Part shown: one piece after another, positions 1 through 15,982 of the stretch | Layout: the number at the start of each line of letters is the position of its first letter | How positions within the stretch are numbered: the first letter of the stretch is position 1 | Made by a program: the position numbers and the translations under genes | The notes under the pieces: generated by a model | Seen by the model: only the letters and a program-made list of their open reading frames with translations | Database searches by the model: none | What the model was told of the DNA's origin: nothing | Source: a virus | Taxonomy: Duplodnaviria > Heunggongvirae > Uroviricota > Caudoviricetes | Strand: one strand, 5' to 3' | DNA: 15,982 nucleotides | Virus record (IMG/VR): IMGVR_UViG_2737471818_000008

Positions 1-1254
1 ATGCTGGAACAAATGGGCATTGCCGCGAAGCAAGCCTCGTATAAATTAGCGCAACTCTCCAGCCGCGAAAAAAATCGCGTGCTGGAAAAAATCGCCGATG
101 AACTGGAAGCACAAAGCGAAATCATCCTCAACGCTAACGCCCAGGATGTTGCTGACGCGCGTGCCAATGGCCTTGGCGAAGCGATGCTTGACCGTCTGGC
201 ACTGACGCCCGCACGGCTGAAAGGCATTGCCGATGATGTGCGCCAGGTGTGTAACCTCGCCGATCCGGTGGGGCAGGTAATCGATGGCAGCGTACTGGAC
301 AGCGGCCTGCGTCTTGAGCGTCGTCGCGTACCGCTGGGGGTTATTGGCGTGATTTATGAAGCGCGCCCGAACGTGACGGTTGATGTCGCTTCGCTGTGCC
401 TGAAAACCGGTAATGCGGTGATCCTGCGCGGTGGCAAAGAAACGTGTCGCACTAACGCTGCAACGGTGGCGGTGATTCAGGACGCCCTGAAATCCTGCGG
501 CTTACCGGCGGGTGCCGTGCAGGCGATTGATAATCCTGACCGTGCGCTGGTCAGTGAAATGCTGCGTATGGATAAATACATCGACATGCTGATCCCGCGT
601 GGTGGCGCTGGTTTGCATAAACTGTGCCGTGAACAGTCGACAATCCCGGTGATCACAGGTGGTATAGGCGTATGCCATATTTACGTTGATGAAAGTGTAG
701 AGATCGCTGAAGCATTAAAAGTGATCGTCAACGCGAAAACTCAGCGTCCGAGCACATGTAATACGGTTGAAACGTTGCTGGTGAATAAAAACATCGCCGA
801 TAGCTTCCTGCCCGCATTAAGCAAACAAATGGCGGAAAGCGGCGTGACATTACACGCAGATGCAGCTGCACTGGCGCAGTTGCAGACAGGCCCTGCGAAG
901 GTGGTTGCTGTTAAAGCCGAAGAGTATGACGATGAGTTTCTGTCATTAGATTTGAACGTCAAAATCGTCAGCGATCTTGACGATGCCATCGCCCATATTC
1001 GTGAACACGGCACACAACACTCCGATGCGATCTTGACCCGCGATATGCGCAACGCCCAGCGTTTTGTTAACGAAGTGGATTCGTCCGCTGTTTACGTTAA
1101 CGCCTCTACGCGTTTTACCGACGGCGGCCAGTTTGGTCTGGGTGCGGAAGTGGCGGTAAGCACACAAAAACTCCACGCGCGTGGCCCAATGGGGCTGGAA
1201 GCACTGACCACTTACAAGTGGATCGGCATTGGTGATTACACCATTCGTGCGTAA
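1..1254 (+). CDS. proA: gamma-glutamyl phosphate reductase (glutamate-5-semialdehyde dehydrogenase), proline biosynthesis
   Basis: Full-length 417-aa ORF; I recognise the sequence as enterobacterial ProA over its whole length (aldehyde dehydrogenase fold, same length as E. coli ProA). GC-rich core-genome composition. Identity is from memory, not a search. Confidence 0.95.
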
Positions 1255-1368
1255 ATAAAACCGGGTGATGCAAAAGTAGCCATTTGATTCACAAGGCCAT
1301 TGACGCATCGCCCGGTTAGTTTTAACCTTGTCCACCGTGATTCACGTTCGTGAACATGTCCTTTCAGG

Positions 1369-1444
1369 GCCGATATAGCTCAGTTGGTAGAGCAGCGCAT
1401 TCGTAATGCGAAGGTCGTAGGTTCGACTCCTATTATCGGCACCA
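1369..1444 (+). tRNA. thrW: tRNA-Thr (anticodon CGU), thrW-like; probable integration target of the downstream element
   Basis: 76-nt cloverleaf read directly: acceptor stem GCCGATA/TATCGGC, D-arm GCTC-AGTTGGTA-GAGC, anticodon stem GCGCA/TGCGA with loop TTCGTAA (anticodon CGT), T-arm GTAGG-TTCGACT-CCTAT, 3' ACCA. Lies directly downstream of proA as thrW does in E. coli. Confidence 0.9.
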
Positions 1445-1535
1445 TTCTAACGTCTCCCCAAGTCTACTCAAGTATTTAAAAACCTCTTATAATCCGCATG
1501 TTAGCGCCCCTTTTAGTCTTTTGACGTCTACTTAA

Positions 1536-1607
1536 GTACCCCAAAATCTACAGTCAATTGGGGGTACTTTTGGGGGTATTTGCTGTTCGGTTTAGTGGAG
1601 GTACCCC
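1536..1607. promoter_or_regulatory. Cluster of GGGGTAC/GTACCCC repeats just upstream of int (candidate int promoter/operator or integrase arm-type sites)
   Basis: Seen directly: GTACCCC (1536-1542), GGGGGTAC (1560-1567), GGGGGTA (1572-1578), GGTACCCCC (1599-1607), in both orientations within about 70 bp and ending 4 bp before the int start codon. Confidence 0.4.
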
Positions 1608-1610
1608 CAA

Positions 1611-2825
1611 GTGAAACTCAATGCCCGTCAAATAGACACTGCCAAGCCAAAAGAGAAGGCTTACAAGCTGGCTGATGGTGGTGGTCTGTATCTCCTGGTA
1701 AAACCTAGTGGAGGAAAATACTGGCGCTTTAAATATCGTGTAGCTGGTAAAGAGAAGCTGTTAGCACTAGGTGTGTATCCTGAAGTTACCTTGGCTGATG
1801 CTCGTGCAAAACGTGAAGAAGCTAAAAGGGGTATCGCTGGGGGTATCGATCCGATGGAAGCGAAACGAGAGGAAAAGATTGCCCGGGAAACGCAGTTAAA
1901 CAATACCTTCAAAGATATTGCCCTTGAGTGGCACAGCAGCAAATTAAAAAAATGGTCTGCTGGTTATGCTTCAGATATCCTCGAAGCCTTCAACAAAGAT
2001 GTGTTCCCTTACATTGGCAAAAAACCAATCGCCGAAATCAAACCACTTGAACTTCTGAATGTGCTGCGACGCATCGAGGGGCGCGGTGCTACAGAAAAAG
2101 CCAAAAAAGTGAGGCAGCGGTGCGGGGAAGTTTTCCGCTATGCAATAGTCACTGGTCGCGCAGAGTATAACCCTGCCCCAGATCTTACTAGCGCGATGCA
2201 AGGCCATGAATCTAATCATTATCCTTTCCTCACAGCCAAAGAATTGCCTGATTTTTTCAAGGCATTGTCCAGTTACTCAGGAAGTGCATTGGTTGTTATG
2301 GCGGCTCGTCTACTGATTATCACTGGTTTGCGAACTGGCGAACTGCGCGGTGCATTATGGGATGAAATCGATCTCAACAAGGCTATCTGGGAGATACCTG
2401 CTTCACGGATGAAAATGCGTCGCCCTCATGTGGTGCCTTTGTCTAAGCAGGCTCTTTCTCTTATTGGGCAGATTAAAGAATTAACTGGTAATTATCCGCT
2501 TATGTTTCCCGGCCGTAATGATCCAAGGAAAACAATGAGCGAGGCTAGCATAAACCAAGTATTTAAACGCATCGGCTATAACGGAAAGGTTACTGGTCAT
2601 GGATTCCGGCACACCATGAGCACGATTTTACATGAGCAGGGCTATAACACCGCGTGGATAGAAACGCAGCTTGCACACGTTGATAAGAACTCAATTCGTG
2701 GCACGTACAATCATGCGCAATATCTGGACGGGCGGCGCGAGATGCTCCAGTGGTACGCCGACTATATGGATTCGCTCGAACATGGCGGTAACGTGGTGCA
2801 TGGCAAGTTCGGAAAATGTGGATGA
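1611..2825 (+). CDS. int: Site-specific tyrosine recombinase, P4-type integrase
   Basis: 404-aa ORF with GTG start and GGAG 10 nt upstream. N-terminal arm-binding region typical of P4-family integrases (AKPKEKAYKLADGGGLYLLVKPSGGKYWRFKYR). Catalytic signatures present: RTGELR, HGFRHT (H-x-x-R) and a C-terminal Tyr (RGTYNHAQY). Adjacent to a tRNA gene. Confidence 0.92.
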   Translation: MKLNARQIDTAKPKEKAYKLADGGGLYLLVKPSGGKYWRFKYRVAGKEKLLALGVYPEVTLADARAKREEAKRGIAGGIDPMEAKREEKIARETQLNNTFKDIALEWHSSKLKKWSAGYASDILEAFNKDVFPYIGKKPIAEIKPLELLNVLRRIEGRGATEKAKKVRQRCGEVFRYAIVTGRAEYNPAPDLTSAMQGHESNHYPFLTAKELPDFFKALSSYSGSALVVMAARLLIITGLRTGELRGALWDEIDLNKAIWEIPASRMKMRRPHVVPLSKQALSLIGQIKELTGNYPLMFPGRNDPRKTMSEASINQVFKRIGYNGKVTGHGFRHTMSTILHEQGYNTAWIETQLAHVDKNSIRGTYNHAQYLDGRREMLQWYADYMDSLEHGGNVVHGKFGKCG

Positions 2826-2953
2826 CTGGTTGCGTATACAGTAGTAGACTTTGAGCGACGAAAGAAAAGGCTGTGTCTAGGGTCGCTCCCGAAAATCCGT
2901 ACACCTCGACGGACTGGTACAGCCACTACAGTAGAGGACGCTGAGGTGTGCGT

Positions 2954-3751
2954 ATGATTGATATTCATGCCGAATTAAACGAATACAAAAAAGATTTTAT
3001 TTCTTTACGTGAATTTCTTGAGGTCGTGCTTAAGGTCGCTGGTGATGATTATGATGTTTCAGATGTCATAACTTGGATACTCAGGAGAATAAGCGGAGAA
3101 CATATCCGCCTGTACACAGTAAATGAATTTAAGCTGTTGGAATCTTTTTGTAACCCGTATCGGGATGAATTTGATTATGATGTTCTTTATAGAAATCTGA
3201 ATGCGGTTCGGAAACGTGGTTGTTTACCTGGTGAGAGGGATGAAAATGGTTTTCTGGTGTCCGGTTATTGGGAAGATCCCGAATTTGAGAACATTGGATT
3301 TATAAGGGGTGAAATTTTCGCAATTTTTCCCGATGTCCTTGACGCGTTAACGAAGCTGGAAGGCGCTAACTCTTCTGAAAATGACGAGGCACAAGGACGC
3401 GATATTGAAAAGAAAGAGTTGCGTACAGAGGATGATTTATTATCCCAAATCGCAATGCTGGAAAAAGAAAACGCAGAGTTAAGGGCAAGGATAGAGCAGT
3501 TAGAGCAAGAGCGCCCGATACACTTATATAAATACTGGGATAAAGACCCATTAGCTAAGGCTATTGAGATTAGAAACAGAGAGTGGGCCAATTACGATCC
3601 AGAAAATGATTTTGCCACCAGGGGAAATCAAGAAGCGATAACCAGGGAGCTTAAGCAGTGGGGGGCAAGTAATGCACTTGCAACGCTCATAGAGAGGACT
3701 GCCTGCCCTATTAACCGAGACAACAGCCAAAAGAACGCAAAGCCGGATTAA
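2954..3751 (+). CDS. Hypothetical protein with a coiled-coil segment; AT-rich orphan cargo gene between int and alpA
   Basis: ORF with ATG at 2954 and GAGG 7 nt upstream (the ORF track begins at GTG 2948). Visibly more AT-rich than the flanking int and alpA. Heptad-like stretch LLSQIAMLEKENAELRARIEQLEQER. No catalytic motif recognised. Confidence 0.6.
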   Translation: MIDIHAELNEYKKDFISLREFLEVVLKVAGDDYDVSDVITWILRRISGEHIRLYTVNEFKLLESFCNPYRDEFDYDVLYRNLNAVRKRGCLPGERDENGFLVSGYWEDPEFENIGFIRGEIFAIFPDVLDALTKLEGANSSENDEAQGRDIEKKELRTEDDLLSQIAMLEKENAELRARIEQLEQERPIHLYKYWDKDPLAKAIEIRNREWANYDPENDFATRGNQEAITRELKQWGASNALATLIERTACPINRDNSQKNAKPD

Positions 3752-3765
3752 CGCACCATACCGCA

Positions 3766-3910
3766 TACCCTGAGGATGATTTACTGTTACCCTGAGGGTA
3801 TTTTTTTATCTTCCCCGTCAATTTTACCATCACCCTTAGGGTAGATTTCCTCCCGATTACCATCACCCTTAGGGTTAATTTCCTTCCGGTAACCATTAGG
3901 CCTGAGGGTA
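3766..3910. repeat. Array of palindromic TACCCT-N-AGGGTA motifs including two 27-bp direct repeats, upstream of alpA
   Basis: Seen directly: TACCCTGAGG (3766-3775), TACCCTGAGGGTA (3788-3800), ACCCTTAGGGTA (3832-3844), ACCCTTAGGGT (3865-3875), CCTGAGGGTA (3901-3910). The 27-bp units TTACCATCACCCTTAGGGTAGATTTCC (3824-3850) and TTACCATCACCCTTAGGGTTAATTTCC (3857-3883) differ at 2 positions. Confidence 0.6.
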
Positions 3911-3978
3911 TGAAAATATTCGTTATTTCTGTGCCATGATTACCTCGTCAAATTGAGTAGACGTTATGAGGTAAATAT

Positions 3979-4176
3979 ATGTCAAATACGCTTATTCGTT
4001 TAACAGAAGTTCAGCGTAGAACTGGATATAGCAAGGCATGGATTTATCGCCTTATGGGGCAAGGTAAATTTCCTGCATCAGTTAAAATTGGCTCGCGAGC
4101 TATTGCTTTCGTTGAGAGTGAAATTGACGAGTGGATTAATCAGCGTATTGCGGAATCACGCGGAACAGCTACCTGA
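3979..4176 (+). CDS. alpA: AlpA-family phage transcriptional regulator / excisionase-like DNA-binding protein
   Basis: 65-aa ORF with GAGG 7 nt upstream of the ATG. LIRLTEVQRRTGYSKAWIYRLMGQGKFPASVKIGSRAIAFVESEIDEWI is the characteristic AlpA/Vis-type winged-HTH sequence found after int in P4-like and PICI elements. Confidence 0.85.
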   Translation: MSNTLIRLTEVQRRTGYSKAWIYRLMGQGKFPASVKIGSRAIAFVESEIDEWINQRIAESRGTAT

Positions 4177-4253
4177 TTAAATGGCTACGGGGCTATTGCC
4201 CCCAGCTATCCACCAGCAAATAAAAGTAACTTAATTCGATAGCAGGAGTTTTT

Positions 4254-5054
4254 ATGAAATTTCCAAAAACGCCCGTACAGGGGCGGGGCTTCGTTCGGCC
4301 TGAAAACCAGAATCTGCAAAATTTCGGCGAAATTATCCCGATTATTTCCGGCGTTATTGGCGGGAGTGAAACCACTATTGTTAGCGCCAGAGCGTTACAT
4401 AAGGCGTTAGGTGTAGGGCGCGTTTTCCGTTCGTGGATCAAGGGGCGCATTGAAGAATACGGGTTCACGGAAGGCGTGGATTATGAGGTTGTTGAATATT
4501 TGAGCCGACCCGATCCGGTGAGCGCAAAATCTCGCCAGCAAACCGCTCTTGAGTACATCATCACAGTGAACATGGCGAAAGAACTGGCGATGGTAGAACG
4601 CACCGAACAGGGGCGCGCCGTTCGTCAGTACTTCATCAAATGCGAGGAAGAGCTACACAAGGTTGCGCCTGTACGTTCCGCAGCGTTACGCCGGGAACTG
4701 AAAGCCCGTATCACAGTTGCCAGCTACTTTAAGCCAATGTGTGCCGCGCTGGAGGCGTACCGGGCTGAACTGGGTAAAAACACTCTACAGCACCACTACA
4801 CCACGGAAGCCAATATGCTGGCGCGTATCGTGCTGGGTGGCATGACTGCAAAACAGTGGGCGCAGGCGAACGGCATCACAGGCGAACCACGCGACCACAT
4901 GAGCACGTTGCAGCTTGAGCACCTTTCTTACCTTGAGCAGAGCAATATCACGCTGATTGAGTTAGGCCAGGACTACCACCAGCGGAAAGCTGAATTAATT
5001 CGCCTTTCGCAGCGTTGGTTAGCCCGTCGCATGGAGGAAAACAGCCATGTGTAA
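4254..5054 (+). CDS. Phage antirepressor-like protein (AntA/ORF6N-type N-terminal domain)
   Basis: 266-aa ORF with CAGGAG upstream. The N-terminal stretch SARALHKALGVGRVFRSWIKGRIEEYGFTEGVDYEVV matches the pattern I associate with AntA/ORF6N antirepressor N-domains. The domain assignment is from memory and needs an HMM search. Confidence 0.6.
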   Translation: MKFPKTPVQGRGFVRPENQNLQNFGEIIPIISGVIGGSETTIVSARALHKALGVGRVFRSWIKGRIEEYGFTEGVDYEVVEYLSRPDPVSAKSRQQTALEYIITVNMAKELAMVERTEQGRAVRQYFIKCEEELHKVAPVRSAALRRELKARITVASYFKPMCAALEAYRAELGKNTLQHHYTTEANMLARIVLGGMTAKQWAQANGITGEPRDHMSTLQLEHLSYLEQSNITLIELGQDYHQRKAELIRLSQRWLARRMEENSHV

Positions 5055-6348
5055 CGCTCTGACCGTTACAAAAAGAGAAAGCGCCCCGTTGCCGGAGCGC
5101 CTTTGTGAACGAATAGCCTACTGCGCCATATTGCTTACTGTCTACGGGGCAGATTATAGCGTTGTGGTCGCACAGAGTGAAGGCGCTGATCACCGTTTCT
5201 ACAGCACGCCGGAAATGCAGAATATTTTGCTGCAAAATGCCGTTGGTCACGCCGTCCGGAAAGCAAAAAATTTTGCTGGTGGTGCGACCGATACGATTTT
5301 GTCAGGTCGCCAGGTGCTGATTAATCTGATGTCTGATTTCGTTCTGGATAAAACAAAGGCGACCGCAGAGGGCCGCCAGTGGGAAAGCTACATACTTGAA
5401 CGCATCGCCAACAATGCCAGATTTGCGGCTGGTGGACAATGTGTCAGCTTTGCACCAATGACTCTATGTTTAACTGAGGGTCATTATGGTGAATATGCTG
5501 GCTTGCTGGTGGGCTATTCCTGCTCTTTAACATTGCCATGCCGCGATGTTTTCCAGGTATGCGATCCCATTTTTGTGCGCCTGTACTCTTTAAGGAATTG
5601 CTCAAGGGCAAAAGCACATGGCGCGAATCTTTCTGATTCATGCTCTATCTTTCTGCGCCGTCTTTTCCGTGCCGGTGATGGTGTATTGGTTGATTCTTTG
5701 TTGGTCATGGCGCTGCCCTGTAAAACGATGCACCGTAGTTCCTCACACCACGGCGCTGGTGATGGTTACTCCTGTTCTTTGGCCTTGCGGCGCTGGCGGT
5801 ATTCAACTTCTCGCTTTAATGCTGCTGTTACAAACTGCCCTGTACTTTCACCAGGCATTTTTACCGCCTCAACATTGTTCATAACTTCATGCGGAACCCT
5901 TGCCGCAACTGTTTGTGATTTTGCGTTTACTGCTTTTGTCGCCATGTTGTGTACCCCTTACAAAAAACAAATGCAGTATGCAGGAAAAAAAATAAGTGTT
6001 CAACACTTGACGTGTTTAACACCTGGACTTAAATTGGTGTTCAACACCTTGTTGATGCAAGGTGCAGAAACGACAACGCCCCGCAGTGGTGGCACACATG
6101 CAGGACGTCTAACCACCAACGATAGCAAGAGTATCGAGGTAGCTATGAGAAATCATACCACACACCCGCAAGGGCGGGACTCGCACAACCTGAATAAATA
6201 CATCTGGCGTTTTATCGCCCTGAGCACGGCACAACCGCGCGTAATTCACATCGAGGCCACCAGCGAACAGGAAGCACGCCAGCAATCTCCTGATGGCTGC
6301 GTGATGGTATTCGCCGCCCGTATTCGCCAGGAGGTGGAACATGTGTAA
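5047..6348 (+). CDS. Hypothetical protein; only the 5' ~140 codons look coding. The 433-codon ORF is probably a chimeric read-through across an antisense gene, an intergenic operator region and a separate in-frame small gene
   Basis: Start ATG overlaps the stop of the upstream gene (ATGTGTAA). Codon usage over about 5047-5470 looks like normal coding sequence. Beyond that the translation becomes Cys/Ser/Thr-rich and crosses an operator/promoter cluster at 5996-6047. No in-frame stop exists before 6348. Confidence 0.25.
   Translation: MCNALTVTKRESAPLPERLCERIAYCAILLTVYGADYSVVVAQSEGADHRFYSTPEMQNILLQNAVGHAVRKAKNFAGGATDTILSGRQVLINLMSDFVLDKTKATAEGRQWESYILERIANNARFAAGGQCVSFAPMTLCLTEGHYGEYAGLLVGYSCSLTLPCRDVFQVCDPIFVRLYSLRNCSRAKAHGANLSDSCSIFLRRLFRAGDGVLVDSLLVMALPCKTMHRSSSHHGAGDGYSCSLALRRWRYSTSRFNAAVTNCPVLSPGIFTASTLFITSCGTLAATVCDFAFTAFVAMLCTPYKKQMQYAGKKISVQHLTCLTPGLKLVFNTLLMQGAETTTPRSGGTHAGRLTTNDSKSIEVAMRNHTTHPQGRDSHNLNKYIWRFIALSTAQPRVIHIEATSEQEARQQSPDGCVMVFAARIRQEVEHV
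5766..5945 (-). CDS. Small ribbon-helix-helix-like DNA-binding protein (59 aa), candidate repressor of the divergent promoter; not in the supplied ORF track because it is under 60 aa
   Basis: Hand-translated from the minus strand: MATKAVNAKSQTVAARVPHEVMNNVEAVKMPGESTGQFVTAALKREVEYRQRRKAKEQE. AAGGGG lies 8 nt upstream of the ATG. The pattern is strand (TVAARV), helix, loop, helix. Three palindromic operators lie immediately upstream. Confidence 0.4.
   Translation of the reverse strand: MATKAVNAKSQTVAARVPHEVMNNVEAVKMPGESTGQFVTAALKREVEYRQRRKAKEQE
5996..6047. promoter_or_regulatory. Divergent promoter/operator region: three GTGTT(C/T)AACAC palindromes overlapping a sigma70-like promoter
   Basis: Seen directly: GTGTTCAACAC (5996-6006), GTGTTTAACAC (6012-6022), GTGTTCAACAC (6037-6047). 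TTGACG (6007-6012), a 17-bp spacer, then TAAATT (6030-6035) forms a plus-strand promoter with operators flanking the -35 and overlapping the spacer and the region just downstream of the -10. Confidence 0.55.
6145..6348 (+). CDS. Small protein (67 aa), possibly Icd-like host cell-division inhibitor family; first gene of the rightward operon
   Basis: In-frame ATG at 6145 with GAGG 6 nt upstream, downstream of the operator/promoter cluster. MRNHTTHPQGRDSHNLNKYIWRFIALSTAQPRVIHIEATSEQEARQQSPDGCVMVFAARIRQEVEHV resembles my recollection of Icd-like small proteins in P4-like prophages. Unverified. Confidence 0.4.
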   Translation: MRNHTTHPQGRDSHNLNKYIWRFIALSTAQPRVIHIEATSEQEARQQSPDGCVMVFAARIRQEVEHV

Positions 6349-6565
6349 TGCAACATGGCCTGATGCAGCGGTAGACGCTATCAAAACGCTGATGGATTCA
6401 CTTATTGAGATTTCTGCTATCGCTGGTGTGGCGCATAAACACGCAGCCAGAGAATCAGAATGCATCTCCCATTATTTAGCATTTGTGCAGCTAAAAGCCG
6501 ATCAGGCACTGGATAAGGCCGGAAAAATTATCATGGCTGATGTGCAGGAGGTGCACCATGCATAA
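6341..6565 (+). CDS. Hypothetical small protein (74 aa)
   Basis: ORF with AGGAGG 9 nt upstream of the ATG. Start overlaps the preceding stop (ATGTGTAA); first of a chain of overlapping small genes. Confidence 0.55.
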   Translation: MCNATWPDAAVDAIKTLMDSLIEISAIAGVAHKHAARESECISHYLAFVQLKADQALDKAGKIIMADVQEVHHA

Positions 6566-6923
6566 CCTGTCAATTTCTGACCTTAACAGCATTCAGTTTG
6601 ACGAGAAATTTACCGGGCAGTTGCTGGTCAATGTGGAGAACGGGCGCATAGTGCGTAATTACCACCTGCCGGATGGTGCAATTGCCGGAAGCGTTGAAGC
6701 ATTGCTGGAACTGGCGGAACGTGCGCGACTGATTAAGCCGTCAACGAGCCATCACGATGATGATCTGCATTTTACCGGGCGTATGGTGAGTCACTACGAA
6801 AACGGCGTTGAAGTATCCCGCGAACGGCTGCGTGATGATTGCTGTTTCGGCACACTGCCGGAATTTATCGAGTTGCTGACCAGTTGCGGTTATCAGGTCA
6901 TTCAGGGGGGTAAACATGCGTGA
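6558..6923 (+). CDS. Hypothetical protein (121 aa)
   Basis: ATG at 6558 preceded by AGGAGG at about 8 nt (the ORF track's upstream ATG at 6540 has no RBS). Overlaps its neighbours in operon fashion. Confidence 0.6.
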   Translation: MHNLSISDLNSIQFDEKFTGQLLVNVENGRIVRNYHLPDGAIAGSVEALLELAERARLIKPSTSHHDDDLHFTGRMVSHYENGVEVSRERLRDDCCFGTLPEFIELLTSCGYQVIQGGKHA

Positions 6924-7149
6924 TGATCGTTTTAATTCCCTGAAACGGGAATTTGATGGCGCACCGGAAGATGCAGCGGGCGCATTGTTGAGCGTTGCTG
7001 ACATGATGAAAGCTGCATATTTTCTTATCAATACCAGTGGCTACAAGTCAGAGGGTGAAATGATTCTTAGTATTGCGTCGGACTATGCGGAATATGTGGC
7101 AGAGACGCGTTACAGAAGAAAATTCACGGAGGATGTAAGCCATGCATAA
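6916..7149 (+). CDS. Hypothetical small protein (77 aa)
   Basis: ORF whose start overlaps the upstream stop (ATGCGTGA); G-rich RBS upstream. Confidence 0.55.
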   Translation: MRDDRFNSLKREFDGAPEDAAGALLSVADMMKAAYFLINTSGYKSEGEMILSIASDYAEYVAETRYRRKFTEDVSHA

Positions 7150-7342
7150 TCATGAAGCGCATGTACCCGTAGTGCTTAATGTGCCAGATGATTTCACCGG
7201 ACGCGTATTGGTTTACCTGGATAAAGGGAAAGTGAAATCACAATGCCGACTGAAAAGTAATGAGATTGTTGGTTCTCCTGAATTTTTTTCTGAACTTTGT
7301 ATTCGTGCGGAAATAAAACCGGAACTGCTGACAGGAAAATAA
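7142..7342 (+). CDS. Hypothetical small protein (66 aa)
   Basis: ORF with GGAGG upstream; start overlaps the upstream stop (ATGCATAA). Confidence 0.55.
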   Translation: MHNHEAHVPVVLNVPDDFTGRVLVYLDKGKVKSQCRLKSNEIVGSPEFFSELCIRAEIKPELLTGK

Positions 7343-7346
7343 AACC

Positions 7347-7637
7347 ATGAAAAAGAAAAATTCTGGCTTTACTGCCAGCGGCCTCTCTCGGCCTGAAATC
7401 CGCCCCGGTGATATTTTCCGGGACACCAGACGCGGGGGACGGGTGGTTATTCGTCACGTTACGCCAGGCAATATCACCTACCGCCGTGAGGCTTACGAAT
7501 ATGACTGCGTAATGCCGCGCCGTCAGTTTGATCGTGATTTTATTCTGGTGGAAAACAAACAACAGGCAGTGGCGAGACGTGCAGCCACGAATATTAAAAA
7601 AATCCGGGCAATGTTGGTTGCGGGAGGTAAGAAGTGA
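7347..7637 (+). CDS. Hypothetical basic protein (96 aa)
   Basis: ORF immediately after the previous stop; its stop overlaps the primase GTG start (GTGA). Confidence 0.6.
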   Translation: MKKKNSGFTASGLSRPEIRPGDIFRDTRRGGRVVIRHVTPGNITYRREAYEYDCVMPRRQFDRDFILVENKQQAVARRAATNIKKIRAMLVAGGKK

Positions 7638-9439
7638 AAAACGCACCGAGTCTAAAATATCAGCCGAAGGATAAATTCACTGAGGTAATCATTTTTGCCG
7701 GGACGGATGCTTACGCCCATGCTCAACACTGGATTGAAAGTGAAGGACGAAAACACGGCGATAACGTGCCTCCTGTTTACCTGGGGCCAAAGCAACTGGC
7801 AGACCTGGCGAATATCCGCATTATTGACGAGAAACGCCGTTTTGCGCGTGTCTATATCGCGGGGGAGATAGAGCCAATCCAGATCAATACTATCGCTGAA
7901 AAGCTGGCGCTGGCTGGCGTACAGGAGGCGAAATTATACAAAGGTATCACCGACCAGGAACCGGAGAACTGGCGCGACTACCTGCAACGGATCCGCGAAC
8001 AGGCTGAGCACGGGGAAGTTTCAGTGATGAAATTAGCTACAAAAAATAGTGGTCTACCCAAGCCTGCATTAAATCAGATGGGAGCCAGCCAGAGAGGGGA
8101 GGTGTTACTTGAACATTATGGAGGAGCACTGGCGATAAATGATGATTCTGATGTAGTTCACCATTACAACGGAATTGTTTGGGAGCCTGTATCTGATAAA
8201 GAACTCCAGCGGTCTATGGCGAAGATTTTTATTGATGCCGAAATTAGTTATTCGCAAAACGCCATTAAATTTGCCGTAGAGACAATGAAATTGAGTCTAC
8301 CTGTTATGGGGGGAGCGGACAGAAATCTTATTGGGTTCAGTAACGGTGTTTTTGATATCAGGACAGGAAATTTTCGGGAACACAACAAAAATGACTGGTT
8401 GTTAAATGCCAGTGAATTACCGTTCAGCCCGCCAGAAGAGGGGGAAACGCTGGCAACACATGCGCCGAATTTCTGGAAGTGGTTGCGTCGTTCGGTGGCG
8501 GATAATGCTCGTAAAGCGGATCGCGTACTGGCGGCATTATTCATGGTACTGGCGAACCGGTACGACTGGCAGTTATTCCTTGAGGTAACGGGGCCGGGCG
8601 GAAGCGGTAAAAGTGTGATGGCGGAGATTTGTACCATGCTGGCGGGTAAGGCCAATACAGTATCGGCGAGCATGAAGGCGCTGGAAGACGCGAGGGAACG
8701 AGCGTTAGTGGTAGGATATTCTCTGATTATCATGCCTGACATGACCCGCTACGCAGGTGATGGTGCTGGGATTAAGGCCATTACAGGCGGTGACAAGGTG
8801 GCTATCGATCCGAAACACAAAGCGCCCTATTCCACGCGCGTTCCTGCGGTAGTGCTGGCAGTAAACAATAATGCCATGTCATTCAGCGACCGTAGTGGGG
8901 GGATCTCGCGTCGACGAGTGATATTTAATTTCTCTGAGGTTGTACCAGAGAACGAACGCGATCCGATGCTGGCGAAAAAGATAGAAGGGGAACTGGCCGT
9001 AGTGATTCGCCATTTGCTTACACGATTTGCCGACCAGGACGAAGCGAAAAGACTACTTTATGAGCAGCAAAAATCAGAAGAAGCACTGTTAATAAAGCGT
9101 GAAGGTGATTCGCTGGTGGACTTCTGCGGTTATCTGATGTCGTTGGTTAAATGTGAGGGGATGATAGTAGGTAATGCAGAAATAGTGCCATTTAGCCCGA
9201 GGCGATATCTGTATCATGCTTATTTGGCTTATATGTCTGCGCATGGTCTGGGAAAACCGGTATCACTGACACGCTTTGGTACAGATATGCCAGGGGCAAT
9301 GGCTGAGTACGGAAAGGAGTACAAGCGGGCTAAATGCACTAAAGGTCCAGATAAAGGGCGAACGATCACAAATGTTCTGTTAGATAAAGATGCTGATGGA
9401 TGGTTACCAGCAGCGGCAGGCATTAACGACAGAACATGA
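7634..9439 (+). CDS. Phage/plasmid primase, P4 family (primase-helicase with C-terminal NTPase domain)
   Basis: 601-aa ORF with GTG start and GGGAGG upstream. Walker A GPGGSGKS and a downstream Walker-B-like acidic motif; overall architecture typical of P4 alpha-like / PICI pri-rep proteins. An iteron array follows immediately. Confidence 0.88.
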   Translation: MKNAPSLKYQPKDKFTEVIIFAGTDAYAHAQHWIESEGRKHGDNVPPVYLGPKQLADLANIRIIDEKRRFARVYIAGEIEPIQINTIAEKLALAGVQEAKLYKGITDQEPENWRDYLQRIREQAEHGEVSVMKLATKNSGLPKPALNQMGASQRGEVLLEHYGGALAINDDSDVVHHYNGIVWEPVSDKELQRSMAKIFIDAEISYSQNAIKFAVETMKLSLPVMGGADRNLIGFSNGVFDIRTGNFREHNKNDWLLNASELPFSPPEEGETLATHAPNFWKWLRRSVADNARKADRVLAALFMVLANRYDWQLFLEVTGPGGSGKSVMAEICTMLAGKANTVSASMKALEDARERALVVGYSLIIMPDMTRYAGDGAGIKAITGGDKVAIDPKHKAPYSTRVPAVVLAVNNNAMSFSDRSGGISRRRVIFNFSEVVPENERDPMLAKKIEGELAVVIRHLLTRFADQDEAKRLLYEQQKSEEALLIKREGDSLVDFCGYLMSLVKCEGMIVGNAEIVPFSPRRYLYHAYLAYMSAHGLGKPVSLTRFGTDMPGAMAEYGKEYKRAKCTKGPDKGRTITNVLLDKDADGWLPAAAGINDRT

Positions 9440-9473
9440 TACGAAATTTATAAGTTGAAACTTAAAAGTAGAC

Positions 9474-9806
9474 GGTTGGTAGACAGATACACTTAACCCT
9501 CTACCAACCATCTACTAATTAATGTTTTGAATTATATAGGTATTTTTAATGTGGTAGAGAGGTGGACAGTTTATTTTATATTTCTAAACCACGGGGGTAT
9601 CTAAAAATAGATAGTTATGGGTTCATTTTTAAAATTTTTCTTTTAACTATCTACACTGTCTACCATTTAGTAAAAATCATTAATTATCAATGTATTAATA
9701 CGGTAGAGAGTTGGTAGACAGTTTGCAGATTGTTTTTTGTTATGTGTGAACAACATTAAATAAATCAATCAATTATATCGATAGACAGTTGGTAGACAGT
9801 TGTAAC
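9474..9806. repeat. Iteron array, probable replication origin: about 8-9 copies of GGTAGA(C/G)AG(TT) in both orientations in an AT-rich segment
   Basis: Seen directly: GGTTGGTAGACAG (9474-9486) with inverted partner CTACCAACCA (9501-9510); GTGGTAGAGAGGTGGACAGTT (9551-9571); ACTGTCTACCA (9655-9665, inverted); CGGTAGAGAGTTGGTAGACAGTT (9701-9723); tandem TAGACAGTTGGTAGACAGTT (9782-9801). Directly downstream of the primase gene. Confidence 0.65.
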
Positions 9807-9807
9807 G

Positions 9808-10350
9808 ATGGGGCAAAGCATGACTAAGCTGACCATTAACAGAAAACCGAAAGGCATTTACGGCACGCCGCAGAAAACGACGCAGGCGGCACAGGAGCAG
9901 GATAAAACCACGTCGGCGCATAAAGTGATGCCCGGTAACCAGAAAGCGCAGCAGAAGCCCACAGGGGCGACACCGTGGCGGCATATGACCAAGCGCCAGC
10001 GCAAAAACCGCAGGCGCATTAACCGCCTCACTGAGTTGTGGCCTGAATTATTCAGCCGGGAAGCACCGAAGCCGCTTAAGGTGGGGATATTCGACGACCT
10101 GATGCAGGATCTCGCCGTCAGGGGGCTGGCATTCGGTCTAGGGGCATTGCGTGCGACGCTGGCATCTTATGCACAGTGTCCGCGCTATTACCGCGCCTTA
10201 ATGGCTGGTGGGGTACGCTACGACCTGAAAGGCCAGCCGTGCGGCGAGGTGACACCACAGGAACAACAGGACGCAGAAACGCGGCTGGTGGCGCTGAATG
10301 AGAAGCGCAAACGTCAGCGCCGGGTAGCAAAGGAGAAAACAGGCGCATGA
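9808..10350 (+). CDS. ProQ/FinO-domain RNA-binding protein (RNA chaperone family)
   Basis: The segment ELFSREAPKPLKVGIFDDLMQDL...YAQCPRYYRALMAGGVRYDLKGQPCGEVT aligns by eye with the E. coli ProQ N-terminal FinO-like domain (PLKIGIFQDL...RVDLDGNPCGEL). Basic, low-complexity N-terminus. The start may be ATG 9808 or ATG 9820. Confidence 0.8.
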   Translation: MGQSMTKLTINRKPKGIYGTPQKTTQAAQEQDKTTSAHKVMPGNQKAQQKPTGATPWRHMTKRQRKNRRRINRLTELWPELFSREAPKPLKVGIFDDLMQDLAVRGLAFGLGALRATLASYAQCPRYYRALMAGGVRYDLKGQPCGEVTPQEQQDAETRLVALNEKRKRQRRVAKEKTGA

Positions 10351-10634
10351 TTCACGACAGCAAAGCGGAAGCACTGGAAGCGCGTGGTCTGTACCGGAGA
10401 GCGGCGGCGCGGTGGGCTGAGGTCATCATGCTGGCGAATGATGACAAGGCACGGGAACAGGCGGCAAAACGTCGCGCGGAATGTATCCGCAAGGCAGCAC
10501 GCCCACCAGCAAGGCAGGATAATTTCGGGGAGATGCGCGAAACCATCAGCCGGGCACATGCCGGGATGGGATTACATCAGCCCAATGGTAAGGCATTCAG
10601 GAAATACCCTGGATCGAAAAATTGCAGTCAGTGA
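10347..10634 (+). CDS. Small regulatory protein, possibly a PerC-family transcriptional activator
   Basis: 95-aa ORF translationally coupled to the upstream gene (ATGA overlap). The N-terminal AEALEARGLYRRAAARWAEVI resembles the conserved N-terminus I recall for PerC-family proteins. Family assignment is from memory. Confidence 0.6.
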   Translation: MIHDSKAEALEARGLYRRAAARWAEVIMLANDDKAREQAAKRRAECIRKAARPPARQDNFGEMRETISRAHAGMGLHQPNGKAFRKYPGSKNCSQ

Positions 10635-10639
10635 CGGAG

Positions 10640-10663
10640 GCCGGGATTTTTCCCGGCTTTTTT
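10640..10663 (+). terminator. Rho-independent terminator after the ProQ/PerC-like gene pair
   Basis: GCCGGGA-TTTT-TCCCGGC forms a 7-bp GC-rich stem with a 4-nt loop, followed by TTTTTT; begins 6 nt after the stop codon. Confidence 0.75.
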
Positions 10664-10675
10664 GTGCCAGTAAAA

Positions 10676-10710
10676 AGCCCGCAGCCAGAAGTGTTGCGGG
10701 CTTTGTTTTT
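10676..10710. terminator. Second hairpin terminator, possibly bidirectional
   Basis: AGCCCGCA...TGCGGGCT forms an 8-bp stem, flanked by an A-run upstream and TTGTTTTT downstream. Confidence 0.55.
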
Positions 10711-10835
10711 CAGGTGATTGAAGTCAATGGGAAGAACGCGATCATCATGCGTTATTGTTTCATAAATTGCAATGATGTAGATCGTCATTTCAGTTTGTGC
10801 AATCATAACTATTGTTTTGTTCAGGAGATATGACT

Positions 10836-11009
10836 ATGAGAAAAGCCAGCGTGAAACCTGTTTTACTCGCTCGTGATCAGATTGAAGCATTACAGCGCAT
10901 CCAGGACGAGGAACGCCGCAATTCTCCGCTGGGGATTGCTCCGAGCATTCATGAGGTCGCCCGGCGTTTAATGCAGCGGGCGCTTTATCCCGTAGAACGT
11001 CCGGCCTGA
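10836..11009 (+). CDS. Hypothetical small protein (57 aa)
   Basis: ATG at 10836 with AGGAG 8 nt upstream (the ORF track's TTG at 10812 is less likely). Charged, helical composition. Confidence 0.5.
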   Translation: MRKASVKPVLLARDQIEALQRIQDEERRNSPLGIAPSIHEVARRLMQRALYPVERPA

Positions 11010-11048
11010 TGGTCGTGATTTTTTGGTGAAAAAAGAGAGGTGGTAAAA

Positions 11049-11627
11049 ATGCCAGCAAGCAAAGAAGATTTGCGATTAAAACTGATGGAGGTGGTTAACG
11101 CTCTGTCAGAGTCGCAGGGCAGCACTCCGCAGGAGATTATCGAAATTCTGAATGCGATCCCCGCACAGGATTTCATAAAAGAGGATAACGCTAATCAAAA
11201 CATCGTCGCGTCAGTCGAAGATGAATCCTCACTGGCAGAAGCCCAGGCTAAAGCAGATTCCGCATACAGCAATATGGGCCGTCGCGCTCCAGCCCCGTTT
11301 GCTGGTGAAAAGTCGATGGATTACCGCAAGCGTGCATTAATTGGTGCACAGAAGCTGGCTAAAAAATTCAGTGATGTGGATATTCGTTCCGTTTCAGATT
11401 CTGCAACGCTGGCGGTGCTGGAAGATCAGATTTACCAGGCTGCAAAAGACAGTGTTCAGTGGGCTGTGGAAAATACGCCGGGCTATTTGCGTAAAACCGT
11501 AAGAATGGATGAAGCCGGACGGCGGATTACTGAATATCAGGGGGATCCGAATAACTGGCTTAGTGCTTTCAAAATCCCTCCCCGTCGCCTGGTCAAAATT
11601 AACGTTGCAAGCCTCGCGGGGGCATGA
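11049..11627 (+). CDS. Hypothetical acidic protein (192 aa); candidate morphogenesis/packaging-interference protein
   Basis: ATG at 11049 with GAGAGG upstream (the ORF track start 11040 is probably too early). Normal coding composition. No similarity to P4 Psu, Delta or Sid recognised. Confidence 0.65.
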   Translation: MPASKEDLRLKLMEVVNALSESQGSTPQEIIEILNAIPAQDFIKEDNANQNIVASVEDESSLAEAQAKADSAYSNMGRRAPAPFAGEKSMDYRKRALIGAQKLAKKFSDVDIRSVSDSATLAVLEDQIYQAAKDSVQWAVENTPGYLRKTVRMDEAGRRITEYQGDPNNWLSAFKIPPRRLVKINVASLAGA

Positions 11628-11691
11628 AAAACGTGCTGAGTTCAGCCCTGCCGGATTTGGCGGGGCTTATTGCTTATAACCGGATAACATT

Positions 11692-12363
11692 ATGCTTTTA
11701 ACAGAAATTGAGGCGGCGAAGCAGATTCGGGACGGACAGCTACCGTCGCCTTATCAGTTTTCCAACATGTGGCTGGTTAACCTGCGTATCACAGGAACCG
11801 GAATGGCCTACCGCGCAGAAGAAAAAGAATTTGTCTGGCGTTCACCGCAAACTTATCTCAATCCGCAGTTCCTGGAACGTTGCGCCGGAGTACCCGTAAT
11901 TATCGACCATCCCGAAAGCAAAACCCTTGAAGACGTGGGCGAACGGTCGCGCATTATTGGCACCGTCATGTTGCCGTATATTCGCGGTGACGAGGTGTGG
12001 GGCGTATGCCGGATTTACGGGCAGGAAATCATCGATTACATCCAGAAAGCACGGGGGGAGGTATCCACCAGTCCGTCGGTTGTGTTTTGTGGTGCGTCCG
12101 GTGGGGCTGAAGTTCCTGATGTAATGGGCGAGGACAATTTTTTTATTGAGGGTACGCCATTTCTTATCGATCACGTTGCACTCGTACCGTTGGGCGTATG
12201 GGATAAGGATGGGAAACCATCGGGTGTGGAGGTAACAACGCCGACAGCAGAAGAGCAGCTTGCCGGAATGGTCCGGGACGTTATTGATGCGGCCTGCAAG
12301 CCAGCCCTGGAAAAACTGGAAGAAATATCCGGGCGGCTGGCTCAACTGGAAAAAGAAGGGTGA
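11692..12363 (+). CDS. Hypothetical protein (223 aa); weak prohead-protease-like motifs
   Basis: Clean ORF. Contains IIDHPES, FCGASGGAE and LIDHVAL, which could correspond to a His/Ser protease arrangement. Speculative. Confidence 0.65.
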   Translation: MLLTEIEAAKQIRDGQLPSPYQFSNMWLVNLRITGTGMAYRAEEKEFVWRSPQTYLNPQFLERCAGVPVIIDHPESKTLEDVGERSRIIGTVMLPYIRGDEVWGVCRIYGQEIIDYIQKARGEVSTSPSVVFCGASGGAEVPDVMGEDNFFIEGTPFLIDHVALVPLGVWDKDGKPSGVEVTTPTAEEQLAGMVRDVIDAACKPALEKLEEISGRLAQLEKEG

Positions 12364-12369
12364 GTCATA

Positions 12370-12897
12370 ATGCTGATGAGTAAGGCAGAATATGCCAAAC
12401 ACAAAGGCGTAAGCCGCCAGACAGTTTACGACTGGATCGAGAAAGGCGAAGTGGTCATGTCCGGTAAAAAAATCGATGTGGAAGCGACAGAGCAGCGGAA
12501 CAGCCCACCAGCACAGGGAAAAGACACAGTTTCTGAAATGTGGCCAGAGAGAACGCTGGAAATGACGTGGGGCGAGTTCTGGAAAGCAGTTAAGGCCAGA
12601 GACGGTAAAATTCCTGCGCCAGCAACGGACGAGGGCATACAGCAGCGTGTGCTGGATGCAGCCGGGGAATTAGGCTGGGAAGTGCACTTTCTTGATGATG
12701 GTGCTATCTGCCTTGAGGATTGCGACGGGCAGCATTACTTTGAACAATACAATTTGCGAGGTAATGCCAGGCTGGCAATTCGTATGCTGCGTTGCGAACT
12801 CTGCTATGTTGCAGGTGATTATGCCGATGAACTGGAATCATGGAGTGAAGCCGGGCTAAACGCCCTGGCTGAATGGGAAAAATCAGACCATCAATGA
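12370..12897 (+). CDS. HTH DNA-binding protein (175 aa); candidate small-terminase-like / packaging-redirection or regulatory protein
   Basis: The N-terminal SKAEYAKHKGVSRQTVYDWIEKGEV is a recognisable helix-turn-helix. The gene is followed immediately by a structured repeat array. Confidence 0.65.
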   Translation: MLMSKAEYAKHKGVSRQTVYDWIEKGEVVMSGKKIDVEATEQRNSPPAQGKDTVSEMWPERTLEMTWGEFWKAVKARDGKIPAPATDEGIQQRVLDAAGELGWEVHFLDDGAICLEDCDGQHYFEQYNLRGNARLAIRMLRCELCYVAGDYADELESWSEAGLNALAEWEKSDHQ

Positions 12898-12901
12898 CAT
12901 C

Positions 12902-13195
12902 AAAAAGTGTCAAGTTGAGCAGCTTGCCGGGTTGACACTTTACACTCTGAACGCGAAAAAGTGTCAACCTCGCTGTAAGCCCCGCCGTTACTGGCCTTGC
13001 GCCAGATTTACCACGTCAAAAAGCCGAAAAAATCGCGAAAAGTGTCAAGTTGACATGCTTAGAAATGCCAGGGATGGTTAAGTTTTGTTAAGGTTTTTCG
13101 TGAAAAAGTGTCAAGTGTGTCAACCTACGATATTAAGATTTATTAAGGTCTTAAGCCGGAAAGTGTCAACCAGCCCCTAAGATTTCCTAAGGTGT
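12902..13195. repeat. Two-motif repeat array: at least 6 copies of (A)AAGTGTCAA(C/G) interleaved with 3 copies of TAAG(A/T)TTT-NN-TAAGGT; candidate packaging (cos/pac) recognition or operator region
   Basis: Seen directly: GTGTCAAG (12907-12914) with inverted GTTGACAC (12931-12938); GTGTCAAC (12961-12968); palindrome GTGTCAAGTTGACA (13042-13055); tandem GTGTCAAG-TGTGTCAAC (13108-13124); GTGTCAAC (13163-13170). Interleaved TTAAGTTTTGTTAAGGT (13079-13095), TTAAGATTTATTAAGGT (13132-13148), CTAAGATTTCCTAAGGT (13177-13193). Confidence 0.6.
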
Positions 13196-13200
13196 AAATC

Positions 13201-13383
13201 ATGACCATCACCGAAGCCGATATGCTGGAGATGATCCGCAGCATTGCCGGAATCAAACAACCAGCAAGCAAAATTAACAGGTGTTCAGCGCCTGTTTCCG
13301 TTGTGCTGCAACAGGAATGCCACCAGCGGCGGGAAAACGAAAAGGCGTACCAATGGACGAAGCCAAACAAGTTACGGCGTTAA
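13201..13383 (+). CDS. Hypothetical small protein (60 aa)
   Basis: ATG with AAGGTG 7 nt upstream, directly after the repeat array; followed by a hairpin. Confidence 0.4.
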   Translation: MTITEADMLEMIRSIAGIKQPASKINRCSAPVSVVLQQECHQRRENEKAYQWTKPNKLRR

Positions 13384-13392
13384 TTAGGAATA

Positions 13393-13415
13393 CGGGCTGA
13401 GATAGCCCGCATTTT
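13393..13415. terminator. Short hairpin between convergent genes (weak, possibly bidirectional terminator)
   Basis: CGGGCT-GAGAT-AGCCCG forms a 6-bp stem, followed by CATTTTG; sits in the 34-bp gap between the plus ORF ending at 13383 and the minus ORF ending at 13418. Confidence 0.35.
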
Positions 13416-13417
13416 GC

Positions 13418-13675
13418 TCACAGCTTGTTATACATTTTTCCAGCGAAGTCATGAACCGCCTGAGGAATATCCGACGGCGTACCTAGCATTGTTGGCGCAT
13501 CGGAAACAAAGAACATGATCGCTTCTTTGATTTCTTCGAAAGATGGGGTAGGGGTAATGCGCTTGAGATTTGAAACCGCCCGTAGGAACTCCGCCGTATC
13601 CATTGGATGCCTGCTAAACCACGTTGGACGAGAAGCCCAACATTTTACTGCTTCTTTCACCTTAGTGTTCATCAT
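13418..13675 (-). CDS. Hypothetical protein (85 aa), minus strand
   Basis: ORF with AAGGA 5 nt upstream of its ATG on the minus strand; convergent with the 13201-13383 gene. No family recognised. Confidence 0.3.
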   Translation of the reverse strand: MMNTKVKEAVKCWASRPTWFSRHPMDTAEFLRAVSNLKRITPTPSFEEIKEAIMFFVSDAPTMLGTPSDIPQAVHDFAGKMYNKL

Positions 13676-14233
13676 TTTTCCTTTTGCTTATTACCATACA
13701 AAGCATGTGGAAAGAGAAGATTAACATGGAAAATATGGAGTTGGTGAGCAAATGAAAGGTACTGGTAGCCTGTCGACATCTATCAGCATGATGATGTGAG
13801 ACCGTATCAGTGGCGGAAACCGAACAGGCTGCGACGGTGAGCGGAGCGTTACGGTAAGCCAACAGCCAAGCCAAACATTAAGTCTACAGGTAAGGTTGTT
13901 TTTTTGCAGGTGGCATTAATTTGTATGTTGGTTTGAGGAGCATTTTTACTGAGACTGCCTGTTCTGGTTAGTTTTTTCGTATGATATACACCTCATCAAA
14001 ATTGTCCGACAGTGTGGAGCGGCGTGGCGGGGAGAGTATTGTGTGCTAGAGATTATAGTTACACTTTAATCTACGACACGATCGTAATTTTTCACTCTTC
14101 TTTTCAGATAAGCTACTACTGAGTTCACAAAAATAACATTATTTTATATCCATGTGTTATCTTTATCTGATATTAATGTGCTGTTCGGTCTTTTTTTGAC
14201 TGCAAACGGCATTAATCATATTAAGGAAACCAA

Positions 14234-15982
14234 GTGAAAATATCTTTTTTTGGCGTAAATAACTTTAGGACAATATCAGGTGGCATTGGTAATAATAGAA
14301 TAATATTTAAAGATAGCAATACGCTTTTCATTTACGGGGCAAACAATGCTGGAAAATCAACTTATTTAAAAGCATATATGTTTTTTTACAGTAATGAAAA
14401 ACCTATCATTGATGATTTCTTTAAACGAGACGACAATAATTCTATTGAGTTTGAATTAGAAGTTCAACTTGATGACTTGGATAAAGAAAGAATAGAAGCC
14501 AAAGCACCGAAGCAAAAGGAAAGTTATAAGAAGTATTTAAATAATGATTTTATTAGAATTAAGAAAGTATGGAGTAAAAATGGAACAAGAATAGAGGATA
14601 AAAATTATACTTATGATTATAGTAAAGGAGATAGCGGCGAGTATGATGAAGTTGGATATGCAACGATTGGTTTGCATCAGGTCTTCCAATCTTGTTTGCC
14701 AAAACCTGTATTTATAAAGGCTATGCCAACAGAGGAAGAAGCTAAGAAGATTCTTAATGAAATCCTAAAGATGATGGCTGAAAATACACTTAAAACATCT
14801 GATCTTGATGAATTAAAAGCAGCTCAGAATAAAATAAAAGAATTACAAGACAAAATGTATGATCCAGAATTGATTGAGACCTATCAGAATTCAGTTAACG
14901 GATACTTTAACAAGATATTCGGTGATACTGCTATATGCTTCAAAGATCAAAAAGATAGGGTTGTTTGGACGGAGAATAAGCTTGGCAGAGATTTTGAAAT
15001 TGAGTTTATGAAAAAAAATAGCCAAGGGGAGTTTGATGGCAATATCCCTTCAAGTTATAGCAGTGTAGGTCATGGAACTATTAGGACTGCAATATTTACA
15101 TTATTATTGATGAGAGATGTAGCAGAGCGTTTTGAAAGAAGGCTTGGACGTAAGGATTACATGGTTCTGTTTGAGGAGCCTGAGCTATTTCTCTATCCTA
15201 GAATGGTGAAGGAACTTCGTGAATTGATTTATCAGGTGAGCACTGAAGACCTTCCATATCAAGTACTTTGTGCCTCACATTCATCTTCCATGATAGATCT
15301 TTCAAAGCCTAAATCTTCGATAATACGATTAGTTAATAATTCTACTGGAACTAAATCATATCAAATTAATGATCAATTTTTGAAGGATGCAAAAGGCATT
15401 GCTACAAATGCTGAACTTAAACAAGAAATGTATGAAGTTTTGAGGTTTAACCCTTATATTTGTGAATCATTCTACGCTGATGAGGTGCTTCTGATTGAGG
15501 GGCCAACAGAAGAAATAATATGTAGAGCTTTTTTACAAGAAACCCCATCAGATAAATCTATATTCGTATTGAACTGTGGTACGGTTAATAACATTCCTTT
15601 TTATCAAAAAATCTTCTCAAGGTTTAATATAAAATATCATGTGATCTGTGATACAGATAAAGCAGAAATAGTTACCGTAGATCAATCTGGCAATGCAGAT
15701 TTTGATTCTGGAATACAGAAAACAATTTCAGAACAGTATAGGAATGATTGTACTGCAATGAATGGTAATATAGGACTACTTCGAACTCATAACATTACAT
15801 TTGAACCTGCTCATCAGGATGTTAGTATTCCTGACTTTTTGAGATTTGTTGATTGCGGTGATAGAAGCAAACCATTTAATGCAAACTTGTACTGGAAGGA
15901 TATTTTAAGGCCAAATATATCACATCAAGATATAAATAAAGTGCCTATAATTAAGTATTTGAATGAAATAATAGCACATTAA
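14234..15982 (+). CDS. OLD-family ATP-dependent nuclease (N-terminal ABC-type ATPase plus C-terminal TOPRIM domain); class 1 OLD or Gabija GajA-like; candidate anti-phage defence protein
   Basis: 582-aa ORF with GTG start and AAGGAAA upstream, in strongly AT-rich DNA. Motifs read directly: Walker A GANNAGKST (near 14336-14362), Walker B MVLFEEPELF (near 15161-15190), H-loop-like ASHS, TOPRIM glutamate LLIEGPTEE (near 15491-15517) and DxD ICDTDK (near 15644-15661). Size matches P2 Old and GajA. Confidence 0.85.
   Translation: MKISFFGVNNFRTISGGIGNNRIIFKDSNTLFIYGANNAGKSTYLKAYMFFYSNEKPIIDDFFKRDDNNSIEFELEVQLDDLDKERIEAKAPKQKESYKKYLNNDFIRIKKVWSKNGTRIEDKNYTYDYSKGDSGEYDEVGYATIGLHQVFQSCLPKPVFIKAMPTEEEAKKILNEILKMMAENTLKTSDLDELKAAQNKIKELQDKMYDPELIETYQNSVNGYFNKIFGDTAICFKDQKDRVVWTENKLGRDFEIEFMKKNSQGEFDGNIPSSYSSVGHGTIRTAIFTLLLMRDVAERFERRLGRKDYMVLFEEPELFLYPRMVKELRELIYQVSTEDLPYQVLCASHSSSMIDLSKPKSSIIRLVNNSTGTKSYQINDQFLKDAKGIATNAELKQEMYEVLRFNPYICESFYADEVLLIEGPTEEIICRAFLQETPSDKSIFVLNCGTVNNIPFYQKIFSRFNIKYHVICDTDKAEIVTVDQSGNADFDSGIQKTISEQYRNDCTAMNGNIGLLRTHNITFEPAHQDVSIPDFLRFVDCGDRSKPFNANLYWKDILRPNISHQDINKVPIIKYLNEIIAH

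Follow-up and report, generated by a model that had tools for sequence, protein, structure and literature searches.

The stretch of DNA analyzed here (15,982 nucleotides; its full length is referred to as the window) carries the 3' end of proA upstream of thrW, and the order proB-proA-thrW is found in annotated relatives. This tRNA-Thr(CGT) gene is the sole tRNA detected by ARAGORN in the window (Table 1), and both this program and the Rfam score bear out the first-pass annotation of the sequence, which had described the tRNA as intact; weak Rfam matches to ncr1175, anti-hemB, and Plastid-ycf2 lay below the gathering score and were disregarded. The int gene follows on the same strand. Its product begins with an Arm-DNA-bind_3 domain (PF13356; residues 3-88, 3.6e-29), matches PF22022 (1.3e-34) and PF00589 (4.8e-26) in its central (residues 100-194) and catalytic (206-371) domains, and displays the motifs TGLRTGE, HGFRHT, and RGTYNHAQY in its translation. 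An int-alpA RNA element (Rfam RF02996; 45.5 bits against a gathering score of 35.8) is present at 2870-2937 (+), just downstream of int; this element, with tandem GTAGAC units before it, is kept after int in many related loci.

Besides int, the gene content comprises an AlpA/Vis homologue, Ant-like and Icd-like genes, a primase-helicase related to P4 alpha, ProQ/FinO-like and PerC-like genes, head-protease-like and small-terminase-like genes, and an Old-family nuclease at the attR end. The head-protease-like and small-terminase-like fragments are the only virion- or lysis-type genes. When all P4 proteins were compared with the window by tblastn, only int, alpha (C-terminal part), and vis were matched; no sid, delta, psu, or epsilon was detected in the window, which leaves the last ~760 bp of the island outside. 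Since sid, delta, and psu were not found, the element falls outside the P4-like satellites, while the layout of Gram-negative PICIs is present, with ~15.3 kb between the cores, int, AlpA, and a D5_N/DUF5906 primase. Judged by this gene content, the island resembles a P4-type or PICI-type satellite in the way it would work.

Several other features of the island deserve mention. Upstream of the alpA-like gene, at 3770-3910, two tandem units of 33 bp (3824-3856 and 3857-3889) that are 88% identical occur together with several CCCTNAGGGT palindromes; alpA may be controlled from an operator here. Between the small-terminase-like HTH gene and the next open reading frame (12898-13169), (CG.G)AAAAAGTGTCAA is present in at least five copies at spacings of 54-147 bp, which could represent a packaging site or an operator array. 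A 433-codon open reading frame at 5047-6348 (+) has no Pfam match and overlaps the YlcI/YnfO-like (minus strand) and Icd-like genes; the RefSeq annotation of the E. coli genome EC11 holds only a partial pseudogene at the equivalent place, and the frame may be spurious or a decayed gene. The attR-proximal gene at 14240-15982 (+) has a low GC content (32-36%) and encodes an Old-family ATPase/TOPRIM nuclease (PADLOC Old, 1.7e-62). In the sister island of GCM74-1-1 (L002, 20265-22221), an AAA ATPase and DUF4435 pair (PARIS-like) occupies the equivalent place, and the position next to attR looks like an exchangeable slot for anti-phage cargo.

Table 1. Features at the thrW-int junction and the candidate excisionase gene (positions in the window)
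Feature	Position	Strand	Basis or remark
tRNA-Thr(CGT), thrW, intact	1369-1444	+	ARAGORN; Rfam RF00005, 71.8 bits
attL core, TCCTATTATCGGCACCATT	1428-1446	+	Last 17 nt of the tRNA plus TT; common to attL, attR, attP, and attB
CACCATT, probable strand-exchange (overlap) segment	1440-1446	+	Comparison of single-G cores with the intact attL
P' arm of the island att site	1447-1610	+	164 bp, core to int start codon
GTCTAC, RTCTAY copy 1, candidate directionality-factor (AlpA/Vis homologue) site	1462-1467	+	Position conserved in thrW relatives
GTCTAC, RTCTAY copy 2	1526-1531	+	Family-conserved class
GGGGTAC (GTACCCC on the + strand), not a conserved arm site	1536-1542	-	Middle RTCTAY-array position
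ATCTAC, RTCTAY copy 3, in the family-conserved block (T)TGAAATCTAC	1546-1551	+	AATC invariant in the five-way alignment
Putative arm-type site P'1, GGGGGTAC, direct	1560-1567	+	Aligns with P4 'attP arm sequence repeat' 3954-3965
Putative arm-type site P'2, GGGGGTAT, direct	1572-1579	+	Aligns with P4 repeat 3942-3953
GGAGG, int Shine-Dalgarno sequence	1597-1601	+	Read from the sequence; 9 nt before GTG 1611
Putative arm-type site P'3, GGGGGTAC, inverted, between int Shine-Dalgarno sequence and start codon	1601-1608	-	Aligns with P4 repeat 3915-3926
int, 404-aa tyrosine integrase, GTG start	1611-2825	+	Pfam; 404-codon ORF
AlpA/Vis-family HTH protein, candidate excisionase	3979-4176	+	Pfam Phage_AlpA 2.4e-19; PHROG 'excisionase and transcriptional regulator'

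The first-pass annotation had placed the left end of an island right after the tRNA and expected a direct repeat of the tRNA 3' end at attR farther downstream. In the window, no second copy of the tRNA 3' end was found at up to three mismatches, nor any other relevant direct repeat; an attR inside the window is thereby ruled out, and attR lies beyond the window end. The expected repeat, in imperfect form, was found in EC11 (E. coli, NZ_CP027255.1), which matches the window at ~100% over 1399-15982 and whose island runs a further 760 bp up to attR. Its right end reads ATTGGGGGTACTTTTGGGGGTAT, followed 61 bp on by TCCTATTATCGCACCATT, a copy of tRNA positions 1428-1446 minus one G; beyond this attR lies a LysR-fragment/paoD flank, and the core-to-core distance is 15,317 bp. 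The attR core copy is also present in GCM74-1-1 and MB10, where one G is missing as in EC11, and attR copies of 17-19 nt are exact in other species. An exact pair GGGGGTACTTTTGGGGGTAT is situated 59-61 bp upstream of the attR core in all three islands (EC11, GCM74-1-1, and MB10), the P arms of which have otherwise diverged. The cargo of GCM74-1-1 and MB10 differs; the GCM74-1-1 island is 98.1% identical to the window at the nucleotide level over the 72% that aligns, and MB10 is 92% identical across int and its upstream region.

We built the predicted empty site by joining window positions 1250-1446 to the flank that follows attR. Exactly this join, as a single 100%-identical piece, is present in 948 of the 5,426 complete E. 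coli genomes; with the attR copies and the circular attP of a relative, these empty sites uphold the island junction at thrW. For the circular forms, we scanned for a P-arm pair followed by 50-70 nt, the core, and the start of the P' arm. The IMG/VR contig L087 (12,914 bp; Int 93% identical to that of the window) possesses a 77-nt terminal direct repeat and is therefore circular. It carries, in this order, the pair, 61 bp, the core (with GG), the P' arm, the pair plus inverted copy, and int, and the 5' half of the tRNA is absent. A second circular contig of a related element (L088; PPYF01371357.1, 10.9 kb) came from the metagenome scan. Its P' arm is fused straight into the int coding region through a deletion that covers the arm pair, the inverted copy, and the first ~41 int codons, and L088 resembles a defective circular derivative. 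Three junctions from the same scan (L089-L091) connect a core with a single G to a P' arm closely resembling that of the window.

The block that the left junction has in common with attR and attP begins within the tRNA at 1428 and ends at 1446, so the first island-specific base is 1447, two bases past the CCA end. Hence the junction stands as first described, with the correction that island DNA does not start exactly at the tRNA end; the core boundaries are backed by the empty-site junction. One G of the GG at 1438-1439 is missing from the core in three attR sites and in three internal junctions, while attL always keeps an intact tRNA. Since GG is retained at attL and the cores on the P-arm side have a single G, exchange should take place 3' of that position, and most likely within CACCATT. 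Single-G cores are those of EC11 (L001, 32347-32364), L002 (22539-22556), L003 (37747-37764), and the internal junctions L089-L091; GG cores occur at the internal junction L086 and in the circular contigs L087 and L088. Both core variants therefore circulate. As to whether the missing G is a general property of attP, the result was mixed, with GG in L086, L087, and L088 and a single G in L089-L091 and the three E. coli attR sites.

The EC11 genome carries a myovirus-type prophage (L001, 1-17046) between thrW and this island, and at the junction the last 46 nt of the tRNA (window 1399-1444) occur a second time. This duplication indicates that two elements with different core lengths reside in tandem at the EC11 thrW locus. 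The P' arm of the window differs from that of EC11 at base 1499 only (catGttagcg in the window, catAttagcg in EC11), and the intervening prophage is absent from the window; the window hence does not derive from EC11 itself.

Between the tRNA and int, four GGGGTAC/GTACCCC copies in both orientations had been reported. Three exact copies are indeed present, at 1536-1542 (-), 1561-1567 (+), and 1601-1607 (-), and the fourth is the variant GGGGGTAT at 1572-1579 (+). The heptamer occurs five times in the 16-kb window against 0.70 expected, a count that none of 200 shuffles reached, and three of these five copies are packed into 72 bp. We aligned the P' arms of the window, MB10, EC22 (thrW; int gene ~70% identical), hubt-sl (selC; int gene ~65%), and P4. 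Against a mean identity of 74%, this five-way alignment left TGGGGG.A. (twice) and CCCCCAA.TG invariant. The copy at 1536-1542 is not conserved in it; it reads GTCCCTC in a relative with a 96%-identical Int and is unrelated sequence in others, and relatives carry TCTAY at this position. Three of the four repeats therefore belong to the proposed arm-type set, and the copy at 1536-1542 does not.

A genome scan with Int yielded 79 Enterobacterales loci (Int identity 61-99%) at tRNA-Thr, Arg, Gly, SeC, Ser, and Phe genes. Of 67 related loci at Thr, Arg, Gly, and SeC tRNAs, most have 164-166 bp separating the tRNA end from the int start. We scored the geometry of the sites by asking for a direct pair with a 12-bp period in which both members match the reverse complement of the 8-mer at the start codon in at least 7 of 8 positions. 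This arrangement is present in 55 of 78 loci (32 of 48 after removal of redundancy), compared with 0 of 3,900 shuffles. In the relatives, 0-2 nt separate the inverted copy from the start codon, and its sequence varies in concert with that of the direct pair. The motifs fall into the classes GGGGGTAY, GGGGGCAY, GGGGGCC/CT, (G/T)TGTATAG, and TGGTATAT, and direct and inverted copies always switch class together. On the other arm, a pair of the element's own family (GGGGG- or GTGTATAG-type) precedes the attR core by 55-65 bp in all six loci with attR within reach, among them an element of the GTGTATAG class.

The motif class also tracks three residues of Int (Table 2), which are Y27, L29, and L50 in the integrase of the window. 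All 39 GGGGGTA loci have Leu at residue 50, and all 26 GGGGGC loci have Arg or Lys. On a neighbour-joining tree calculated from the catalytic part of Int only, which groups the loci by tRNA target, at least six switches between the T and C classes were counted. The arm domain and its sites therefore appear to be exchanged as a unit that is uncoupled from core specificity. For residues 1-100 of Int, a single-sequence AlphaFold model is of low confidence (mean pLDDT 55) and was used for rough strand positions only; it places residues 25-30 and 49-59 in beta-strands. We tentatively propose, at somewhat worse than even odds, that residues 29 and 50 on neighbouring predicted beta-strands would act as a code for motif position 6 (Leu/Leu for T; Glu or Gln plus Arg for C), and that the arm domain, along with its five arm sites, has passed as one unit between integrases of different tRNA targets on at least six occasions. 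Direct contacts of Arg with G and of Leu with the methyl group of T are plausible. If this proposal is true, recombination of the thrW island would be orthogonal to that of P4-type elements sharing its cell or arranged in tandem with it at one tRNA. The residue-base covariation could in part reflect co-inheritance of the swapped module instead of direct contact. The P-arm pair of L030 is mixed (GGGGGTA plus GGGGGCA), so that position 6 may be partly tolerated and not discriminating.

Table 2. Arm-motif class and Int residues in related loci
Motif class	Residue 27	Residue 29	Residue 50
GGGGGTA	Y (F in 5, H in 1)	L, 39/39	L, 39/39
GGGGGCA	Y	E or Q, 24/24	R, 24/24
GGGGGCC/CT	Y	L, 2/2	K, 2/2
GTATAG	S	L	M

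The earlier suggestion that the repeats are arm-type integrase sites or an int operator gains support from the Arm-DNA-bind_3 domain, the alignment with the P4 repeats, the pair on the other arm, and the covariation of motif and Int. The best reading of the three 8-mers at 1560-1567, 1572-1579, and 1601-1608 is that of putative Int arm-type sites for intasome assembly. Our in silico analysis as a whole points to 1369-1610 being the attL of a ~15.3-kb, P4-related and PICI-resembling island integrated into the thrW 3' end, with the three G-rich 8-mers as arm-type sites of its Int; we put the probability of this reading at roughly 0.82. The N-terminal domain of Int would then read the direct pair (12-bp period) and the inverted copy on the P' arm. 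It would likewise read the second direct pair, which carries the same motif and lies on the opposite arm ~60 bp from the core, close to attR and beyond the window end. Strand exchange by the tyrosine integrase would take place in the 19-bp core (1428-1446), leaving the tRNA intact. By analogy with lambda-type heterobivalent integrases, which bridge arm and core sites to assemble the intasome (PMC2951348), Int molecules would connect the two kinds of sites in the complexes for integration and excision.

Int bound to the P' arm sites would in addition repress int. The gene is oriented away from the tRNA and its 5' region is located inside attL (tRNA end 1444, arm sites 1560-1608, int 1611, same strand); since the arm sites cover the int promoter region and the spacer between the Shine-Dalgarno sequence and the start codon, their occupancy probably leads to autorepression, as judged from related systems. 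IntS of KplE1 represses its own gene from an attL that overlaps the int promoter (PMC2951348; Panis et al., 2010), IntI of PAI I-536 represses its own promoter (PMC7286903), and P4 Int and Vis are described as repressors of Pint (PMC7286903, citing Piazzolla 2006). The sole int-oriented sigma-70-like site in this arm of P4 and L053 is TTGAAA-18-CATAAT, with its -10 region inside the repeat pair; the equivalent hexamers of the window are degenerate (CCAAAA and TACTTT). A scan of window positions 1250-1700 detected neither a sigma-70-like promoter nor a terminator-like site on the + strand. Repression by promoter occlusion is for this reason less clear here than in P4, and int may be weakly expressed or read through from thrW.

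P4 int is reportedly, in work by Piazzolla and colleagues from 2006, also under post-transcriptional control, and the arrangement of the repeats would allow such a role at the RNA level: GGGGGUAU (1572-1579) could pair with GUACCCCC (1601-1608) in a hairpin that hides the int Shine-Dalgarno sequence and limits translation, with DNA binding being secondary. The predicted int-leader hairpin (-25.8 kcal/mol) does enclose GGAGG, and covariation of the direct and inverted copies would preserve its stem as well. Its stability is not exceptional, though, with a z-score of -1.57 and 14 of 200 shuffles folding as well, and the scan of 1250-1700 offered no promoter upstream of the stem on the + strand. 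Moreover, the first direct copy and the P-arm pair co-vary too, the latter being situated beside attR, in the integrated island ~15 kb downstream of the int start, and the motif class follows residues in the DNA-binding domain of Int. We therefore consider it unlikely that the repeats serve primarily at the RNA level. The hairpin is possible as a secondary layer of control that leaves the far-arm sites unexplained.

Alternatively, the G-rich repeats could be operators recognized by some other protein than Int, for instance an AlpA/Vis-type excisionase-regulator or a host factor, and the island does encode an AlpA/Vis homologue (3979-4176), the P4 counterpart of which is reported to repress Pint (cited in PMC7286903). 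The correlation of motif class with Int residue 50 is perfect across at least six independent switches, the motif is kept in islands with other cargo, including L004, which lacks an annotated AlpA gene, and the RTCTAY repeats with their ~10-11-bp phase are better candidates for an excisionase than the G-rich 8-mers. Such an assignment of the 8-mers is accordingly very improbable.

These RTCTAY units form a second class of repeats. In relatives, they are arrayed in a ~10-11-bp phase immediately beyond the core and again directly ahead of the arm pair, and the GTACCCC at 1536-1542 occupies the position of a degenerate middle unit of such an array. The family-conserved block (T)TGAAATCTAC that contains copy 3 corresponds to a -35-like hexamer in P4 and relatives, which reads CCAAAA (degenerate) in the window. 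GTCTAC is present 15 times in the window, with 3.5 copies expected. The units change jointly from TCTAC to TCAAC in the thrW subgroup L024-L032 (copy 1 being GTCAAC there), and P4 has TCCGAG/TCCGGA at these positions. The AlpA-like protein is 37% identical to P4 Vis, and we propose the RTCTAY units as probable sites for this excisionase candidate. A further accumulation of such units, ~9 copies of TCTAC/GTAGAC in 300 bp, is found in an AT-rich intergenic stretch after the primase gene (9440-9820); these units face either way, and most form pairs at a distance of 9-11 bp. We examined whether one protein might serve both the attL units and this cluster. The cluster is confined to islands that share the primase module (the window, L007, and L002), other islands with TCTAC at attL lack it, and L024 and L028 combine an internal TCCAC cluster with TCAAC at attL; a common protein was rejected on these grounds. 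The cluster at 9440-9820 probably represents replication-origin iterons unrelated to the attL units.

That the locus is an ancestral, fixed one with chance or decayed repeats devoid of present function is scarcely credible: the imperfect E. coli attR copy (one G missing) and the degenerate look of the homologous int promoter would fit it, yet both attR copies and empty-site strains, which the first-pass annotation had named as decisive, were found (948 genomes with an empty site), the same site is occupied by islands with different cargo, relatives are circular, int is full-length with its catalytic motifs, and the enrichment and geometry of the repeats are far beyond chance.

For the arm-site reading of 1369-1610, the analysis provides exact island boundaries, with the core at 1428-1446 and attR ~760 bp past the window end, and a rule for locating both termini of a P4-type island, whose own 8-mer forms a direct pair ~60 bp before attR and recurs as a pair with one inverted copy right at the int start. 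The analysis also revises the repeat set by stating which of the four copies are functional candidates and by setting the phased RTCTAY class apart. The link between the arm motif and residues 27, 29, and 50 is a testable handle on arm-site specificity, with possible uses in predicting cross-talk of co-resident satellites and in designing orthogonal integrases. The feature as such belongs to a well-known kind, and the junction finding is correct but ordinary; its mechanism (a heterobivalent Int, arm sites, and int autorepression) is already textbook knowledge. In the literature searched, which did not extend to structural papers, we found no statement of a covariation between arm motif and Int residues, and this covariation may be the only part that goes beyond prior description.

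By its domains, its integration into a tRNA 3' end, and its two-arm repeats, the site belongs to the P4-type att sites (IntSXT-P4 subgroup). The P4 record annotates an 'attP arm sequence repeat' at six places (NC_001609; Pierson & Kahn 1987), four of which lie around the core in int orientation. Two tandem 12-mers are located 53 bp before the P4 core, two 112 bp after it, and one, inverted, over the int start. The distance from the core to the first repeat is thus 112 bp in P4 and 113 bp in this island. The two elements agree in the 12-bp repeat period, in the inverted copy placed at the int start, in a direct pair ~53-61 bp from the core on the far arm, in the domain architecture of Int, in integration into a tRNA 3' end, and in the Vis and alpha homologues. 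In contrast, the arm motif is GGGGGCAY with Glu29/Arg50 in P4 Int and GGGGGTAY with Leu29/Leu50 here, the target is leuX for P4 and thrW for this island, the two Int proteins are 43% identical, the P4 genes sid, delta, psu, and epsilon are absent from the part of this island covered by the window, and the P4 promoter TTGAAA-18-CATAAT is degenerate.

The IntS-TorI system of KplE1/HK620 (PMC2951348) resembles this locus in the direction of int transcription, which leads away from the tRNA, in the position of the int upstream region within attL, and in the presence of arm-type P' sites and excisionase sites between core and int, a layout for which negative autoregulation is predicted. It differs in the lineage of its integrase and in its arm motif, TAAA being common to the KplE1 P' sites, and its regulation has been demonstrated experimentally, whereas that of the present island is deduced. 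PAI I-536 (selC) and the P4-like islands of E. coli (PMC7286903) likewise have a P4-like Int beside a tRNA; the IntI of PAI I-536 represses its own promoter, and the selC relative L005 displays the same pair-plus-inverted arrangement as this island. They differ in being large pathogenicity islands, in their motif GGGGGCAT, and in an experimentally mapped IHF site. The closest structural counterparts are the arm-binding domains of HPI (PDB 3JTZ/3RMP) and HAI7 (3JU0), the study of which (Szwagierczak et al. 2009) is cited in PMC8138268. Residues 2-99 of the present Int align with them without gaps (E = 1e-26 and 6e-20), and in these alignments positions 27, 29, and 50 are occupied by Y/L/R in HPI, H/L/L in HAI7, and Y/L/L in the integrase of the thrW island.

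Follow-up and report, generated by a model that had tools for sequence, protein, structure and literature searches.

Five copies of a 13-bp dyad, TACCCT-N-AGGGTA, precede the alpA gene of a phage satellite and probably form the operator array of a leucine zipper protein encoded immediately upstream of them (positions 2954 to 3751), through which the alpA promoter, PalpA, would be gated. Because the array would control the promoter of the master activator, it would thereby gate the decision of the element to leave the chromosome. A preliminary description of this DNA had proposed cooperative binding by a dimeric regulator that controls induction, and had named AlpA, a helper-phage activator and a host factor as possible binders. 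The general idea is a reasonable reading, because selection acts on the sites, which are dyad-symmetric, are set at near-integral helical spacing and lie directly upstream of the alpA core promoter, but none of the three named binders fits best. The best candidate is the open reading frame (ORF) immediately upstream, which had been overlooked. The result makes the switching-on of such satellites accessible to experiment.

Satellite and probable operator sites

The window, the whole stretch of 15,982 nucleotides that was analysed, is a PICI-type phage satellite, EcCICFT073-like and located at a tRNA-Thr gene. The att junction lies at tRNA-Thr(CGU) (1369-1444) and is followed on the plus strand by the tyrosine integrase gene int (1611-2825), an ORF of 265 aa without a Pfam match (2954-3751) and alpA (3979-4176; 65 aa, PF05930, WP_000072422.1), the proposed regulated gene. 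Beyond alpA come an AntA-domain gene, an Icd-like region, a DUF4222 gene and a D5-type primase gene (7634-9439), to which the matching Escherichia coli record adds genes for ProQ/FinO, PerC and DUF2213 proteins and an ATP-dependent nuclease. The gene order int, alpA, Icd-like, DUF4222, primase and PerC is common to the window and EcCICFT073, the Gram-negative reference PICI, and the region was found in 148 of 5,426 complete E. coli genomes, chromosomal in every case. The master activator of PICIs from Gram-negative hosts is AlpA; helper phage induces alpA transcription through an unidentified factor, alpA is needed for induction, and the existence of a master repressor has been called "unclear" (PMC6092414).

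Three further features of the element deserve mention. At the 3' accessory end, the last gene of the island (14234-15982, plus strand), which runs off the window, matches the PADLOC model Old (E = 5e-63); it encodes an ATPase/nuclease of the Old family and is likely to be anti-phage cargo. A mechanical ORF of 433 aa (5047-6348, plus strand), with an Icd-like domain at its end (residues 385-428), is probably not one gene, because RefSeq annotates this DNA as a pseudogene, a YlcI/YnfO gene on the minus strand and an Icd-like gene of 67 aa. Finally, an Rfam int-alpA RNA (RF02996; 45.5 bits, gathering threshold 35.8) lies at 2870-2937 on the plus strand, between the integrase stop codon and the 265-aa ORF, and does not adjoin alpA. 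The AGAGG at its 3' end is the ribosome-binding site of the 265-aa ORF, and the int-alpA RNA may therefore be the 5' leader of any gene that follows int.

The gap between the stop of the upstream ORF at 3751 and the alpA ATG at 3979 measures 227 bp, as described previously. Direct reading and a repeat finder confirmed the five related sites within it, namely three with perfect cores, one with a single mismatch and one weak; the three full palindromes reported earlier are true of the 11-bp cores. Site 1 (TACCCTGAGGATG, 3766-3778), a distal copy centred at 3772, about -175 relative to the predicted transcription start, has one mutated arm, a G>A change on the right setting it apart from most relatives (TACCCTGAGGGTG, ending in GGGTG). 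Site 2 (TACCCTGAGGGTA, 3788-3800; centre 3794, about -153) is a perfect 6-1-6 dyad directly followed by a T7 run, which makes it terminator-like in this lineage only. Sites 3 (CACCCTTAGGGTA, 3831-3843; centre 3837, about -110) and 4 (CACCCTTAGGGTT, 3864-3876; centre 3870, about -77) have perfect 11-bp cores and are each preceded by ACCAT (3826-3830 and 3859-3863, respectively), which before site 3 reads as an extra degenerate half-site. Site 5 (AGGCCTGAGGGTA, 3898-3910; centre 3904, about -43) is the weak, promoter-proximal copy; it keeps the right half only, follows an ACCAT at 3892-3896 and abuts the expected location of a -35 hexamer. The centres of neighbouring sites are 22, 32 to 34 and 43 bp apart, corresponding to 2.1, 3.1 to 3.2 and 4.1 helical turns.

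This clustering is not random. The 11-bp core ACCCTNAGGGT, with at most one mismatch, has 4 matches in the 15,982 bases, all of them within 3767-3875, against 0.19 expected, and none of 200 shuffles contained four; the same outcome was obtained for a 26-kb E. coli locus (L001). Site 3 lies in the first copy of a tandem duplication of 33-bp units (3824-3856 and 3857-3889, plus strand), each consisting of one operator and a spacer and 88% identical according to the repeat finder. The near-identical 27-bp direct repeats of the preliminary description were roughly right, as the first 28 bases of the two units differ at 2 positions, but the true period is 33 bp and the repeats are one site duplicated in tandem. 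Among near-identical E. coli islands, the unit is present once (L003, L005 and L008), twice (the window) or three times (L002, at 1573-1671, and L042), with spacers of 194, 227 and 260 bp, respectively, indicating that the duplication is recent and polymorphic. Such variation in the number of operator units is a possible natural tuning of alpA control. A decayed copy is found in E. coli 52F4 (L004, 1501-1760), where a 22-bp deletion fuses sites 1 and 2 and alpA breaks off after 8 codons, at which point a RepA-helicase fragment takes over.

The sites are kept in related elements. A motif-first scan of 2.9 million IMG/VR viral contigs for two perfect cores 8 to 38 bp apart yielded 53 loci, 34 of which, from many genera, have an AlpA that shares at least 74% identity with that of the window. 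These 34 loci have 3 to 5 sites each, and the DNA between the sites is unalignable; 17 non-satellite matches are unrelated tandem repeats in other taxa. In two E. coli islands with an upstream ORF 63% identical to that of the window (L006 and L007), the spacer has diverged, but three copies of ACCCTNAGGGT persist at corresponding positions. When 18 non-redundant spacers, with a pairwise identity of 35% among lineages, were anchored on a common TGnNATNAT element, the site centres fell at -31, -65, -108, -131 and -163 relative to the -10 hexamer, held to about 1 bp in either direction. A site (at most 3 mismatches, within 2 bp) occurs at -65, the position of site 4 of the window, in 17 of the 18 lineages, at -108 and at -131 in 12 of 18 each, and at -163 in 12 of 14, compared with a mean of 3% at control positions (2-mismatch criterion). 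Relative to the predicted start, the common layout is about -43, -77, -120, -143 and -175, and that of the window -43, -77, -110, -153 and -175; the window departs from it by the extra 33-bp unit only, with the two distal sites pushed outwards. Conservation of the sites in sequence and position while the flanking spacers diverged shows that they are under selection.

Gene family linked to the sites

At every motif locus with upstream DNA present, a homologue of the 265-aa ORF (34-100% identical) ends 5 to 15 bp before the first site. The association was also seen when loci were chosen by AlpA: in 80 loci from GTDB species genomes, with AlpA proteins 69-87% identical to that of the window, the upstream family occurs together with at least two sites in 6 loci and with fewer than two in 7, whereas the loci lacking the family comprise 65 with fewer than two sites and none with two or more (Fisher p = 7e-6). 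Of the 7 family-bearing loci with fewer than two sites, three belong to a distant family with repeats of the CCYACC/GGTGGG type, and in the other four the dyads are variant, namely TACTATCAGGGTA in Photorhabdus, and ACCCTGAGAGT and ACCATGATAGT in Cedecea and Atlantibacter. A gene-first scan of IMG/VR found 2 to 5 sites downstream of the gene in all enterobacterial subfamilies, and related dyads with ACTAT in place of ACCCT in the remote members (P0037 and P0043 groups). The motif drifts with the protein, reading TACTAT-N-ATAGTA in the P0037 group and the hybrid TACTATCAGGGTA in the Photorhabdus group. The pairing spans at least 10 genera and is kept though the N-terminal half of the gene has been exchanged repeatedly. 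It also extends beyond PICIs: in L055, an unrelated non-PICI element of 53% G+C with cI/cro-like neighbours and no adjoining alpA, a 258-aa family member (5476-6345) is followed directly by two copies of TACCCTCAGGGTA and a third, weaker copy, in an intergenic position between convergent genes.

The binder could instead be a regulator of the helper phage or a transcription factor of the host, with the upstream gene as a linked passenger; helper phages do induce alpA transcription (PMC6092414), and linkage could hold gene and array together. We nevertheless consider this unlikely. A search of phage genomes for the motif, suggested in the preliminary description, detected the paired motif in none of the recognisable enterobacterial phages of the 2.9 million IMG/VR contigs and gave no BLAST similarity in 50,697 phage records. 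A helper or host factor leaves unexplained the exclusive pairing with one gene family across those genera, its retention despite the N-terminal exchange and its presence in L055, and a host factor in particular does not account for the restriction of the motif to loci with the gene, as 0 of the 65 loci without it have the motif.

Binding of the dyads by AlpA, activating its own promoter as in EcCICFT073, is very unlikely, even though the dyads are located upstream of alpA and AlpA self-activation is known in EcCICFT073 and probable in EcCIMP1 (PMC6092414, PMC11773190). Kluyvera L104 and Enterobacter L103 have identical AlpA proteins (100%) and identical leaders, but in L104 four ACCCTNAGGGT sites accompany the family gene, and L103 has a different gene with CCYACC/GGTGGG-type repeats and no ACCCTNAGGGT; the arrays of L089 and L092, whose AlpA proteins are 97% identical, are likewise entirely different. 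Three E. coli loci (L009, L010 and L012) have the same recognition helix, TGYSKAWIYRL, without the motif, and E. coli islands with this AlpA helix but with an unrelated int-alpA gene, or none, carry other repeats. The motif is equally missing from the 65 GTDB loci in which AlpA is 69-87% identical and the upstream family absent, and from the EcCICFT073 int-alpA spacer, where no ACCCTNAGGGT was found and where PalpA, the one AlpA-activated promoter so far characterised, carries 10-bp phased ACAAC direct repeats of the kind usual for Xis-like monomers, not dyads. Conversely, the array is present in L055, which has no adjoining alpA. Collectively, the swaps between loci, the AlpA-first counts, the gene-first scan and L055 indicate that the motif tracks the upstream gene, through its C-terminal part, and not AlpA.

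Two further explanations are highly improbable. The palindromes might be RNA hairpins or intrinsic terminators that stop int or ORF transcripts, and site 2 with its T7 run did score as terminator-like, with a similar T-run after one site in the L006 lineage; however, the stems have 5 to 6 pairs only and loops of 1 to 3 nt, the T-run is missing after the sites in most other lineages and in the window follows site 2 only, the free central base and the arms conserved in sequence, with no compensatory change, form a pattern of protein recognition, and five copies at fixed places relative to a -10 element would not be expected. A recombination, replication or packaging site (integrase arm or excisionase sites, iterons, pac/cos) is scarcely tenable, for although attP regions typically have arrays of repeats close to int and to an Xis-like gene and the PICMI authors propose that an int-adjacent gene joins the excision complex (PMC10803314), the array lies 2.3 kb away from the tRNA-Thr att junction, too far for arm sites, and 3.7 kb from the primase gene and its surroundings, is dyad-symmetric rather than direct, accompanies Int alleles that are 61-100% identical among loci with the same motif, and is locked in position to the alpA -10 element.

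Other arrangements of the same kind occur before alpA. In L011, L080, L092 and L103, a distantly related gene family (C-terminus LWSTYDEDDPQTAPTK...) is accompanied by its own CCYACC/GGTGGG-type inverted repeats, whereas L081 and L086 have three to five copies of ACTTCCA and L015 has TTCCCAAA-type repeats, each with yet other genes. The succession of int, a variable gene, its own repeats and alpA may thus be a general layout.

Zipper protein and the predicted alpA promoter

The candidate binder (WP_000565286.1, annotated as "hypothetical") consists of an N-terminal domain (residues 1-140) that is variable within the family and is followed by a linker, a leucine zipper of four heptads, L162-I166-L169-N173-L176-I180-L183 (nt 3428-3511), and a conserved helical C-terminal domain of about 70 aa (residues 187-255; nt 3512-3718). 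The heptad leucines are L162, L169, L176 and L183, with Asn N173 at an a position; L169 and L183 are invariant in the family. Bare zipper-plus-domain members exist, and the minimal core of the candidate regulator is the zipper and C-terminal domain, 109 to 118 aa. A sequence search of the PDB returned coiled-coil and zipper matches only. No family match was found in Pfam, NCBIfam or PHROGs, which speaks against a known activator family, and matches to 0 PADLOC families speak against a known anti-phage defence gene. The four-heptad zipper with Asn at an a position resembles that of bZIP proteins and makes a parallel dimer likely, and one RefSeq record names a relative, WP_021513198.1, a bZIP transcription factor. 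The bZIP identity was nevertheless rejected: residues 140-161, before the zipper, are acidic and form no basic region, there is no Pfam bZIP match, and the conserved, putative DNA-binding part comes after the zipper.

The promoter on which the protein would act is predicted to be of the extended -10 type (3932-3940, plus strand), with TG at 3932-3933 and the hexamer CATGAT at 3935-3940, which would place the transcription start at about 3947. No canonical sigma-70 promoter was predicted before alpA; the -35 position is occupied by GAAAAT (3912-3917), with nothing resembling TTGACA 17 bp upstream. TGnNATNAT, 43 to 44 bp before the ATG, is common to all lineages with the array, and all five sites lie upstream of about -37, leaving the -10/+1 region free. 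The alpA leader (3941-3978, plus strand; consensus CTCGTAAACCGCAATAGACGTTACGAGGTAAATATG) hardly varies between islands whose upstream modules differ, and it moves with alpA, not with the operator array. Its invariance points to a recombination boundary near the start site, between a unit of regulator, operators and -10 element and a unit of leader and alpA. An inverted repeat in it (3940-3948 and 3966-3974) covers the Shine-Dalgarno sequence GAGG (3968-3971). With a predicted RNA fold of -8.2 kcal/mol (z = -1.0) and variants that are not compensatory, the repeat may be a DNA site, possibly of AlpA, rather than an RNA hairpin.

A dimeric state of the zipper protein, as the heptads suggest, would agree with the 6-1-6 symmetry of the sites: the zipper would hold two C-terminal domains in two-fold symmetry, fitting TACCCT-N-AGGGTA. 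Dimers may bind cooperatively to the stronger sites further out (about -77 to -175), which are 2, 3 or 4 helical turns apart, and from there would help to fill the weak site near -43, beside the -35-less extended -10 promoter of alpA. A helper-phage product might trigger activation by contacting the variable N-terminal part, which, whatever the sign of control, is a plausible place of helper sensing in view of the analogy to SaPI Stl. We infer the binding of the C-terminal domain to the sites, the cooperativity, and the promoter and start of alpA from features of the sequence.

As to the sign of control, an activator role is favoured by the geometry, with no site over -10/+1, no -35 and a weak dyad at about -43, a position used by class II activators, lambda cI at PRM and Mu Mor/C, and by the locking of site positions to the -10 element within about 1 bp. 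A gene at the same position in Vibrio PICMI, needed for helper-induced excision, by analogy also favours a positive role (PMC10803314). The main alternative for the zipper protein, which is possible, is a repressor or a roadblock that insulates alpA from int and ORF read-through. In support of it, the first site is always at most 15 bp after the stop codon, no conserved terminator separates alpA from the int region, which is expressed constitutively, members consisting of the bare zipper and domain occur, and the L055 array is situated between convergent genes.

How Gram-negative PICIs sense helper phage has been a question since their description. The present analysis supplies a 13-bp operator, a candidate regulator, a predicted promoter and natural swap variants, which reduce this question to simple experiments. 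If the proposed control by the zipper protein is true, its C-terminal part would found a new family of DNA-binding domains, and the findings would be relevant to PICIs engineered as delivery vehicles, in which control of induction is needed. Tentatively, and with considerable doubt, the int-alpA gene family might be the missing helper sensor of a large group of Gram-negative PICIs, combining exchangeable N-terminal sensors with a zipper and a previously undescribed DNA-binding domain. On meeting a helper product, the dimer would switch PalpA, either as an activator or as a relieved repressor; other families with their own repeats (CCYACC- and ACTTCCA-type) would be parallel solutions, and the order of int, sensor/regulator, operators and alpA would be a general induction module.

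Comparison with known systems

The cis element is of an ordinary kind, an operator array. In the literature searched, no paper names cis elements at PalpA or a function of the int-alpA gene in E. coli islands, nor does there appear to be a description of the regulator family, of its domain or of such a layer of control on Gram-negative PICIs. Close relatives in kind are the alpA promoters of EcCICFT073 and EcCIMP1, which belong to the same type of element and drive the same regulated gene, are autoactivated by AlpA (in EcCIMP1 probably) and are helper-induced; the published work on them names no cis elements and no regulator but AlpA (PMC6092414, PMC11773190). EcCICFT073 differs from the window in that alpA follows int with no intervening gene, in its AlpA allele and in carrying ACAAC direct repeats in place of dyads. 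Its spacer in E. coli CFT073 (L070, 8188-8252) contains six ACAAC repeats in exact 10-bp phase, with a second short run near alpA, and these repeats are good candidates for AlpA sites.

In Vibrio PICMI, variable gene families (iolg/icg) lie between int and alpA, in the same position as the upstream ORF; iolg is constitutively expressed with int and required for helper-induced excision, and alpA is phage-induced (PMC10803314). The likeness is one of position. The iolg gene overlaps int and, in its authors' proposal, takes part in the excision complex rather than in transcription; no operators are described for it (PMC10803314).

SaPI Stl, the master repressor of Gram-positive PICIs, offers a likeness of another sort, namely a regulator gene by int, a highly variable part that possibly senses the helper, and multiple operators on the first induction gene. 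However, Stl is divergently transcribed, has an N-terminal helix-turn-helix (HTH) and uses operators that overlap the regulated promoters, whereas in the window the gene is co-directional with alpA, lacks a recognisable HTH and has its conserved part at the C-terminus, after the zipper, and no site covers -10/+1. This layout, with co-directional genes and all sites upstream of about -37, speaks against a Stl-type module.

Class II CRP/FNR promoters, lambda cI at PRM, and phage Mu Mor and C share a dyad near -42, the absence of a -35 element and dependence on an activator, and in lambda OR1 loads OR2 cooperatively. The zipper protein is unrelated in sequence to these regulators, and five sites reaching to -175 exceed what those systems have. 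The predicted alpA promoter may resemble theirs, with a recognisable -10, no -35, a dyad that would be centred at about -43 from the predicted start, and stronger neighbouring sites that could load this weak one cooperatively.

Follow-up and report, generated by a model that had tools for sequence, protein, structure and literature searches.

The immI region of P1 and P7 carries a c4 RNA, icd and ant in this order, and the translation of P1 icd reportedly prevents premature transcription termination. In the satellite P4, the eta reading frame (8812-8168, an ORF of 214 codons) ends as the 65-aa Kil; according to PMC10111431, which relays the work of Forti et al. (1999; J Bacteriol 181:5225), eta contains an internal promoter, it is translationally coupled to the alpA homologue, and Eta translation prevents termination. 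The same account ascribes the effect of P4 eta nonsense mutations to polarity, which suppression relieves (Forti et al., 1999, via PMC10111431). Regarding the PICIs of Gram-negative bacteria, AlpA has been described in the model element EcCICFT073 to activate the genes downstream of alpA and to drive replication (Fillol-Salom et al., 2018, PMC6092414). The global repressor is called "unclear" in that paper, which mentions neither the long frame, nor the YlcI/YnfO gene, nor the operators dealt with below. Literature found on YlcI/YnfO, on Icd-like genes in satellites and on PICIs and Rho does not describe the frame either.

In the window, that is, the whole stretch of 15,982 nucleotides analysed here, a tRNA-Thr (1369-1444) is followed by int, an HTH gene, ant, an Icd-like gene, DUF4222 and a primase gene, a layout by which the element qualifies as a Gram-negative PICI of the EcCICFT073 type. 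EcCICFT073 shares this architecture (int, alpA, an optional ant, two minus-strand genes, Icd-like, DUF4222, primase) together with an open frame of 433 codons in the same phase, which contains 0 stops vs. 19 and 28 in the other two frames; it differs in how the frame begins, which is 53 nt past the alpA stop, with what is left of the N-terminus of Ant, and not on an ant stop. The window resembles P1/P7 in that an Icd-family small cell-division inhibitor gene adjoins an antirepressor gene, but the gene order is reversed (ant is upstream here), P1 is not known to have a long read-through ORF, and Rfam searches (gathering threshold; E<=10 over 4900-6500) found no c4-type RNA in the long frame or its vicinity (nor any CI- or isrK-type RNA, only chance-level matches).

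The reading frame under study, ORF433 (5047-6348, plus strand), is an eta-like, pass-through frame of 433 codons. It was originally predicted to be a chimera and is indeed composite, as a coding-looking 5' part, antisense and intergenic sequence, and a separate in-frame gene follow one another without a stop. The upstream partner is the antA/AntB antirepressor gene ant (4254-5054, plus strand; PGAP annotation, Pfam AntA E 2.4e-23), whose TAA stop (5052-5054) is overlapped by the ORF433 ATG (5047-5049; ATGTGTAA), with a GGAGG (5033-5037) situated 9 nt upstream. This start (5033-5054, plus strand), as read from the sequence, agrees with the predicted coupling to ant; all the ant-type relatives present the same layout, with the ATG at -7, and the ATGTGTAA junction is found at two module boundaries of the window, 5047 and 6341. 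The prediction that the first ~140 codons have ordinary codon usage also held: codon log-odds of +0.16/+0.22 over 5047-5513 are the best of the six frames (real genes of the window score 0.17-0.33), and GC1/2/3 values of 0.57/0.42/0.51 in the first ~155 codons are coding-like. From ~5514 on, in the antisense stretch, the log-odds of ORF433 are negative and those of minus frames are positive; over 5475-6000 the plus strand is T-rich with C>G, a composition expected where the coding strand is the opposite one. The Icd-like gene has 374 open codons ahead of its nested start, vs. 1-21 for the other 15 genes of the window; some 18 stops would be expected in the 375 codons there, and the other two plus frames hold 15 and 21.

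On the opposite strand, ORF433 covers a leftward operon and its terminators. An intrinsic terminator at 5068-5103 (minus strand; terminator scan), consisting of an 11-bp stem followed by CTCTTTTTGT, reads KSAPLPERLCE in the plus frame; its stem is weaker on the plus strand, and many E. coli genomes share this conserved block. The 3' end of the leftward operon is a conserved ~100-nt block (5348-5447, minus strand), which includes a terminator hairpin (5358-5377) and a T-run detected in the same type of scan. This block shows ~82% identity across hundreds of genomes, is found immediately past alpA in loci that lack ant, and its stem variants are G-U pairs, valid on the minus strand only; a P4 CI-like RNA was also considered for it and was ruled out in favour of a minus-strand terminator plus 3' block. 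Second in the operon is a 64-aa gene of the phrog_21027 family (5514-5708, minus strand; E 4.6e-29), annotated by PGAP in strain N1420, with 10/11/25 substitutions at its three codon positions and more conservative replacements in the minus frame. A terminator- or attenuator-like hairpin (5730-5756, minus strand; dG -17.5, z -2.5) lies between it and a YlcI/YnfO-family gene (5766-5945, minus strand; PGAP annotation), which matches NF041551 with E 2e-16 (59.7 bits for a cut-off of 30). Compared with PDB, the profile of this family gave P22 Arc as its best, weak match (E 0.054), followed by CopG (0.57); this gene probably encodes an Arc-like ribbon-helix-helix (RHH) repressor. Its substitutions amount to 30/42/85 at the codon positions, and over this stretch pN/pS is 0.32 in the minus frame vs. 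0.41 in the ORF433 frame (f0), with mean BLOSUM values of -0.02 vs. -1.05. Both minus-strand genes are antisense to ORF433 in one phase, in which third codon positions coincide, the least constraining of the antisense arrangements. As in dual-coding antisense genes, both strands are open for ~430 nt; here, in contrast, the protein-level constraint falls on the minus-strand products only, and selection on the plus frame appears to concern nothing but its openness.

Further downstream, ORF433 runs through a divergent control region (5946-6144), where the predicted operator cluster was recovered over 5996-6047 as three GTGTTNAACAC palindromes (putative operators; 5996-6006, 6012-6022 and 6037-6047; 0.38 expected by chance). 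They flank and overlap a rightward promoter-like site, TTGACG-17-TAAATT (6007-6035), which is a consensus match only. The region lacks codon periodicity (17/20/23; pN/pS 0.69), yet it is stop-free. The small in-frame gene with its own ribosome-binding site, also anticipated in the original prediction, is the nested Icd-like gene (6145-6348, plus strand), a P4 Kil homologue (NF033153, E 3.8e-20) with its own ATG, a Shine-Dalgarno GAGG (6136-6139) and a pN/pS of 0.26; this ATG with its Shine-Dalgarno is kept in 88 of the 91 clusters of related loci described below. Its stop is overlapped by 8 nt, again at ATGTGTAA, by the gene that follows it in the rightward (replication) operon (6341-6565, plus strand).

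The link to P4 was established through the NCBIfam model NF033153, which matches both the Icd-like gene and aa 161-208 of P4 Eta (E 1.4e-20); a tblastn search of the phage collection with the Icd-like protein returned one match, and P4 was not recovered at that sensitivity. The organization is also alike: eta starts (MMM) on the vis stop and ORF433 on the ant stop; epsilon overlaps kil by 8 nt, as the next gene overlaps the Icd-like gene here; and both frames precede the primase operon. Where P4 has its promoter within eta, ahead of kil, ORF433 has the promoter-like site ahead of the Icd-like gene. On the other hand, ORF433 has 433 codons vs. ~199 for eta, and its N-terminal 380 residues share nothing with Eta. 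The Phage_ASH family (PF10554) matches P4 Eta and the loci L004 and L008, with no match in the window ORF, and the CI RNA and seqA/B/C of the P4 Eta region are without a counterpart in ORF433. Furthermore, ORF433 is antisense to a two-gene protein-repressor operon and terminators, which P4 does not possess. Immunity here is probably protein-based, through the operators and the Arc-like repressor, unlike the RNA-based immunity of P4.

Related loci were collected via Icd-like genes with 90% or more identity to that of the window, and breadth beyond this Icd type is merely sampled, by P4, L004, L008 and L011; a scan of genome contigs yielded 3 loci. The 151 complete loci were reduced to 91 non-redundant clusters, which, given shared descent and recombination among them, are not fully independent samples. 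In ~84 of them (~92%), the Icd-like stop closes an open frame of 200-653 codons, and it is also found open in Klebsiella, E. ruysiae and EcCICFT073; the other two frames accumulate 1504 and 1649 stops in 25,381 codons (~6%). In 49 of the 50 clusters whose upstream gene is recognisable, the frame is already open at the alpA/ant stop or opens within the next 60 nt. The phase of coinciding third codon positions holds 98 RHH and 58 second-gene matches; ~15 matches, in six loci, fall outside the open frame. The spacer from the RHH start to the nested ATG is congruent modulo 3 in 13 of 16 distinct lengths (binomial P 1.2e-4), and the three exceptions correspond to loci whose single frame is broken. 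Even these retain a plus-strand ORF of 193-396 codons over the antisense genes, which overlaps the Icd ORF or ends within ~40 nt of it. Deletion and mosaic variants (e.g., P0004) stay in frame, and when variants of four segments (A-D) were placed on the window background, stops were gained 6 times in f0 vs. 23 and 20 in f1 and f2, small numbers to which some broken loci contribute. Synonymous-codon resampling of the minus-strand genes gave a probability of 0.05-0.8 per gene for the frame to be open; the joint probability is invalid as a test because the ORFs were picked inside open frames, and it was replaced by the unconditioned phase counts given above. Taken together, these sequence comparisons indicate that the stop-free frame is not accidental, and that phage-satellite islands keep it open and in phase.

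Openness is not accompanied by conservation of the encoded protein. Of the evidence that the original prediction named as refuting it, relatives open over the full length do exist (441-443 codons, as well as EcCICFT073), so that openness and length are conserved, but amino-acid conservation over the whole length was not observed. In f0, pN/pS is 0.67 for 5047-5347 and 0.70 for 5348-5513, vs. 0.71-0.83 in most control frames (an outlier, A2 f1, reaches 1.99 on 6 pairs). Substitutions at positions 1/2/3 are 37/37/44 in 5047-5347, where controls give pN/pS 0.76-0.83, and 9/14/15 in 5348-5513. Amino-acid constraint is seen only in the two genes of the minus strand and in the nested Icd-like part, and 5047-5513 and 5946-6144 evolve near-neutrally while still being open. 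Residues 1-156 have no match in Pfam, NCBIfam or PHROG; among 5.8 billion proteins they matched 44, only from Escherichia and 87-263 aa long, all of them parts of the same long ORFs and many partial or called Icd-like. A single-sequence AlphaFold2 model was uninformative, with a pLDDT of 32.6 throughout, including the Icd-like part.

On balance, we lean toward ORF433 being the eta/kil counterpart in a thrW-integrated PICI/P4-like satellite, whose translation would shield read-through transcripts from termination. The sequence comparisons show the anatomy, its conservation, the preserved phase, the site of constraint and the Kil homology; that ORF433 is translated, and that its translation prevents termination, is inferred solely by analogy with P4 eta. 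Upon activation of the alpA-ant operon, ribosomes arriving by coupling with ant would translate the read-through transcript, and the translated frame would pass the two minus-strand terminators, the antisense repressor operon and the divergent operators before entering the Icd-like gene. Rho would thereby be kept from terminating on an otherwise untranslated, pyrimidine-rich antisense stretch, and transcription would reach the Icd-like/primase operon without relying on the internal promoter, which is repressed. Read-through transcription would probably also disturb the expression of the repressor.

Three other explanations were weighed. The first is that ORF433 encodes a functional, N-terminally extended Kil/Icd-like isoform ("Eta"), in which an extension with little sequence requirement would be needed as polypeptide and might, for instance, mask the toxic Kil domain, localise it or destabilise it. 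The in-frame fusion kept in ~92% of clusters speaks for it, since shielding could be had from merely adjacent ORFs, a rare arrangement, as do the gene-like codon composition of the 5' 155 codons and the 224-262-aa "Icd-like" proteins of the extended type present in databases. Nevertheless, amino-acid constraint is absent outside the Icd-like part; the extension is mosaic, ranging from ~130 to 590 residues, and most of it lies antisense to other genes and shows radical replacements; no family or domain matches it, and the AlphaFold model is uninformative; and the P4 eta nonsense mutants act by polarity in the account cited above. We consider this isoform unlikely as the main explanation. As points against the preferred ribosome-shielding reading, pure shielding from Rho would require no more than unbroken ORF cover, yet the in-frame fusion is the rule, and the fusion protein could matter in its own right; the gene-like composition of the 5' segment could have been left behind by a former gene and not be a sign of translation. 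The missing similarity to P4 Eta, Phage_ASH domain and CI/C4-type RNA also weigh against it.

The second was put forward in the original prediction: the 5' ~140 codons would be a real gene, cut short at its 3' end where recombination joined two modules, the remainder being open by accident. The coding-like composition of 5047-5513 fits this proposal, and so does the strong mosaicism between elements, with the ATGTGTAA junction at 5047 and 6341; the mosaic character of the region is, with the composite make-up of the ORF, a part of the prediction that stands. The truncated remnant as the cause of the missing stop is not supported. No homologue ending near 5470-5500 was found. Residues 1-156 belong to no independent protein family, substitution over 5047-5513 is near-neutral and non-periodic, and the segment largely consists of two minus-strand terminators and the conserved 3' block. 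In addition, accidental openness is at odds with the ~18 stops expected in 375 codons, with the persistence of the frame in ~84 of 91 architectures and with phase-preserving spacers. We regard this truncation as very improbable. The third, a shadow ORF open merely as a consequence of codon composition on the minus strand, in the two genes there, can draw on the per-gene probabilities obtained by resampling, but hardly deserves credence given that, out of 366 upstream codons, the ~220 in 5047-5513 and 5946-6144 lie opposite no gene and are still stop-free, that the phase among minus-strand genes, spacer and Icd-like gene is conserved, and that the frame begins exactly at the stop of the upstream gene.

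The eta/kil kind of frame is already known from P4, and ORF433 would be a further variant of it, undescribed in the PICI literature found. The pass-through frame would account for the inconsistent annotation of the locus by pipelines, as a pseudogene, as an Icd-like protein of 134 or 67 aa, or with the minus-strand genes missing; it also cautions against taking a stop-free frame through antisense and intergenic DNA for an artefact. If the proposed explanation is true, this would be a clear natural example of a long ORF maintained because its translation matters, and not for its product, overlapping real opposite-strand genes in a fixed phase. In a broader form, which we advance tentatively and with less confidence than the explanation for the window itself, a whole family of enterobacterial satellites, EcCICFT073 included, may keep a ribosome bridge of several hundred codons, selected solely for openness and phase, that carries AlpA-activated transcription in antisense over the islands' own, hitherto undescribed operon of an Arc-like master repressor and over the operators into the replication operon, both overriding and silencing the repressor. 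It provides a testable induction model for Gram-negative PICIs, for which AlpA has been published as the activator, with the repressor and the route to the replication genes being unclear; if true, the ribosome bridge would explain how AlpA induces these elements and the identity of their missing repressor.

The rightward ORF at 5047-6348 of the window is real and comprises 433 codons, and the anatomy proposed for it in the original prediction was confirmed. Its ATG overlaps the stop of ant (ATGTGTAA), the antA/AntB antirepressor gene, with GGAGG 9 nt upstream; composition is gene-like in its frame over the first ~155 codons; its middle lies opposite two minus-strand genes (a 64-aa ORF, 5514-5708, and YlcI/YnfO, 5766-5945); it crosses three GTGTTNAACAC palindromes within 5996-6047; and its last 67 codons are a separate in-frame gene with its own SD, the Icd-like gene (6145-6348, plus strand). 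The length of the frame far exceeds chance expectation: the other two plus frames contain 15 and 21 stops across these 375 codons, and 374 open codons precede the Icd-like start, against 1-21 for all other genes of the window. Two module boundaries, ant/long ORF (5047-5054) and Icd-like/next gene (6341-6348), share the overlapping stop/start CATGTGTAA, with MCNA as the N-terminus of both downstream ORFs; this sequence may be a short conserved linker for module exchange.

The window is identical in sequence to E. coli EC11 (NZ_CP027255.1), and its satellite-type island adjoins tRNA-Thr(CGU) (1369-1444). Int (1611-2825), an AlpA-like HTH gene (3979-4176), ant (4254-5054), the Icd-like gene, several small genes, DUF4222 and a P4-alpha-type primase (7634-9439) precede the late genes; an int-alpA RNA (Rfam RF02996, 45.5 bits) lies at 2870-2937, between int and the next gene. 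The late region (9808-15982), 3' of the primase, suggests a capsid-forming-PICI-like region plus a foreign cargo gene: it encodes a DUF2213 protein and carries ProQ/FinO-like and PerC-like genes as well as a long, AT-rich ORF (GC3 0.25) that extends from 14234 to the end of the window. PGAP does not annotate the long ORF as a gene. On EC11 it marks a pseudogene in this frame (“hypothetical, missing C-terminus”, 5329-5764), YlcI/YnfO and the Icd-like gene; on strain N1420 (98.6% identical) it reports instead a 66-aa counterpart of the minus-strand 64-aa ORF, a gene annotated in some genomes only, and a 134-aa Icd-like protein. Calls on this frame are likewise inconsistent among relatives (L002 2751-3155; L007 2494-2839), including an “Icd-like, missing C-terminus” pseudogene.

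E. coli relatives keep the frame despite differing sequence between ant and the Icd-like gene, with 435, 597 and 382 codons from the first start (L002, L003, L005) and 342 and 255 codons from stop to stop (L007, L009). About 160 further loci were gathered via the Icd-like protein, and the 151 complete regions formed 91 clusters at 95% identity; a stop-to-stop frame of 200-653 codons ends at the Icd-like stop in ~84 of them, while stops number 1504 in f1 and 1649 in f2, the other plus frames, over 25,381 codons. In 49/50 clusters with a recognisable upstream gene, the frame opens before that gene's stop or ≤60 nt after it, typically starting with an ATG that overlaps the ant stop or, beyond the alpA stop, with an ATG at 11 nt, a GTG (+5) or an ATG (+20). 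EcCICFT073, the model Gram-negative PICI, has the same layout, with a 433-codon open frame (0 stops vs. 19 and 28 in the other frames), and the frame is also open in Klebsiella (348 codons) and E. ruysiae (344 codons). Where it is broken (Edwardsiella included), the antisense genes are still spanned by a plus-strand ORF (193-396 codons) that either overlaps the Icd ORF or stops no more than ~40 nt from it. The long frame of EcCICFT073 (L174, 5752-7053) opens with ~80 residues resembling the Ant N-terminus, joined in frame to a terminator-derived KSAPLPERLCE segment; deletion of ant therefore kept the frame open. Openness is very probably a selected, conserved feature.

Selection was located from minimum substitution counts at codon positions 1/2/3 of the plus frame and from pN/pS in the ORF frame (f0) vs. 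f1 and f2. The 5' part shows 37/37/44 substitutions with an f0 value of 0.67 (f1, f2: 0.76, 0.83) at 5047-5347, and 9/14/15 with 0.70 (1.99, 0.71) at 5348-5513. Antisense to the 64-aa gene (5514-5708) the figures are 10/11/25 and 0.49 (0.88, 1.06), and antisense to YlcI/YnfO (5766-5945) 30/42/85 and 0.41 (1.33, 0.77); the control region (5946-6144) gives 17/20/23 and 0.69 (0.73, 0.83), and the Icd-like gene (6145-6348) 24/29/50 and 0.26 (2.18, 1.13). Minus-frame pN/pS is lower than that of the plus frame in both antisense segments (0.43 and 0.32, respectively), and replacements are conservative in the minus frame (mean BLOSUM62 +0.25 and -0.02) vs. the plus frame (-0.97 and -1.05). Protein-level constraint therefore sits in the minus-strand genes and the Icd-like gene; strand skews agree with minus-strand coding over the antisense segments. 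Some 220 codons of the long frame are near-neutral in evolution, nevertheless without stops.

The minus-strand genes are locked in phase with this frame. Third codon positions of both coincide with those of the plus frame in the window, and among cluster representatives 98 YlcI/YnfO-type and 58 second-family hits lie in that phase and inside the open frame, with ~15 hits in six loci outside it. The non-coding spacer from the repressor start to the nested Icd-like ATG takes 16 distinct lengths, of which 13 agree modulo 3 (binomial P 1.2e-4); the other three belong to L155, L044 and L004, the loci with a broken single frame.

The 5' segment is made up largely of signals for the opposite strand. 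On the minus strand, a promoter-like site, TTCACT-17-TATAAT (5181-5153), and a strong intrinsic terminator, whose stem spans 5103-5078 and whose T-run extends to 5068, delimit a candidate ~80-nt antisense small RNA (5068-5181). This RNA would pair with codons ~8-33 of the long ORF, just past the ant stop, and both hexamers persist (TTCACA / TAAAAT) in a variant whose sequence between them is only 78% identical. Further on comes a ~100-nt block (5348-5447; 2501-2601 in both L007 and L009) with a minus-strand terminator hairpin (5377-5358); hundreds of E. coli genomes contain it at ~82% identity, and islands lacking ant have it directly downstream of alpA. Its stem variants are G-U pairs functional on the minus strand only, which identifies the block as the 3' end and terminator of the leftward repressor operon and not as a protein domain. 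The block, often unannotated or inside “BRO-N”, “ash” or “Icd-like” calls, might also be the source of a 3'-UTR-derived small RNA.

The architecture is that of eta/kil in satellite phage P4 (X51522), where a minus-strand ORF (8812-8168) begins at the end of vis (ORF88), finishes together with the 65-aa Kil and overlaps the next gene by 8 nt. The NCBIfam Icd-like model matches Eta at residues 161-208 (E 1.4e-20), so Kil is an Icd-like protein. In the account of Forti et al. (1999) given by PMC10111431, kil is the terminal part of eta, which is coupled to vis and has its start ahead of the constitutive promoter; with nonsense codons in eta, transcripts from the upstream promoter reportedly terminate prematurely, which eta translation prevents. 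The long ORF, however, lacks the P4 N-terminal content and spans a leftward protein-repressor operon in its place; no Phage_ASH domain was detected in it and no CI/C4 RNA was found. A P4-type Phage_ASH leader does precede the Icd-like gene in L004 (2501-4080) and L008 (2488-3095), both with the frame split into two overlapping ORFs; L004 has an Arc-like repressor gene besides this leader, and a single island may therefore harbour immunity modules of both the RNA and the protein type. The long ORF is a conserved eta-like pass-through frame, of the known P4 type and new in its variant form; the searchable literature yielded no description of such a frame in PICIs.

In the mechanism judged most likely, the leftward operon's Arc-like product would keep an internal rightward promoter closed as long as the island is quiescent. 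Once alpA-ant transcription is activated, translation of the pass-through frame by ribosomes coupled from ant would keep Rho off otherwise untranslated, pyrimidine-rich antisense RNA; in EcCICFT073, AlpA switches on genes downstream and drives replication (PMC6092414). Transcription would reach the Icd-like/primase operon, bypassing the repressed promoter, and would run into transcription of the repressor as well. Such ribosome shielding predicts selection for a frame that stays open and in phase with no constraint on its amino acids, and we put the chances of translation-dependent anti-termination at about even. The main rival reading is a requirement for the N-terminally extended Kil protein as such; it is somewhat favoured because fusion in frame is strongly preferred to ORFs that are simply adjacent. 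An accidental remnant of a 3'-truncated gene, as originally predicted, is not supported, with the frame open in ~84 of 91 clusters and residues 1-156 matching no Pfam, NCBIfam or PHROG family; against 5.8 billion proteins these residues gave only 44 matches, all Escherichia (87-263 aa), many partial or named “Icd-like”, and one (P0004) a deletion variant that fuses the 5' segment with the Icd-like part in the same frame.

The YlcI/YnfO-family protein faces the three predicted GTGTTNAACAC operators (5996-6047), which overlap a rightward promoter-like site, TTGACG-17-TAAATT (6007-6035). Judged by its family profile, whose best PDB match is P22 Arc (weak, E 0.054), it looks like an Arc-type ribbon-helix-helix repressor. 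The operator triplet occurs in only 16/91 related architectures, which suggests several immunity specificities, and the protein is a candidate for the “missing” master repressor of Gram-negative PICIs.

Follow-up and report, generated by a model that had tools for sequence, protein, structure and literature searches.

The region between positions 5514 and 6145 of the window (the whole stretch of 15,982 nucleotides analysed) is probably the regulatory hub of a phage-inducible chromosomal island (PICI), in which a switch built on the predicted repressor YlcI lies nested and antisense within a long open reading frame (ORF) that selection has kept open. Gram-negative PICIs are widespread, and the 2018 study that first described them found the activator AlpA and called the global repressor unclear. 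In EcCICFT073, expression is activated by AlpA, and the repressor was described as 'unclear' (PMC6092414). The features of the region are listed by position.

5047-6348, plus strand: Eta-like long ORF of 433 codons, kept open by selection, from the antA stop (ATGTGTAA) to the icd/kil stop
5514-5708, minus strand: second minus-strand gene, 64 aa, downstream of ylcI (phrog_21027, E 4.6e-29)
5730-5756, minus strand: terminator-like hairpin between ylcI and the second minus-strand ORF, with a weak T-run
5766-5945, minus strand: ylcI-family gene, 59 aa, predicted ribbon-helix-helix (RHH) repressor, product MATKAVNAKSQTVAARVPHEVMNNVEAVKMPGESTGQFVTAALKREVEYRQRRKAKEQE
5850-6047, no strand: exchangeable specificity cassette of YlcI residues 1-31, both promoters and all operators
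5954-5959, minus strand: ylcI Shine-Dalgarno sequence AAGGGG, read from the sequence and 8 nt away from the start ATG
5975-6003, minus strand: putative ylcI promoter, with -35 TTGAAC (6003-5998, inside O1), 17 bp and -10 CATACT (5980-5975)
5996-6006, no strand: putative operator O1, GTGTTCAACAC, overlapping the ylcI -35 and abutting the -35 of the rightward promoter
6007-6035, plus strand: rightward promoter P_R, with TTGACG (6007-6012), 17 bp and TAAATT (6030-6035)
6012-6022, no strand: putative operator O2, GTGTTTAACAC, starting at the last base of the P_R -35 and filling the P_R spacer
6037-6047, no strand: putative operator O3, GTGTTCAACAC, 1 nt past the P_R -10 and over the expected P_R start
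6078-6136, plus strand: conserved leader RNA of the P_R transcript (RNAalifold and single-sequence fold)
6145-6348, plus strand: gene for an Icd-like protein homologous to P4 Kil, nested in the same frame as the long ORF at its 3' end

The element and its candidate repressor gene

The window belongs to the EcCICFT073-type PICIs of Gram-negative bacteria, as a phage satellite of E. coli. The criteria used for PICIs were the position of int and alpA at one end, a primase module of the D5 type, genes that share one orientation, a size of ~10-15 kb and a specific attachment site. The window carries a tRNA gene (1369-1441), int, AlpA (PF05930, 2.4e-19), a primase and PerC as hallmarks, and its layout matches that of EcCICFT073. 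Of 5426 complete E. coli genomes, 1695 carry related DNA.

The 59-aa minus-strand ORF reported by the initial annotation is present together with its good ribosome-binding site. It had been regarded as unannotated, but PGAP and RefSeq annotate it as 'YlcI/YnfO family protein' (WP_000201462.1). The protein belongs to NCBIfam NF041551 (a score of 59.7 bits where the cutoff is 30, E 2.1e-16, over residues 9-50), and 74 homologues were found, with 50-100% identity across many genera. In this family, the G32-E33-S34 turn, a G-x-S/T/N turn that opens helix 2, is nearly invariant, and residue 16 is an invariant Arg. The N-terminal strand alternates, with hydrophobic or small residues at positions 13, 15 and 17 and variable, polar residues at positions 12 and 14. 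Alignment with hhalign placed YlcI in register with Arc (E 0.0075) and with an Arc-like protein from a related locus, L074 (E 0.011), although both matches are weak. Pfam scans of the 59-aa protein and 33 homologues returned no significant RHH family match (sub-threshold scores were 0.03 for PSK_trans_fac and 0.15 for CB_ParB_C), a PDB sequence-profile search with the 59-aa protein gave chance matches only, and a Foldseek search of PDB with YlcI gave no significant match. The RHH-like pattern proposed earlier is supported by the turn, the alternating strand and the weak in-register alignment with Arc. YlcI is a real and conserved protein, and these sequence features suggest an RHH-like fold for it.

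The antisense ORF could instead be spurious and the long ORF the only real gene of the region, as in some annotations that call only the long ORF. This is hardly credible in view of the identity of YlcI across many genera, its invariant motifs and its matches to curated models; in addition, ylcI keeps its own Shine-Dalgarno sequence and promoter layout and is present in two loci where the long frame is broken (L004 and L005).

In loci L074 and L076, an Arc-like protein takes the place of ylcI. The ylcI gene of E. coli K-12 lies in DLP12 beside cos/nohD; it was left out as evidence because this setting differs and has no comparable operator triplet.

A second minus-strand ORF at 5514-5708, previously raised as a possibility, proved to be a real and conserved gene. 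Diverged homologues of it occur in EcCICFT073 as well as in many relatives, and it is a PGAP CDS in strain S40.

Operators, promoters and the specificity cassette

Three copies of GTGTT(C/T)AACAC had been described upstream of the 59-aa ORF, interdigitated with a TTGACG-17-TAAATT promoter, and both descriptions were borne out, with the sites at 5996-6006, 6012-6022 and 6037-6047 overlapping the -35, spacer and +1 of P_R. A search of the 15,982 bp for GTGTTYAACAC with up to one mismatch gave 6 strand-matches against 0.51 expected, a number reached in 0 of 200 shuffles, and the window holds no match at this stringency beyond these three sites. P_R is the sole sigma-70-like match of a promoter scan in 5400-6400, and it lies ahead of the icd/kil-like gene, the small ORFs and the primase. 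Among relatives, a TTGAC or TTGAA -35 and a TAnnnT -10 recur at the same spacing in ~40 cassettes. The putative ylcI promoter scores 8/12, which is under the threshold of the scanner, and the position of its -10 (TATACT or CATACT) is conserved in relatives. A further site at the ylcI -10, typical of most relatives, is absent from the cassette of the window.

The first gene after P_R encodes a product that matches NCBIfam NF033153 (E 3.8e-20) and phrog_1743. The leader RNA ahead of it consists of a hairpin at 6078-6107, the invariant TCTAACCAC at 6108-6116 and a hairpin at 6120-6136 with the Shine-Dalgarno sequence in its loop. RNAalifold on 21 loci found compensatory changes in 13 of 15 pairs of this leader, and no family matched it in an Rfam scan. 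An immunity RNA of the P1 c4 or P4 CI type was considered for the leader and dropped, as the Rfam scan found none.

Approximately 50 related loci from many enterobacterial genera carry three 11-bp sites at fixed positions around the same two promoters. The sites have the form GTG-N5-CAC with cassette-specific cores, and the core co-varies with YlcI residues 12 and 14, which amounts to at least 17 specificities. In a Mantel test, operator distance is correlated with distance in the arm and beta-strand segment of YlcI, a stretch of 15 residues up to P18 (r 0.52, p 2e-4), and the partial correlation of the operator with this N-terminal segment, given the rest of the protein, is 0.44. The correlation of the same segment with non-operator spacer DNA is not significant (r 0.12, p 0.08). 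Two loci of unrelated backgrounds with the same YlcI residues 12 and 14, L020 and L065, both have the site GTGTCCGACAC. In a natural mosaic (alignment A4), the window and loci L034/L035 are identical on both flanks and diverge only within 5850-6047, so that the swap is limited to YlcI residues 1-31 and the operators. The co-variation of the cores and their exchange with the protein segment as one cassette suggest that the palindromes behave as YlcI operators.

Co-variation of neighbouring DNA could be partly caused by linkage. If linkage were the whole cause, the 11-bp sites might be bound by AlpA or by a host or helper factor, and YlcI might act otherwise, for example as an antitoxin-like neutraliser of Icd/Kil. 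This reading is improbable, since the swapped cassette holds no other gene, the three sites change together but the spacer DNA between them does not follow the protein, and the variation is focused at the predicted DNA-facing YlcI positions 12 and 14. Moreover, ylcI is divergent from icd and not co-transcribed with it, and its product has no extra C-terminal domain. The proposal of a repressor-operator switch for the icd/kil-primase operon is supported by the co-variation of sites and YlcI and by the L034/L035 mosaic; the parts of the initial annotation that did not survive are its description of the 59-aa ORF as unannotated and its treatment of the 433-codon ORF as spurious.

Selection on the long plus-strand frame

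The plus-strand ORF of 433 codons at 5047-6348 does cover the switch, as had been stated, but selection keeps it open. Its ATG overlaps the antA stop, and its frame is that of 6145-6348. The ORF is open in 38 of 39 IMG/VR relatives, where it ranges from 258 to 598 codons, and more than 1000 homologues of it are found in databases. In 13 kb of varied mid-regions, not one stop falls in the long-ORF frame, compared with 236 and 274 stops in the two remaining frames. The "intergenic" lengths vary by multiples of three, with the frame open in 34 of 40 cases against 2.8 expected, and 16 of 17 clusters keep the frame antisense to ylcI open, where 5.8 would be expected. By coordinates, the wobble positions of the long-ORF and ylcI frames coincide. 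In loci of other genera, the long frame is broken within the intergenic region in ~8 of 32.

These counts bear on the view of the initial annotation, in which the switch is real and the 433-codon ORF a functionless chance artefact. The middle of the ORF, 200-400 residues, has no conserved protein sequence or domain, and PGAP calls only a pseudogene fragment here in EC11, both of which would fit such an artefact. Nevertheless, this view is very unlikely and already contradicted by the open-frame, stop and step-of-three counts.

A less easily dismissed alternative is that the long ORF matters through its protein, an Eta-like fusion in which a variable linker joins an N-terminal module to a C-terminal Icd/Kil part; the long ORF and ylcI would then form a true overlapping pair. 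The maintained frame agrees with it, databases and one PICI paper treat the long ORF as 'Ash family' or Icd-like, a Bro-N-like start is fused in frame to the long ORF of EcCICFT073, and P4 Eta has a Phage_ASH domain (PF10554, 3.8e-23). Against it, the middle residues are not conserved and the length varies widely, a Pfam scan of the long ORF of the window found no domain, and the N-terminus has no codon periodicity over all loci. The most conserved N-terminal motifs also overlie minus-strand terminator-like hairpins. In close pairs, synonymous and nonsynonymous changes stand at ~1:1, a sign of weak amino-acid constraint; because of this and the missing periodicity, no folded N-terminal domain is claimed. 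The protein reading is somewhat unlikely as an account of the frame, and it can coexist with the repressor model.

A proposed toggle and known systems

The preferred reading, a repressor-operator switch inside a frame kept open by selection, is probable; its extension to a dual-coded toggle is put forward tentatively as a realistic possibility. In the quiescent state, ylcI would be transcribed leftward from its weak promoter, and a YlcI dimer would insert its N-terminal beta-ribbon into the GTG-N5-CAC sites. Bound YlcI would shut off the internal promoter and with it the icd/kil-like gene, the small ORFs and the primase, and at O1, over the -35 of its own promoter, it would limit its own synthesis. 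Residues 1-31 and the operators would be exchanged as a cassette like the immunity types of temperate phages, giving at least 17 'immunity types'. The long ORF begins on the antA stop, downstream of alpA. An AlpA-dependent transcript from upstream could be translated through the switch, and by analogy with P4 eta/kil this translation may guard it against Rho termination. Such a Rho-proof transcript would oppose and silence ylcI transcription, sweep across the operators into the replication genes and start replication.

If this toggle is true, YlcI would be the repressor reported as unclear for Gram-negative PICIs. The presence of a conserved, cassette-variable and predicted RHH repressor in the model island EcCICFT073 makes the question directly testable. 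The loci also offer a natural recognition table that matches strand residues to 11-bp sites in at least 17 combinations. The case for dual coding, in which regulatory DNA holding promoters, operators and an antisense gene is constrained to stay an open frame, is clear and statistically strong. For annotation, short antisense genes and the long ORF are both worth keeping.

EcCICFT073 and other Gram-negative PICIs (Fillol-Salom et al. 2018) share the order int, alpA, long ORF and antisense ORF2 with ylcI. In EcCICFT073 as in the window, the order continues with the icd-like gene, small ORFs, DUF4222, primase and PerC, and a tRNA gene adjoins the integrase gene. EcCICFT073 differs in its predicted specificity (GTGGGCCACAC with YlcI Q11-A12-L13-K14-A15), and the window has a separate antA gene, unlike EcCICFT073.

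The RHH repressors Arc, Mnt and CopG resemble YlcI in size, in the strand-helix-turn-helix pattern and in the G-x-S turn, as well as in repeated short operators over promoter elements and likely autoregulation. YlcI differs from them in having no significant sequence-profile membership, and its predicted 11-bp GTG-N5-CAC units are unlike the half-site arrangements of Arc or Mnt.

YlcI is much smaller than Stl and Rpr, which belong to another family and are relieved by helper-phage proteins. The likeness to SaPI Stl and to Rpr of Gram-positive PICIs lies in a repressor gene, predicted here, that is divergent from the satellite replication operon; neither family was returned by the Pfam, NCBIfam or PHROG scans, and the parallel would be one of function only. 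Unlike those systems, the window is proposed to have an additional activator-driven read-through route from upstream.

In the immunity regions of lambdoid and P2/186-type phages, as in the window, repressor specificity and operators are exchanged as a cassette with many 'immunity types', and phage 186 shares the opposing transcription across the switch. The window differs from them in its predicted RHH rather than HTH repressor and in a switch that appears to be embedded in a translated ORF.

A further parallel in layout is the pair of nested P4 genes eta/kil with the internal promoter PLE (Forti et al. 1999, as summarised in PMC10111431), and a check of the P4 eta frame was in line with this arrangement. 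The two differ in the long ORF, which has 433 codons and is coupled to antA in the window and has 197 codons and is coupled to vis in P4, and whose P4 counterpart has a Pfam match that the window ORF lacks; BLASTP between P4 Eta and the long ORF gave E 1.4, which is not significant. P4 Kil matches NF033153 (E 1.6e-21), and both it and the Icd-like product match phrog_1743, with the homology of the Kil part to P4 carried by these shared family models only. P4 immunity is an RNA (CI with seqA/seqC) acting via transcription termination, whereas the candidate in the window is an opposite-strand protein gene with promoter operators, and the Rfam C4 and isrK RNA models matched nowhere in the window, even with E values up to 1 allowed. 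In both elements, a small Kil/Icd-like gene comes first after an internal promoter, and a long ORF in the same frame begins upstream of that promoter, just past the alpA- or vis-side genes, is coupled to the upstream gene and shares the stop. The immunity determinant, a candidate in the window, lies within the long ORF in both, and the primase operon lies downstream. By this analogy of arrangement, the long ORF is the positional analogue of the nested P4 eta/kil genes.

Gene order of the island and the YlcI protein

The window is identical to the E. coli EC11 chromosome NZ_CP027255.1 and to the IMG/VR contig UViG_2737471870_000008. Its layout, drawn from the RefSeq annotation and our own scans, is that of a Gram-negative phage-inducible chromosomal island (PICI).

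1369-1441: tRNA adjoining the integrase gene, likely the attachment site of the island
1611-2825: integrase
2870-2937: int-alpA RNA motif (Rfam, 45.5 bits, above the gathering score), between the integrase and the next gene
Between this motif and AlpA: hypothetical gene
3979-4176: AlpA
4254-5054: AntA/AntB, followed by the switch region
5047-6348, plus strand: long ORF of 433 codons
5514-5708, minus strand: ORF2, 64 aa
5766-5945, minus strand: ylcI, 59 aa
5996-6006, 6012-6022 and 6037-6047: candidate operators O1, O2 and O3 (GTGTTYAACAC)
6007-6035: rightward promoter P_R (TTGACG-17-TAAATT)
6145-6348: Icd-like gene
Between the Icd-like gene and the primase: five small ORFs and DUF4222
7634-9439: D5-type primase
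3' of the primase: ProQ/FinO and PerC (within 9808-10634), and late or accessory genes
14234-15982: ATP-dependent (OLD-like) nuclease gene, extending beyond the 3' end of the window

The OLD-like nuclease, ProQ/FinO and PerC genes are the kind of accessory or defence cargo usually carried by such islands. EcCICFT073, the model PICI, has the same gene order, including the minus-strand YlcI/YnfO gene and the small gene behind it. The overlapping stop/start motif ATGTGTAA occurs both at 5047-5054 (antA/long ORF) and at 6341-6348 (Icd-like gene/next ORF), which suggests translational coupling along the operon.

The 59-aa minus-strand ORF, preceded at 8 nt by an AAGGGG Shine-Dalgarno sequence, was regarded as unannotated in the initial annotation; PGAP already names it "YlcI/YnfO family protein", and it scores far above the cutoff of NCBIfam NF041551 and also matches PHROG 949. 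Its 74 homologues come from Escherichia, Salmonella, Klebsiella, Pectobacterium, Serratia, Proteus, Xenorhabdus and other genera, and M1, A2, T3, N7, K9, S10, R16, H19, G32, E33, S34, Q37, F38, E46 and R50 are invariant in the family alignment. The ribbon-helix-helix (RHH) pattern first noticed in it probably reflects an RHH-like fold: in hhalign, YlcI 9-31 aligns weakly but in register with Arc 6-28 (E 0.0075), and YlcI 8-50 with the protein that occupies the genomic position of ylcI in the related loci L074 and L076 (E 0.011), which PHROG 228 and Pfam Arc identify as Arc-like. Searches of Pfam, PDB sequences and Foldseek with YlcI gave no significant match; YlcI is called RHH-like rather than a strict member of the family. 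The literature searched contained no paper giving YlcI/YnfO/DUF3950 proteins a function, or describing an RHH repressor in Gram-negative PICIs.

In L074 (3483-3656), and as a matching short minus-strand ORF in L076, the Arc-like RHH protein (MSTPLEKRSPPYQMRLPEEF...) is encoded antisense instead of ylcI, and the long plus-strand ORF stays open across it. Long YlcI variants of 99-103 aa (L042, L049-L061, L064, L066, L069, L072 and L079) carry an insertion of about 42 aa (ARRQAEGSGENPLVSSLDALAQVEKIGVKAAEEIGQLVTVAREEL) ahead of the common RRKAKEQE tail, which could be an added oligomerisation or sensing module. The namesake ylcI of E. coli K-12 (DLP12, L083, 8252-8446) lies next to nohD and the cos site in a lambdoid prophage, outside any PICI-type switch, and its sequence is similar to a divergent Klebsiella variant (L030).

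Candidate operators, promoters and their linkage to YlcI

The three palindromes and the promoter that had been proposed are all present. The palindromes are the sole matches at one mismatch or fewer in 15,982 bp (6 strand-matches against 0.51 expected; none of 200 shuffles reached 6). O2 begins at the G of TTGACG and occupies the P_R spacer, while O3 starts one base past TAAATT, over the expected P_R start site. Between the two -35 elements falls O1, which overlaps that of a weak putative ylcI promoter on the minus strand (TTGAAC, 6003-5998; 17 bp; CATACT, 5980-5975). In place of the O1 position, most relatives have a site over the ylcI -10; L006 has both. Such geometry would be the usual arrangement for repression of an outward promoter together with autoregulation. 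The inverted repeat CACCTTG-ttgatg-CAAGGTG (6045-6064) overlaps O3 where the predicted P_R transcript starts, and other cassettes have equivalent inverted repeats of different sequence.

The comparison covered 32 loci (one genome per species), 6 from exact protein look-up and 39 from IMG/VR. Almost all of these loci share a common plan upstream of ylcI: a site covering the ylcI -10, then an A-rich spacer, the P_R -35 TTGAC(G) with a second site beginning at its last base, and a TAnnnT -10 followed after 0-1 nt by a third site. Each site is 11 bp long, and most read GTG-N5-CAC; copies are alike within a locus, and the core varies between loci. At least 17 pairings of residues and sites were found.

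Examples of pairings of YlcI residues 10-16 with operator sites
SQT(V/L/I)AAR: GTGTTCAACAC
S(K/R)KLEAR: GTGGCTGACAC
SKR(F/I)D(V/A)R: GTGTCCGACAC
SQKIHAR: GTGGAACAC
SQKLQAR: GTGGAGTCCAC
SQKMSAR: TGGGTGCCAG
SQS(V/L)TAR: GTGTAAGACAC
SQALKAR (EcCICFT073): GTGGGCCACAC

Over 29 distinct cassettes, operator distance correlated with that of the YlcI N-terminal segment, the 15 residues of arm and beta-strand ending at P18 (Mantel r 0.52, p 2e-4), and with that of the rest of the protein (r 0.38, p 0.03); the partial r for the N-terminal segment given the rest was 0.44. The non-operator spacer gave r 0.12 (p 0.08) against the same segment. In the Arc register, the base-contacting Q9, N11 and R13 of Arc correspond to YlcI 12, 14 and 16. 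N-terminal variability is highest at 14 and 12 (3.1 and 2.2 bits), position 16 is the invariant Arg, and positions 13, 15 and 17 are hydrophobic or small. The mosaic loci L034 and L035 match the window exactly over the C-terminal half of ylcI and the rightward leader, and differ in a single divergent block (window about 5850-6047) that holds residues 1-31, the promoters and the operators, which in these two loci read GTGTAAGACAC, and no other gene. As far as sequence can, this mosaic settles the linkage question, and the operators appear to belong to YlcI. A conserved RHH-like gene is accompanied by cassette-specific sites that change in concert at fixed promoter positions.

The long plus-strand ORF and the predicted transcripts of the switch

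The 433-codon ORF was dismissed as spurious in the initial annotation. The opposite holds: selection acts on its openness across the whole switch, and it is part of the switch system. Among 39 IMG/VR loci picked by the N-terminal peptide alone, 38 are stop-free from the MCNALTVT start to the Icd-like stop (258 to 598 codons), and the variable middle regions (13 kb) contain 0 stops in this frame against 236 and 274 in the other plus frames. Of 17 independent ylcI clusters, 16 keep the frame antisense to ylcI open (synonymous-codon shuffles predict 5.8); the sole exception, L004/L005, is without the operator/promoter layout found upstream of ylcI elsewhere. Even the "intergenic" DNA between the ATG codons of ylcI and icd, 178-208 nt in steps of three (1 mod 3 in 35 of 40), has no stop in the icd frame in 34 of 40 loci (2.8 expected; 21, 216 and 202 stops per frame). 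In other genera the antisense frame is likewise open, but a stop falls within the intergenic part in about 8 of 32 loci. The wobble positions of ylcI and the long ORF coincide (0 mod 3), so that each frame constrains the other less.

As amino-acid sequence, the long ORF is free in its middle and only weakly constrained at the N-terminus. A search with its first 239 residues found more than 1000 proteins, mostly of 320-419 aa and mostly named "Icd-like"; in the alignment, the frame is open through at least five different ylcI/operator cassettes, where the sequence is not conserved. The N-terminus has no codon periodicity across loci (69, 71 and 68 variable columns by codon position). Its best-conserved motifs, SAPLPERLCE and DKTKATAEG, coincide with strong terminator-like minus-strand hairpins with T-runs downstream of ORF2 (5103-5078 and 5377-5358), so their conservation may lie at the DNA or RNA level.

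The leftward transcript probably runs from ylcI past a weak hairpin (5756-5730) into ORF2, and probably ends at these two strong ones. ORF2, the second minus-strand ORF proposed earlier, is conserved (phrog_21027) and also occurs in EcCICFT073; its product, basic at the N-terminus (RKRRRRK) and with a RFAPCAFALEQFLKEYR motif, could act as a second regulator. The 3' ends of both minus-strand genes carry GGYTAYTCCTGYTCTTT (5512-5528 and 5764-5780), which translates as KEQE-stop from the minus strand and as GYSCSL from the plus strand. Since some relatives (e.g. P0125) lack exactly the segment between the copies, the repeat resembles a junction at which modules recombine.

The P_R leader holds, within 6078-6136, two hairpins separated by an invariant TCTAACCAC (6108-6116): a conserved one at 6078-6107, and another at 6120-6136 with the icd Shine-Dalgarno sequence within or beside its loop. 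Compensatory changes affect 13 of 15 pairs (21 loci), and three pairs are broken in the window's own first hairpin. The leader matched no Rfam family.

Proposed mechanism and comparison with P4

YlcI dimers would occupy the sites, repress P_R and autoregulate. Island genes of Gram-negative PICIs are activated by AlpA (Fillol-Salom et al. 2018, PMC6092414), and the same study called the existence of a repressor unclear. Upon induction, an AlpA-dependent upstream transcript may be translated through the switch; this translation would shield it from Rho and take RNA polymerase against ylcI, over the operators and into the replication genes. These functional statements are predictions. The observation itself is real and more interesting than initially described. 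The proposed switch occurs in a widespread satellite family that previously had no assigned repressor.

The first rightward gene, the Icd-like one, is homologous to P4 Kil (65 aa): both proteins match one NCBIfam model (E 1.6e-21 for P4 Kil) and one PHROG. P4 kil makes up the 3' part of the eta ORF (197 codons), whose start directly follows vis, an AlpA-family gene. PMC10111431, with reference to Forti et al. (1999), places a constitutive promoter and the CI immunity RNA within eta; by its account, full-length Eta is translated solely from the upstream late promoter, and Eta translation blocks termination, which leads to read-through of the late transcript. P4 eta/kil and the window share this skeleton and differ in the immunity determinant, which is the CI RNA in P4, whereas in the window it would be an opposite-strand protein gene with operators at the internal promoter; an Rfam scan of the window found no C4/isrK-type RNA. 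The switch combines the P4 eta/kil architecture with a predicted RHH repressor-operator cassette.

What the first reader, a model, noticed from the sequence alone, without database searches (positions are those of the whole stretch)
6145..7637. Chain of five to six small overlapping ORFs leading into the primase
The genes are linked by overlapping start and stop codons (ATGTGTAA, ATGCGTGA, ATGCATAA, GTGA), indicating tight translational coupling in one operon driven by the operator-controlled promoter at 6007-6035. The first may be Icd-like (host division inhibitor); the others are unassigned and could include helper-sensing or anti-helper functions.
Basis: partly seen in the sequence, partly recalled or inferred. 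Interest (0 to 1): 0.4.

Follow-up and report, generated by a model that had tools for sequence, protein, structure and literature searches.

The report
Early operon of a phage satellite
The six small overlapping genes are real and form the front half of the early, replication operon of a common E. coli phage satellite (a PICI related to EcCICFT073 and, more distantly, to P4); this layout is already known for such elements, and what four of the six genes do remains unknown.

Summary
Six co-oriented small ORFs (67, 74, 121, 77, 66 and 96 aa) tile 6145-7637 and run into a 601-aa primase. Four junctions are 8-nt overlaps (ATGNNTRA), one is GTGA, and one is a 4-nt gap. Each start has a Shine-Dalgarno sequence inside the upstream gene.

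All six ORFs are under purifying selection (dN/dS 0.04-0.39 for pairs with enough substitutions). NCBI's PGAP pipeline annotates all six in a 100%-identical E. coli chromosome.

The window is a Gram-negative PICI at tRNA-Thr. The same interval occurs in the experimentally studied EcCICFT073 and in 30% of complete E. coli genomes.

- **ORF1** belongs to the Icd-like family, which also contains P4 Kil. As in P4 eta/kil, it is nested in a 433-codon open frame that starts on the stop codon of the upstream antA/B gene.
- **ORF6** is DUF4222, a basic Tudor/SH3-like protein.
- **ORF2-5** are acidic, satellite-specific orphans. They are exchanged as cassettes at the conserved junctions. ORF3 is a tandem copy of the ORF5 domain. 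ORF4 is fused to ORF3 or to an ORF2-like gene in other strains, through length changes in a poly-G tract.

The function of ORF2-5 was not resolved. This is an ordinary member of a known kind, with a few new details.

The parts
5047..6348 (+). Eta-like long open frame of 433 codons. Its last 67 codons are the Icd/Kil-like ORF1. Its ATG overlaps the antA/B stop (ATGTGTAA, 5047-5054). It runs antisense through ylcI and through the promoter and operators.
   Evidence: The Icd frame is open for 125-407 codons upstream in 21 of 26 related loci, against 0-32 codons in the other two frames of those loci. P4 eta/kil has the same arrangement, with 217 open codons starting at the ORF88 stop (PMC10111431 section 20). 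There is no amino-acid-level constraint upstream (pN/pS about 0.9).
5766..5945 (-). Divergent YlcI/YnfO-family gene (59 aa). By eye it looks ribbon-helix-helix-like. It is the candidate repressor of the operon.
   Evidence: NF041551 at 2.1e-16. PGAP annotation. Its alleles co-vary with the operator repeats.
5996..6047 (.). Three operator-like palindromes GTGTT(C/T)AACAC at 5996-6006, 6012-6022 and 6037-6047.
   Evidence: Other islands carry three copies of a different GTG-N5/6-CAC motif at the same place.
6007..6035 (+). Sigma-70-like promoter, TTGACG-17-TAAATT.
   Evidence: 9 of 12 consensus positions matched; not above chance on its own. The -35 element is conserved in the alignment of 10 alleles.
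6042..6144 (+). Leader. It has a hairpin at 6076-6108 with compensatory changes, and a stem (6115-6117 with 6138-6140, and 6120-6124 with 6132-6136) that occludes the ORF1 Shine-Dalgarno GAGGT at 6136-6140.
   Evidence: 16 predicted pairs, 6 of them with changes on both sides. There is no Rfam family here.
6145..6348 (+). ORF1, 67 aa, Icd-like, which is the P4 Kil family. Basic (pI 8.1).
   Evidence: NF033153 at 3.8e-20. P4 Kil hits the same model at 7.7e-21. 94% identical to the EcCICFT073 homologue. dN/dS 0.20-0.39.
6341..6565 (+). ORF2, 74 aa, acidic orphan (phrog_5146). Relatives occur fused to ORF4-type proteins.
   Evidence: dN/dS 0.33-0.35. 35% identical to EcCICFT073 o3.
6558..6923 (+). 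ORF3, 121 aa. It is a tandem duplication of the roughly 55-aa 'FTG' domain that makes up ORF5 (phrog_340).
   Evidence: E = 1e-7 and 2e-4 for the two halves against ORF5. (two stretches). One-domain and hybrid-domain recombinants exist. dN/dS 0.08-0.26.
6905..6910 (+). Poly-G tract (G6). It doubles as the ORF4 Shine-Dalgarno. Its length decides whether ORF3 and ORF4 are separate or fused.
   Evidence: G6 and G9 give separate genes; G8 gives a 197-aa fusion. The analogous ORF2-like to ORF4 junction has G7 (fused) or G8 (separate). Fusion proteins make up about 21% of member sequences (322 of 1512, summed; sequences).
6916..7149 (+). ORF4, 77 aa, acidic, predicted helical hairpin (phrog_24341). 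A narrow family.
   Evidence: Only 22 representatives among 1.84 billion proteins. Modelled helices have pLDDT about 72. 56% identical to EcCICFT073 o4.
7142..7342 (+). ORF5, 66 aa, a single 'FTG' domain (phrog_340).
   Evidence: dN/dS 0.04-0.39.
7347..7637 (+). ORF6, 96 aa, DUF4222. Very basic (pI 11.1). Modelled as a Tudor/SH3/KOW-like barrel with a C-terminal helix. Its stop overlaps the replicase start (GTGA).
7634..9439 (+). Replicase (D5_N, DUF5906, Pox_D5). Residues 146-592 are 49% identical to the helicase and ori-binding part of P4 alpha.
9467..9801 (.). Probable origin of replication: GGTAGACAG iterons in both orientations around an AT-rich core.
   Evidence: In Gram-negative PICIs the ori lies downstream of pri (PMC6092414).

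Best explanation
Region 6145-7637 is the promoter-proximal half of the early (replication) operon of a Gram-negative PICI-type phage satellite integrated at tRNA-Thr. It corresponds to the interval between alpA and pri in EcCICFT073. In its first and last genes it is homologous to the left operon of satellite P4.

Shown by sequence: six real protein-coding genes are packed head to tail behind a promoter that carries three palindromic repeats. Next to the promoter lies a divergent YlcI/YnfO gene.

Inferred mechanism:
1. In the quiescent island, YlcI/YnfO binds the three palindromes and shuts the promoter.
2. On derepression, or on arrival in a cell that lacks the repressor, one polycistronic mRNA is made that runs through the primase.
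3. A second input is read-through from the alpA-antA/B operon. Ribosomes translating the 433-codon Eta-like frame keep that transcript protected, as described for P4 eta.
4. At each junction (Shine-Dalgarno, then ATGNNTRA or RTGA) the terminating ribosome restarts on the next gene, so all products are made in sequence.

Inferred products:
- ORF1 is a Kil/Icd-type inhibitor of host growth or division.
- ORF6 (DUF4222) is a basic adaptor that probably works with the N-terminal domain of the replicase or with nucleic acid.
- ORF2-5 are exchangeable, acidic, satellite-specific proteins. My preferred reading, at about 40%, is that they bind helper-phage or host proteins, in the position that the helper-derepressing protein epsilon holds in P4. 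ORF4 would act in a complex with ORF3 or ORF2-type partners.
For: - **Gene reality and coupling signals.** ORF layout and overlaps. The chain is longer than chance gives. dN/dS is below 1 for all six. There are no + strand terminators inside the block.
- **Conserved junction type.** In 27 related loci, 62 of 129 junctions are 8-nt ATGNNTRA overlaps and 35 are 4-nt RTGA overlaps, with GGAGG 7-12 nt upstream. The loci are not independent of each other.
- **Identity of the element.** Integrase next to tRNA-Thr, int-alpA RNA, primase, ProQ/FinO and PerC. The order of genes is the same as in EcCICFT073, and ORF1, 2, 4, 6 and the primase are 94, 35, 56, 51 and 43% identical to its genes. Part of the interval is present in 1611 of 5426 complete E. 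coli genomes.
- **P4 link.** NF033153 hits both ORF1 and P4 Kil. P4 has the same 8-nt junctions, and its alpha protein is 49% identical to the primase. The nested long frame is shared (PMC10111431).
- **Operators.** Allele-specific triple repeats.
- **Cassette behaviour.** 0-5 middle ORFs per island, drawn from more than 10 families. The L038 and L040 junction is a hybrid of two window junctions, with the crossover in CAGGAGGTG.
- **ORF3/ORF2-ORF4 partnership.** Natural fusions.
- **Charge pattern.** First gene basic, middle genes acidic, last gene basic.
- **Satellite specificity.** No tblastn hit for ORF3 or ORF6 in 50,697 phage genomes.
- **Experimental precedent.** In ECOR61, six linked genes including an Icd-like gene and a primase cause growth arrest when a phage accessory protein is expressed, and this requires the Icd-like gene (bioRxiv 10.1101/2023.04.06.535777).
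Against: - No expression data were available. Transcription from 6007-6035, coupling, and repression by YlcI are all inferred.
- The promoter match is no better than chance by consensus alone.
- ORF2-5 have no hit in Pfam, PADLOC or the PDB. The AlphaFold2 model of ORF3-ORF4 is unusable (pLDDT 51.5). Their role is therefore a guess based on position, charge and variability.
- DUF4222 also occurs next to xis in a lambdoid prophage of CFT073, so it is not tied to replicases. Its fold matches are generic.
- Some islands have only one middle ORF, and one has a frameshifted ORF5, so the middle genes are dispensable.
- None of P4 epsilon, ORF151 or Cnr is detectably homologous to ORF2-6.
Confidence: 0.75

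Rival explanations
1. All six small proteins are replication accessories, such as initiator regulators like P4 Cnr, helicase loaders or ori-binding factors. They would be made stoichiometrically with the replicase.
For: They are co-transcribed and coupled with the replicase. The gene directly upstream of the replicase tracks the replicase N-terminal domain type: DUF4222 with type 0 in 14 cases, and a 112-123-aa family with type 1 in 9 cases. ORF6 is very basic. In P4, Cnr occupies the position before alpha.
Against: The same ORF2-5 set is found in front of two different replicase C-terminal types, primase-type and RepA-type. The number of middle ORFs varies from 0 to 5, and they are acidic. 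There is no homology to Cnr/DUF5375. The cloned EcCICFT073 rep gene plus ori was enough to drive plasmid replication (PMC6092414).
Confidence: 0.2
2. ORF2-5 are counter-defence proteins. They would be expressed by zygotic induction when the satellite DNA enters a new, repressor-free cell, and would protect it from restriction or other immunity, in the way plasmid leading-region genes or phage early accessory genes do.
For: They are small, acidic and fast-shuffling. They are the first genes to be expressed and are flanked by conserved exchange points. They are narrow, satellite-restricted families.
Against: No similarity to any known anti-defence protein was found. PADLOC holds only defence proteins, not anti-defence proteins, so its silence tests little. 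dN/dS of 0.1-0.35 shows no sign of an arms race.
Confidence: 0.2
3. The block as a whole acts as a phage-triggered growth-arrest (abortive infection or exclusion) module. A phage protein derepresses it, and the Kil/Icd-like protein stops the cell.
For: The ECOR61 locus in bioRxiv 10.1101/2023.04.06.535777: six linked genes with an Icd-like gene and a primase, with arrest that depends on the Icd-like gene. Uncontrolled induction of EcCICFT073 reduced growth and viability (PMC6092414).
Against: I could not compare the ECOR61 sequence with this window. Arrest may be a side effect of satellite induction rather than a selected defence. It would not explain why 4-5 further variable genes are kept.
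Confidence: 0.15
4. The overlaps are only genome compaction in a size-limited mobile element, and several of the middle ORFs are decaying passengers without function.
For: Presence and absence vary. There is a frameshifted ORF5 in L037, and there are deletion hybrids.
Against: There is purifying selection on every ORF. The Shine-Dalgarno plus ATGNNTRA junction is conserved across genera. Homologues at 35-56% identity are retained in EcCICFT073.
Confidence: 0.07

Closest known systems
EcCICFT073, the prototype Gram-negative PICI of E. coli CFT073 (interval between alpA and pri)
   Same: The order of genes is identical: int, HTH/alpA, divergent YlcI/YnfO, Icd-like, small overlapping ORFs, DUF4222, primase, PerC. 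ORF1 is 94% identical, the ORF4-type gene 56%, DUF4222 51%, the ORF2-type gene 35% and the primase 43%. It also has a long open frame upstream of the Icd-like gene (367 codons).
   Different: The middle cassette set differs. EcCICFT073 has a 76-aa and a 77-aa family that are absent here, and it lacks the ORF3/ORF5 'FTG' domain. It has no AntA/B gene and a different attachment site (beside roxA). The small ORFs of EcCICFT073 are not characterised in the papers I read (PMC6092414).
Left (early) operon of satellite phage P4: eta/kil - epsilon - orf151 - cnr - alpha
   Same: The first cistron is from the same NCBIfam family (NF033153). It is nested in a long frame that is coupled to the upstream gene. 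The junctions are the same 8-nt overlaps (GTGCGTAA, ATGTTTGA). The last gene is a homologous replicase (49% over about 450 aa).
   Different: There is no C4/CI antisense RNA, isrK or seqA here (compared). Instead there is a divergent protein regulator with operators. No epsilon (PF25738), ORF151 or Cnr (DUF5375) homologue was found. The replicase has a different N-terminal domain, without the P4 Zn-ribbon primase part.
ECOR61 six-gene locus with an Icd-like gene and a primase (Silas et al., bioRxiv 10.1101/2023.04.06.535777)
   Same: [quoted passage not shown] The Icd-like gene is needed for growth arrest.
   Different: Sequence identity to this window was not tested. That locus was interpreted as a prophage exclusion system triggered by the T7-group accessory gene orf24.
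Phage P1 immI operon (c4 - icd - ant)
   Same: The name-giving Icd domain family. A small growth-inhibiting first cistron is translationally coupled to what follows (established knowledge of P1).
   Different: tblastn of ORF1 against 50,697 phage genomes found only a capsid-forming PICI and not P1. There is no C4 RNA here. The antirepressor-type gene lies upstream of the Icd-like gene, not downstream.

Membership tests
Gram-negative PICI (EcCICFT073 type) | Integrase at one end next to the attachment site, co-oriented with the other core genes | tested here: met
   tRNA-Thr(cgt) at 1369-1444. Tyrosine integrase at 1611-2825 on the + strand.
Gram-negative PICI (EcCICFT073 type) | AlpA-type regulator downstream of int | tested here: inconclusive
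   PGAP calls a 65-aa HTH regulator at about 3979-4176. The int-alpA RNA motif RF02996 at 2870-2937 scores 45.5 bits against a gathering score of 35.8. NCBIfam gave no AlpA-specific hit.
Gram-negative PICI (EcCICFT073 type) | Primase/replicase followed by an iteron-type origin | tested here: met
   D5_N, DUF5906 and Pox_D5 domains. GGTAGACAG iterons at 9467-9801.
Gram-negative PICI (EcCICFT073 type) | Synteny and homology with the alpA-pri interval of a proven PICI | tested here: met
Gram-negative PICI (EcCICFT073 type) | About 10-20 kb, with no tail or lysis genes | tested here: inconclusive
   No such genes are annotated from 1611 to the end of the window, but the right end of the island was not located.
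Gram-negative PICI (EcCICFT073 type) | Induction and packaging by a helper phage | not testable with these tools
   Needs experiments.
P4 left operon | Kil/Eta-type first cistron nested in a long frame coupled to the upstream gene | tested here: met
   NF033153 hits both proteins. Long frame of 433 codons that starts on the antA/B stop. The P4 equivalent is shown.
P4 left operon | CI (C4-family) antisense RNA immunity with seqA/isrK-type targets | tested here: not met
   No C4, isrK or c4-a1b1 hit in the window at E up to 1. P4 and an Erwinia P4-like locus score 75-81 bits.
P4 left operon | Epsilon (Derepression, PF25738) and Cnr (DUF5375) | tested here: not met
   No such Pfam hits for ORF2-6. 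The P4 proteins hit them strongly. No BLAST similarity.
P4 left operon | Alpha primase-helicase | tested here: inconclusive
   Residues 146-592 are 49% identical to alpha residues 327-769. The N-terminal Zn-ribbon primase part of alpha has no counterpart.
Icd-like proteins (NF033153; P1 Icd) | Match to the family model above its cut-off | tested here: met
   71.7 bits against a cut-off of 25.
Icd-like proteins (NF033153; P1 Icd) | Inhibition of host cell division | not testable with these tools
   Needs expression and microscopy.
DUF4222 (PF13973) | Match to the Pfam model above the gathering score | tested here: met
   68.4 bits against 27.
ECOR61 Icd-like/primase growth-arrest locus | Sequence homology to the published six genes | not tested

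The most novel reading that the evidence does not exclude
The middle of the operon would be a recombination-shuffled array of satellite-specific effector cassettes that act on helper phages or on host immunity. The conserved Shine-Dalgarno plus ATGNNTRA junctions would serve both as coupling signals and as crossover points. A slippery poly-G Shine-Dalgarno would toggle ORF4 between a free protein and a fusion with its partner. In addition, the 433-codon Eta-like frame would be kept open only so that ribosomes can carry upstream transcription across an antisense repressor gene and its operators into the operon. That would be selection for translation itself, not for the protein.
Probability: 0.3. 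Interest if true: 0.6.

Novelty: new member of a known kind. Interest (0 to 1): 0.3.

Why it matters
This interval is present in about 30% of complete E. coli genomes (1611 of 5426) and in the model satellite EcCICFT073. Even so, four to five of its genes have no known function. They are the first satellite genes to be expressed, so they are good candidates for the still unidentified functions by which these satellites sense, exploit or interfere with helper phages. The details found here give concrete handles for experiments in an existing model system:
- which ORFs are core and which are exchangeable;
- that ORF3 or ORF2-type proteins are natural fusion partners of ORF4;
- that the first gene corresponds to P4 kil/eta;
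- that the operators are specific to each regulator allele.

Nothing here changes the current picture of PICIs.

Tried and rejected
- **ORF2 and ORF4 as paralogues.** This would have made a duplicated two-gene module. There is no BLASTP similarity. Only ORF3 and ORF5 are related.
- **A C4/CI-type antisense RNA in the leader.** None was found in the window, although P4 and an Erwinia P4-like locus have it. Weak SymR-like hits antisense to the leader in two related loci (33-37 bits against a gathering score of 61) were treated as chance.
- **P4 ORF151 as a DUF4222 relative.** hhalign gave a probability of 9%, so this was rejected.
- **Function from structure.** The AlphaFold2 model of the natural ORF3-ORF4 fusion had pLDDT 51.5 and was not used for fold search. 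The DUF4222 model (pLDDT 77.8) gave only generic Tudor/KOW/SH3 matches.
- **Function from sequence.** Searches of Pfam, NCBIfam, PHROGs, PADLOC and PDB, with single sequences and with profiles, gave nothing for ORF2-5.
- **A real long 'N-terminally extended Icd' protein.** The region upstream shows no amino-acid-level constraint in any frame. Within ylcI, the sense frame and the long antisense frame give the same pN/pS, so the test cannot separate them.
- **An internal promoter at 7123-7150.** It is not above the chance expectation.
- **Literature searches for P4 kil/eta primary papers.** These failed. I relied on the summary in PMC10111431.
- **First look-up of EcCICFT073.** My first guess at its position returned the neighbouring lambdoid prophage.

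Full report
**1. The observation**

The + strand between 6145 and 7637 carries six ORFs of 67, 74, 121, 77, 66 and 96 aa. They tile the region and lead into a 601-aa GTG-initiated primase at 7634-9439.

The junctions are:
- ATGTGTAA at 6341-6348
- ATGCATAA at 6558-6565
- ATGCGTGA at 6916-6923
- ATGCATAA at 7142-7149
- a 4-nt gap at 7343-7346
- GTGA at 7634-7637

Each start is preceded by a Shine-Dalgarno-like sequence inside the upstream ORF. These are GAGGT, GGAGGT (twice), GGGGGGT, GGAGGA, a weaker AGGA, and GGGAGGT.

The window is 100% identical to the E. coli EC11 chromosome, where PGAP annotates exactly these genes. A chain of six linked ORFs never arose in 2000 Markov simulations of the region; the longest chain seen was four, in 2 of 2000.

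Nei-Gojobori dN/dS against alleles from other E. coli islands and from E. ruysiae:

| Gene | dN/dS |
|---|---|
| ORF1 | 0.20-0.39 |
| ORF2 | 0.33-0.35 |
| ORF3 | 0.08-0.26 |
| ORF4 | 0.17 (the one divergent pair) |
| ORF5 | 0.04-0.39 |
| ORF6 | 0.25-0.37 |
| primase | 0.06-0.13 |

**2. What the element is**

The window holds the following, in order:
- tRNA-Thr
- a tyrosine integrase
- an int-alpA RNA motif (RF02996)
- a small HTH regulator
- an AntA/B protein
- a divergent YlcI/YnfO gene
- the six ORFs and the primase
- ProQ/FinO and PerC homologues
- a DUF2213 protein
- an OLD-family nuclease

This is the 'Integration, Bro, Replication, Late' layout described for Gram-negative PICIs (PMC10111431; PMC6092414; PMC11773190).

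The prototype EcCICFT073 has the same order: int, HTH, divergent YlcI/YnfO, Icd-like, four small ORFs, DUF4222, primase, SSB, PerC, capsid. Its genes are 94% (ORF1), 35% (ORF2 type), 56% (ORF4 type), 51% (DUF4222) and 43% (primase) identical to those here.

Parts of the interval occur in 1611 of 5426 complete E. coli genomes. Only 150 genomes carry at least 80% of it.

**3. The architecture is conserved; the middle content is not**

I collected 34 primase-anchored loci from other Enterobacterales and 11 E. coli variants. A simple chain caller reproduced the PGAP genes. Wherever an Icd-like hit was found, it recovered this skeleton:
1. a divergent YlcI/YnfO gene in many loci, though tblastn found none in a number of them;
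2. an Icd-like gene;
3. 0-5 small ORFs drawn from more than ten unrelated families;
4. usually DUF4222, or a 112-123-aa family;
5. the replicase.

Of 129 junctions, 62 are 8-nt ATGNNTRA overlaps and 35 are 4-nt RTGA overlaps, with GGAGG 7-12 nt upstream. The loci are related, so these counts are not independent.

The junction fixes the protein ends. C-termini read E-V-x-H-A/V, which comes from the Shine-Dalgarno sequence plus cATGc. N-termini read MRD, MHN or MCN.

The junctions also look like the exchange points. In L038 and L040, ORF2 is missing, and the Icd-to-ORF3 junction is a hybrid of the window's Icd-to-ORF2 and ORF2-to-ORF3 junctions, with the crossover in the shared CAGGAGGTG.

The same ORF2-5 set sits in front of either a primase-type or a RepA-type replicase C-terminus.

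**4. The individual genes**

*ORF1.* It matches NF033153, 'Icd-like'. The C-terminal part of P4 ORF137, which is Kil, matches the same model equally well. It also gives BLAST hits to Icd-like proteins of related loci.

DUF4222 tracks one replicase N-terminal domain type in 14 of 16 cases, regardless of the C-terminal ATPase type. It also occurs next to xis in a lambdoid prophage. I therefore rate the 'replicase cofactor' reading as only plausible.

*ORF3 and ORF5.* ORF3 is a tandem of the roughly 55-aa domain that forms ORF5 (phrog_340). One-domain and hybrid-domain recombinants exist.

*ORF4.* Its family is tiny, with 22 representatives among 1.84 billion proteins.

*ORF2-5 as a group.* They are acidic. 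They have no Pfam, PADLOC or PDB relatives. ORF3 and ORF6 have no tblastn hit in 50,697 phage genomes. ORF1 hits only a 16.5-kb capsid-forming PICI.

**5. Fusions**

ORF4 is preceded by a poly-G run that also serves as its Shine-Dalgarno sequence.

| Junction | G-run | Result | Loci |
|---|---|---|---|
| ORF3 to ORF4 | G6 | separate genes | window and three others |
| ORF3 to ORF4 | G9 | separate genes | E. ruysiae |
| ORF3 to ORF4 | G8 | 197-aa fusion | strain F765 |
| ORF2-like to ORF4 | G8 | separate genes | strain EcN |
| ORF2-like to ORF4 | G7 | 154-aa fusion | two strains |

Fused ORF3-ORF4 proteins make up about 21% of the member sequences in the protein collection, 322 of 1512.

Both forms deliver ORF4. 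This argues that ORF4 works together with its upstream partner.

**6. Control region**

The promoter-like site at 6007-6035 is bracketed by three GTGTT(C/T)AACAC palindromes. Other islands carry three copies of a different GTG-N5/6-CAC motif at the same place, and the motif changes with the YlcI/YnfO allele. This is the pattern expected of a repressor and its operators.

The leader has a hairpin with compensatory changes. It also has a stem that covers the ORF1 Shine-Dalgarno sequence.

Unlike P4, there is no C4/CI RNA here.

**7. A nested long frame**

The ORF1 frame is open for 374 codons upstream of its ATG. The 433-codon frame begins at 5047 with ATGTGTAA on the antA/B stop.

In 21 of 26 related loci this frame is open for 125-407 codons, while the other two frames close within 0-32 codons. 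In EcCICFT073 it is open for 367 codons.

P4 has the same arrangement. There are 217 open codons that begin at the stop of the alpA homologue. The long product is Eta and the nested short product is Kil. Eta translation is reported to prevent termination of upstream transcripts (PMC10111431).

Here the frame runs antisense through ylcI and across the operators. The upstream part shows no amino-acid constraint. This fits selection for an open frame rather than for a protein, but the idea is untested.

**8. Interpretation**

It needs three additions:
- there are six ORFs;
- ORF6 has a family assignment;
- there is probably a second, upstream transcriptional input.

Its functional suggestion for the middle ORFs remains open.

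By position, the middle ORFs correspond to P4 epsilon and ORF151, but they are not homologous to them.

The only experimental data I found on a locus of this type are two. The ECOR61 six-gene locus with an Icd-like gene and a primase arrests growth when a phage accessory protein is expressed. Uncontrolled induction of EcCICFT073 harms the cell.

I commit to the operon model with confidence 0.75. With much lower confidence, about 0.4, I read ORF2-5 as exchangeable proteins that bind helper or host proteins.

**9. Novelty**

The element and its gene order are known, and the genes are already annotated. The following appear not to be described in the papers I could read, and they are modest in scope:
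- the domain relationship between ORF3 and ORF5;
- the poly-G-dependent fusions;
- the stereotyped junction as a crossover point;
- the allele-specific operators;
- the extension of the P4 eta/kil arrangement to YlcI-type PICIs.

Noticed in passing
window 5047-6348 (+), overlapping ylcI 5766-5945 (-): A 433-codon open frame ends as the Icd-like ORF1 and starts on the antA/B stop codon. It runs antisense through the whole ylcI gene and the operator region. It is conserved as an open frame in 21 of 26 related loci and in EcCICFT073, without amino-acid constraint upstream. It resembles P4 eta/kil.
   Followed up: partly
window 6076-6140: The leader RNA has a hairpin (6076-6108) with compensatory substitutions among E. 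coli alleles. It also has an invariant stem (6115-6117 with 6138-6140, and 6120-6124 with 6132-6136) that covers the ORF1 Shine-Dalgarno sequence. No Rfam family matches it.
   Followed up: partly
window 6905-6910; L002 4283, L037 3774, L043 3428, L044 3632 (ORF4 starts): The poly-G tract in front of ORF4 varies in length between strains (6, 8 or 9; and 7 or 8 at the ORF2-like junction). The variation switches between two coupled genes and one fusion gene.
   Followed up: yes
window 2870-2937: An int-alpA RNA motif (RF02996, 45.5 bits, above the gathering score) lies between the integrase and the next gene.
   Followed up: no
window 9467-9801: There are at least ten GGTAGACAG-type iterons in both orientations around an AT-rich core, just downstream of the primase. 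This is probably the satellite origin of replication.
   Followed up: partly
window 14234-15982: An OLD-family ATP-dependent nuclease (PADLOC Old, 5e-63) lies at the distal end of the window. It is probably a cargo anti-phage gene. It runs off the end of the window.
   Followed up: no
window 7634-8070; L036 4433-5845, L038 4225-5640: The first 140 or so residues of the replicase form a separate module. It is joined either to a P4-alpha-like D5_N/DUF5906 helicase or to a RepA-type helicase in otherwise near-identical islands. DUF4222 stays with this N-terminal module.
   Followed up: partly
L047 (P4) 8168-8584: The Pfam family Phage_ASH matches residues 21-84 of the old P4 'cI' ORF137. The same stretch of DNA is hit by the Rfam C4 model for the CI RNA (8420-8507), and the eta/kil frame is open for 217 codons there. 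'Ash family protein' annotations in satellites may therefore mark the translated eta/CI-RNA region rather than a separate protein family.
   Followed up: partly
L048 (CFT073) 5192-5431: A DUF4222 protein also occurs in a lambdoid prophage, next to the excisionase. The domain is therefore not restricted to satellites or to a position in front of a replicase.
   Followed up: no
L037 (E. coli F765) 1-243 and 408-1646: This related island sits inside a phage terminase large-subunit gene. It is a helper-embedded PICI of the kind described in PMC10111431. It carries the ORF3-ORF4 fusion and a frameshifted ORF5.
   Followed up: no
L011 3539-3610 (-), L039 2928-3000 (-): There are weak SymR-like Rfam hits (33-37 bits, below the gathering score of 61) antisense to the operon leader in two related loci. 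They are probably chance matches, and the two loci are homologous to each other.
   Followed up: no
window 5329-5764: PGAP marks a + strand pseudogene fragment here, called 'Icd-like, incomplete' in sister islands. It is in the same frame as the long open frame. No frame shows coding constraint in the comparisons I could make.
   Followed up: partly

What the first reader, a model, noticed from the sequence alone, without database searches (positions are those of the whole stretch)
9808..10634. Satellite-encoded ProQ/FinO-domain RNA chaperone coupled to a PerC-like regulator, next to the origin
The ProQ/FinO domain is clear by eye (PLKVGIFDDL and RYDLKGQPCGEV align with E. coli ProQ). FinO-family proteins usually partner with a structured antisense RNA, which suggests RNA-based control of replication or host/helper gene expression by this element. 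The downstream gene overlaps it (ATGA), looks PerC-like, and could let the island reprogram host or helper transcription. The pair is terminated by two strong hairpins, marking it as a discrete module.
Basis: partly seen in the sequence, partly recalled or inferred. Interest (0 to 1): 0.6.

Follow-up and report, generated by a model that had tools for sequence, protein, structure and literature searches.

The report
FinO-like RNA chaperone plus PerC cassette
A small phage-parasite island in E. coli carries, just after its replication origin, two overlapping genes for a FinO/ProQ-type RNA-binding protein and a PerC/Pch-type regulator; the pair is a real, common and portable cassette already annotated in databases, but what the RNA-binding half does has not been studied.

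Summary
It overlaps by ATGA a 95-aa PerC-family gene (10347-10634; Pfam 111.6 bits). Two intrinsic terminators follow, and a 368-nt, 71% A+T iteron region precedes. The host element is a PICI-type satellite at tRNA-Thr, with an integrase 97% identical to that of the characterised PICI EcCIMP1.

In 167 informative related loci, PerC, a PerC remnant or a reversed PerC sits beside the FinO-like gene in 114. Both genes are under purifying selection (dN/dS about 0.25).

The idea that the protein controls replication through an origin antisense RNA is not supported. Nearly identical copies sit behind at least five iteron types and three replication-protein families, often with an ssb gene in between, and no conserved RNA element was found.

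PerC homologues in related islands alter host virulence, curli and flagellar expression, and one such operon starts at the origin edge.

Best reading: a portable regulatory cassette, with an RNA 3'-end-binding chaperone whose ligand is unknown, plus a host-directed PerC regulator. It is a new member of known kinds, of moderate interest.

The parts
9820..10350 (+). FinO/ProQ-domain protein gene, 176 aa. Residues 1-57 are a basic, disordered N-terminal region; residues 58-145 are the FinO domain; residues 146-175 are a long basic C-terminal helix.
   Evidence: Pfam PF04352, 84.6 bits. PDB sequence hits to ProQ, FinO, NMB1681 and RocC. AF2 model and Foldseek hits. Start codon conserved across 14 family members and used by RefSeq. 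dN/dS 0.25. pI 10.6.
10347..10634 (+). PerC/Pch-family small regulator gene, 95 aa. Its ATG overlaps the FinO-like gene's TGA (ATGA at 10347-10350).
   Evidence: Pfam PF06069, 111.6 bits, full length. 51% identical to Sakai PchE and 46% to EcCIMP1_025. The AF2 N-terminal half is a three-helix TPR-like bundle with no HTH. dN/dS 0.27.
10639..10663 (+). Intrinsic terminator 1: GCCGGGA / TCCCGGC stem, TTTT loop, T6 tail. It starts 5 nt after the perC stop codon.
   Evidence: Sequence; RNA fold. Conserved in the window's lineage, with a similar hairpin after perC in other lineages.
10672..10710 (+). Intrinsic terminator 2: 12-bp stem flanked by A5 on the 5' side and TTTGTTTTT on the 3' side, so it looks bidirectional.
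   Evidence: Terminator scan; fold. One G-C to A-U compensatory change at the stem base in L108.
9440..9807 (.). Origin-like intergenic region: 71% A+T, with GGTAGACAG-type iterons in direct and inverted orientation. The last iteron pair lies at 9781-9802, directly before the FinO-like gene.
   Evidence: Repeat finder. The iteron sequence changes with the replication-protein allele across about 90 related loci. Conserved blocks are seen in the alignment of 13 loci.
7634..9439 (+). Primase-helicase (D5_N, DUF5906, Pox_D5; P4-family primase C-terminal domain), the satellite's replication protein.
   Evidence: Pfam and NCBIfam.
3979..4176 (+). AlpA-family regulator; in Gram-negative PICIs this is the activator of the island's induction cycle.
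   Evidence: Pfam PF05930, 69.4 bits; its role is taken from PMC6092414.
1611..2825 (+). Tyrosine integrase next to tRNA-Thr(CGT) at 1369-1444, downstream of proA.
   Evidence: Pfam; ARAGORN; 97% identical to the EcCIMP1 integrase.

Best explanation
The two genes form a portable, translationally coupled regulatory cassette carried by enterobacterial PICI-type phage satellites, placed at the 3' end of the replication module (pri-ori-[ssb]-proQ-like-perC-terminator).

Shown here:
- The first product is a minimal FinO-family protein: a basic disordered N-terminus, a FinO domain and a basic C-terminal helix, with no ProQ Tudor-like domain. It keeps the residues that in ProQ and RocC hold the base of a terminator hairpin and its 3' end.
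- The second product is a PerC/Pch-family protein.
- The pair is conserved, under purifying selection, and moves between satellites with unrelated replication and packaging modules.

Inferred:
- The FinO-like protein binds the 3' terminator hairpins of one or a few RNAs and either protects them or helps them pair. Its own two-terminator 3' UTR is the nearest candidate ligand. Because the cassette is independent of the replicon, the relevant RNAs are probably host, helper-phage or generic island transcripts rather than an origin-specific antisense RNA.
- The PerC-like protein changes host transcription (adhesion, motility or LEE-type regulons), as its tested relatives PchE and EcCIMP1_025 do. 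It probably works through protein contacts rather than its own DNA-binding domain.
- Expression probably comes from a promoter at the origin edge in the integrated state, as mapped for the homologous ECs1586-ssb-pchE operon of O157 Sp7. Read-through from the AlpA-activated replication operon after helper induction is a possible second source.
For: - Domain identity.
- Conserved RNA-contact positions: the equivalents of ProQ K35, R58, Y70, R80 and D82 are K87, R111, Y123, R133 and D135, invariant or nearly so in 14 diverse family members. The role of these residues is taken from published ProQ/RocC work, recalled from my own knowledge.
- Synteny: of 167 informative loci, 96 have ProQ-like directly followed by PerC, 14 have ProQ-like, an inserted gene and a PerC remnant, and 4 have PerC followed by ProQ-like.
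- Portability: FinO-like proteins 95-99% identical to this one occur with iterons CTGTCTACC, ACTGTTCAC, AAAGTGAGG, GGGTAGACA and CATATCCCG, and with D5-type, DUF927 and AAA_25 replication proteins. The downstream modules also vary.
- Selection: dN/dS 0.25 and 0.27.
- Prevalence: FinO-like DNA is present in 1175 of 5426 complete E. coli genomes, always chromosomal.
- PerC homologue functions and the mapped transcription start: PMC6265319, PMC7369912 and PMC11773190; Sp7 anatomy.
- PerC model is TPR-like without an HTH.
Against: - No RNA ligand was identified.
- The tandem terminators are not conserved in all lineages.
- No promoter above chance was found upstream of the gene.
- The Sp7 operon used for the promoter analogy lacks the FinO-like gene, and its iterons lie upstream rather than downstream of the -10 element.
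- PerC also occurs without the FinO-like gene (Sp7, EcCIMP1, a Klebsiella circular element). The FinO-like gene also occurs without an intact PerC: in cf-PICIs it is followed by an unrelated 82-aa protein, the commonest E. coli allele has a disrupted perC, and one clade lies in other islands. The two functions may therefore be independent.
- The locus sample was chosen by similarity to this protein, so it over-represents close relatives.
Confidence: 0.55

Rival explanations
1. Replication control. The FinO-like protein would stabilise, or promote pairing of, an antisense RNA made in or near the origin, setting primase/Rep expression or origin firing, as FopA-Inc-repZ does on IncI plasmids.
For: The gene always lies in the replication module, downstream of pri and the iterons and often beside ssb. 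Known plasmid FinO relatives control replication or transfer through antisense RNAs (PMC9977716). The last iteron pair abuts the gene's ribosome-binding region.
Against: - Near-identical proteins are combined with at least 5 iteron specificities and 3 unrelated replication-protein families.
- ssb often separates the gene from the origin.
- No Rfam hit in the window's origin region or the proQ-like and perC genes, no terminator inside the origin, and promoter-like sites below the shuffled expectation.
- No region of suppressed synonymous change in either gene.
Confidence: 0.1
2. Helper-directed function. The FinO-like protein would bind helper-phage RNAs (for example antisense or 3'-UTR RNAs of the lysis-lysogeny or late circuits), and PerC would act on helper promoters, to time induction or to interfere with the helper.
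For: The cassette travels independently of the replicon and the packaging module, as expected for something aimed at an outside target. It occurs in classical PICIs and in capsid-forming PICIs. PICIs are known to carry interference functions (PMC6092414).
Against: No direct evidence. PerC relatives that have been tested act on host regulons. The pchE operon is expressed without induction and goes down on SOS induction.
Confidence: 0.15
3. Two-subunit post-transcriptional regulator. PerC would be a protein partner of the FinO-like chaperone, and the pair would act together on RNA, for example on the sRNA-controlled csgD and flhDC leaders.
For: Overlapping, translationally coupled genes in at least 74 loci. 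The PerC model is a TPR-like helical bundle, a protein-binding fold, with no DNA-binding motif. PchE targets csgD and flhDC, which from my own knowledge are hubs of sRNA control.
Against: Each gene is common without the other. PchE and EcCIMP1_025 work when expressed alone. PerC alleles are far more diverged than their FinO-like neighbours (median dS 0.83 against 0.23), which indicates recombination between the two genes.
Confidence: 0.1
4. Chaperone for a P4-type CI/C4 immunity RNA of the satellite.
For: Two related islands with the FinO-like gene (L010, L013) carry isrK and a C4 antisense RNA just upstream of icd.
Against: The window and most relatives tested have no C4 or isrK match, even in a relaxed scan. 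The window instead has a divergent YlcI/YnfO-like gene with three palindromic operator-like sites over the operon promoter.
Confidence: 0.05

Closest known systems
FinO (F-like plasmids) and FopA (IncI plasmid pCol1B9)
   Same: Both are mobile-element-encoded minimal FinO-domain proteins with basic extensions and no Tudor-like domain. FinO (1dvo) is the best structural match, and NCBIfam's best hit is the FinO subfamily.
   Different: About 30% identity and below the FinO family cut-off (64.7 against 136 bits). This protein is encoded on a phage satellite, not a plasmid. No cognate antisense RNA equivalent to FinP or Inc was found. It is paired with PerC.
ProQ (E. coli/Salmonella global RNA chaperone)
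   Same: The FinO domain is shared, with the K35, R58, Y70 and R80 equivalents conserved. By inference it would also prefer terminator 3' ends.
   Different: No linker or C-terminal Tudor-like domain. It scores below the ProQ equivalog cut-off (57.9 against 127 bits). It is an accessory, horizontally moving gene.
PchE (ECs1588) of E. coli O157:H7 Sakai prophage-like element Sp7 / CP-933C
   Same: A PerC-family protein (51% identical) in the same slot of a PICI-type element, downstream of the primase, iterons and ssb, and co-transcribed with its upstream neighbours.
   Different: Sp7 has no FinO-like gene. The PchE effects (csgD down, flhDC/fliC up) have not been tested for this allele.
EcCIMP1, a PICI of E. 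coli MP1 (helper phage Kapi1), and its PerC-like EcCIMP1_025
   Same: Same tRNA-Thr/proA insertion site and a 97% identical integrase. It has the AlpA, AntA, Icd and DUF4222 set, and its PerC-family protein is 46% identical.
   Different: EcCIMP1 has a different primase (TOPRIM/DUF927) and no FinO-like gene. Its perC sits at the far end of the island rather than after the origin.
PerC (EPEC EAF plasmid) / PchABC and the ANR family (Aar)
   Same: Pfam PerC membership; a small basic helical protein. There is a weak resemblance to ANR (E=0.024), as also noted for EcCIMP1_025.
   Different: Not tested for LEE activation. Group 3 relatives do not activate LEE1. The ANR score is below its cut-off (14.4 against 32 bits).

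Membership tests
ProQ/FinO family (Pfam PF04352) | Sequence match to the FinO-domain profile above the curated threshold | tested here: met
   84.6 bits against a cut-off of 27, profile positions 4-108 of 109.
ProQ/FinO family (Pfam PF04352) | FinO-domain fold | tested here: met
   In the AF2 model, residues 58-175 have pLDDT of 86-96 per 10-residue block from residue 61 (70 for residues 51-60, 63 for residues 171-176). Foldseek hits: 1dvo E=8e-7; RocC 7rgt target-normalised TM 0.70-0.84; NMB1681.
ProQ/FinO family (Pfam PF04352) | Conserved basic/aromatic residues of the RNA 3'-end and hairpin-base binding face (ProQ K35, R58, Y70, R80) | tested here: met
   K87, R111, Y123 and R133 align to them and are invariant or nearly invariant in alignment A1. 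ProQ R62 is not conserved (Ala). The functional role of these residues is taken from the literature, recalled from memory.
ProQ/FinO family (Pfam PF04352) | Binds structured RNA (terminator hairpins) and affects its stability or pairing | not testable with these tools
   Needs EMSA or CLIP. No cognate RNA was found in silico.
ProQ proper (NCBIfam NF003434 equivalog) | Equivalog score, and FinO domain plus linker plus C-terminal Tudor-like domain | tested here: not met
   57.9 bits against a cut-off of 127. The protein ends about 30 residues after the FinO domain.
FinO proper (NCBIfam NF010317) | Subfamily score; encoded in a conjugative tra region with finP/traJ | tested here: not met
   64.7 bits against a cut-off of 136. 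All 1658 E. coli matches are chromosomal and none is on a plasmid.
PerC family (Pfam PF06069) | Full-length match above the curated threshold | tested here: met
   111.6 bits against 22.6, profile positions 1-89 of 90. 13 invariant positions are shared with 28 homologues.
PerC family (Pfam PF06069) | Regulates LEE1/ler or other host promoters | not testable with these tools
   Only homologues have been tested: PchE (PMC6265319, PMC7369912) and EcCIMP1_025 (PMC11773190).
ANR (AraC negative regulator) family, NF033650 | Score above the curated cut-off | tested here: not met
   14.4 bits against 32, E=0.024.
Gram-negative PICI (phage-inducible chromosomal island) | Integrase at a specific att site, AlpA regulator, pri/rep followed by an iteron origin, about 10-18 kb, no tail or lysis genes | tested here: met
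   tRNA-Thr, int, AlpA, primase and iterons. TerS-like and prohead-protease-like genes only. Integrase 97% identical to that of EcCIMP1. The right end of the island lies beyond the window.
Gram-negative PICI (phage-inducible chromosomal island) | Induced, replicated and packaged by a helper phage | not testable with these tools
   Needs experiment; shown only for relatives (PMC6092414, PMC11773190).
P4-like satellite | psu-delta-sid capsid-size module and CI/C4 immunity RNA | tested here: not met
   No such genes among the ORFs or Pfam hits. No C4 RNA. Only the primase C-terminal domain is of the P4 family.

The most novel reading that the evidence does not exclude
PerC-family 'transcriptional activators' have no recognised DNA-binding domain and are predicted here to be TPR-like. 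They may work with, or through, a FinO-domain RNA chaperone. On this reading the satellite cassette is a two-part post-transcriptional controller that rewires host sRNA-regulated hubs (csgD, flhDC, ler), and the satellite FinO clade, present in about a fifth of E. coli genomes, is a second, horizontally supplied ProQ-like layer of RNA regulation.
Probability: 0.1. Interest if true: 0.7.

Novelty: new member of a known kind. Interest (0 to 1): 0.4.

Why it matters
FinO/ProQ proteins are one of the three major families of bacterial RNA chaperones and are thought to have arisen on mobile elements. The characterised mobile-element members (FinO, FopA) are plasmid-borne. Here a distinct clade sits in a fixed slot of phage satellites, is present in about 22% of complete E. 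coli genomes (up to 9 copies per genome), and is under purifying selection. Within the searchable literature it has only been listed, never studied.

Its usual partner, PerC/Pch, affects virulence, biofilm and motility regulons in EHEC and Citrobacter models by an unknown mechanism. If the FinO-like protein binds host or helper RNAs, satellites would be delivering RNA-level regulators alongside defence systems. That would affect how strain-to-strain differences in sRNA networks and virulence regulation are interpreted. As it stands the finding is a well-annotated but functionally open cassette, not a new kind of system.

Tried and rejected
- Rfam scans of the whole window (E up to 1) and of 4900-6500 (E up to 10) found no RNA family in or next to the cassette. 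The only hit there (ncr1175, 32 bits against 60) is just the tandem terminators.
- int-alpA RNA (2870-2937) as the ligand: the motif is present in only some FinO-bearing islands (window, L002, L011) and absent from L008, L010 and L013, so there is no consistent association.
- C4/isrK immunity RNA: present in L010 and L013 only.
- Synonymous-site conservation scan across both genes in 73 distinct sequences: no trough, range 0.23-0.60.
- Promoter scan: 13 sites against 18 expected by shuffling, and none directly upstream of the gene.
- The 82-aa protein that follows the FinO-like gene in capsid-forming PICIs (phrog_1957) is not a diverged PerC: hhalign probability 0.1%.
- The 138-aa protein that follows it in the commonest allele is Ant-like (phrog_63) and was inserted into the 5' end of perC.
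- PADLOC: neither protein matches a known defence system.
- Genome-contig scan: only 3 loci, because the patterns were too narrow.
- I first took the window to be E. coli EC11. The cassette is 100% identical there, but EC11's left flank differs, and the window matches an IMG/VR contig of the same length.
- Porter et al. 2005 (PMC543544) could not be read.

Full report
**What is there.** The window begins with proA and tRNA-Thr(CGT). These are followed on the plus strand by:
- a tyrosine integrase (1611-2825);
- an int-alpA RNA motif;
- an AlpA-family regulator (3979-4176);
- an AntA/B antirepressor;
- an Icd-like operon ending in DUF4222 and a D5/P4-type primase-helicase (7634-9439);
- a 368-nt A+T-rich iteron region;
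- the two genes of the finding;
- small genes related to TerS and to a prohead protease;
- an Old-family nuclease that runs off the end of the window.

No tail or lysis genes are present. The integrase is 97% identical to that of EcCIMP1, an experimentally mobilised PICI inserted at the same proA/tRNA-Thr site (PMC11773190). The element is therefore a Gram-negative PICI-type satellite, not a P4-type one: it has no psu/delta/sid genes and no C4 RNA. The window matches IMG/VR contig UViG_2737471870_000008, which has the same length. The cassette with its flanks is 100% identical in E. coli EC11, where RefSeq already calls the genes 'ProQ/FINO family protein' and 'PerC family transcriptional regulator'.

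**Check of the observation.** Every factual element holds.
- The FinO/ProQ domain scores 84.6 bits in Pfam. The predicted structure (pLDDT about 90 over residues 58-175) has FinO, NMB1681 and RocC as its best matches.
- The PerC match is full length at 111.6 bits.
- The ATGA overlap, the two intrinsic terminators and the iteron region are all in the sequence.
- One correction: the conserved start is ATG 9820 (MTKLTINRK), used by RefSeq and by 13 of 14 diverse homologues, with a GGGG run 6 nt upstream. The start is probably not 9808.
- Both genes evolve under purifying selection, with dN/dS 0.25 and 0.27 over more than 1200 sequence pairs each.

**Distribution and synteny.**
- FinO-like DNA of this clade is found in 1175 of 5426 complete E. 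coli genomes, at up to 9 places per genome and always on the chromosome.
- I collected 173 related loci from metagenomes, IMG/VR and genomes and classified their neighbours with phmmer.
- Of the 167 loci with enough downstream sequence, 96 have the FinO-like gene followed at once by PerC, mostly with the ATGA overlap. Another 14 have an Ant-like gene inserted into the 5' end of perC, leaving a perC remnant plus a terminator; this group includes the commonest E. coli allele. Four have the reversed order, PerC then ProQ-like.
- 26 are capsid-forming PICIs in which an unrelated 82-aa protein follows the FinO-like gene.
- 27 belong to another island type with neither a primase nor PerC.
- The sample was picked by similarity to this protein, so these proportions describe the clade and not all satellites.
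- PerC also occurs in the same slot without the FinO-like gene: O157 Sakai Sp7 (ECs1586-ssb-pchE), a Klebsiella 22.9-kb circular element, and elsewhere in EcCIMP1.

**The cassette is portable.** The intergenic region after the replication gene always carries 4-9 iterons, and the iteron sequence changes with the replication-protein allele. This supports calling it the origin. However, FinO-like proteins 95-99% identical to the window's sit behind at least five different iterons (CTGTCTACC, ACTGTTCAC, AAAGTGAGG, GGGTAGACA, CATATCCCG). They also sit behind three unrelated replication proteins: the D5-type primase, the DUF927 primase and an AAA_25 helicase. An ssb gene may or may not lie in between. 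The modules downstream of perC vary as well. Even within the pair, PerC alleles are much more diverged than their FinO-like neighbours (median dS 0.83 against 0.23).

**Search for an RNA partner.** Nothing was found.
- Rfam gives no hit in or around the cassette other than the terminators themselves.
- Promoter-like sites in the island are below the shuffled expectation, and none lies just upstream of the gene.
- There is no terminator inside the origin.
- Synonymous variation shows no trough along either gene.
- The tandem terminators are conserved only within the window's lineage, although other lineages often have one terminator after perC.
- The int-alpA motif and the C4/isrK RNAs are present in only some FinO-bearing islands.

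Together with the portability result, this argues against an origin-specific antisense RNA. It leaves three candidate ligand classes: the cassette's own 3' UTR, other island transcripts, or host or helper RNAs.

**What relatives tell us about function and expression.** In O157:H7, PchE (51% identical) represses csgD/curli and biofilm and raises flhDC/fliC and motility. It is expressed at a low steady level without induction and falls several-fold on SOS induction (PMC6265319, PMC7369912). Its transcript starts 10 nt upstream of ECs1586, so ECs1586, ssb and pchE form one operon. In the Sakai sequence this start lies at the right edge of the TAACCCGCA iteron field, just after a TATATATATAAA stretch. 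EcCIMP1_025 (46% identical) silences LEE1 in Citrobacter rodentium.

By analogy, the window's cassette may be transcribed from the origin edge in the integrated state. Binding of the replication protein to the flanking iterons could shut that promoter on induction. Both points are inferences, and the arrangement of iterons relative to the putative -10 element differs here.

**Comparison with what is known, and novelty.** FinO-family proteins on mobile elements and PerC homologues on PICIs are both established (PMC9977716, PMC6092414). A 2026 survey lists a ProQ/FinO-like gene and a PerC gene in two different Enterobacter PICIs without comment (PMC13612085), and a Vibrio study mentions a ProQ/FinO-like regulator on episomal satellites. 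I found no paper that studies the satellite FinO clade or notes its coupling to PerC, though the library is incomplete. The finding is a new, well-supported member of known kinds, with an open and testable function.

**Verdict.**
- Interest is moderate (0.4).
- The most novel reading not excluded is that PerC proteins act with or through the FinO-like chaperone at the RNA level. I put this at about 10%.

Noticed in passing
window 2870-2937 (+): Match to the Rfam int-alpA RNA motif (RF02996, 45.5 bits against 35.8) between int and the next gene. In this copy the U-run that follows the outer stem in the family consensus is missing.
   Followed up: partly
window about 3760-3915 (+): Several copies of ACCCTGAGGGT / CACCCTTAGGGT(A/T)(G/A)ATTTCCT upstream of alpA (3979). 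They could be regulator-binding repeats in the alpA promoter region.
   Followed up: no
window 5998-6050: Three palindromes GTGTT(C/T)AACAC overlap a promoter-like TTGACG-17-TAAATT (6007-6035). They lie between a divergent YlcI/YnfO-like gene (5766-5945, minus strand) and the icd-like-to-primase operon. This looks like a protein-repressor operator, where some relatives instead have a C4 RNA.
   Followed up: partly
window 5078-5760 (-) and ORF 5047-6348 (+): Three minus-strand terminator-like hairpins (5756-5730, 5377-5358, 5103-5078) and small minus-strand ORFs lie downstream of the YlcI-like gene. The 433-aa plus-strand ORF over this region is probably spurious; RefSeq calls a pseudogene there.
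   Followed up: no
window 14234-15982 (+): Old-family ATP-dependent nuclease (PADLOC Old, E=5e-63), cut off by the window end. This is a typical anti-phage cargo gene at the distal end of a satellite.
   Followed up: partly
window 11049-11627 and 11692-12363 (+): Two adjacent genes match different parts of one 545-aa phage family (phrog_6216: positions 409-544 and 115-328) in permuted order. The second gene also matches DUF2213 and a head maturation protease weakly.
   Followed up: no
L010 6236-6424; L013 3225-3413: Related FinO-bearing islands carry isrK and a C4 antisense RNA (the P1/P4-type immunity RNA) just upstream of the icd-like gene. The window does not.
   Followed up: partly
L001 (E. 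coli EC11) about 1-3100: In EC11 the otherwise matching island is preceded by pinE, DUF4145 and hypothetical genes, and only the att-core sequence GCACCATTCTAACG... is present, not proA/tRNA-Thr. This suggests tandem islands at the site.
   Followed up: partly
L002 8479-9160: In the commonest E. coli allele, a 138-aa Ant-like gene (phrog_63) is inserted into the 5' end of perC. This leaves a frame-disrupted perC remnant and its terminator, while the FinO-like gene stays intact.
   Followed up: yes
L183 (O157 Sakai Sp7) 25740-26104: The published transcription start of the ECs1586-ssb-pchE operon falls at the edge of the TAACCCGCA iteron field of this capsid-forming PICI. The promoter is therefore embedded in the origin, which could explain why it is repressed on induction.
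   Followed up: partly

Follow-up and report, generated by a model that had tools for sequence, protein, structure and literature searches.

A late operon of an Escherichia coli phage satellite with a split phage protease-scaffold gene and a candidate packaging-specificity protein

Which functions are encoded by four adjacent genes in the late region of a phage satellite of Escherichia coli, and against which helper phages would they act? Capsid-size redirection and packaging piracy have been well worked out in P4, SaPIs and PLEs; among enterobacterial PICIs, to our knowledge, understanding is confined to the Rpp proteins, which act with cos helpers and full-size capsids, and to the capsid-forming cf-PICIs. 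The genes described here occupy positions 10836-12897 of a window of 15,982 nucleotides, the whole stretch of DNA that was analysed (IMG/VR record IMGVR_UViG_2737471818_000008), and the initial annotation had proposed them as helper-exploitation (capsid or packaging) genes. Our computational analysis supports that proposal, as it reveals a protease fold, the two halves of a phage head gene, and a TerS/Rpp-type DNA-binding domain accompanied by an array of sites. We consider it rather probable that these genes form a late operon directed against Rac-SA53-type phages, composed of a captured and split protease-scaffold gene and of a packaging-specificity protein. Taken as a whole, it looks like a capsid and packaging hijack kit of which no example has yet been described in Gram-negative satellites.

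The satellite, its late operon and its likely helper group

The window corresponds to a Gram-negative PICI-type satellite of about 15 kb in E. coli, a size deduced from the position of the tRNA and int and from a 23-bp terminal repeat. It encodes an integrase with an arm-binding domain, AlpA, AntA, a D5/P4-type primase, ProQ/FinO and PerC proteins, and it contains five iterons, the tRNA and an int-alpA RNA. Thus int, alpA, a primase with adjacent iterons, co-directional genes, a length within 10-20 kb, an att site of its own and the lack of a full virion gene set, by which Gram-negative PICIs are recognized, are all found together. Furthermore, the satellite follows the zone order Integration-Bro-Replication-Late (bioRxiv 10.1101/2022.07.18.500453). 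A capsid-forming PICI (cf-PICI) was considered and discarded, given that the window encodes no homologue of a major capsid protein, a portal or TerL. Integration has occurred at the tRNA and not within a helper gene. The left flank of the window (proA, tRNA) differs from the EC11 locus, in which ARAGORN found no tRNA.

The likely helpers are Rac-SA53-type prophages. One of them is co-resident with the satellite in Pantoea stewartii ATCC 8199, and the same association is found in at least five of 17 IMG genomes (a raw count). The helper genomes measure 45-52 kb, about three times the 15 kb of the satellite, and their terminases are of the Terminase_6N/Terminase_2 type, families from which headful packaging may be deduced. 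In Pantoea, a baseplate-hub homologue of the satellite matches the beginning of the corresponding gene in the resident prophage at 77% identity; the extra 339-aa gene of this satellite was ruled out as a capsid homologue, being baseplate-hub-like.

The genes of the late operon (Table 1) are co-directional and tightly spaced, as initially described, with gaps of 39, 64 and 6 nt, in order. For the second of them, ScafC, the ORF list gives a GTG start at 11040, while the annotated start is the ATG of Table 1, with the ribosome-binding site GAGAGGTGG at 11035-11043. All four genes are present, in the same order, in 17 IMG/VR satellite contigs and in Pantoea, and the Citrobacter satellite keeps the first three only, also in that order. 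Moreover, all four are under purifying selection, with dN/dS values of 0.08-0.17 (57-aa gene), 0.11-0.15 (ScafC), 0.07 (Prot) and 0.14-0.20 (HTH175). The order shared across satellites and the low dN/dS indicate that they are genes and not chance ORFs.

Table 1. Features of the late operon and of its surroundings, in window positions
Feature	Positions	Strand	Description
Terminator-like hairpin	10674-10704	+	Upstream boundary of the late operon, 3' of perC; 12-bp stem with 7 GC pairs, then GTTTTT
57-aa gene	10836-11009	+	First of the operon
ScafC gene (192 aa)	11049-11627	+	Second of the operon
GC-rich hairpin	11644-11667	+	Between the ScafC and Prot genes; 10-bp stem; MFE -22.7 kcal/mol, z -2.6
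Prot gene (223 aa)	11692-12363	+	Third of the operon
HTH175 gene (175 aa)	12370-12897	+	Last of the operon
(A)AAGTGTCAA(C/G) array	12905-13170	.	Seven sites, six + and one -, downstream of HTH175
Conserved core of the array	about 13036-13125		GCATGC...TAAGTTTTGTTAAGG

A scan of 10500-13500 gave no site with the sigma-70 promoter consensus, PADLOC found no defence-family match among the module proteins, and PDB sequence searches with the 175-, 223- and 185/192-aa proteins returned nothing meaningful. The initial annotation had seen no likeness to P4 Sid, Psu or Delta, and no module protein matches them in Pfam, PHROG or NCBIfam; neither is there clear homology to unrelated metabolic or regulatory proteins, which it had named as evidence against a helper-exploitation role.

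The first gene of the operon encodes a 57-aa protein with 35 of 57 positions invariant among the E. coli, Citrobacter and Pantoea satellites (65% identity with the Pantoea copy), which has no match in Pfam, PHROG, NCBIfam or the PDB, the latter searched also by profile. It would probably be the regulator of the operon, and the look of its sequence is that of a possible ribbon-helix-helix protein.

The split protease-scaffold gene

The second and third genes encode the two mid-sized proteins that had been listed as unknown, and both are in fact recognizable phage derivatives. Prot consists of a DUF2213 capsid-maturation protease domain (Pfam PF09979, 28.1 bits against a cut-off of 22, residues 39-168) followed by a long C-terminal helix (residues 186-222), and its fold is the one characteristic of capsid-maturation (prohead) proteases such as assemblin and T4 gp21, enzymes that process scaffold or capsid proteins. 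The initial annotation had proposed a prohead-type His/Ser protease on the basis of the motifs IIDHPES and FCGASGGAE. The protease type and the first motif stand, since all of the 24-28 homologues compared have His73 of IIDHPES; the sequence around the serine of FCGASGGAE varies and that residue is not conserved, unlike S125 and S127 of STSPS. Across these homologues, H73, S125/S127, E153 and D160-H161 show no or almost no variation, and they are kept in all satellite copies. The catalytic residues of HCMV assemblin are His63/Ser132/His157, a triad whose spacing resembles that of the candidate His/Ser/His residues of Prot. This candidate triad, assigned by conservation and spacing, is intact, and the protease domain is apparently active.

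ScafC has a satellite-specific N-terminal part of about 57 aa, and the remainder is homologous to the C-terminal domain of the helper protease-scaffold protein. Within this 129-aa domain, residues 58-186 of ScafC align with residues 295-423 of the 430-aa Rac-SA53 protein at 64% identity, and near the C-terminal end, in DEAGRRITEYQGDPN.WLSAFKIP.RRL.KIN, 29 of 32 residues are identical. It matches positions 410-544 of phrog_6216 with an E-value of 8e-47 and, weakly, phrog_9420, and it gives no sequence match in Pfam, NCBIfam or the PDB. The Glu/Lys/Ala-rich spacer of 60-100 aa present in the phage protein is missing.

Both proteins thus map to a single Rac-SA53-type phage protein, at residues 1-226 (Prot) and 295-423 (ScafC). 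In Rac-SA53, the corresponding gene has a portal/MuF-like gene on one side and, on the other, a 205-aa gene and the major capsid gene. All 63 phage-type loci show this setting between portal and major capsid genes, the protease part preceding the C-domain part in head-module order; the 14 GenBank phages matched by each part are the same records, and a single annotated gene underlies both matches wherever this was read. Conversely, the split and permuted layout is found in 19 of 19 satellites belonging to several genera. Satellite copies group as a clade of their own, with identities across genera of 69-75% and 61-63% for the two parts, against 52-56% and 55-64% between satellites and phages. 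Since the former exceed the latter, a single old capture is favoured over decay; a pseudogene as the cause of the split is likewise ruled out by the dN/dS values and by the conservation of the permuted order in the 19 satellites.

Helpers of this type make a single head protein of 426-446 aa, which starts with a prohead protease domain; a helix and a long charged spacer come next, and the C-terminal domain is, we infer, the capsid-binding or scaffold part. The satellite lineage would have captured this gene once and divided it in two, with the order of the halves reversed: ScafC would have kept the C-terminal domain, exchanging the protease and the spacer for a short new N-terminus, and Prot would have kept the protease domain and the helix. 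Our literature searches returned no paper tying DUF2213 or a split protease-scaffold gene to satellites.

It could be asked whether these are simply captured late genes lacking any special adaptation, either backing up or complementing the helper's head copies or carried as neutral cargo. Gram-negative PICIs and helper-embedded satellites do often carry prophage late genes, one PICI capsid gene was dispensable for transfer (bioRxiv 10.1101/2022.07.18.500453), and backup copies have been proposed for the helper-embedded satellites that interrupt late genes; relatives of the present satellite, in addition, hold other late genes in that slot (baseplate hub-like, tape-measure-like). Nevertheless, this seems very unlikely here, where the genes are split, permuted, devoid of the spacer and provided with a new N-terminus, identically in every one of the 19 satellites, where their dN/dS is 0.07-0.15 and the satellite copies form a separate clade, and where the element sits at a tRNA instead of inside a helper gene.

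A further element of this two-gene arrangement is the intercistronic hairpin of Table 1, a possible attenuator setting the scaffold to protease ratio. Hairpins of different sequence are predicted at the equivalent place in Pantoea (followed by UUUUUU), in Citrobacter and in another E. coli satellite, those of Pantoea and Citrobacter folding no better than shuffled sequence (z -0.49 and -0.85).

HTH175 and its site array

The last gene of the operon encodes HTH175, in which an N-terminal winged HTH domain of the Xis/Cox/TerS(Nu1)/Rpp/MerR type is joined by a disordered linker to a novel alpha/beta C-terminal domain. The latter is predicted to be mixed alpha/beta, with strands at residues 63-66, 104-107, 113-116, 121-124 and 155-158, and it matches dsRBD-like domains, being neither Rpp-like nor TerS-like. 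Judging from sequence comparisons, HTH175 is a satellite-specific protein: it has no tblastn match in the phages collection, and Foldseek against BFVD recovered short HTH stretches only. TerS itself was considered and rejected as its identity, as TerS profiles match residues 1-44 only, full-length homology (oligomerisation core, TerL-binding C-terminus) is absent, and there is no sequence similarity to the TerS of Rac-SA53, the TerS of the Pantoea prophage or lambda Nu1. RppC (PDB 6hn7_A) was not matched either, by phmmer (E up to 1) or by a 31-sequence profile (E up to 10).

Directly downstream of the gene lies the array of sites listed in Table 1. Its 9-mer occurs six times, all within 265 bp, where 0.14 occurrences are expected, and its 7-mer seven times. 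In Klebsiella, Pantoea and Enterobacter, too, the motif directly follows the HTH175 homologue, which makes four genera in total, and the architecture of the core is conserved among relatives. It is found neither in the Citrobacter satellite, devoid of HTH175, nor in any helper-type locus tested. The AAAGTGTCAA sites therefore co-occur with the HTH175 gene across genera; they are presumed to be its binding sites, and the array is a candidate packaging-recognition region of the pac or cosB-like kind. A lambda-type cosN was not found (7 matches at 3 mismatches, against 9.4 expected).

In the Citrobacter satellite, the position of HTH175 is held by TerS genes whose products are 47-53% identical to the TerS of phages of the helper group, its 275-aa protein being a true TerS homologue. 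On the other hand, the HTH175 family is also present in satellites with other helper types (Klebsiella L003 and L004) that do not have the protease/ScafC pair, and its role would then not be tied to the Rac-SA53-type helper group. Two genes encoding 185 and 222 aa precede the Klebsiella homologue; they were considered as the same pair and dismissed, as they match neither DUF2213 nor phrog_6216.

A winged HTH protein of this type could instead serve as a transcriptional regulator of the downstream small genes and cargo, or of helper late genes, or as a second excisionase or recombination directionality factor. We regard such a role as possible, though somewhat unlikely. A bona fide AlpA adjoins int and fills the excisionase role; the array lies about 3.5 kb from the right end of the window, with cargo in between; one DNA-binding domain and one site motif have been kept while the integrases range from 28% to 100% identity; and the TerS homologues of Citrobacter hold the very place of this gene.

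A proposed mechanism and its place among known satellites

According to the reading that we favour, a captured protease-scaffold gene coupled to a packaging-specificity protein, ScafC would compete with the helper protease-scaffold protein for the helper's 342-aa major capsid protein and, being devoid of spacer and core, would redirect procapsid assembly, most plausibly towards satellite-sized shells (15 kb versus 45-52 kb). The untethered Prot, whose level the intercistronic hairpin would keep lower, would mature these shells, and HTH175, bound to the AAAGTGTCAA array just downstream of its gene, would steer the helper terminase to satellite DNA. This would constitute a third strategy, in which the helper's own protease-scaffold gene is domesticated by splitting and reordering, and coupled to a DNA-binding protein that is widespread, unannotated and associated with a defined array of sites. 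As the helper group is named, the residues to be mutated are identified (H73, S127, H161) and the cis site is delimited, the hypothesis can be directly tested.

A bolder version, which we hold to be improbable, is that the active, untethered Prot attacks the protease-scaffold protein or the capsid protein of the helper, with cleavage mistimed or misplaced, as ScafC re-templates the shell, and that HTH175 represents a new class of packaging-redirection proteins, neither TerS nor Rpp. If true, this would be the first satellite to reprogram helper capsid size through a maturation protease and a scaffold mimic of its own, and the HTH175 class would redirect packaging by phages of this terminase type and be used by many Enterobacterales satellites, whatever their helper.

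The same homology evidence would also be accounted for by pure interference, with ScafC and the free protease acting as dominant-negative poisons of helper assembly (occupation of capsid-protein sites, premature proteolysis), so that helper yield falls, no satellite-sized capsids are built and satellite concatemers travel in normal heads. In the E. coli PICIs so far studied, capsids are of phage size and interference takes other routes, EcCICFT073 being the one well-studied case (PMC6739421), and the Terminase_6N/Terminase_2 families of the helper would fit headful packaging, with multimers filling large heads. However, a satellite in need of helper capsids would defeat itself by a strong block, the genome ratio of about 1:3 is the one seen in remodelling systems, and the conserved two-gene architecture with its hairpin suggests a tuned role in assembly; we therefore see interference alone as unlikely.

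The closest parallel to the favoured reading, assembly redirection plus packaging specificity, is found in SaPI1 and SaPIbov1 of Staphylococcus aureus (cpmA, cpmB, terS), whose operon also follows the replication module; in type 1 SaPIs cpmAB is paired with terS, and CpmB has in common with the helper scaffold a C-terminal capsid-binding motif through which it competes with the scaffold (PMC6893505). In both cases, a small protein resembles the C-terminus of the helper scaffold, a putative one for ScafC, which may bind the capsid protein, and it stands beside a packaging-specificity protein, a candidate in the case of HTH175; satellite and helper genomes are in a ratio of about 1:3. Yet the module has no sequence relationship to CpmA/CpmB, ScafC lacking CpmB homology, and what ScafC and the helper have in common is a 129-aa domain and not just a short motif. 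Besides, the helper scaffold is here fused to a protease, of which the satellite also keeps the separate domain, the putative packaging protein is not a TerS homologue, and the element is a Gram-negative PICI; CpmB turns T=7 helper capsids into small T=4 ones, where for ScafC small capsids are a prediction.

With the Rpp proteins (RppA/B/C) of EcCICFT073, HTH175 shares its position at the end of the late region of a Gram-negative PICI, the presence of dedicated recognition sites beside the gene (PMC6739421), presumed ones in the case of HTH175, and an N-terminal winged HTH like the DNA-binding domain of TerS. Rpp binds the helper TerS and the cosB-like sites of its own satellite; for HTH175, a conserved, co-occurring array of candidate sites is seen. 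It differs in having no detectable sequence similarity to them, in its length (175 versus 144-153 aa) and in its C-terminus, predicted as alpha/beta where Rpp is a three-helix coiled-coil dimeriser; its likely helper, moreover, has a Terminase_2-type TerS, taken as headful, instead of lambda Nu1, and there is no lambda-like cosN.

As for the helper protein itself, the 430-aa product resembles P2 gpO, lambda C/Nu3 and Mu I/Z, in that a prohead protease at the N-terminus is followed by a scaffold-like part at the C-terminus and the gene has the same place in the head module; the scaffold of P2 is contained in its protease (PMC6893505). It belongs, however, to another family (DUF2213/phrog_6216), and what the window holds is its split and permuted satellite derivative. 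Ccm of SaPIbov5 and the capsid homologue of PmCI172 are likewise diverged homologues of helper head proteins that alter capsid assembly, an effect that ScafC and Prot may have as well (PMC8569155, PMC6092414), but those are major-capsid-protein homologues, whereas this satellite carries scaffold and protease parts and no capsid-protein homologue.

Finally, these relationships bear on current annotations. The phage protease-scaffold gene is uncharacterised and stands misannotated in GenBank as TolA, NUDIX or glycosyl transferase. The name "NUDIX hydrolase" was rejected for ScafC and Prot, neither of which has the NUDIX domain PF00293; given this absence, the NUDIX and TolA names are an annotation carry-over, the former originating in phage relatives whose protease has a NUDIX domain fused to its N-terminal side. 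The misnaming of hundreds of E. coli and Salmonella proteins as "NUDIX hydrolase" or "TolA" can thereby be corrected, and DUF2213 gains a predicted function as a capsid-maturation protease. Some of the Rac-SA53-type prophages also carry enterotoxin genes.

The four genes and the protease domain

The operon at 10836-12897, in which the initial annotation had recognized four co-directional genes, consists of real genes. The ORF list agrees with that reading, the same four genes recur in the same order in 17 IMG/VR contigs, 10-18 kb long (among the matches listed), and in one Pantoea genome, and the first three stand in unchanged order in a Citrobacter genome. Pairwise dN/dS spans 0.07-0.20 over the four genes: 0.07 in the 223-aa gene (Prot), 0.11-0.15 in the 192-aa gene (ScafC), 0.14-0.20 in the 175-aa gene (HTH175) and 0.08-0.17 in the 57-aa gene. 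The ORF list places the start of ScafC at GTG 11040; the start adopted here is that annotated in the identical RefSeq locus.

Prot exceeds the Pfam threshold for DUF2213 (28.1 bits against 22), matches weakly the PHROG "head maturation protease" family, and has an AlphaFold model, built from 28 homologues, with a pLDDT of 87. Residues H73, E101, W103, S125-T126-S127-P128, E153 and D160-H161 are invariant or nearly so. A His/Ser protease had been proposed from the motifs IIDHPES and FCGASGGAE; the histidine of the former was well chosen, since it is the conserved H73, whereas the serine of the latter falls within a variable loop, the conserved serines being those of STSPS. Conservation and spacing point to H73, S127 and H161 as candidate catalytic residues.

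Past the ScafC stop codon, the E. coli, Pantoea and Citrobacter elements all have a predicted GC-rich hairpin at the matching place, each differing in sequence; in Pantoea a U-run comes after it. Against shuffled sequence, a clearly better fold is obtained for the two E. coli copies alone (z of -2.6 and -2.0); in Pantoea and Citrobacter the fold is no better (z of -0.49 and -0.85). This hairpin could lower protease expression relative to the scaffold.

One phage gene and two satellite genes

The identity and origin of the operon parts are well supported. Both proteins match phrog_6216 (545 positions), Prot at 115-328 and ScafC at 410-544. Furthermore, both align with the 430-aa head protein of the temperate phage Rac-SA53, a putative protease-scaffold: Prot with residues 1-226 (54% identity), and residues 58-186 of ScafC with residues 295-423 (64%). 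The gene order in the phage is TerS, TerL, portal, MuF-like head morphogenesis, 430-aa gene, 205-aa gene and 342-aa major head protein, and the 430-aa product consists of a protease domain, a helix, a Glu/Lys/Ala-rich spacer of 60-100 aa and a C-terminal domain, a layout like that of P2 and other protease-scaffold fusions (PMC6893505). Compared with it, ScafC is devoid of the charged spacer and carries an added, conserved N-terminus of ~57 aa. Its last part has hardly changed: within DEAGRRITEYQGDPN.WLSAFKIP.RRL.KIN, 29 of 32 residues match those of the phage.

When 86 fetched loci were surveyed by tblastn, every phage-type locus (63/63, on contigs mostly of 40-60 kb) showed the protease part followed ~230 bp on by the C-domain part, in head-module order, and every satellite locus (19/19) two genes, the C-domain gene first and the protease gene second. 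A single gene is present in the phage-type loci wherever boundaries were read: one ORF of 426-446 aa in Rac-SA53, the Pantoea prophage and five further loci, and one annotated gene spanning both parts in Chronis and vB_YenM_29.18. The same 14 GenBank phage records are matched by the two parts.

For the two genes, satellite copies from different genera are 69-75% and 61-63% identical, as against 52-56% and 55-64% with phage copies, and they are nearer each other than to any phage copy, even when the Pantoea satellite is compared with the prophage of its own genome. The splitting and reordering of the gene is therefore old, inherited and maintained, and does not represent a frameshifted relic.

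In all 14 GenBank phages carrying it, the helper-type head gene is named TolA, NUDIX hydrolase, glycosyl transferase or hypothetical (KU052037, PP818812, MN013086, OM046621 and others, among them loci L002, L095 and L096). In some phages it has an N-terminal NUDIX domain; from there the satellite ScafC proteins take the label "NUDIX hydrolase", though this domain is missing in them.

The satellite and its probable helper

The gene order of the window (table below) matches the Integration-Bro-Replication-Late layout of Gram-negative PICIs (PMC6092414; bioRxiv 10.1101/2022.07.18.500453). The tRNA is likely the integration site, the iteron stretch the presumed replication origin, and the Old-type nuclease, in a block with a GC of 0.32 at the right end of the satellite, probably anti-phage defence cargo. 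A 23-bp repeat beside int has a second copy in E. coli EC11 ~680 bp past the window end, which gives an element of ~15 kb. Positions 10600-13200 are 100% identical to EC11, and the left flanks are not the same.

Features of the window, in left-to-right order
Feature	Coordinates	Strand	Remarks
proA, then tRNA	1-1441; tRNA 1369-1441		left flank
Tyrosine integrase	1611-2825		arm-binding domain
int-alpA RNA	2870-2937		Rfam RF02996; between int and next gene
AlpA	3979-4176
AntA-domain protein			between AlpA and primase
433-aa ORF	5047-6348	+	no family match
P4/D5-type primase	7634-9439
Iterons	9477-9799		five TGGTAGACAG, 0.54 expected; AT-rich, directly after primase gene
ProQ/FinO protein and PerC-family activator	9808-10634	+	180 aa, E 6e-24; 95 aa, E 2e-32; 4-nt overlap; directly upstream of operon
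Terminator-like hairpin	10674-10704		between perC and operon
57-aa gene	10836-11009	+	ORF list
ScafC gene	11049-11627	+	ATG 11049, GAGAGGTGG upstream
Prot gene	11692-12363	+
HTH175 gene	12370-12897	+
Repeat array	within 265 bp		seven (A)AAGTGTCAA(C/G) sites, directly after HTH175 stop codon
Small ORF	13201-13383	+	between array and cargo
Small ORF, 85 aa	13418-13675	-	between array and cargo; phrog_3439, weak, E 2.5e-4
Old-type nuclease, 582 aa	14234-15982	+	ATPase-TOPRIM; PADLOC Old E 5.3e-63; Pfam AAA_15/AAA_21, OLD-like TOPRIM

In place of the 433-aa ORF, RefSeq gives in EC11 a partial pseudogene, a minus-strand YlcI/YnfO gene and an Icd-like cell-division inhibitor, and the gene calls around it are uncertain. 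The ProQ/FinO and PerC genes accompany the operon in all E. coli satellites surveyed, the role of an RNA chaperone in a satellite being puzzling. On the operon strand of the Citrobacter satellite lies a phrog_3439 gene of 89 aa (E 7e-24), whose orientation relative to the window suggests a possible inversion.

Several observations bear on Rac-SA53-type phages as helpers. Pantoea stewartii ATCC 8199 harbors both a satellite and a Rac-SA53-type prophage, as do at least 5 of 17 satellite-bearing genomes (in IMG/VR, among the matches listed, a count not set against a background rate). A baseplate-hub-like gene of the Pantoea satellite shares 77% identity with the beginning of the hub gene in the resident prophage. 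Moreover, over residues 96-273 one of the two TerS-family proteins of the Citrobacter satellite shows 47-53% identity with the TerS of Rac-SA53-group phages, with a common C-terminal tail. The helper has a terminase of the Terminase_6N/Terminase_2 type, families that suggest headful packaging, and satellite contigs (10-18 kb) stand to helper contigs (44-55 kb) at ~1:3.

HTH175, the site array and a proposed role

Members of the HTH175 family occur widely in Enterobacterales and are nowhere annotated. Residues 1-41 hardly vary, in contrast to the C-terminal domain; in the model (pLDDT 89) a disordered linker joins a winged HTH to an alpha/beta domain. Sequence comparison detected no similarity to RppC or Nu1 in PDB or to helper TerS, and no homologue was found among 50,697 phage records.

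The array 9-mer occurs 6 times against 0.14 expected. The motif, accompanied by a conserved core GCATGC...TAAGnnnTGnTAAGG, also lies just downstream of the HTH175 homologue in Klebsiella, Pantoea and Enterobacter, and is absent from helper loci that contain terS and from the Citrobacter satellite lacking HTH175. The latter (Citrobacter sp. NCU1, locus L009, 10675-11875) shares the 57-aa, ScafC and protease genes but has two TerS-family genes in the place of HTH175, and no AGTGTCAA site across 20.6 kb. Array and HTH175 would serve packaging recognition rather than excision, because AlpA is already present, the array is ~3.5 kb from the right end of the element, and TerS genes take the HTH175 position in Citrobacter.

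For the whole operon, a testable scheme can be proposed. ScafC, through its retained C-domain, would bind the helper capsid protein and compete with the helper's tethered protease-scaffold; the altered scaffold would shift procapsid assembly, most plausibly towards satellite-sized shells, which the free protease would mature, and HTH175 would mark satellite DNA for the helper terminase. SaPI cpmB and terS (PMC6893505) offer a parallel to the ScafC/HTH175 scheme and Rpp (PMC6739421) to HTH175; the operon proteins fall outside the CpmB/TerS and Rpp families, differing in sequence and domain architecture. Since the E. coli PICI EcCICFT073 relies on full-size capsids (PMC6739421), capsid remodelling by the present element would be a novelty in this group. 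Captured late genes are already known in Gram-negative PICIs (bioRxiv 10.1101/2022.07.18.500453), and nothing was found in the literature linking DUF2213 or a split protease-scaffold with satellites.

One Klebsiella satellite with an HTH175 homologue (L004, 669-8702) lies in a prophage late region, adjoining a truncated PF09950 major capsid gene and E217-type tail genes, and looks helper-embedded; its sister L003 has Dit-like, baseplate-hub-like and other tail genes. The slot between Prot and HTH175 differs in content among satellites: L024, L030 and the Pantoea satellite L010 hold a baseplate-hub-like gene there, and L025 an insert of ~2.7 kb with genes of 205, 97 and 680 aa, of which the 680-aa one has a transglycosylase/tape-measure-like C-terminus. 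Satellites, in addition, may interfere with helper tails. Inserts of similar size occupy the slot in L026, L028 and L031.

Follow-up and report, generated by a model that had tools for sequence, protein, structure and literature searches.

A box array behind the gene of a small-terminase-related protein is a candidate packaging recognition site in satellite islands of Enterobacterales

What is the function of an array of short repeats that stands between the last conserved gene of a phage satellite and its variable defence cargo? Such an array lies at positions 12902-13195 of the stretch of DNA analysed here (15,982 nt in its whole length, hereafter the window), directly after the gene of a helix-turn-helix (HTH) protein. 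An earlier note on this DNA read it as a packaging recognition site of the cos/pac kind, with an operator array or a partition-type centromere as alternatives. Here we weigh these readings, and others, against the content of the array, its conservation, the protein encoded beside it and the surrounding island.

The window is a provirus contig of IMG/VR, and from position 1399 onward it shows no difference from an island in the chromosome of E. coli EC11. The island insertion site is tRNA-Thr(CGT), beside proA. The island starts with a P4-type integrase gene and an int-alpA RNA and continues with a small HTH gene, an AntA/B gene, an Icd-like gene and the gene of a D5-type primase-helicase. After the primase-helicase comes an iteron-containing, AT-rich field (9440-9808), followed by ProQ/FinO and PerC genes, a head-protease-like gene (DUF2213/phrog_6216) in two fragments, the gene of the 175-aa HTH protein (HTH175), the array, a 60-aa ORF and, last in order, the gene of an OLD-family AAA+TOPRIM nuclease. 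This layout is that of a phage satellite related to P4 and PICIs. The field at 9440-9808 contains iterons with GGTAGACAG repeats, has a GC content of 17-30% and lies directly after the primase gene, as crr does in P4; it is a much better replication origin candidate than the array.

The array itself marks a boundary within the island, between the last conserved gene and the variable defence slot. In several close relatives the similarity to the window ends at 13125 or 13171, which is to say at boxes of the array. The cargo behind it changes: the window has the OLD nuclease there, strain GCM74-1-1 an AAA-ATPase/DUF4435 pair (PARIS-like) and Raoultella Abi_2. Defence hotspots directly adjoin cos in P4-like satellites and P2-like phages (PMC9122126). 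By its position, the array occupies the slot of the P4 cos site, at the end of the core genes and before the defence-cargo hotspot.

The repeats are strongly enriched. GTGTCAAS occurs seven times in the window against 0.8 copies expected, with all seven inside 12907-13170, and none of 200 shuffles contained seven copies; the earlier note had spoken of six or more, and the count agrees. The longer form of the box, AAAGTGTCAA, has six exact copies in the window, and the second motif, TAAGWTTTNNTAAGGT, has three against 0.01 expected (Table 1). The perfect palindrome and the tandem doublet described previously were both located, as GTGTCAAGTTGACA at 13042-13055 and GTGTCAAGTGTGTCAAC at 13108-13124. 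The threefold alternation of boxes with the second motif, also described previously, is found in the right half of the array (13039-13193) but not in the left half (12902-12970), where a forward, an inverted and a forward box follow one another and the second motif is absent. Box spacings are irregular (54, 81, 66, 9 and 46 bp), and an inverted copy and a palindrome make the orientation mixed. A unique, GC-rich centre, which the earlier note passed over, separates the two halves. No terminator was found in the array, and searches at gathering or permissive thresholds assigned it to no Rfam family of structured RNA. The AAGGTG of the last second-motif copy doubles as an RBS-like sequence for the 60-aa ORF.

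Table 1. Positions of the boxes, motifs and flanking genes of the array, in window coordinates.
Feature	Position	Strand	Sequence or description
HTH175 gene, 175 aa	12370..12897	+	winged HTH (residues 1-44), disordered linker, C-terminal alpha/beta domain
Box 1	12904..12914	+	AAAGTGTCAAG
Box 2, inverted	12930..12941	-	GGTTGACACTTT; forms inverted pairs with boxes 1 and 3
Box 3	12958..12968	+	AAAGTGTCAAC
Central GC-rich element, single copy	12973..13003	+	CTGTAAGCCCCGCCGTTACTGGCCTTGCGCC; consensus AAGCCGCGCCATTACTGGCTTT
Box 4, palindromic	13039..13055	.	AAAGTGTCAAGTTGACA
Second motif, copy 1	13079..13094	+	TAAGTTTTGTTAAGGT; two TAAG half-sites 10 bp apart
Boxes 5 and 6, doublet	13105..13124	+	AAAGTGTCAAGTGTGTCAAC
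Second motif, copy 2	13134..13154	+	TAAGATTTATTAAGGT, plus a third TTAAG
Box 7	13160..13170	+	AAAGTGTCAAC
Second motif, copy 3	13178..13193	+	TAAGATTTCCTAAGGT
60-aa ORF	13201..13383	+	first ORF of the variable zone; in some relatives only

The protein encoded beside the array belongs to a family that is limited to Enterobacterales and carries no name in the source databases. Its first 42 residues are almost invariant, and the remainder diverges to 35% identity. The best profile match of HTH175 is phrog_57, terminase small subunit (1.4e-7), and the 186-aa paralog of a sister family matches the same profile over 76 residues (1.5e-8). Residues 3-40 of HTH175 are 45% identical (E 3e-8) to the N-terminus of a prophage ORF in the terS position, and another variant of this prophage ORF shares 44% identity with the paralog across 68 residues (E 4e-13). 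Because of this identity to ORFs in the terS position, the DNA-binding domain of HTH175 is regarded as derived from, or of common ancestry with, a small-terminase domain of lambdoid phages. A profile comparison with lambda Nu1 gave a weak, in-register N-terminal match (E 0.0014, probability 17%).

For the C-terminal domain (residues 60-172) we obtained no informative match and found no known oligomerisation domain of TerS or Rpp proteins, and PDB searches returned no sequence similarity between HTH175 and RppC. The HTH fold by itself does not identify a terminase, because it is common to excisionases and to Cox/BldC, RdfS and AlpA-type regulators that coat repeat arrays. No Rep-family domain was found in HTH175. 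TBLASTN detected neither HTH175 nor its paralog in phages, and a single weak match to HTH175 was present among 72,556 plasmids. With no deposited phage and hardly any plasmid encoding it, the protein is island-specific.

Of 5,426 complete E. coli genomes, at least 167 carry the array region, and the array is also conserved in Rouxiella, Raoultella, Pantoea, Serratia and Erwinia. Boxes, central element and second-motif variants persist across genera, the last of these in the arrays of Serratia, Erwinia, Pantoea and Raoultella, while spacers differ; the most widely conserved part is the central element. A comparison of the repeats with phages had also been proposed in the earlier note, and no match was obtained when the array region was compared by BLASTN with 50,697 phage records.

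Boxes and protein were each used alone as the query for further loci. When 13 loci of other species were retrieved via the HTH175 protein alone, eight contained a cluster of at least three GTGTCAA boxes. The cluster lies directly 3' of the gene in E. ruysiae, Rouxiella, Raoultella and Pantoea and is pushed away from it by inserted genes in Serratia oryzae, Erwinia and S. aquatilis, the insert in S. aquatilis being an ABC-3C defence system. Conversely, 67 loci were retrieved via the box pattern alone and the gene was sought within 1.5 kb. An HTH N-domain gene was present in 49 of the 53 loci with at least four boxes and missing from nine of the 14 with fewer, counts that overstate independence, as near-identical islands of E. 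coli make up much of the set.

The pairing of boxes and HTH domain takes three forms. In the window's family, the boxes follow the HTH175 gene. In the sister family they precede the gene of the 186-aa paralog, whose N-domain is 44% identical. In low-GC elements (L027 and L041), AAAGTGTCAA boxes flank an AT-rich tract and follow a DUF3987 helicase gene, and the C-terminus of the helicase contains a similar HTH (VTRSTLYNW). Because the pairing holds in all three arrangements, it is likely that the HTH domain is the reader of the boxes. The boxes track HTH175 and not the type of primase.

The Rpp PICIs are a known case of satellites that bring along a packaging address for themselves and read it with a TerS-like domain. 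An Rpp protein joins a DNA-binding domain that mimics TerS to a helical domain for dimerisation. The cos-rpp module was described in E. coli cos-type PICIs, with RppA, RppB and RppC of EcCICFT073 as examples (PMC6739421, PMC9026076). In these islands, cosQ and cosN of the helper are kept, and cosB and its reader are replaced.

The sister family is where a cos-like setting of the boxes can be recognised. Upstream of the paralog gene, the order is GGGTCCT, CACG/GGCATTGCGCGCCG, a first box, more boxes and then the gene. The distance from the start of GGGTCCT to CACG/GGCATTGCGCGCCG is exactly 30 nt (23 intervening bases), and its lambda counterpart, to TACG/GGGCGGCGACCT, is 31 nt. Lambda has GGGTCCT at the equivalent point, and we take it to be the lambda cosQ heptamer, reportedly of this sequence. 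The first TTGACA(C/G) box lies at bp 49 or 58 from CACG/GGCATTGCGCGCCG, with the TerS-like gene downstream; R3 occupies bp 50-65 in lambda and bp 48-60 in N15 (Murialdo and Feiss; PMC9026076). By this geometry, the sister-family boxes occupy the cosB position of a cos site like that of lambda or the Rpp PICIs.

Its cosQ and cosN copy those of a group of prophages. The sequence upstream of the paralog arrays matched more than 120 prophage contigs, most of them 20-60 kb among the matches listed. In all eight prophages examined, this sequence is followed by an ORF of 185-203 aa and then by one of 659-709 aa, which in the two loci scanned with Pfam is a large terminase of gpA type (GpA_ATPase and GpA_nuclease). 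An ORF of about 545 aa is next in five of the eight and is a lambda-family portal in the two Pfam-scanned loci. Because the large terminase and portal ORFs come after it, the 185-203-aa ORF stands in the terS position. The prophages carry the same GGGTCCT...GGCATTGCGCGCC and have repeats of their own, GGTAACA or GTCCCA, in the cosB position; the cosN of this prophage group is GGCATTGCGCGC. The sister family thus keeps the cosQ and cosN of the helper and swaps only cosB and its reader, which is the logic of the Rpp islands.

In the window's own family, we searched for the corresponding cut site. The cosQ/cosN nearly identical to that of a helper, which Rpp modules and the sister family have about 100 bp upstream of the gene, is absent in the window. 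Lambda cosN (GGGCGGCGACCT), the nicking sequence that yields cohesive ends of 12 nt, has no match near the array at up to three mismatches, and the 19-nt cohesive end of P2 and P4, GGCGAGGCGGGGAAAGCAC, which belongs to a shared block of about 55 bp, has none in the window at the same tolerance. The helper-type cosN ACGGGCATTGCGCGCCGCG is absent from the window and from its relatives, and the cosQ sequence GGGTCCY occurs neither in the array of the window nor in those of 11 relatives. One lead is ACTGGCCTTGCGC at 12990, which agrees with the core of the helper cosN in 11 of 13 letters, where chance would give about 0.02 such matches per kb. With it aligned as cosN the next box falls at bp 50, but the match is confined to the window and lost even in E. 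ruysiae. The array also lies 3' of its gene, unlike the order of cos-terS and cos-rpp. If the array is a packaging site, it would therefore act either by a headful (pac) mechanism or together with an unrecognised cut site.

Taking these observations together, we give about an even chance to the reading of the array as a cosB-like or pac-like recognition site for the TerS-derived protein of the island. The N-terminal winged HTH of HTH175 would bind the GTGTCAA(C/G) boxes, and the complex would mark island DNA for the large terminase of the helper during helper-phage growth. HTH175 may also interact with the TerS or TerL of the helper, and the island would be packaged instead of the helper or alongside it. 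The cut may be of the headful/pac type, or may fall at an unrecognised cos in or near the central GC-rich element.

What the earlier claim of a cos/pac site retains in its favour is the cosB position of the boxes in the sister family and a slot like that of P4 cos, to which we add the enrichment of both motifs, their conservation across genera, the co-occurrence of boxes and HTH domain, the TerS ancestry of the reader, the restriction of the protein to islands and the presence of a better origin elsewhere. Against it stand the lack of a recognisable cosN or cosQ in the window or its relatives, the order of gene and then array, and the fact that no phage record shares the array or HTH175, with no helper candidate found for the window's family. 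The central element, moreover, is an origin-core sequence in P1-type and lambdoid replicons, low-GC helicase elements have the same boxes in an origin-like layout, the HTH fold is not specific to terminases and the C-terminal domain is without a known TerS or Rpp match.

Could the boxes instead be operators? HTH175 would then be a repressor or activator of the Cox, BldC or AlpA kind, acting on its own operon, on the downstream ORF or on the cargo; in a variant of this reading, HTH175 is only a TerS mimic that blocks helper packaging, and the boxes are autoregulatory. Each box contains a -35-like hexamer, TTGACA, and the fold that HTH175 has in common with repeat-coating regulators would suit such a role. 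Profiles of excisionases and regulators (phrog_575 and phrog_66) also match the protein, and one of its homologs is labelled 'MerR family transcriptional regulator' in RefSeq. The sister-family boxes lie just upstream of the gene start, as autoregulated operators would, and the array of the window lies directly before ORF 13201 and the cargo. We nevertheless consider the operator reading, in either form, unlikely. No sigma-70-like promoter was found on either strand of the array. There is also no common regulated target, because different islands carry unrelated cargo behind the array and, in S. aquatilis, cargo lies between gene and array. An operator would further leave unexplained both the cosQ/cosN geometry of the sister family and the central element.

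The central element bears most directly on a possible role in replication. It recurs in unrelated elements, each time beside different short repeats, and is the sole part of the array common to phages. In P1 its homologue, alike at 19 of 27 positions, is the G+C-rich stretch of oriR, which according to the annotation has the five GATC 7-mers on one side and the RepA iterons on the other, and a P1-like E. coli plasmid has the same oriR order with a near-consensus copy. Lambdoid prophages carry a copy among iterons inside an O-like replication gene that adjoins a DnaB-like helicase gene, and in the phage-plasmid phiT5282EW the copy follows an AT-rich tract and GTGACAG repeats. Other contexts are of a different kind. 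In P2-like prophages of two lineages and in Yersinia phage vB_YenM_42.18, the element is found 150-320 bp beyond portal gene Q and adjoins cos-like sequences, and P4 has a degenerate copy 28 nt before the cos block that it shares with P2. One prophage carries a copy 25 nt from an att tRNA fragment, and Stx phages have a partial copy upstream of antB.

Several explanations of the element were tried and rejected. It has no coding capacity, since a hidden small ORF would meet stops in all frames and no frame is common to the contexts. An origin from a tRNA was set aside, as L110 has a mere tRNA fragment adjoining, and so was homology to P2 cos, with which the CCCCGCC heptamer alone is in common, a heptamer in whose place most relatives have GCCGCGCC. 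The consensus sites of IHF, Fis, LexA, SlmA, TyrR and sigma-54, compared with the element by eye, did not fit. A resemblance to a nic site of the ColE1/MOBQ type (TACTGG/CTT) was dropped, as there is no relaxase context and the element occurs in origins and cos regions. The range of contexts (origins, cos regions and an att arm) is reminiscent of an architectural site for a host factor.

Could the array be a replication cis element, either a second iteron-type origin or a copy-control site, with HTH175 as a stand-alone origin binder? The central element would act in it as in P1 oriR and the lambdoid origins, and the AT-rich TAAG repeats would open. In favour of such a role are the homology of the element to the P1 oriR stretch and its same placement in the P1-like plasmid, the copies among lambdoid iterons and in the iteron/AT-rich region of the phage-plasmid, and the L027 and L041 elements, whose boxes flank an AT-rich tract behind a helicase gene with a similar HTH. 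P4 also has two separated cis replication regions, ori and crr. However, the nearest DnaA box (TTWTNCACA) is 1.4 kb off, and the lowest GC content over 40 nt is 32-35% in the array (minimum 32.5%) versus 17-22% (minimum 17.5%) at 9440-9808. Irregularly spaced boxes of mixed orientation are not phased iterons, and neither the near-absence of HTH175 from plasmids nor the association of boxes with HTH175 rather than with a primase type fits an origin. The central element, for its part, is not origin-specific, because copies also adjoin cos in P2-like phages and in P4, as well as an att site. We therefore regard a replication function, and with it an origin-like action of the central element and TAAG repeats, as rather improbable.

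A more speculative possibility, to which we give a low probability, is that the array represents a new type of packaging-initiation site. A satellite protein that joins a lambdoid TerS DNA-binding domain to a new C-terminal domain would coat R-like boxes that flank a GC-rich element, with no cosN of the lambda or P2 type. The GC-rich element would be a module of general use that has so far escaped recognition, serving as a host-factor site or in a structural role and common, in the manner of an IHF site, to P1-type and lambdoid origins, P2/P4 cos regions and att arms.

The remaining readings fare much worse. A partition centromere for a plasmid state, as the earlier note had offered among its alternatives, with HTH175 acting like pSK1 Par, is very improbable, because the protein is virtually absent from plasmids; no ParA/ParM-type partner or partition ATPase was found among the scanned ORFs, and the array lies downstream of the gene. 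Less probable still is an arm of the att site with sites for HTH175 as an excisionase-like recombination directionality factor, a reading that we rejected, as such sites are expected within about 150 bp of the att core and, in the close relative GCM74-1-1, the att-core repeat TCCTATTATCGCACCATT (attR) lies 2.6 kb past the array with no att-core copy directly behind it, so that the island includes the cargo and the array cannot be an att arm; in the window at least 2.8 kb of cargo lie beyond it.

Returning to the packaging reading, the closest parallels are the Rpp PICIs. Both combine a small satellite protein that has a TerS-like winged HTH with an island-specific recognition sequence unlike the cosB of the helper, and in both the pair of protein and site comes after the ori region of the island. 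Known cos sites of Rpp PICIs have been reported without repeats; the island studied here differs in its multi-box array and in that HTH175 has no detectable sequence similarity to RppA-C. Lambda cosB (R3-I1-R2-R1, bound by gpNu1) likewise consists of several short sites for an N-terminal winged-HTH domain of a small terminase, with irregular spacing and mixed orientation. Lambda cosB is interrupted by I1 (IHF), and the array by the central element and the TAAG repeats. Unlike lambda cosB, the array has no adjoining cosN or cosQ and lies 3' of its gene, and HTH175 is not a complete TerS, as it has no recognisable lambda-like C-terminal region for TerL binding.

P4 and P2 share with the island a general plan in which the late or core genes end at a cis site and variable anti-phage cargo and then att/int follow; the gene order in P4 is psu, cos, cargo, int. 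They also have a copy of the central element near cos, degenerate in P4 and full in P2-like prophages. Unlike them, the island lacks the 19-nt cohesive end and has no sid, delta or psu, and P4, unlike the island, encodes no TerS-like protein. Sites of the pac type may be flanked by TerS boxes, as in pacL/pacC/pacR of SPP1 and in P1 pac. The array resembles these in that short repeats cluster to the left and right of a unique central segment, an architecture compatible with a headful site at which a defined first cut starts a series of headful cuts, but differs in that the terminase-linked relatives of HTH175 belong to cos-type (gpA) systems. With the core of P1 oriR, finally, it has in common a G+C-rich element abutting short repeats; DnaA boxes, GATC repeats, the regular 21-bp phasing of iterons and an initiator of the Rep family are all absent.

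Beyond what the Rpp PICIs have already established, the new parts appear to be a protein with no detectable relation to Rpp, its novel C-terminal domain and an explicit multi-box array. New as well are the two arrangements of the pair of reader and boxes, one with the cosQ/cosN of a helper (the sister family) and one without (the window), and the GC-rich element shared with other kinds of element.

The G+C-rich stretch of P1 oriR has reportedly been judged a spacer of critical length. The recurrence of one 22-bp GC-rich element in P1 oriR, lambdoid origins, the cos regions of P2 and P4 and the arrays described here makes that stretch look like more than a spacer. If the packaging reading is true, these islands would represent a second solution for redirecting helper packaging, in which a TerS-derived domain is placed on a different scaffold. 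A defined box sequence and a defined protein allow the direct design of binding and transfer experiments. The changing anti-phage cargo of the islands (OLD, PARIS-like, Abi and ABC-3C) sits immediately behind the array, and because of this position a packaging signal there would bear on the movement of defence genes between cells.

The GC-rich element AAGCCGCGCCATTACTGGCTTT, 22-27 bp in length, is common to the array of the window, where it forms the single-copy central element between the array halves, and to several unrelated element types. It is found in the core of the P1 oriR, in lambdoid O-gene origins, in one phage-plasmid and in one att arm, as well as in cos-proximal regions of P2-like prophages and, as a degenerate copy, of P4. 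In every case the element is flanked by short repeats that are specific to the element carrying it. Tandem duplication of the central element along with its flanking repeats was seen in two cases, a lambdoid origin and a small P4-type element.

In two P2-like prophages (L094 and L113), a cos-like G-rich block together with the central element is collinear with the P4 right end. Both features are located 3' of Q, read in the sense orientation, which is the opposite of the arrangement in P2 relative to the packaging genes. Separately, in a Pantoea stewartii island that encodes a homolog of HTH175, the HTH protein encoded before the array, the integrase gene directly adjoins a fragment of a P2-like portal (Q) gene. 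This satellite may have integrated in or beside a P2-like prophage.

The boxes of the array also occur in a different setting. Two low-GC elements encode a DUF3987 helicase with a C-terminal HTH (VTRSTLYNW), and directly 3' of its gene, AAAGTGTCAA boxes like those of the window array are located on both sides of a very AT-rich tract. This locus is an origin-like layout built with the same box. In the window itself, the stretch immediately 3' of the D5-type primase-helicase gene has a tract of 17-30% GC, and around it lie roughly eight GGTAGACAG-type repeats, which occur in either orientation. This field, which is placed like the crr of P4, is likely the replication origin of the island. An int-alpA RNA motif is found just 3' of the integrase gene.

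Similarity between islands ends at the boxes, with breakpoints at 13125 and 13171. The slot behind the array (in front of it in one case) holds anti-phage systems that differ from island to island, namely an OLD-family AAA+TOPRIM protein in the window, and elsewhere a PARIS-like AAA+DUF4435 pair, Abi_2 and ABC-3C (SMEK/MC6/DUF2326). Elsewhere in the window, two neighbouring ORFs correspond to different regions of a single 545-position PHROG profile, phrog_6216; the pair resembles a head-morphogenesis gene that has been split or rearranged. Unrelated genes replace this pair in some relatives. Identity between the window and EC11 (L001) begins at 1399, within tRNA-Thr (window 1-1398 compared). 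Upstream of this point EC11 has pinE and other genes in place of proA, and therefore the left island junction is rearranged in EC11.

Coordinates of the features compared between the window and other loci
Feature	Locus	Coordinates	Detail
AAGCCGCGCCATTACTGGCTTT element	window	12973-13003	
AAGCCGCGCCATTACTGGCTTT element	L120	17792-17830	P1 oriR core
AAGCCGCGCCATTACTGGCTTT element	L118	3500-3530	
AAGCCGCGCCATTACTGGCTTT element, two copies	L119	2910-2935 and 3005-3030	
AAGCCGCGCCATTACTGGCTTT element	L117	3006-3030	
AAGCCGCGCCATTACTGGCTTT element	L094	3207-3232	P2-like prophage
AAGCCGCGCCATTACTGGCTTT element	L121	11549-11577	
Tandem duplication	L119	2905-3035	lambdoid origin
Tandem duplication	L090	700-900	small P4-type element
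Cos-like G-rich block and central element	L094	2888-3340	
Cos-like G-rich block and central element	L113	5883-6300	
Integrase gene and Q fragment	L009	2517-3213	also L075
DUF3987 helicase/box region	L027	11640-12739	also L041
Repeat field	window	9440-9808	
int-alpA RNA motif	window	2870-2937	Rfam RF02996, 45.5 bits
Anti-phage cargo slot	window	14234-15982	
Anti-phage cargo slot	L015	21265-23221	
Anti-phage cargo slot	L007	8257-9255	
Anti-phage cargo slot	L011	7121-10054	
Upstream ORF	window	11040-11627	phrog_6216 C-terminal part
Downstream ORF, DUF2213/head-protease-like	window	11692-12363	phrog_6216 middle
Prophage-group cos	L126	1128-1170	
Prophage-group cos	L124	3567-3609	
Sister-family cos-like region	L052	7260-8141	also L073, L044, L076, L021, L069, L049, L081

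More than 120 prophage contigs (L124-L203; 20-60 kb for most of those listed) carry GGGTCCT followed, after 23 nt, by CACG|GGCATTGCGCGCCGCG. Directly 3' of this sequence, the TerS position is taken by a wHTH ORF in all eight loci examined, and an ORF of 659-709 aa is also present there. Pfam matches at two of the eight identify a TerL of the gpA type and a portal of the lambda family. The sequence is a lambda-like cos whose presumed cohesive end differs from that of lambda. The cosB position of these prophages is occupied by phage-specific repeats, GGTAACA or GTCCCA.

The sister satellites copy the cosQ/cosN of this prophage group. Their GTGTCAA/TTGACAC boxes are located at bp 49 or 58, and downstream of the boxes they encode their own TerS-like protein of 186 aa. 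While this protein has no detectable sequence relation to RppA-C, the strategy of the sister family is similar to that of Rpp.

What the first reader, a model, noticed from the sequence alone, without database searches (positions are those of the whole stretch)
13676..14233. Long AT-rich intergenic region and compositional break preceding the OLD-family gene
About 560 bp without a convincing ORF separates the minus-strand 85-aa ORF from the OLD-family gene, and the sequence shifts to strongly AT-rich DNA around 13900-14000. A candidate promoter lies close to the GTG start (TTGACT at 14196-14201, -10 TATTAA at 14219-14224). The region could hold regulatory elements or a small RNA for the defence gene, and it marks the junction of a horizontally acquired cassette.
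Basis: seen in the sequence. Interest (0 to 1): 0.35.

Follow-up and report, generated by a model that had tools for sequence, protein, structure and literature searches.

The report
Phage-satellite packaging site beside swapped defence gene
The "empty" stretch before the OLD defence gene holds an unannotated P2/P4-type cos (DNA-packaging) site of a phage satellite. The OLD gene cassette was spliced in from a different satellite family right at that site, which shows where such cassettes are swapped.

Summary
Window 13676-14233 has no annotated or convincing gene and there is a real compositional break. The break lies at about 14037-14053, not at 13900-14000.

The region is a composite:
- 13676-13783: 5' flank of the minus-strand orf85.
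- 13784-13840: relic of the 3' end of the small gene orf60.
- About 13906-14046: a P2/186/P4-type cos site. Its 19-nt core at 14021-14039 (GGCGTGGCGGGGAGAGTAT) matches phage 186 at 17/19. It matches 18/19 a variant found in 19 P2-like phages and 88 P4-like satellites.
- 14092-14233: the AT-rich leader of the OLD cassette.

The host element is a 15.3-kb PICI-type satellite at thrW. It has int, alpA and primase but no detectable psu, sid or delta.

The same OLD cassette (93% aa identity) sits next to cos in a true P4-like satellite. Homology to that satellite starts at the first base of the cos core. It continues past OLD into a decayed P4-type integrase fragment. Left of cos, the window matches its own family.

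The cassette junction is therefore the cos site. No small RNA was found. Whether the cos is functional is untested.

The parts
13328..13783 (.). 456-bp indel module relative to L003-type relatives. It carries an alternative 3' end of orf60, a bidirectional terminator-like hairpin (13393-13409), orf85 (13418-13675, minus strand) and the orf85 upstream region.
   Evidence: blastn of the window against L003 aligns 12370-13327 and then resumes at 13784. The module is present in L002-type relatives. The hairpin is called.
13676..13783 (-). 5' flank of orf85. A Shine-Dalgarno AAGGA lies 5 nt upstream of its ATG on the minus strand. The orf85 promoter is presumed to lie here.
   Evidence: Read directly from the sequence. 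The flank is part of the indel module. No promoter is called upstream of orf85 by the scan; its only minus-strand hit nearby (13671-13642) lies inside the ORF.
13784..13840 (+). Relic of the 3' end of the ancestral orf60 allele (QHDDVRPYQWRKPNRLRR*). It was left non-coding when the module was inserted.
   Evidence: Translations compare it with the L003 orf C-terminus QQDDVRPYQWKKPDRPRR* and the window orf60 C-terminus AYQWTKPNKLRR*. All 86 E. coli genome matches to the block start at window 13784.
13881..13905 (+). Weak terminator-like hairpin plus T-run that follows orf60 in relatives. Family members without cos diverge just after it.
   Evidence: Sequences of relatives and the alignment. The terminator scan does not call it in the window.
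13906..14020 (+). Left arm of the cos site. It is family-specific in sequence but keeps the motifs shared by P2, 186 and P4: AGGTGnCAT, TTGnATG, GCCnGTTCTGGTT and CAT-AAAA.
   Evidence: Alignment with the P2/186/P4 cos junctions. nhmmer cos profile hit at window 13884-14070 (L001 14585-14771), E=5.5e-36; the window itself was one of the 10 seed sequences of that profile. 75-100% identity to L003 up to about 13983.
14021..14039 (+). 19-nt cos core (the presumed cohesive end), GGCGTGGCGGGGAGAGTAT.
   Evidence: It is the only match in the window to the 186 cos with up to 3 mismatches, against 0.01 expected by chance. It matches 186 at 17/19 and P2/P4 at 15/19. It matches at 18/19 the variant GGCGTGGCGGGGAGAGCAT, found in 109 IMG/VR contigs: 88 with psu on the left and 19 with a gpQ portal on the right.
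14040..14046 (+). Right flank of cos, TGTGTGC, equivalent to the invariant TGCGCGC of P2/186/P4.
14047..14091 (+). Poorly conserved spacer just after the compositional change point (14037-14053).
   Evidence: 45-55% identity to L010.
14092..14233 (+). AT-rich 5' leader that travels with the OLD gene.
   Evidence: About 88% identical to the leader of the OLD gene in the P4-like satellite L010. The plus-strand RNA fold has z=-2.2.
14234..15982 (+). OLD-family ATPase/Toprim nuclease, a single-gene class-1-like cargo. It runs to the window end.
   Evidence: Pfam AAA_15/AAA_21/OLD-like_TOPRIM. PADLOC 'Old' E=5e-63. 93% aa identity to the L010 homologue, whose ATG aligns with the window GTG.

Best explanation
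The window is a roughly 15.3-kb PICI-type phage satellite integrated at tRNA-Thr (thrW). The 558-bp gap before the OLD gene is not a simple regulatory spacer.

From left to right it holds:
- the upstream region of orf85;
- a dead copy of the end of orf60;
- the satellite's cos site (about 13906-14046, with the 19-nt core at 14021-14039);
- the AT-rich leader of the OLD cassette.

Shown:
- The cos is homologous to the P2/186/P4 packaging site.
- It is the last element shared with sister satellites that carry other defence cargo.
- Everything from the first base of the core rightwards was acquired from a P4-like satellite, where the layout is psu-cos-cargo-int. That stretch comprises the core, the OLD leader, OLD and a decayed P4-type integrase 3' end.

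Inferred:
- A P2-like helper terminase recognises the left arm and nicks the core, giving 19-nt cohesive ends. The OLD cargo would then sit at the extreme left end of the packaged DNA.
- The shared cos acts as the left anchor for cassette exchange, either by joining of cohesive ends or by recombination within cos. The right crossover lies in the integrase relic and right flank.
- OLD is transcribed from a promoter inside its own imported leader. The promoter is not mapped.
For: cos identity:
- The core match is unique in the window, with 0.01 expected by chance.
- The P2, 186 and P4 record ends give the reference cos sequences.
- The 56-bp block is 40/56 identical to 186, and motifs are shared in both flanks.
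- The near-identical core variant is used by 19 P2-like phages and 88 P4-like satellites.

Position at the hotspot:
- Sister elements share the DNA to the left and then carry GapS1, DUF4747 or other cargo.

Import from a P4-like satellite:
- L010 has primase, Icd, AlpA, ogr/Delta, Psu, cos, OLD and int. Its OLD is 93% aa identical.
- blastn homology runs from window 14021 to 369 nt past the OLD stop. That stretch includes an integrase fragment covering aa 281-394.
- Sliding identity switches from family-like to L010-like between 13984 and 14023.

Other points:
- The GC change point is at 14037-14053.
- In the family, the cos-core allele follows the cargo and not the left backbone.
- Positions invariant in P2/P4 cos are better kept among six family alleles than variable positions, 66% against 51%.
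Against: - No experiment shows cutting or packaging.
- The 10 nt just left of the nick (GTGTGGAGC) do not match the conserved AAGCGGGC. The right flank is GTGTGC rather than GCGCGC.
- About 7 of about 23 family members with enough downstream sequence have no cos at all.
- The other family core alleles (for example GGTGTGCTGAGGAGAACAT) occur in no P2-like phage in IMG/VR. The family's cos copies may therefore be decaying.
- The satellite lacks detectable psu, sid, delta and epsilon, the known tools for exploiting P2.
- No helper phage was identified for the source strain.
- No sigma-70 promoter upstream of OLD passes the scan.
Confidence: 0.6

Rival explanations
1. The cos-like sequence is a non-functional passenger. 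On this view, cos-cargo-int' segments were captured from P4-like satellites and the cos copy is now decaying. The satellite would be packaged by some other route, and the region would matter only as a recombination scar or homology patch.
For: - The core allele co-varies with the cargo.
- Integrase relics follow both the OLD and the GapS1 cargo.
- Several family alleles differ from the P2/P4 consensus at 2-5 core positions and are absent from P2-like phages.
- About 30% of informative members lack cos.
- The nick-proximal left flank of the window is divergent.
Against: - The left arm is family-specific (42/113 identity to P4, 93/112 to L017), yet it keeps the cos motifs. It was therefore not imported with this cassette.
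- P2/P4-invariant positions are preferentially conserved among family alleles.
- The window's core is only 1 nt from a variant used by real phages.
- No alternative packaging site was found. There is no lambda cosN, no TerS, and no Rpp-like fold in p175.
Confidence: 0.3
2. The region is mainly a transcriptional control region for OLD. It would contain a promoter at 14196-14224 and perhaps a small RNA, and the AT-richness would serve regulation, for example H-NS silencing.
For: - The hexamers are present and largely kept in L010 (TTGGCT-17-TATTAA).
- The leader 14092-14233 travels with the gene.
- The leader RNA folds slightly better than shuffles, z=-2.2.
Against: - The -10 lacks the conserved final T and is not called.
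- It overlaps the SD, so a transcript starting there would lack the ribosome-binding site.
- There is no Rfam match, and the conserved block shows no structure signal.
- Leader conservation (about 88%) equals that of the CDS, so it shows no extra constraint.
- This reading explains only the last 140 nt of the region.
Confidence: 0.1

Closest known systems
The cos site and cos-adjacent defence hotspot of satellite P4 and P4-like elements (psu-cos-[gop/beta/cII or other cargo]-int; Rousset et al. 2022, PMC9122126; Ziermann & Calendar 1990)
   Same: - The 19-nt core type is the same.
- The orientation is the same, with the late-gene side on the left and the cargo on the right of cos.
- The cargo varies immediately after TG(C/T)G(C/T)GC.
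- The cargo is a defence gene.
- The very same OLD cassette is found in a P4-like element.
   Different: - The host element has no detectable psu, sid, delta or epsilon.
- All its genes are co-oriented.
- The hotspot lies between cos and attR, not between cos and int.
- The left arm of cos is only about 37% identical to P4.
The cos-proximal old/tin locus of phage P2
   Same: An OLD-family nuclease gene lies next to a P2-type cos. The P2 old CDS starts at 33380 and its mRNA starts at 33424/33426, about 150 bp from cosR at 33575.
   Different: - In P2 the cargo lies on the other side of cos and on the opposite strand.
- The proteins share only 24% identity over 34% of the length.
Gram-negative PICI EcCICFT073 with its cos1/cos2 sites and Rpp (Fillol-Salom 2018 and 2019; PMC6092414, PMC6739421)
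   Same: - The gene plan is int-alpA-primase.
- The element integrates at a tRNA.
- It carries a helper-type cos with a diverged terminase-binding arm.
- Accessory and defence genes lie at the 3' end.
   Different: - EcCICFT073 has the lambda-type cosN GGGCGGCGACCT, which is absent here.
- No Rpp homologue was found by sequence or by fold.

Membership tests
P2/186/P4-type cos site | 19-nt cohesive-end core GGCG(A/T)GGCGGGGAAAGCA(C/T) | tested here: met
   Window 14021-14039 matches 186 at 17/19, P2/P4 at 15/19, and a natural P2-like/P4-like variant at 18/19. It is the only such match in the window, with 0.01 expected by chance.
P2/186/P4-type cos site | Conserved block of about 55 bp around the core (TGCAT-AAAAC...AAGCGGGC | core | GCGCGC) | tested here: inconclusive
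   40/56 identical to 186, and 35 of 45 reference-invariant positions are kept. However, the 10 nt just left of the nick and the GCGCGC motif are altered.
P2/186/P4-type cos site | Cut by a P2-family terminase to give 5' 19-nt cohesive ends, and sufficient for packaging | not testable with these tools
   Needs transduction assays and mapping of virion DNA ends.
cos-adjacent defence hotspot (Rousset 2022) | Otherwise related elements carry different defence cargo directly next to cos | tested here: met
   OLD (PADLOC Old), GapS1 and a DUF4747 system occupy the same position. The right-of-cos sequences are unrelated, while the left backbones are shared at 30-100% coverage.
P4-like satellite (core set int, psu, delta, sid, alpA, epsilon/ash, alpha) | Presence of the psu, sid, delta and epsilon hijacking genes | tested here: not met
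   tblastn against the P4 genome finds only int (43%), ORF88/AlpA (37%) and alpha (49% over 448 aa). There are no Psu, Sid or Ogr/Delta hits in Pfam or PHROGs.
Gram-negative PICI (Fillol-Salom 2018) | int-alpA-primase plan, roughly 10-15 kb, specific att site, no phage structural genes | tested here: met
   int 1611-2825, AlpA 3979-4176, primase 7634-9439. attL lies in tRNA-Thr and attR at L001 17446-17461, giving 15.3 kb.
Gram-negative PICI (EcCICFT073 subtype) | lambda-type cosN plus an Rpp redirecting protein | tested here: not met
   No GGGCGGCGACCT within 2 mismatches in the window, and none within 1 mismatch in 54 of the 56 family, P4-like and OLD-context loci (L013 and L059 each carry one 1-mismatch match about 3.7 kb downstream of the p175 homologue, not followed up; the single hit in L061 lies inside the p175 homologue). 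The p175 protein has no PDB sequence or fold match to RppC.
Known small or regulatory RNA | Match to an Rfam covariance model, or structure stability beyond shuffles | tested here: not met
   No Rfam match at E<=1 in 13380-14300. z-scores of the conserved block are +0.36 to +2.04.
Sigma-70 promoter at 14196-14224 | -35/-10 hexamers with the conserved -10 A2 and T6, placed so that the transcript includes the RBS | tested here: not met
   TATTAA lacks T6 and is not called by the scan. It overlaps the SD at 14223-14227 and ends 9 nt before the GTG.

The most novel reading that the evidence does not exclude
A lineage of PICI-type satellites has int, alpA and primase but no psu, sid or delta. It parasitises P2-like phages through its own diverged cos. 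Because it shares compatible cohesive ends with P4-like satellites, it draws on the P4 defence-gene pool by joining of cos ends. The nick site itself would be the recombination joint. That would be direct genomic evidence for the cos-end exchange mechanism that Rousset et al. only speculated about. It would also be a counter-example to the 2026 report that P4/P2 defence genes have no close homologues in PICIs.
Probability: 0.35. Interest if true: 0.7.

Novelty: new variant of a known kind. Interest (0 to 1): 0.5.

Why it matters

This locus gives a precise breakpoint. Homology to a P4-like donor begins at the first base of the cohesive end and ends in an integrase relic. That pattern is expected if cos, or cos ends, act as the left crossover point.

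It also shows that a second satellite type, the PICI plan, carries a P2-type cos and shares a 93%-identical defence gene with a P4-like element. A 2026 survey using a threshold of at least 85% identity reported no such sharing with PICIs or cfPICIs (PMC13586616).

In practice, an nhmmer profile of cos can be used to find hotspot boundaries and unannotated packaging sites in islands that gene-based satellite finders classify only by their proteins.

Tried and rejected
- **lambda-type cos, as in EcCICFT073.** No cosN match within 2 mismatches in the window, and none within 1 mismatch in 54 of the 56 loci scanned; one 1-mismatch match each in L013 and L059, about 3.7 kb downstream of the p175 homologue, was not followed up, and the single hit in L061 lies inside the p175 homologue. 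The cos1/cos2 sequences were taken from the paper's supplement.
- **blastn of the region against 50,697 phage records.** No hit. The cos similarity is too short for BLAST statistics, so the P2, 186 and P4 ends were fetched directly.
- **Small RNA.** No Rfam hit at the gathering threshold or at E<=1. Folding shows no signal in the conserved block.
- **Repeats.** Only short, chance-level repeats were found.
- **Small ORFs of at least 20 aa in the gap.** None is conserved or has a family hit.
- **p175 (12370-12897) as an Rpp/TerS-like specificity factor.** There is only a weak N-terminal HTH_17 / PHROG terS match and no PDB sequence hit. The AF2 model is good (pLDDT 89), but only the first 50 or so residues resemble the Xis/BldC fold and there is no RppC match. 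Not supported.
- **Other family cos alleles in helper phages.** GGCATGGTGGGGAGAGCAT and GGTGTGCTGAGGAGAACAT occur only in this satellite family or in unrelated coding DNA.
- **Klebsiella relatives of p175.** These are satellites embedded in prophages and have no P2-type cos. The cos is therefore not a feature of every element carrying that gene.

Full report
**What the window is.** The window is IMG/VR contig IMGVR_UViG_2737471870_000008. From 1399 to 15982 it is 99.99% identical to E. coli EC11. It holds a host aldehyde-dehydrogenase-family gene (Pfam; consistent with proA) followed by tRNA-Thr(CGU) at 1369-1444. A co-oriented satellite follows:
- a P4-type integrase at 1611-2825;
- the int-alpA RNA motif at 2870-2937;
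- AlpA at 3979-4176;
- an AntA antirepressor;
- an Icd-like gene;
- a D5-type primase at 7634-9439;
- ProQ/FinO and PerC;
- two phrog_6216 fragments;
- a 175-aa HTH protein at 12370-12897;
- orf60 at 13201-13383;
- orf85 on the minus strand at 13418-13675;
- the OLD-family gene at 14234-15982.

attL is the 3' end of the tRNA (TCCTATTATCGGCACCA). attR (TCCTATTATCGCACCA) lies 763 nt beyond the window end in EC11. The element is therefore about 15.3 kb. Against P4, only int, AlpA and the alpha primase-helicase are detectable. psu, sid, delta and epsilon are not. By gene content it is a PICI-type satellite, not a P4-like one.

**Check of the observation.** RefSeq annotates no feature in the gap. 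Only short ORFs without family hits overlap it. The GC drop is real. The island core has GC 0.483, the stretch 14053-14233 has 0.298, and OLD has 0.324. The change point is 14037-14053, because 13951-14100 is still 45-48% GC. However, the -10 lacks the final T, is not called by the scan and overlaps the Shine-Dalgarno sequence 9 nt from the start codon.

**Anatomy of the left part (13676-13905).** Relatives of the L003 type align to the window up to 13327 and resume at 13784. The stretch 13328-13783, which includes orf85, is therefore an indel module. Window 13784-13840 translates to QHDDVRPYQWRKPNRLRR*. This is a dead duplicate of the orf60 C-terminus. All 86 E. coli genomes that match the gap start matching exactly at 13784.

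**The cos site.** A conserved non-coding block follows the relic in satellites that carry different cargo. It contains GGCGTGGCGGGGAGAGTAT at 14021-14039. The ends of the P2, 186 and P4 records give the reference cos cores: GGCGAGGCGGGGAAAGCAC for P2 and P4, and GGCGTGGCGGGGAAAGCAT for 186.
- The window core matches 186 at 17/19. It is the only match in the window with up to 3 mismatches, against 0.01 expected by chance.
- The flanks align as well. The CAT-AAAA motif, GCCTGTTCTGGTT (186: GCCCGTTCTGGTT), AGGTGGCAT and TTGTATG lie on the left, and TGTGTGC (P2/P4: TGCGCGC) lies on the right. Over the 56-bp block known to be shared by P2 and P4, 40/56 positions are identical to 186 (PMC9594776).
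- The variant GGCGTGGCGGGGAGAGCATTG is 1 nt away from the window core. It occurs in 109 other IMG/VR contigs. Of these, 88 have a Psu gene about 170 bp to the left (P4-like satellites) and 19 have a gpQ portal homologue about 200 bp to the right (P2-like phages).
- There is no lambda cosN, no Rfam match and no RNA-structure signal.

**The cassette and its donor.** Only five E. coli complete genomes match the OLD segment. One of them is strain 23AR0998 (L010). It carries the segment in a bona fide P4-like satellite at ssrA with the order primase, DUF5375, Icd, AlpA, ogr/Delta, Psu, cos, OLD, int. The two OLD proteins are 93% identical.
- blastn homology between the EC11 copy of the element and L010 runs from window 14021, the first base of the core. 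It passes through the leader and OLD and continues 369 nt past the stop codon. That last stretch is a decayed 3' fragment of a P4-type integrase (aa 281-394) on the minus strand.
- In 20-nt bins, the window is 75-100% identical to family member L003 and 25-55% identical to L010 up to 13983. From 14024 onwards it is 45-100% identical to L010 and mostly below 50% identical to L003.
- The imported unit is therefore core, leader, OLD and int'. Its left joint lies at the cos nick site to within about 10-35 nt.
- On the right, the family-specific flank (96-100% identical between EC11 and the GapS1 carrier L002) begins inside the integrase relic, at about EC11-locus 16990-17050. The right crossover lies there.

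**Family view.** The 175-aa protein was used to retrieve 46 IMG/VR loci (one of them the window's own contig) and 4 genome loci. An nhmmer cos profile finds cos in 16 of them. That is about 16 of 23 among loci that have orf60 and enough downstream DNA. The others diverge just after the orf60 terminator-like hairpin and have no cos.

The core allele follows the cargo, not the left backbone:
- GGTGTGCTGAGGAGAACAT with GapS1, on two different backbones;
- GGCATGGTGGGGAGAGCAT with the DUF4747 system, on two backbones.

These two alleles are not seen in any P2-like phage in IMG/VR. Among six family alleles, positions invariant in the P2/P4 set are conserved at 66%, against 51% for variable positions. 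That test uses non-independent pairs.

**Mechanism.**
- Shown: homology to cos, position at the hotspot boundary, import from a P4-like satellite, and the joint at the core.
- Inferred: the site is the satellite's packaging signal for a P2-like helper terminase, as in P4. After cutting, the OLD cassette would sit at the extreme left end of the linear DNA.
- Also inferred: cos is the left anchor for swapping. Because this family and P4-like satellites share near-identical cohesive ends, the right end of one element could join the left end of the other in a co-infected cell. A second crossover in the integrase relic would then give exactly the observed structure. This is the pathway speculated on in PMC9122126.
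- The OLD promoter is probably inside the imported leader 14092-14233. An extended -10-like TGATATTAA at 14168-14176 would give a leader of about 50 nt. This is comparable to the 44-46 nt between the annotated old-tin mRNA starts (33424/33426) and the old start codon at 33380 in P2. It is unmapped.

**Rivals and caveats.** The strongest rival is that the cos copies are decaying passengers of P4-derived cassettes.
- Points for it: the link between allele and cargo, the members that lack cos, the alleles not seen in any phage, and the divergent 10 nt left of the nick.
- Points against it: the left arm is family-specific yet keeps the cos motifs, and no other packaging determinant was found. The p175 protein is not Rpp-like by sequence or by fold.

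[quoted passage not shown] My searches found no description of a P2-type cos with such a hotspot in a PICI-plan satellite. A 2026 survey reported no homologues at 85% identity or more of P4/P2 defence genes in PICIs or cfPICIs (PMC13586616). The literature search was limited to the held library. I rate this a new variant of a known kind, of moderate interest.

Noticed in passing
window 2870-2937: Rfam int-alpA RNA motif (RF02996, 45.5 bits) lies between the integrase and the next ORF.
   Followed up: no
window 11040-11627 and 11692-12363: Two adjacent ORFs (195 aa and 223 aa, the latter DUF2213) match the same 545-position PHROG profile (phrog_6216) in permuted order, 409-544 and then 115-328. 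Relatives L002 and L003 carry a single 380-aa gene here. The gene looks split or rearranged.
   Followed up: partly
window 12370-12897: The 175-aa protein belongs to a family spread across Enterobacterales satellites, including Klebsiella satellites embedded in prophage late genes. The AF2 model is confident (pLDDT 89). Only the N-terminal 50 or so residues resemble an Xis/BldC winged helix. The C-terminal domain has no PDB match.
   Followed up: partly
window 13328-13783: An orf85-bearing module sits inside the end of orf60 and leaves a dead duplicate of the orf60 C-terminus at 13784-13840. orf85 has a good SD but no family assignment, only a weak phrog_3439 hit.
   Followed up: partly
L001 (E. 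coli EC11) 16723-17062; L002 8726-9013: Decayed 3' fragments of a P4-type integrase lie downstream of the OLD cargo and of the GapS1 cargo. They appear to be scars of earlier capture from P4-like satellites and the likely right-hand crossover zone.
   Followed up: yes
L001 1-2100 versus window 1-1398: In EC11 the same satellite is preceded by another island (DUF4145 protein and others) instead of the host Aldedh-family gene and thrW, which indicates tandem occupancy of the thrW site. Homology to the window starts inside the tRNA at 1399.
   Followed up: no
window 13907-13917 and 14277-14287; 13913-13921 and 14208-14216: CAGGTGGCATT (a cos left-arm motif) recurs inside the OLD CDS. GGCATTAAT recurs in the OLD leader. 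This may be chance.
   Followed up: no
window 14234-14242: RefSeq starts the EC11 OLD protein at the ATA codon (window 14240). The 93%-identical homologue in L010 starts with an ATG that aligns to the window GTG at 14234. This supports 14234 as the start.
   Followed up: partly
L011 (E. coli 160-11H1) 6678-8739: A 77%-identical OLD homologue is split into two ORFs. It lies directly after a PerC pseudogene and before a truncated integrase. This looks like an eroded relative of the same arrangement, without the leader or cos.
   Followed up: no

What the first reader, a model, noticed from the sequence alone, without database searches (positions are those of the whole stretch)
14234..15982. OLD-family ATPase-TOPRIM nuclease in AT-rich cargo at the window edge: candidate anti-phage defence
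The 582-aa protein carries an ABC-type ATPase (Walker A GANNAGKST, Walker B LFEEPE, H-loop ASHS) fused to a TOPRIM nuclease (EGPTEE, DTD). That architecture defines the OLD family (P2 Old, Gabija GajA). The gene is visibly far more AT-rich than the rest of the element and sits in the distal accessory part of a P4/PICI-like satellite, where defence cargo is known to concentrate. Because the gene ends at the last base of the window, a partner gene (for example a GajB-like UvrD helicase) cannot be confirmed or excluded, so it may be a standalone class 1 OLD, Gabija, or an undescribed OLD-based variant.
Basis: partly seen in the sequence, partly recalled or inferred. Interest (0 to 1): 0.8.

Follow-up and report, generated by a model that had tools for sequence, protein, structure and literature searches.

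The report
Standalone OLD defence nuclease in satellite
The gene encodes a single-gene (class 1) OLD ATPase-nuclease, a known kind of anti-phage protein, carried as swappable cargo next to the packaging site of a phage satellite in E. coli; it is real and intact, but it is an ordinary example of its kind.

Summary
Near-identical public genomes supply the missing downstream sequence. After the stop codon come a strong hairpin, a dead integrase fragment and attR. No helicase, reverse transcriptase or DUF4435 gene follows, here or next to homologs in E. coli, Enterobacter and Vibrio. It is therefore a standalone class 1 OLD, not Gabija. The best profile match is PADLOC 'Old' (5e-63, against 7e-20 for GajA). 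The closest solved folds are TsOLD, GajA and the Retron-Eco8 OLD. dN/dS is about 0.05. The gene lies in a cargo slot bounded by a P2-family cos site (14021-14039) and a truncated P4-type int, inside a thrW-integrated satellite that lacks psu, delta and sid. Sister elements carry gapS1, sieB or unknown genes in the same slot. Standard tools and NCBI already recognise the protein. Its target (tRNA as in P2 Old, or DNA as in Vc OLD) and its trigger cannot be determined in silico. Verdict: a new member of a known kind, of modest interest.

The parts
14234..15982 (+). OLD gene: 582-aa class 1 OLD ATPase-TOPRIM nuclease (GTG start, TAA stop)
   Evidence: hhalign to P2 Old gives 98.6% probability over aa 32-475. 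dN/dS is 0.04-0.05.
14336..14362 (+). Walker A / P-loop GANNAGKST (aa 35-43; K41 aligns with P2 Old K37)
   Evidence: K41 is invariant in 29/29 family members.
14732..14917 (+). Three-helix insert in the ATPase domain (aa 167-228), the probable dimerization domain
   Evidence: Helices 167-183, 188-207 and 211-228 in the AlphaFold model, but with low pLDDT. The role is assigned by analogy with TsOLD (PMC7049728).
15167..15199 (+). Walker B LFEEPE plus D-loop LFLYP (aa 312-322). E314 aligns with P2 D299 and Ts E276. Y321 takes the place of the D-loop His (P2 H306, Ts H283).
   Evidence: The D-loop position is Y in 28 and F in 1 of 29 sequences.
15272..15283 (+). H-loop ASHS (H349 aligns with P2 H332)
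15470..15658 (+). OLD-type TOPRIM core (aa 413-475). Metal A ligands are E422, D473 and D475. The first metal B ligand is E426.
   Evidence: Pfam PF20469 2.6e-14. Aligned with P2 E398/E402/D453/D455. All invariant.
15662..15979 (+). Subfamily-specific C-terminal module (aa 477-582) with invariant R517, H519, T522-F-E524-P-A-H527 and K546. T522/E524 are the inferred remaining metal B ligands and K546 the inferred catalytic base-equivalent.
   Evidence: Not covered by any profile. pLDDT is about 90. Conserved end to end only in relatives of at least 44% identity. The residue roles are inferred from the S/T/D-x-E pattern in PMC7049728 and were not tested.
14223..14228 (+). Shine-Dalgarno AAGGAA, 5 nt before the GTG
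   Evidence: Read directly from the sequence. Conserved as AAGGGA in the P4-borne copy.
14040..14233 (+). AT-rich leader or promoter region that travels with the OLD gene (about 85% identical in the P4-borne copy)
   Evidence: The consensus scan gave no promoter call here.
14021..14039 (+). P2-family cos-like site GGCGTGGCGGGGAGAGTAT, the left border of the cargo slot
   Evidence: 15/19 to the annotated P2 cosR. 17/19 to the published PSP3 cos (PMC5261728). The only match in the window. Found 195-215 bp upstream of OLD in all enterobacterial OLD loci fetched.
1369..1444 (+). tRNA-Thr(CGT) thrW. Its 3' end (1428-1444) is the attL core.
   Evidence: A copy, TCCTATTATCG-CACCA, lies at L001 18746-18761, about 765 bp beyond the window end.
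1557..1579 (+). 23-bp GGGGGTAC-rich repeat just inside attL, repeated just inside attR; probably an arm-type site
   Evidence: Exact repeat at L001 18662-18684. The function is inferred.
1611..2825 (+). The element's functional tyrosine integrase
   Evidence: Pfam Arm-DNA-bind_3, Phage_int_M and Phage_integrase. 38% identical to the P4-type int of L002.

Best explanation
This is a single-gene class 1 OLD nuclease that most likely acts as an anti-phage, abortive-infection effector.

Shown here:
- The protein has an N-terminal ABC-type ATPase with a helical insert and a C-terminal OLD-type TOPRIM nuclease.
- All P2 Old/TsOLD catalytic positions that can be aligned are invariant: K41, E314/E315, H349, E422, E426, D473, D475.
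- The gene is under strong purifying selection.
- It has no partner gene in any context examined.
- It occupies a slot bounded by a P2-type cos site and a truncated P4-type integrase, in a thrW-integrated satellite. Sister elements carry other anti-phage genes (gapS1, sieB) in the same slot.

Inferred by analogy with P2 Old, Vc OLD and TsOLD:
- The protein dimerises through the helical insert.
- An infection cue licenses ATP binding and hydrolysis.
- The TOPRIM two-metal site then cuts double-stranded nucleic acid. The target would be either tRNA anticodon stems (as for P2 Old) or replicating phage DNA by nicking (as for Vc OLD).
- This stops the infected cell from yielding phage, while sparing the P2-family helper that the satellite needs.

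The cassette (cos, leader, OLD, terminator) probably moves between satellites by recombination within the cos and int flanks.
For: Domains and motifs.

Profile matches: PADLOC Old 5.3e-63 against the best GajA at 7.2e-20. hhalign to P2 Old gives 98.6% probability over 399 columns. phmmer to TsOLD 6P74 gives 3.5e-6.

No partner: downstream there are only a hairpin (-27 kcal/mol, z -5.1), int pseudogene pieces and attR. The annotated contexts agree. There is no retron RNA.

Selection: dN/dS 0.03-0.05.

Hotspot: cos, the truncated int (delta-int) shared by all cargo variants, and alternative cargos.

Precedents: class 1 OLD defence in PMC12392090 and PMC12445682; the cos-adjacent hotspot in PMC9122126.
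Against: No phenotype data exist for this protein or for any member of its subfamily.

It is only about 24% identical to P2 Old over 215 aa and about 15% to TsOLD, so target and trigger cannot be transferred with confidence.

The D-loop histidine that is essential in P2 Old (H306A is dead, PMC7049728) is Tyr or Phe here.

The basic residue 7 positions after the metal B Glu in P2 and Ts is not conserved here (S531 is variable), so the K546 assignment is a guess.

No consensus promoter was found.

The dimerization insert is modelled with low confidence.
Confidence: 0.8

Rival explanations
1. It is the GajA half of a Gabija (class 2) system whose GajB helicase lies just beyond the window.
For: GajA profiles do hit (best 7.2e-20), and GajA is the top Foldseek match. 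The window ends at the stop codon.
Against: The sequence beyond the window is known. It holds a hairpin, a dead int fragment, attR and then the chromosomal yagP'/pao genes. In the P4-like copy an intact int gene begins 34 bp after the stop. No helicase lies next to homologs in Vibrio or Enterobacter. The Old profile scores 212 bits against 69 for GajA.
Confidence: 0.02
2. The nuclease serves the satellite's own life cycle, for example by attacking or restraining the helper phage genome as PLE NixI does, rather than defending against unrelated phages.
For: It lies next to the packaging site of a helper-dependent element. Satellites are known to carry helper-directed nucleases (my own knowledge).
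Against: The slot is interchangeable with gapS1, sieB and unrelated genes in otherwise near-identical elements, so the gene is not part of the core life cycle. A 65%-identical homolog sits alone in a Vibrio chromosome without any satellite. The cassette occurs in two different satellite backbones.
Confidence: 0.07
3. It is an OLD-family ATPase with a non-defence cellular role in DNA repair or the cell cycle, as reported for archaeal Cran1.
For: A non-defence OLD class exists (PMC12796447, abstract seen). The fold resembles Rad50/SMC/RecF heads.
Against: It is low-GC cargo on mobile elements. It is present in only 2 of the 5,426 complete E. coli genomes at megablast (mode 'near') sensitivity. 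It is flanked by cos and att sites.
Confidence: 0.04
4. It is a decaying or inactive remnant, like the integrase fragment beside it.
For: It lies next to a pseudogenised int. The start codon is GTG. The D-loop His is absent.
Against: The ORF is intact and full-length in hundreds of contigs. dN/dS is 0.03-0.05 at dS 0.35-0.8. All other catalytic residues are invariant.
Confidence: 0.02

Closest known systems
P2 Old (class 1 OLD; UniProt P13520; NC_001895 old gene)
   Same: Single-gene ATPase-TOPRIM protein of almost the same length (586 against 582 aa). It is alignable from Walker A to the DxD motif (hhalign 98.6%). It is the best-scoring defence profile. It is also encoded in a cos-adjacent hotspot of a P2-family-associated mobile element (PMC9122126).
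   Different: Only about 24% identity. The C-terminal 100 aa are not alignable. Walker B is Glu rather than Asp. The D-loop His306 is replaced by Tyr321. It is carried by satellites rather than by the phage. The trigger (RecBCD inhibition) and target (the tRNA-Thr(UGU) anticodon stem, PMC12445682) are untested here.
Vc OLD of Vibrio cholerae (class 1; HAS2513945.1; PMC12392090)
   Same: Standalone class 1 OLD on a small integrative defence element. ATPase and TOPRIM residues are required for defence. It acts by abortive infection.
   Different: The residue numbering (K48, D313, D468/D470) differs from K41, E314, D473/D475 here, which suggests a different clade. Vc OLD is a DNA nickase that acts independently of RecBCD. 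Its metal B triad is Glu/Glu/Asn, against the inferred Glu/Thr/Glu here.
Thermus scotoductus OLD (PDB 6P74)
   Different: About 15% identity. It is shorter (528 aa). Its D-loop is His. No defence role is known for it.
Gabija GajA (class 2 OLD)
   Different: It needs the adjacent GajB helicase, which is absent here. GajA profiles score far below the Old profile.
P4 psu-cos-[hotspot]-int defence locus (Rousset et al. 2022, PMC9122126)
   Same: The cargo lies immediately downstream of a P2-family cos and upstream of a convergent P4-type int sequence. An 87%-identical OLD copy sits in a genuine P4-like hotspot. The cargo varies between sister elements.
   Different: The backbone here has no psu, delta or sid. 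The flanking int is a truncated pseudogene. The working integrase is at the other end of the element and is only 38% identical.

Membership tests
Class 1 OLD family nuclease | N-terminal ABC-type ATPase with Walker A Lys, Walker B acidic residue plus Glu, and H-loop His | tested here: met
   AAA_15 and AAA_21 above gathering score. K41, E314/E315 and H349 align with P2 K37, D299/E300 and H332 and are invariant.
Class 1 OLD family nuclease | C-terminal OLD-type TOPRIM with the metal A triad (Glu ... Asp-x-Asp) | tested here: met
   PF20469 2.6e-14. E422, D473 and D475 align with P2 E398, D453 and D455 and are invariant.
Class 1 OLD family nuclease | Metal B ligands and a basic transition-state residue (Ts D381/S478/E480/R487; P2 E402/D541/E543/K550) | tested here: inconclusive
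   E426 aligns with P2 E402. The position 7 residues after E524 is a variable Ser. K546 is only a candidate.
Class 1 OLD family nuclease | Single gene: no adjacent UvrD-like helicase, reverse transcriptase/ncRNA or DUF4435 partner | tested here: met
   Annotated and ORF-level contexts in 13 OLD-bearing loci from E. coli, Enterobacter and Vibrio. No Rfam retron RNA.
Class 1 OLD family nuclease | Overall fold like TsOLD, with a helical dimerization insert in the ATPase | tested here: met
Class 1 OLD family nuclease | Anti-phage activity that depends on the ATPase and the nuclease | not testable with these tools
   This needs plaque assays with K41A and D473A/D475A mutants.
Gabija (class 2 OLD, GajA) | Adjacent GajB UvrD/PcrA-like helicase | tested here: not met
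   No such gene within several kb in any context.
Gabija (class 2 OLD, GajA) | The best sequence-profile match is GajA | tested here: not met
   The best GajA model scores 69 bits; Old scores 212 bits.
Retron-associated OLD (class 3) | Adjacent reverse transcriptase and msr/msd ncRNA; match to the Eco8 effector model | tested here: not met
   No RT gene. No Rfam hit. NF038234 scores 25 bits against a cut-off of 250.
PARIS (class 4; AriA/AriB or fused) | DUF4435-type TOPRIM partner or fusion | tested here: not met
   No DUF4435 hit. AriA and AriAB models match only part of the ATPase.
P4-type cos-adjacent defence hotspot | Variable cargo directly next to a P2-family cos site and bounded by int | tested here: met
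   cos at 14021-14039. Delta-int to the right. Five different cargos in sister elements.
P4-like satellite (backbone) | Core genes psu, delta and sid, plus an alpha-type primase with a Zn-ribbon/Toprim domain | tested here: not met
   None are annotated or detected. The primase has only D5_N, DUF5906 and Pox_D5 domains. The backbone fits a PICI-like gene set (int, alpA, primase-helicase, terS-like HTH).

The most novel reading that the evidence does not exclude
This OLD subfamily has a D-loop Tyr instead of His and a private, invariant C-terminal module. It might use a target or trigger different from both P2 Old (tRNA, RecBCD inhibition) and Vc OLD (DNA nicking).

Its cassette also sits in a P4-type hotspot (cos ... 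delta-int) that has been transplanted into a non-P4, PICI-like satellite. That would give two homology anchors for exchanging defence cargo between satellite families that share P2-type helpers. A 2026 survey reported finding no such exchange with PICI or cfPICI elements (10.64898/2026.02.27.708500).
Probability: 0.3. Interest if true: 0.55.

Novelty: new member of a known kind. Interest (0 to 1): 0.3.

Why it matters
Only two class 1 OLD proteins have a documented anti-phage role, and they differ in target (tRNA against DNA) and in trigger. This subfamily is a convenient third test case:
- It is compact: about half a dozen full-length 50%-identity clusters among 1.84 billion representatives.
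- It is common in Enterobacteriaceae satellites.
- It is a single gene.

Its genomic setting also documents a cos/delta-int-bounded cargo slot in a satellite that is not P4-like. That bears on how defence genes move between satellite families. None of this overturns current understanding.

Tried and rejected
1. I first read the P4-type int fragment after the stop codon as a scar that had travelled with OLD from a P4-like satellite. Comparison with sister elements carrying gapS1 or DUF4747 showed that the fragment belongs to the backbone; only the ~290 bp nearest the cargo co-vary with it.

2. I first took the 23-bp repeat as the att core. The real core is the thrW 3' end. The repeat is probably an arm-type site.

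3. I first thought identical copies sat at two chromosomal sites. All I can say is that the right-hand neighbours differ (yagP'/pao or marR/vat). Both may be tandem islands at thrW.

4. BLAST of the cos region against phage genomes gave nothing because the match is too short. I replaced it with a direct comparison to the annotated P2 cosR and to published cos sequences.

5. The consensus promoter and terminator scan found no promoter upstream and missed the hairpin. Folding found the hairpin.

6. The supplements of Rousset et al. do not contain this protein by accession or by N-terminal sequence, but the files are truncated.

7. The Vc OLD sequence could not be obtained, so its relationship to this family is unresolved.

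8. Model coordinates and locus L002 were not exported to the sandbox. No active-site geometry check was possible.

Full report
**Observation.** An AAGGAA Shine-Dalgarno lies 5 nt upstream, and three homologs have ATG at the same codon. Every quoted motif is present:
- Walker A, aa 35-43
- Walker B LFEEPE, aa 312-317
- H-loop ASHS, aa 347-350
- EGPTEE, aa 422-427
- DTD, aa 473-475

Pfam gives AAA_15 (1.6e-20), AAA_21 (1.3e-14) and OLD-like_TOPRIM (2.6e-14), all above gathering score. The gene has 32.4% GC (GC3 25%), against 48.2% for the rest of the element.

**Where the window comes from and what lies beyond it.** The region matches E. coli EC11 (NZ_CP027255.1) over its whole length. Inside the element the two differ at one base, 14242. 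The window's left flank is proA plus tRNA-Thr thrW, whereas EC11 has another prophage there.

In EC11 the sequence after the stop codon contains, in order:
- an 18-bp-stem hairpin (-27 kcal/mol, z = -5.1);
- three frame-broken pieces of the C-terminal third of a P4-type integrase on the opposite strand (aa 225-338, 44-62% identity);
- a 23-bp repeat that also occurs next to the integrase gene;
- a copy of the thrW 3' end, which is attR;
- the chromosomal yagP'/paoDCBA genes.

No ORF of any size there is conserved. The element is about 15.3 kb, and OLD is its last intact gene.

**No partner anywhere.** Three further contexts agree:
- An 87%-identical copy (93% at the protein level) in E. coli 23AR0998 lies between psu and int of a classical P4-like satellite at ssrA. 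The int gene begins 34 bp after the stop.
- Copies in Enterobacter kobei lie beside ssrA/smpB in P4-like remnants.
- A 65%-identical copy in Vibrio lentus sits alone between phhAB and housekeeping genes.

Identical E. coli copies all lie in the same backbone. There is no helicase, reverse transcriptase or DUF4435 gene, and Rfam finds no retron RNA. Under the context-based classification (PMC10568477) this is class 1.

**Family placement.**
- PADLOC's Old model scores 5.3e-63 over aa 1-485. The best GajA model scores 7.2e-20 and AriA 2.9e-19 over the ATPase only.
- The NCBIfam Eco8-effector model scores 25 bits against a cut-off of 250.
- A profile of 29 family members aligns with P2 Old at 98.6% probability over 399 columns. 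Pairwise identity is about 24%.
- TsOLD (6P74) is the only PDB hit by sequence.
- An AlphaFold model (pTM 0.73; TOPRIM and C-terminus at pLDDT about 90) matches GajA, TsOLD and the Retron-Eco8 OLD about equally. Fold therefore confirms the family but not the class.

**Catalytic residues.** Using the residue sets of Schiltz et al. 2020 (PMC7049728) and the alignments:

| Role | P2 Old | This protein |
|---|---|---|
| Walker A | K37 | K41 |
| Walker B | D299 | E314 (Glu, as in TsOLD) |
| H-loop | H332 | H349 |
| Metal A | E398 / D453 / D455 | E422 / D473 / D475 |
| Metal B, first ligand | E402 | E426 |

All are invariant in 29/29 sequences. Two differences stand out:
- The D-loop histidine is essential in P2 Old. 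Here it is Tyr in 28 sequences and Phe in 1.
- The C-terminal 100 residues align with nothing outside the subfamily, yet they carry invariant R517, H519, T522-F-E524-P-A-H527 and K546.

T522/E524 fit the S/T/D-x-E metal B pattern, but I could not verify this in three dimensions.

**Is the gene functional?** Yes, by the available tests. dN/dS is 0.03-0.05 at dS 0.35-0.8 between the window, the P4-borne copy and the Enterobacter copy. The ORF is full-length in hundreds of contigs. The subfamily is compact. Only 54 of 1.84 billion cluster representatives score at or below 1e-30, and about six full-length clusters retain the C-terminal module.

**The setting.** The backbone has int, alpA, antA, an Icd-like gene, a D5_N/Pox_D5 primase-helicase, ProQ/FinO and PerC genes, a terS-like HTH protein and a protease-like protein. 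It has no psu, delta or sid. It is therefore PICI-like rather than P4-like.

Homology with the P4-borne copy begins at 14021-14039, GGCGTGGCGGGGAGAGTAT. This sequence matches the annotated P2 cosR at 15/19 and the published PSP3 cos at 17/19. The upstream CATYAAAA flank is also similar. The motif lies 195-215 bp upstream of OLD in every enterobacterial OLD locus fetched.

Sister elements with the same backbone carry other cargo in the slot:
- gapS1 in two strains;
- a DUF4747 gene plus a partner in two strains;
- an unannotated gene pair in one strain;
- sieB in one strain.

Several of them have their own cos-like variant. The truncated int to the right is shared by all cargo variants, and only its cargo-proximal ~290 bp co-vary with the cargo. 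The slot is therefore cos - cargo - delta-int. These are the flanks of the P4 hotspot described by Rousset et al. (PMC9122126), here inside a different backbone.

**Mechanism.** Shown: the architecture, the intact catalytic set, selection, solitary status and hotspot location. Inferred from P2 Old (PMC12445682), Vc OLD (PMC12392090) and TsOLD:
- a dimer forms through the helical insert;
- nuclease activity is gated by ATP hydrolysis;
- the two-metal TOPRIM site cleaves a double-stranded substrate;
- the outcome is abortive infection.

Whether the target is tRNA or DNA, and whether RecBCD inhibition is the trigger, cannot be decided here.

**Verdict.** The open point is resolved: this is a standalone class 1 OLD. 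It is a new, untested member of a known kind that standard tools already recognise, so interest is modest (0.3). The points worth a follow-up are the D-loop substitution, the private C-terminal module and the cos/delta-int slot in a non-P4 satellite.

Noticed in passing
window 14021-14039 (also L003 10743-10761, L015 6716-6734, and K99B L017 about 5560-5650, 19-mer GGCATGGTGGGGAGAGCAT seen in alignment A6): A non-P4, PICI-like satellite backbone carries a P2/PSP3-type cos site just before its cargo slot. Sister elements have diverged variants (GGTGTGCTGAGGAGAACAT, GGCATGGTGGGGAGAGCAT). This suggests that the family is packaged by P2-family helpers even though it lacks psu, delta and sid.
   Followed up: partly
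L001 18023-18362 (- strand), 41-380 bp beyond the window end: A pseudogenised C-terminal third of a P4-type integrase, with three in-frame stops. It is present after every cargo variant. Its cargo-proximal ~290 bp differ between cargo lineages, as expected if recombination breakpoints fall inside it.
   Followed up: yes
L016 6028-7787; L017 5703-7195; L018 6427-7919: The same slot in sister elements holds gene pairs with no known function: 356 + 229 aa hypotheticals, and a DUF4747 protein + 199 aa partner. By position these are candidate defence systems.
   Followed up: no
window 2870-2937: An Rfam int-alpA RNA motif (RF02996, 45.5 bits, above gathering score) lies between the integrase gene and the next ORF.
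   Followed up: no
window 11040-11627 and 11692-12363: Two adjacent ORFs match one PHROG (phrog_6216, 545 positions) in swapped order. The upstream ORF matches positions 409-544 and the downstream ORF positions 115-328. The downstream ORF also weakly resembles a head maturation protease. Some sister elements have a single 381-aa gene at this place.
   Followed up: no
window 5047-6348: The mechanical ORF list shows one uninterrupted 433-aa frame. RefSeq annotates the same stretch in EC11 as a truncated pseudogene, an opposite-strand YlcI/YnfO gene and a short Icd-like gene.
   Followed up: no
window 14242: A single A/G difference from EC11 turns codon 3 from ATA into ATG. RefSeq therefore starts the EC11 protein two codons later (580 aa), although homologs support the upstream start.
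   Followed up: yes
window 1500-1620 and L001 18640-18700: Several GGGGTAC/GTACCCC motifs cluster just inside both att ends, including the exact 23-bp repeat. They are probably integrase or AlpA arm-type binding sites.
   Followed up: partly
window 12370-12897: A 175-aa backbone protein has an N-terminal HTH that resembles small terminase subunits (phrog_57, 1.4e-7). It could redirect packaging, as in PICIs.
   Followed up: no
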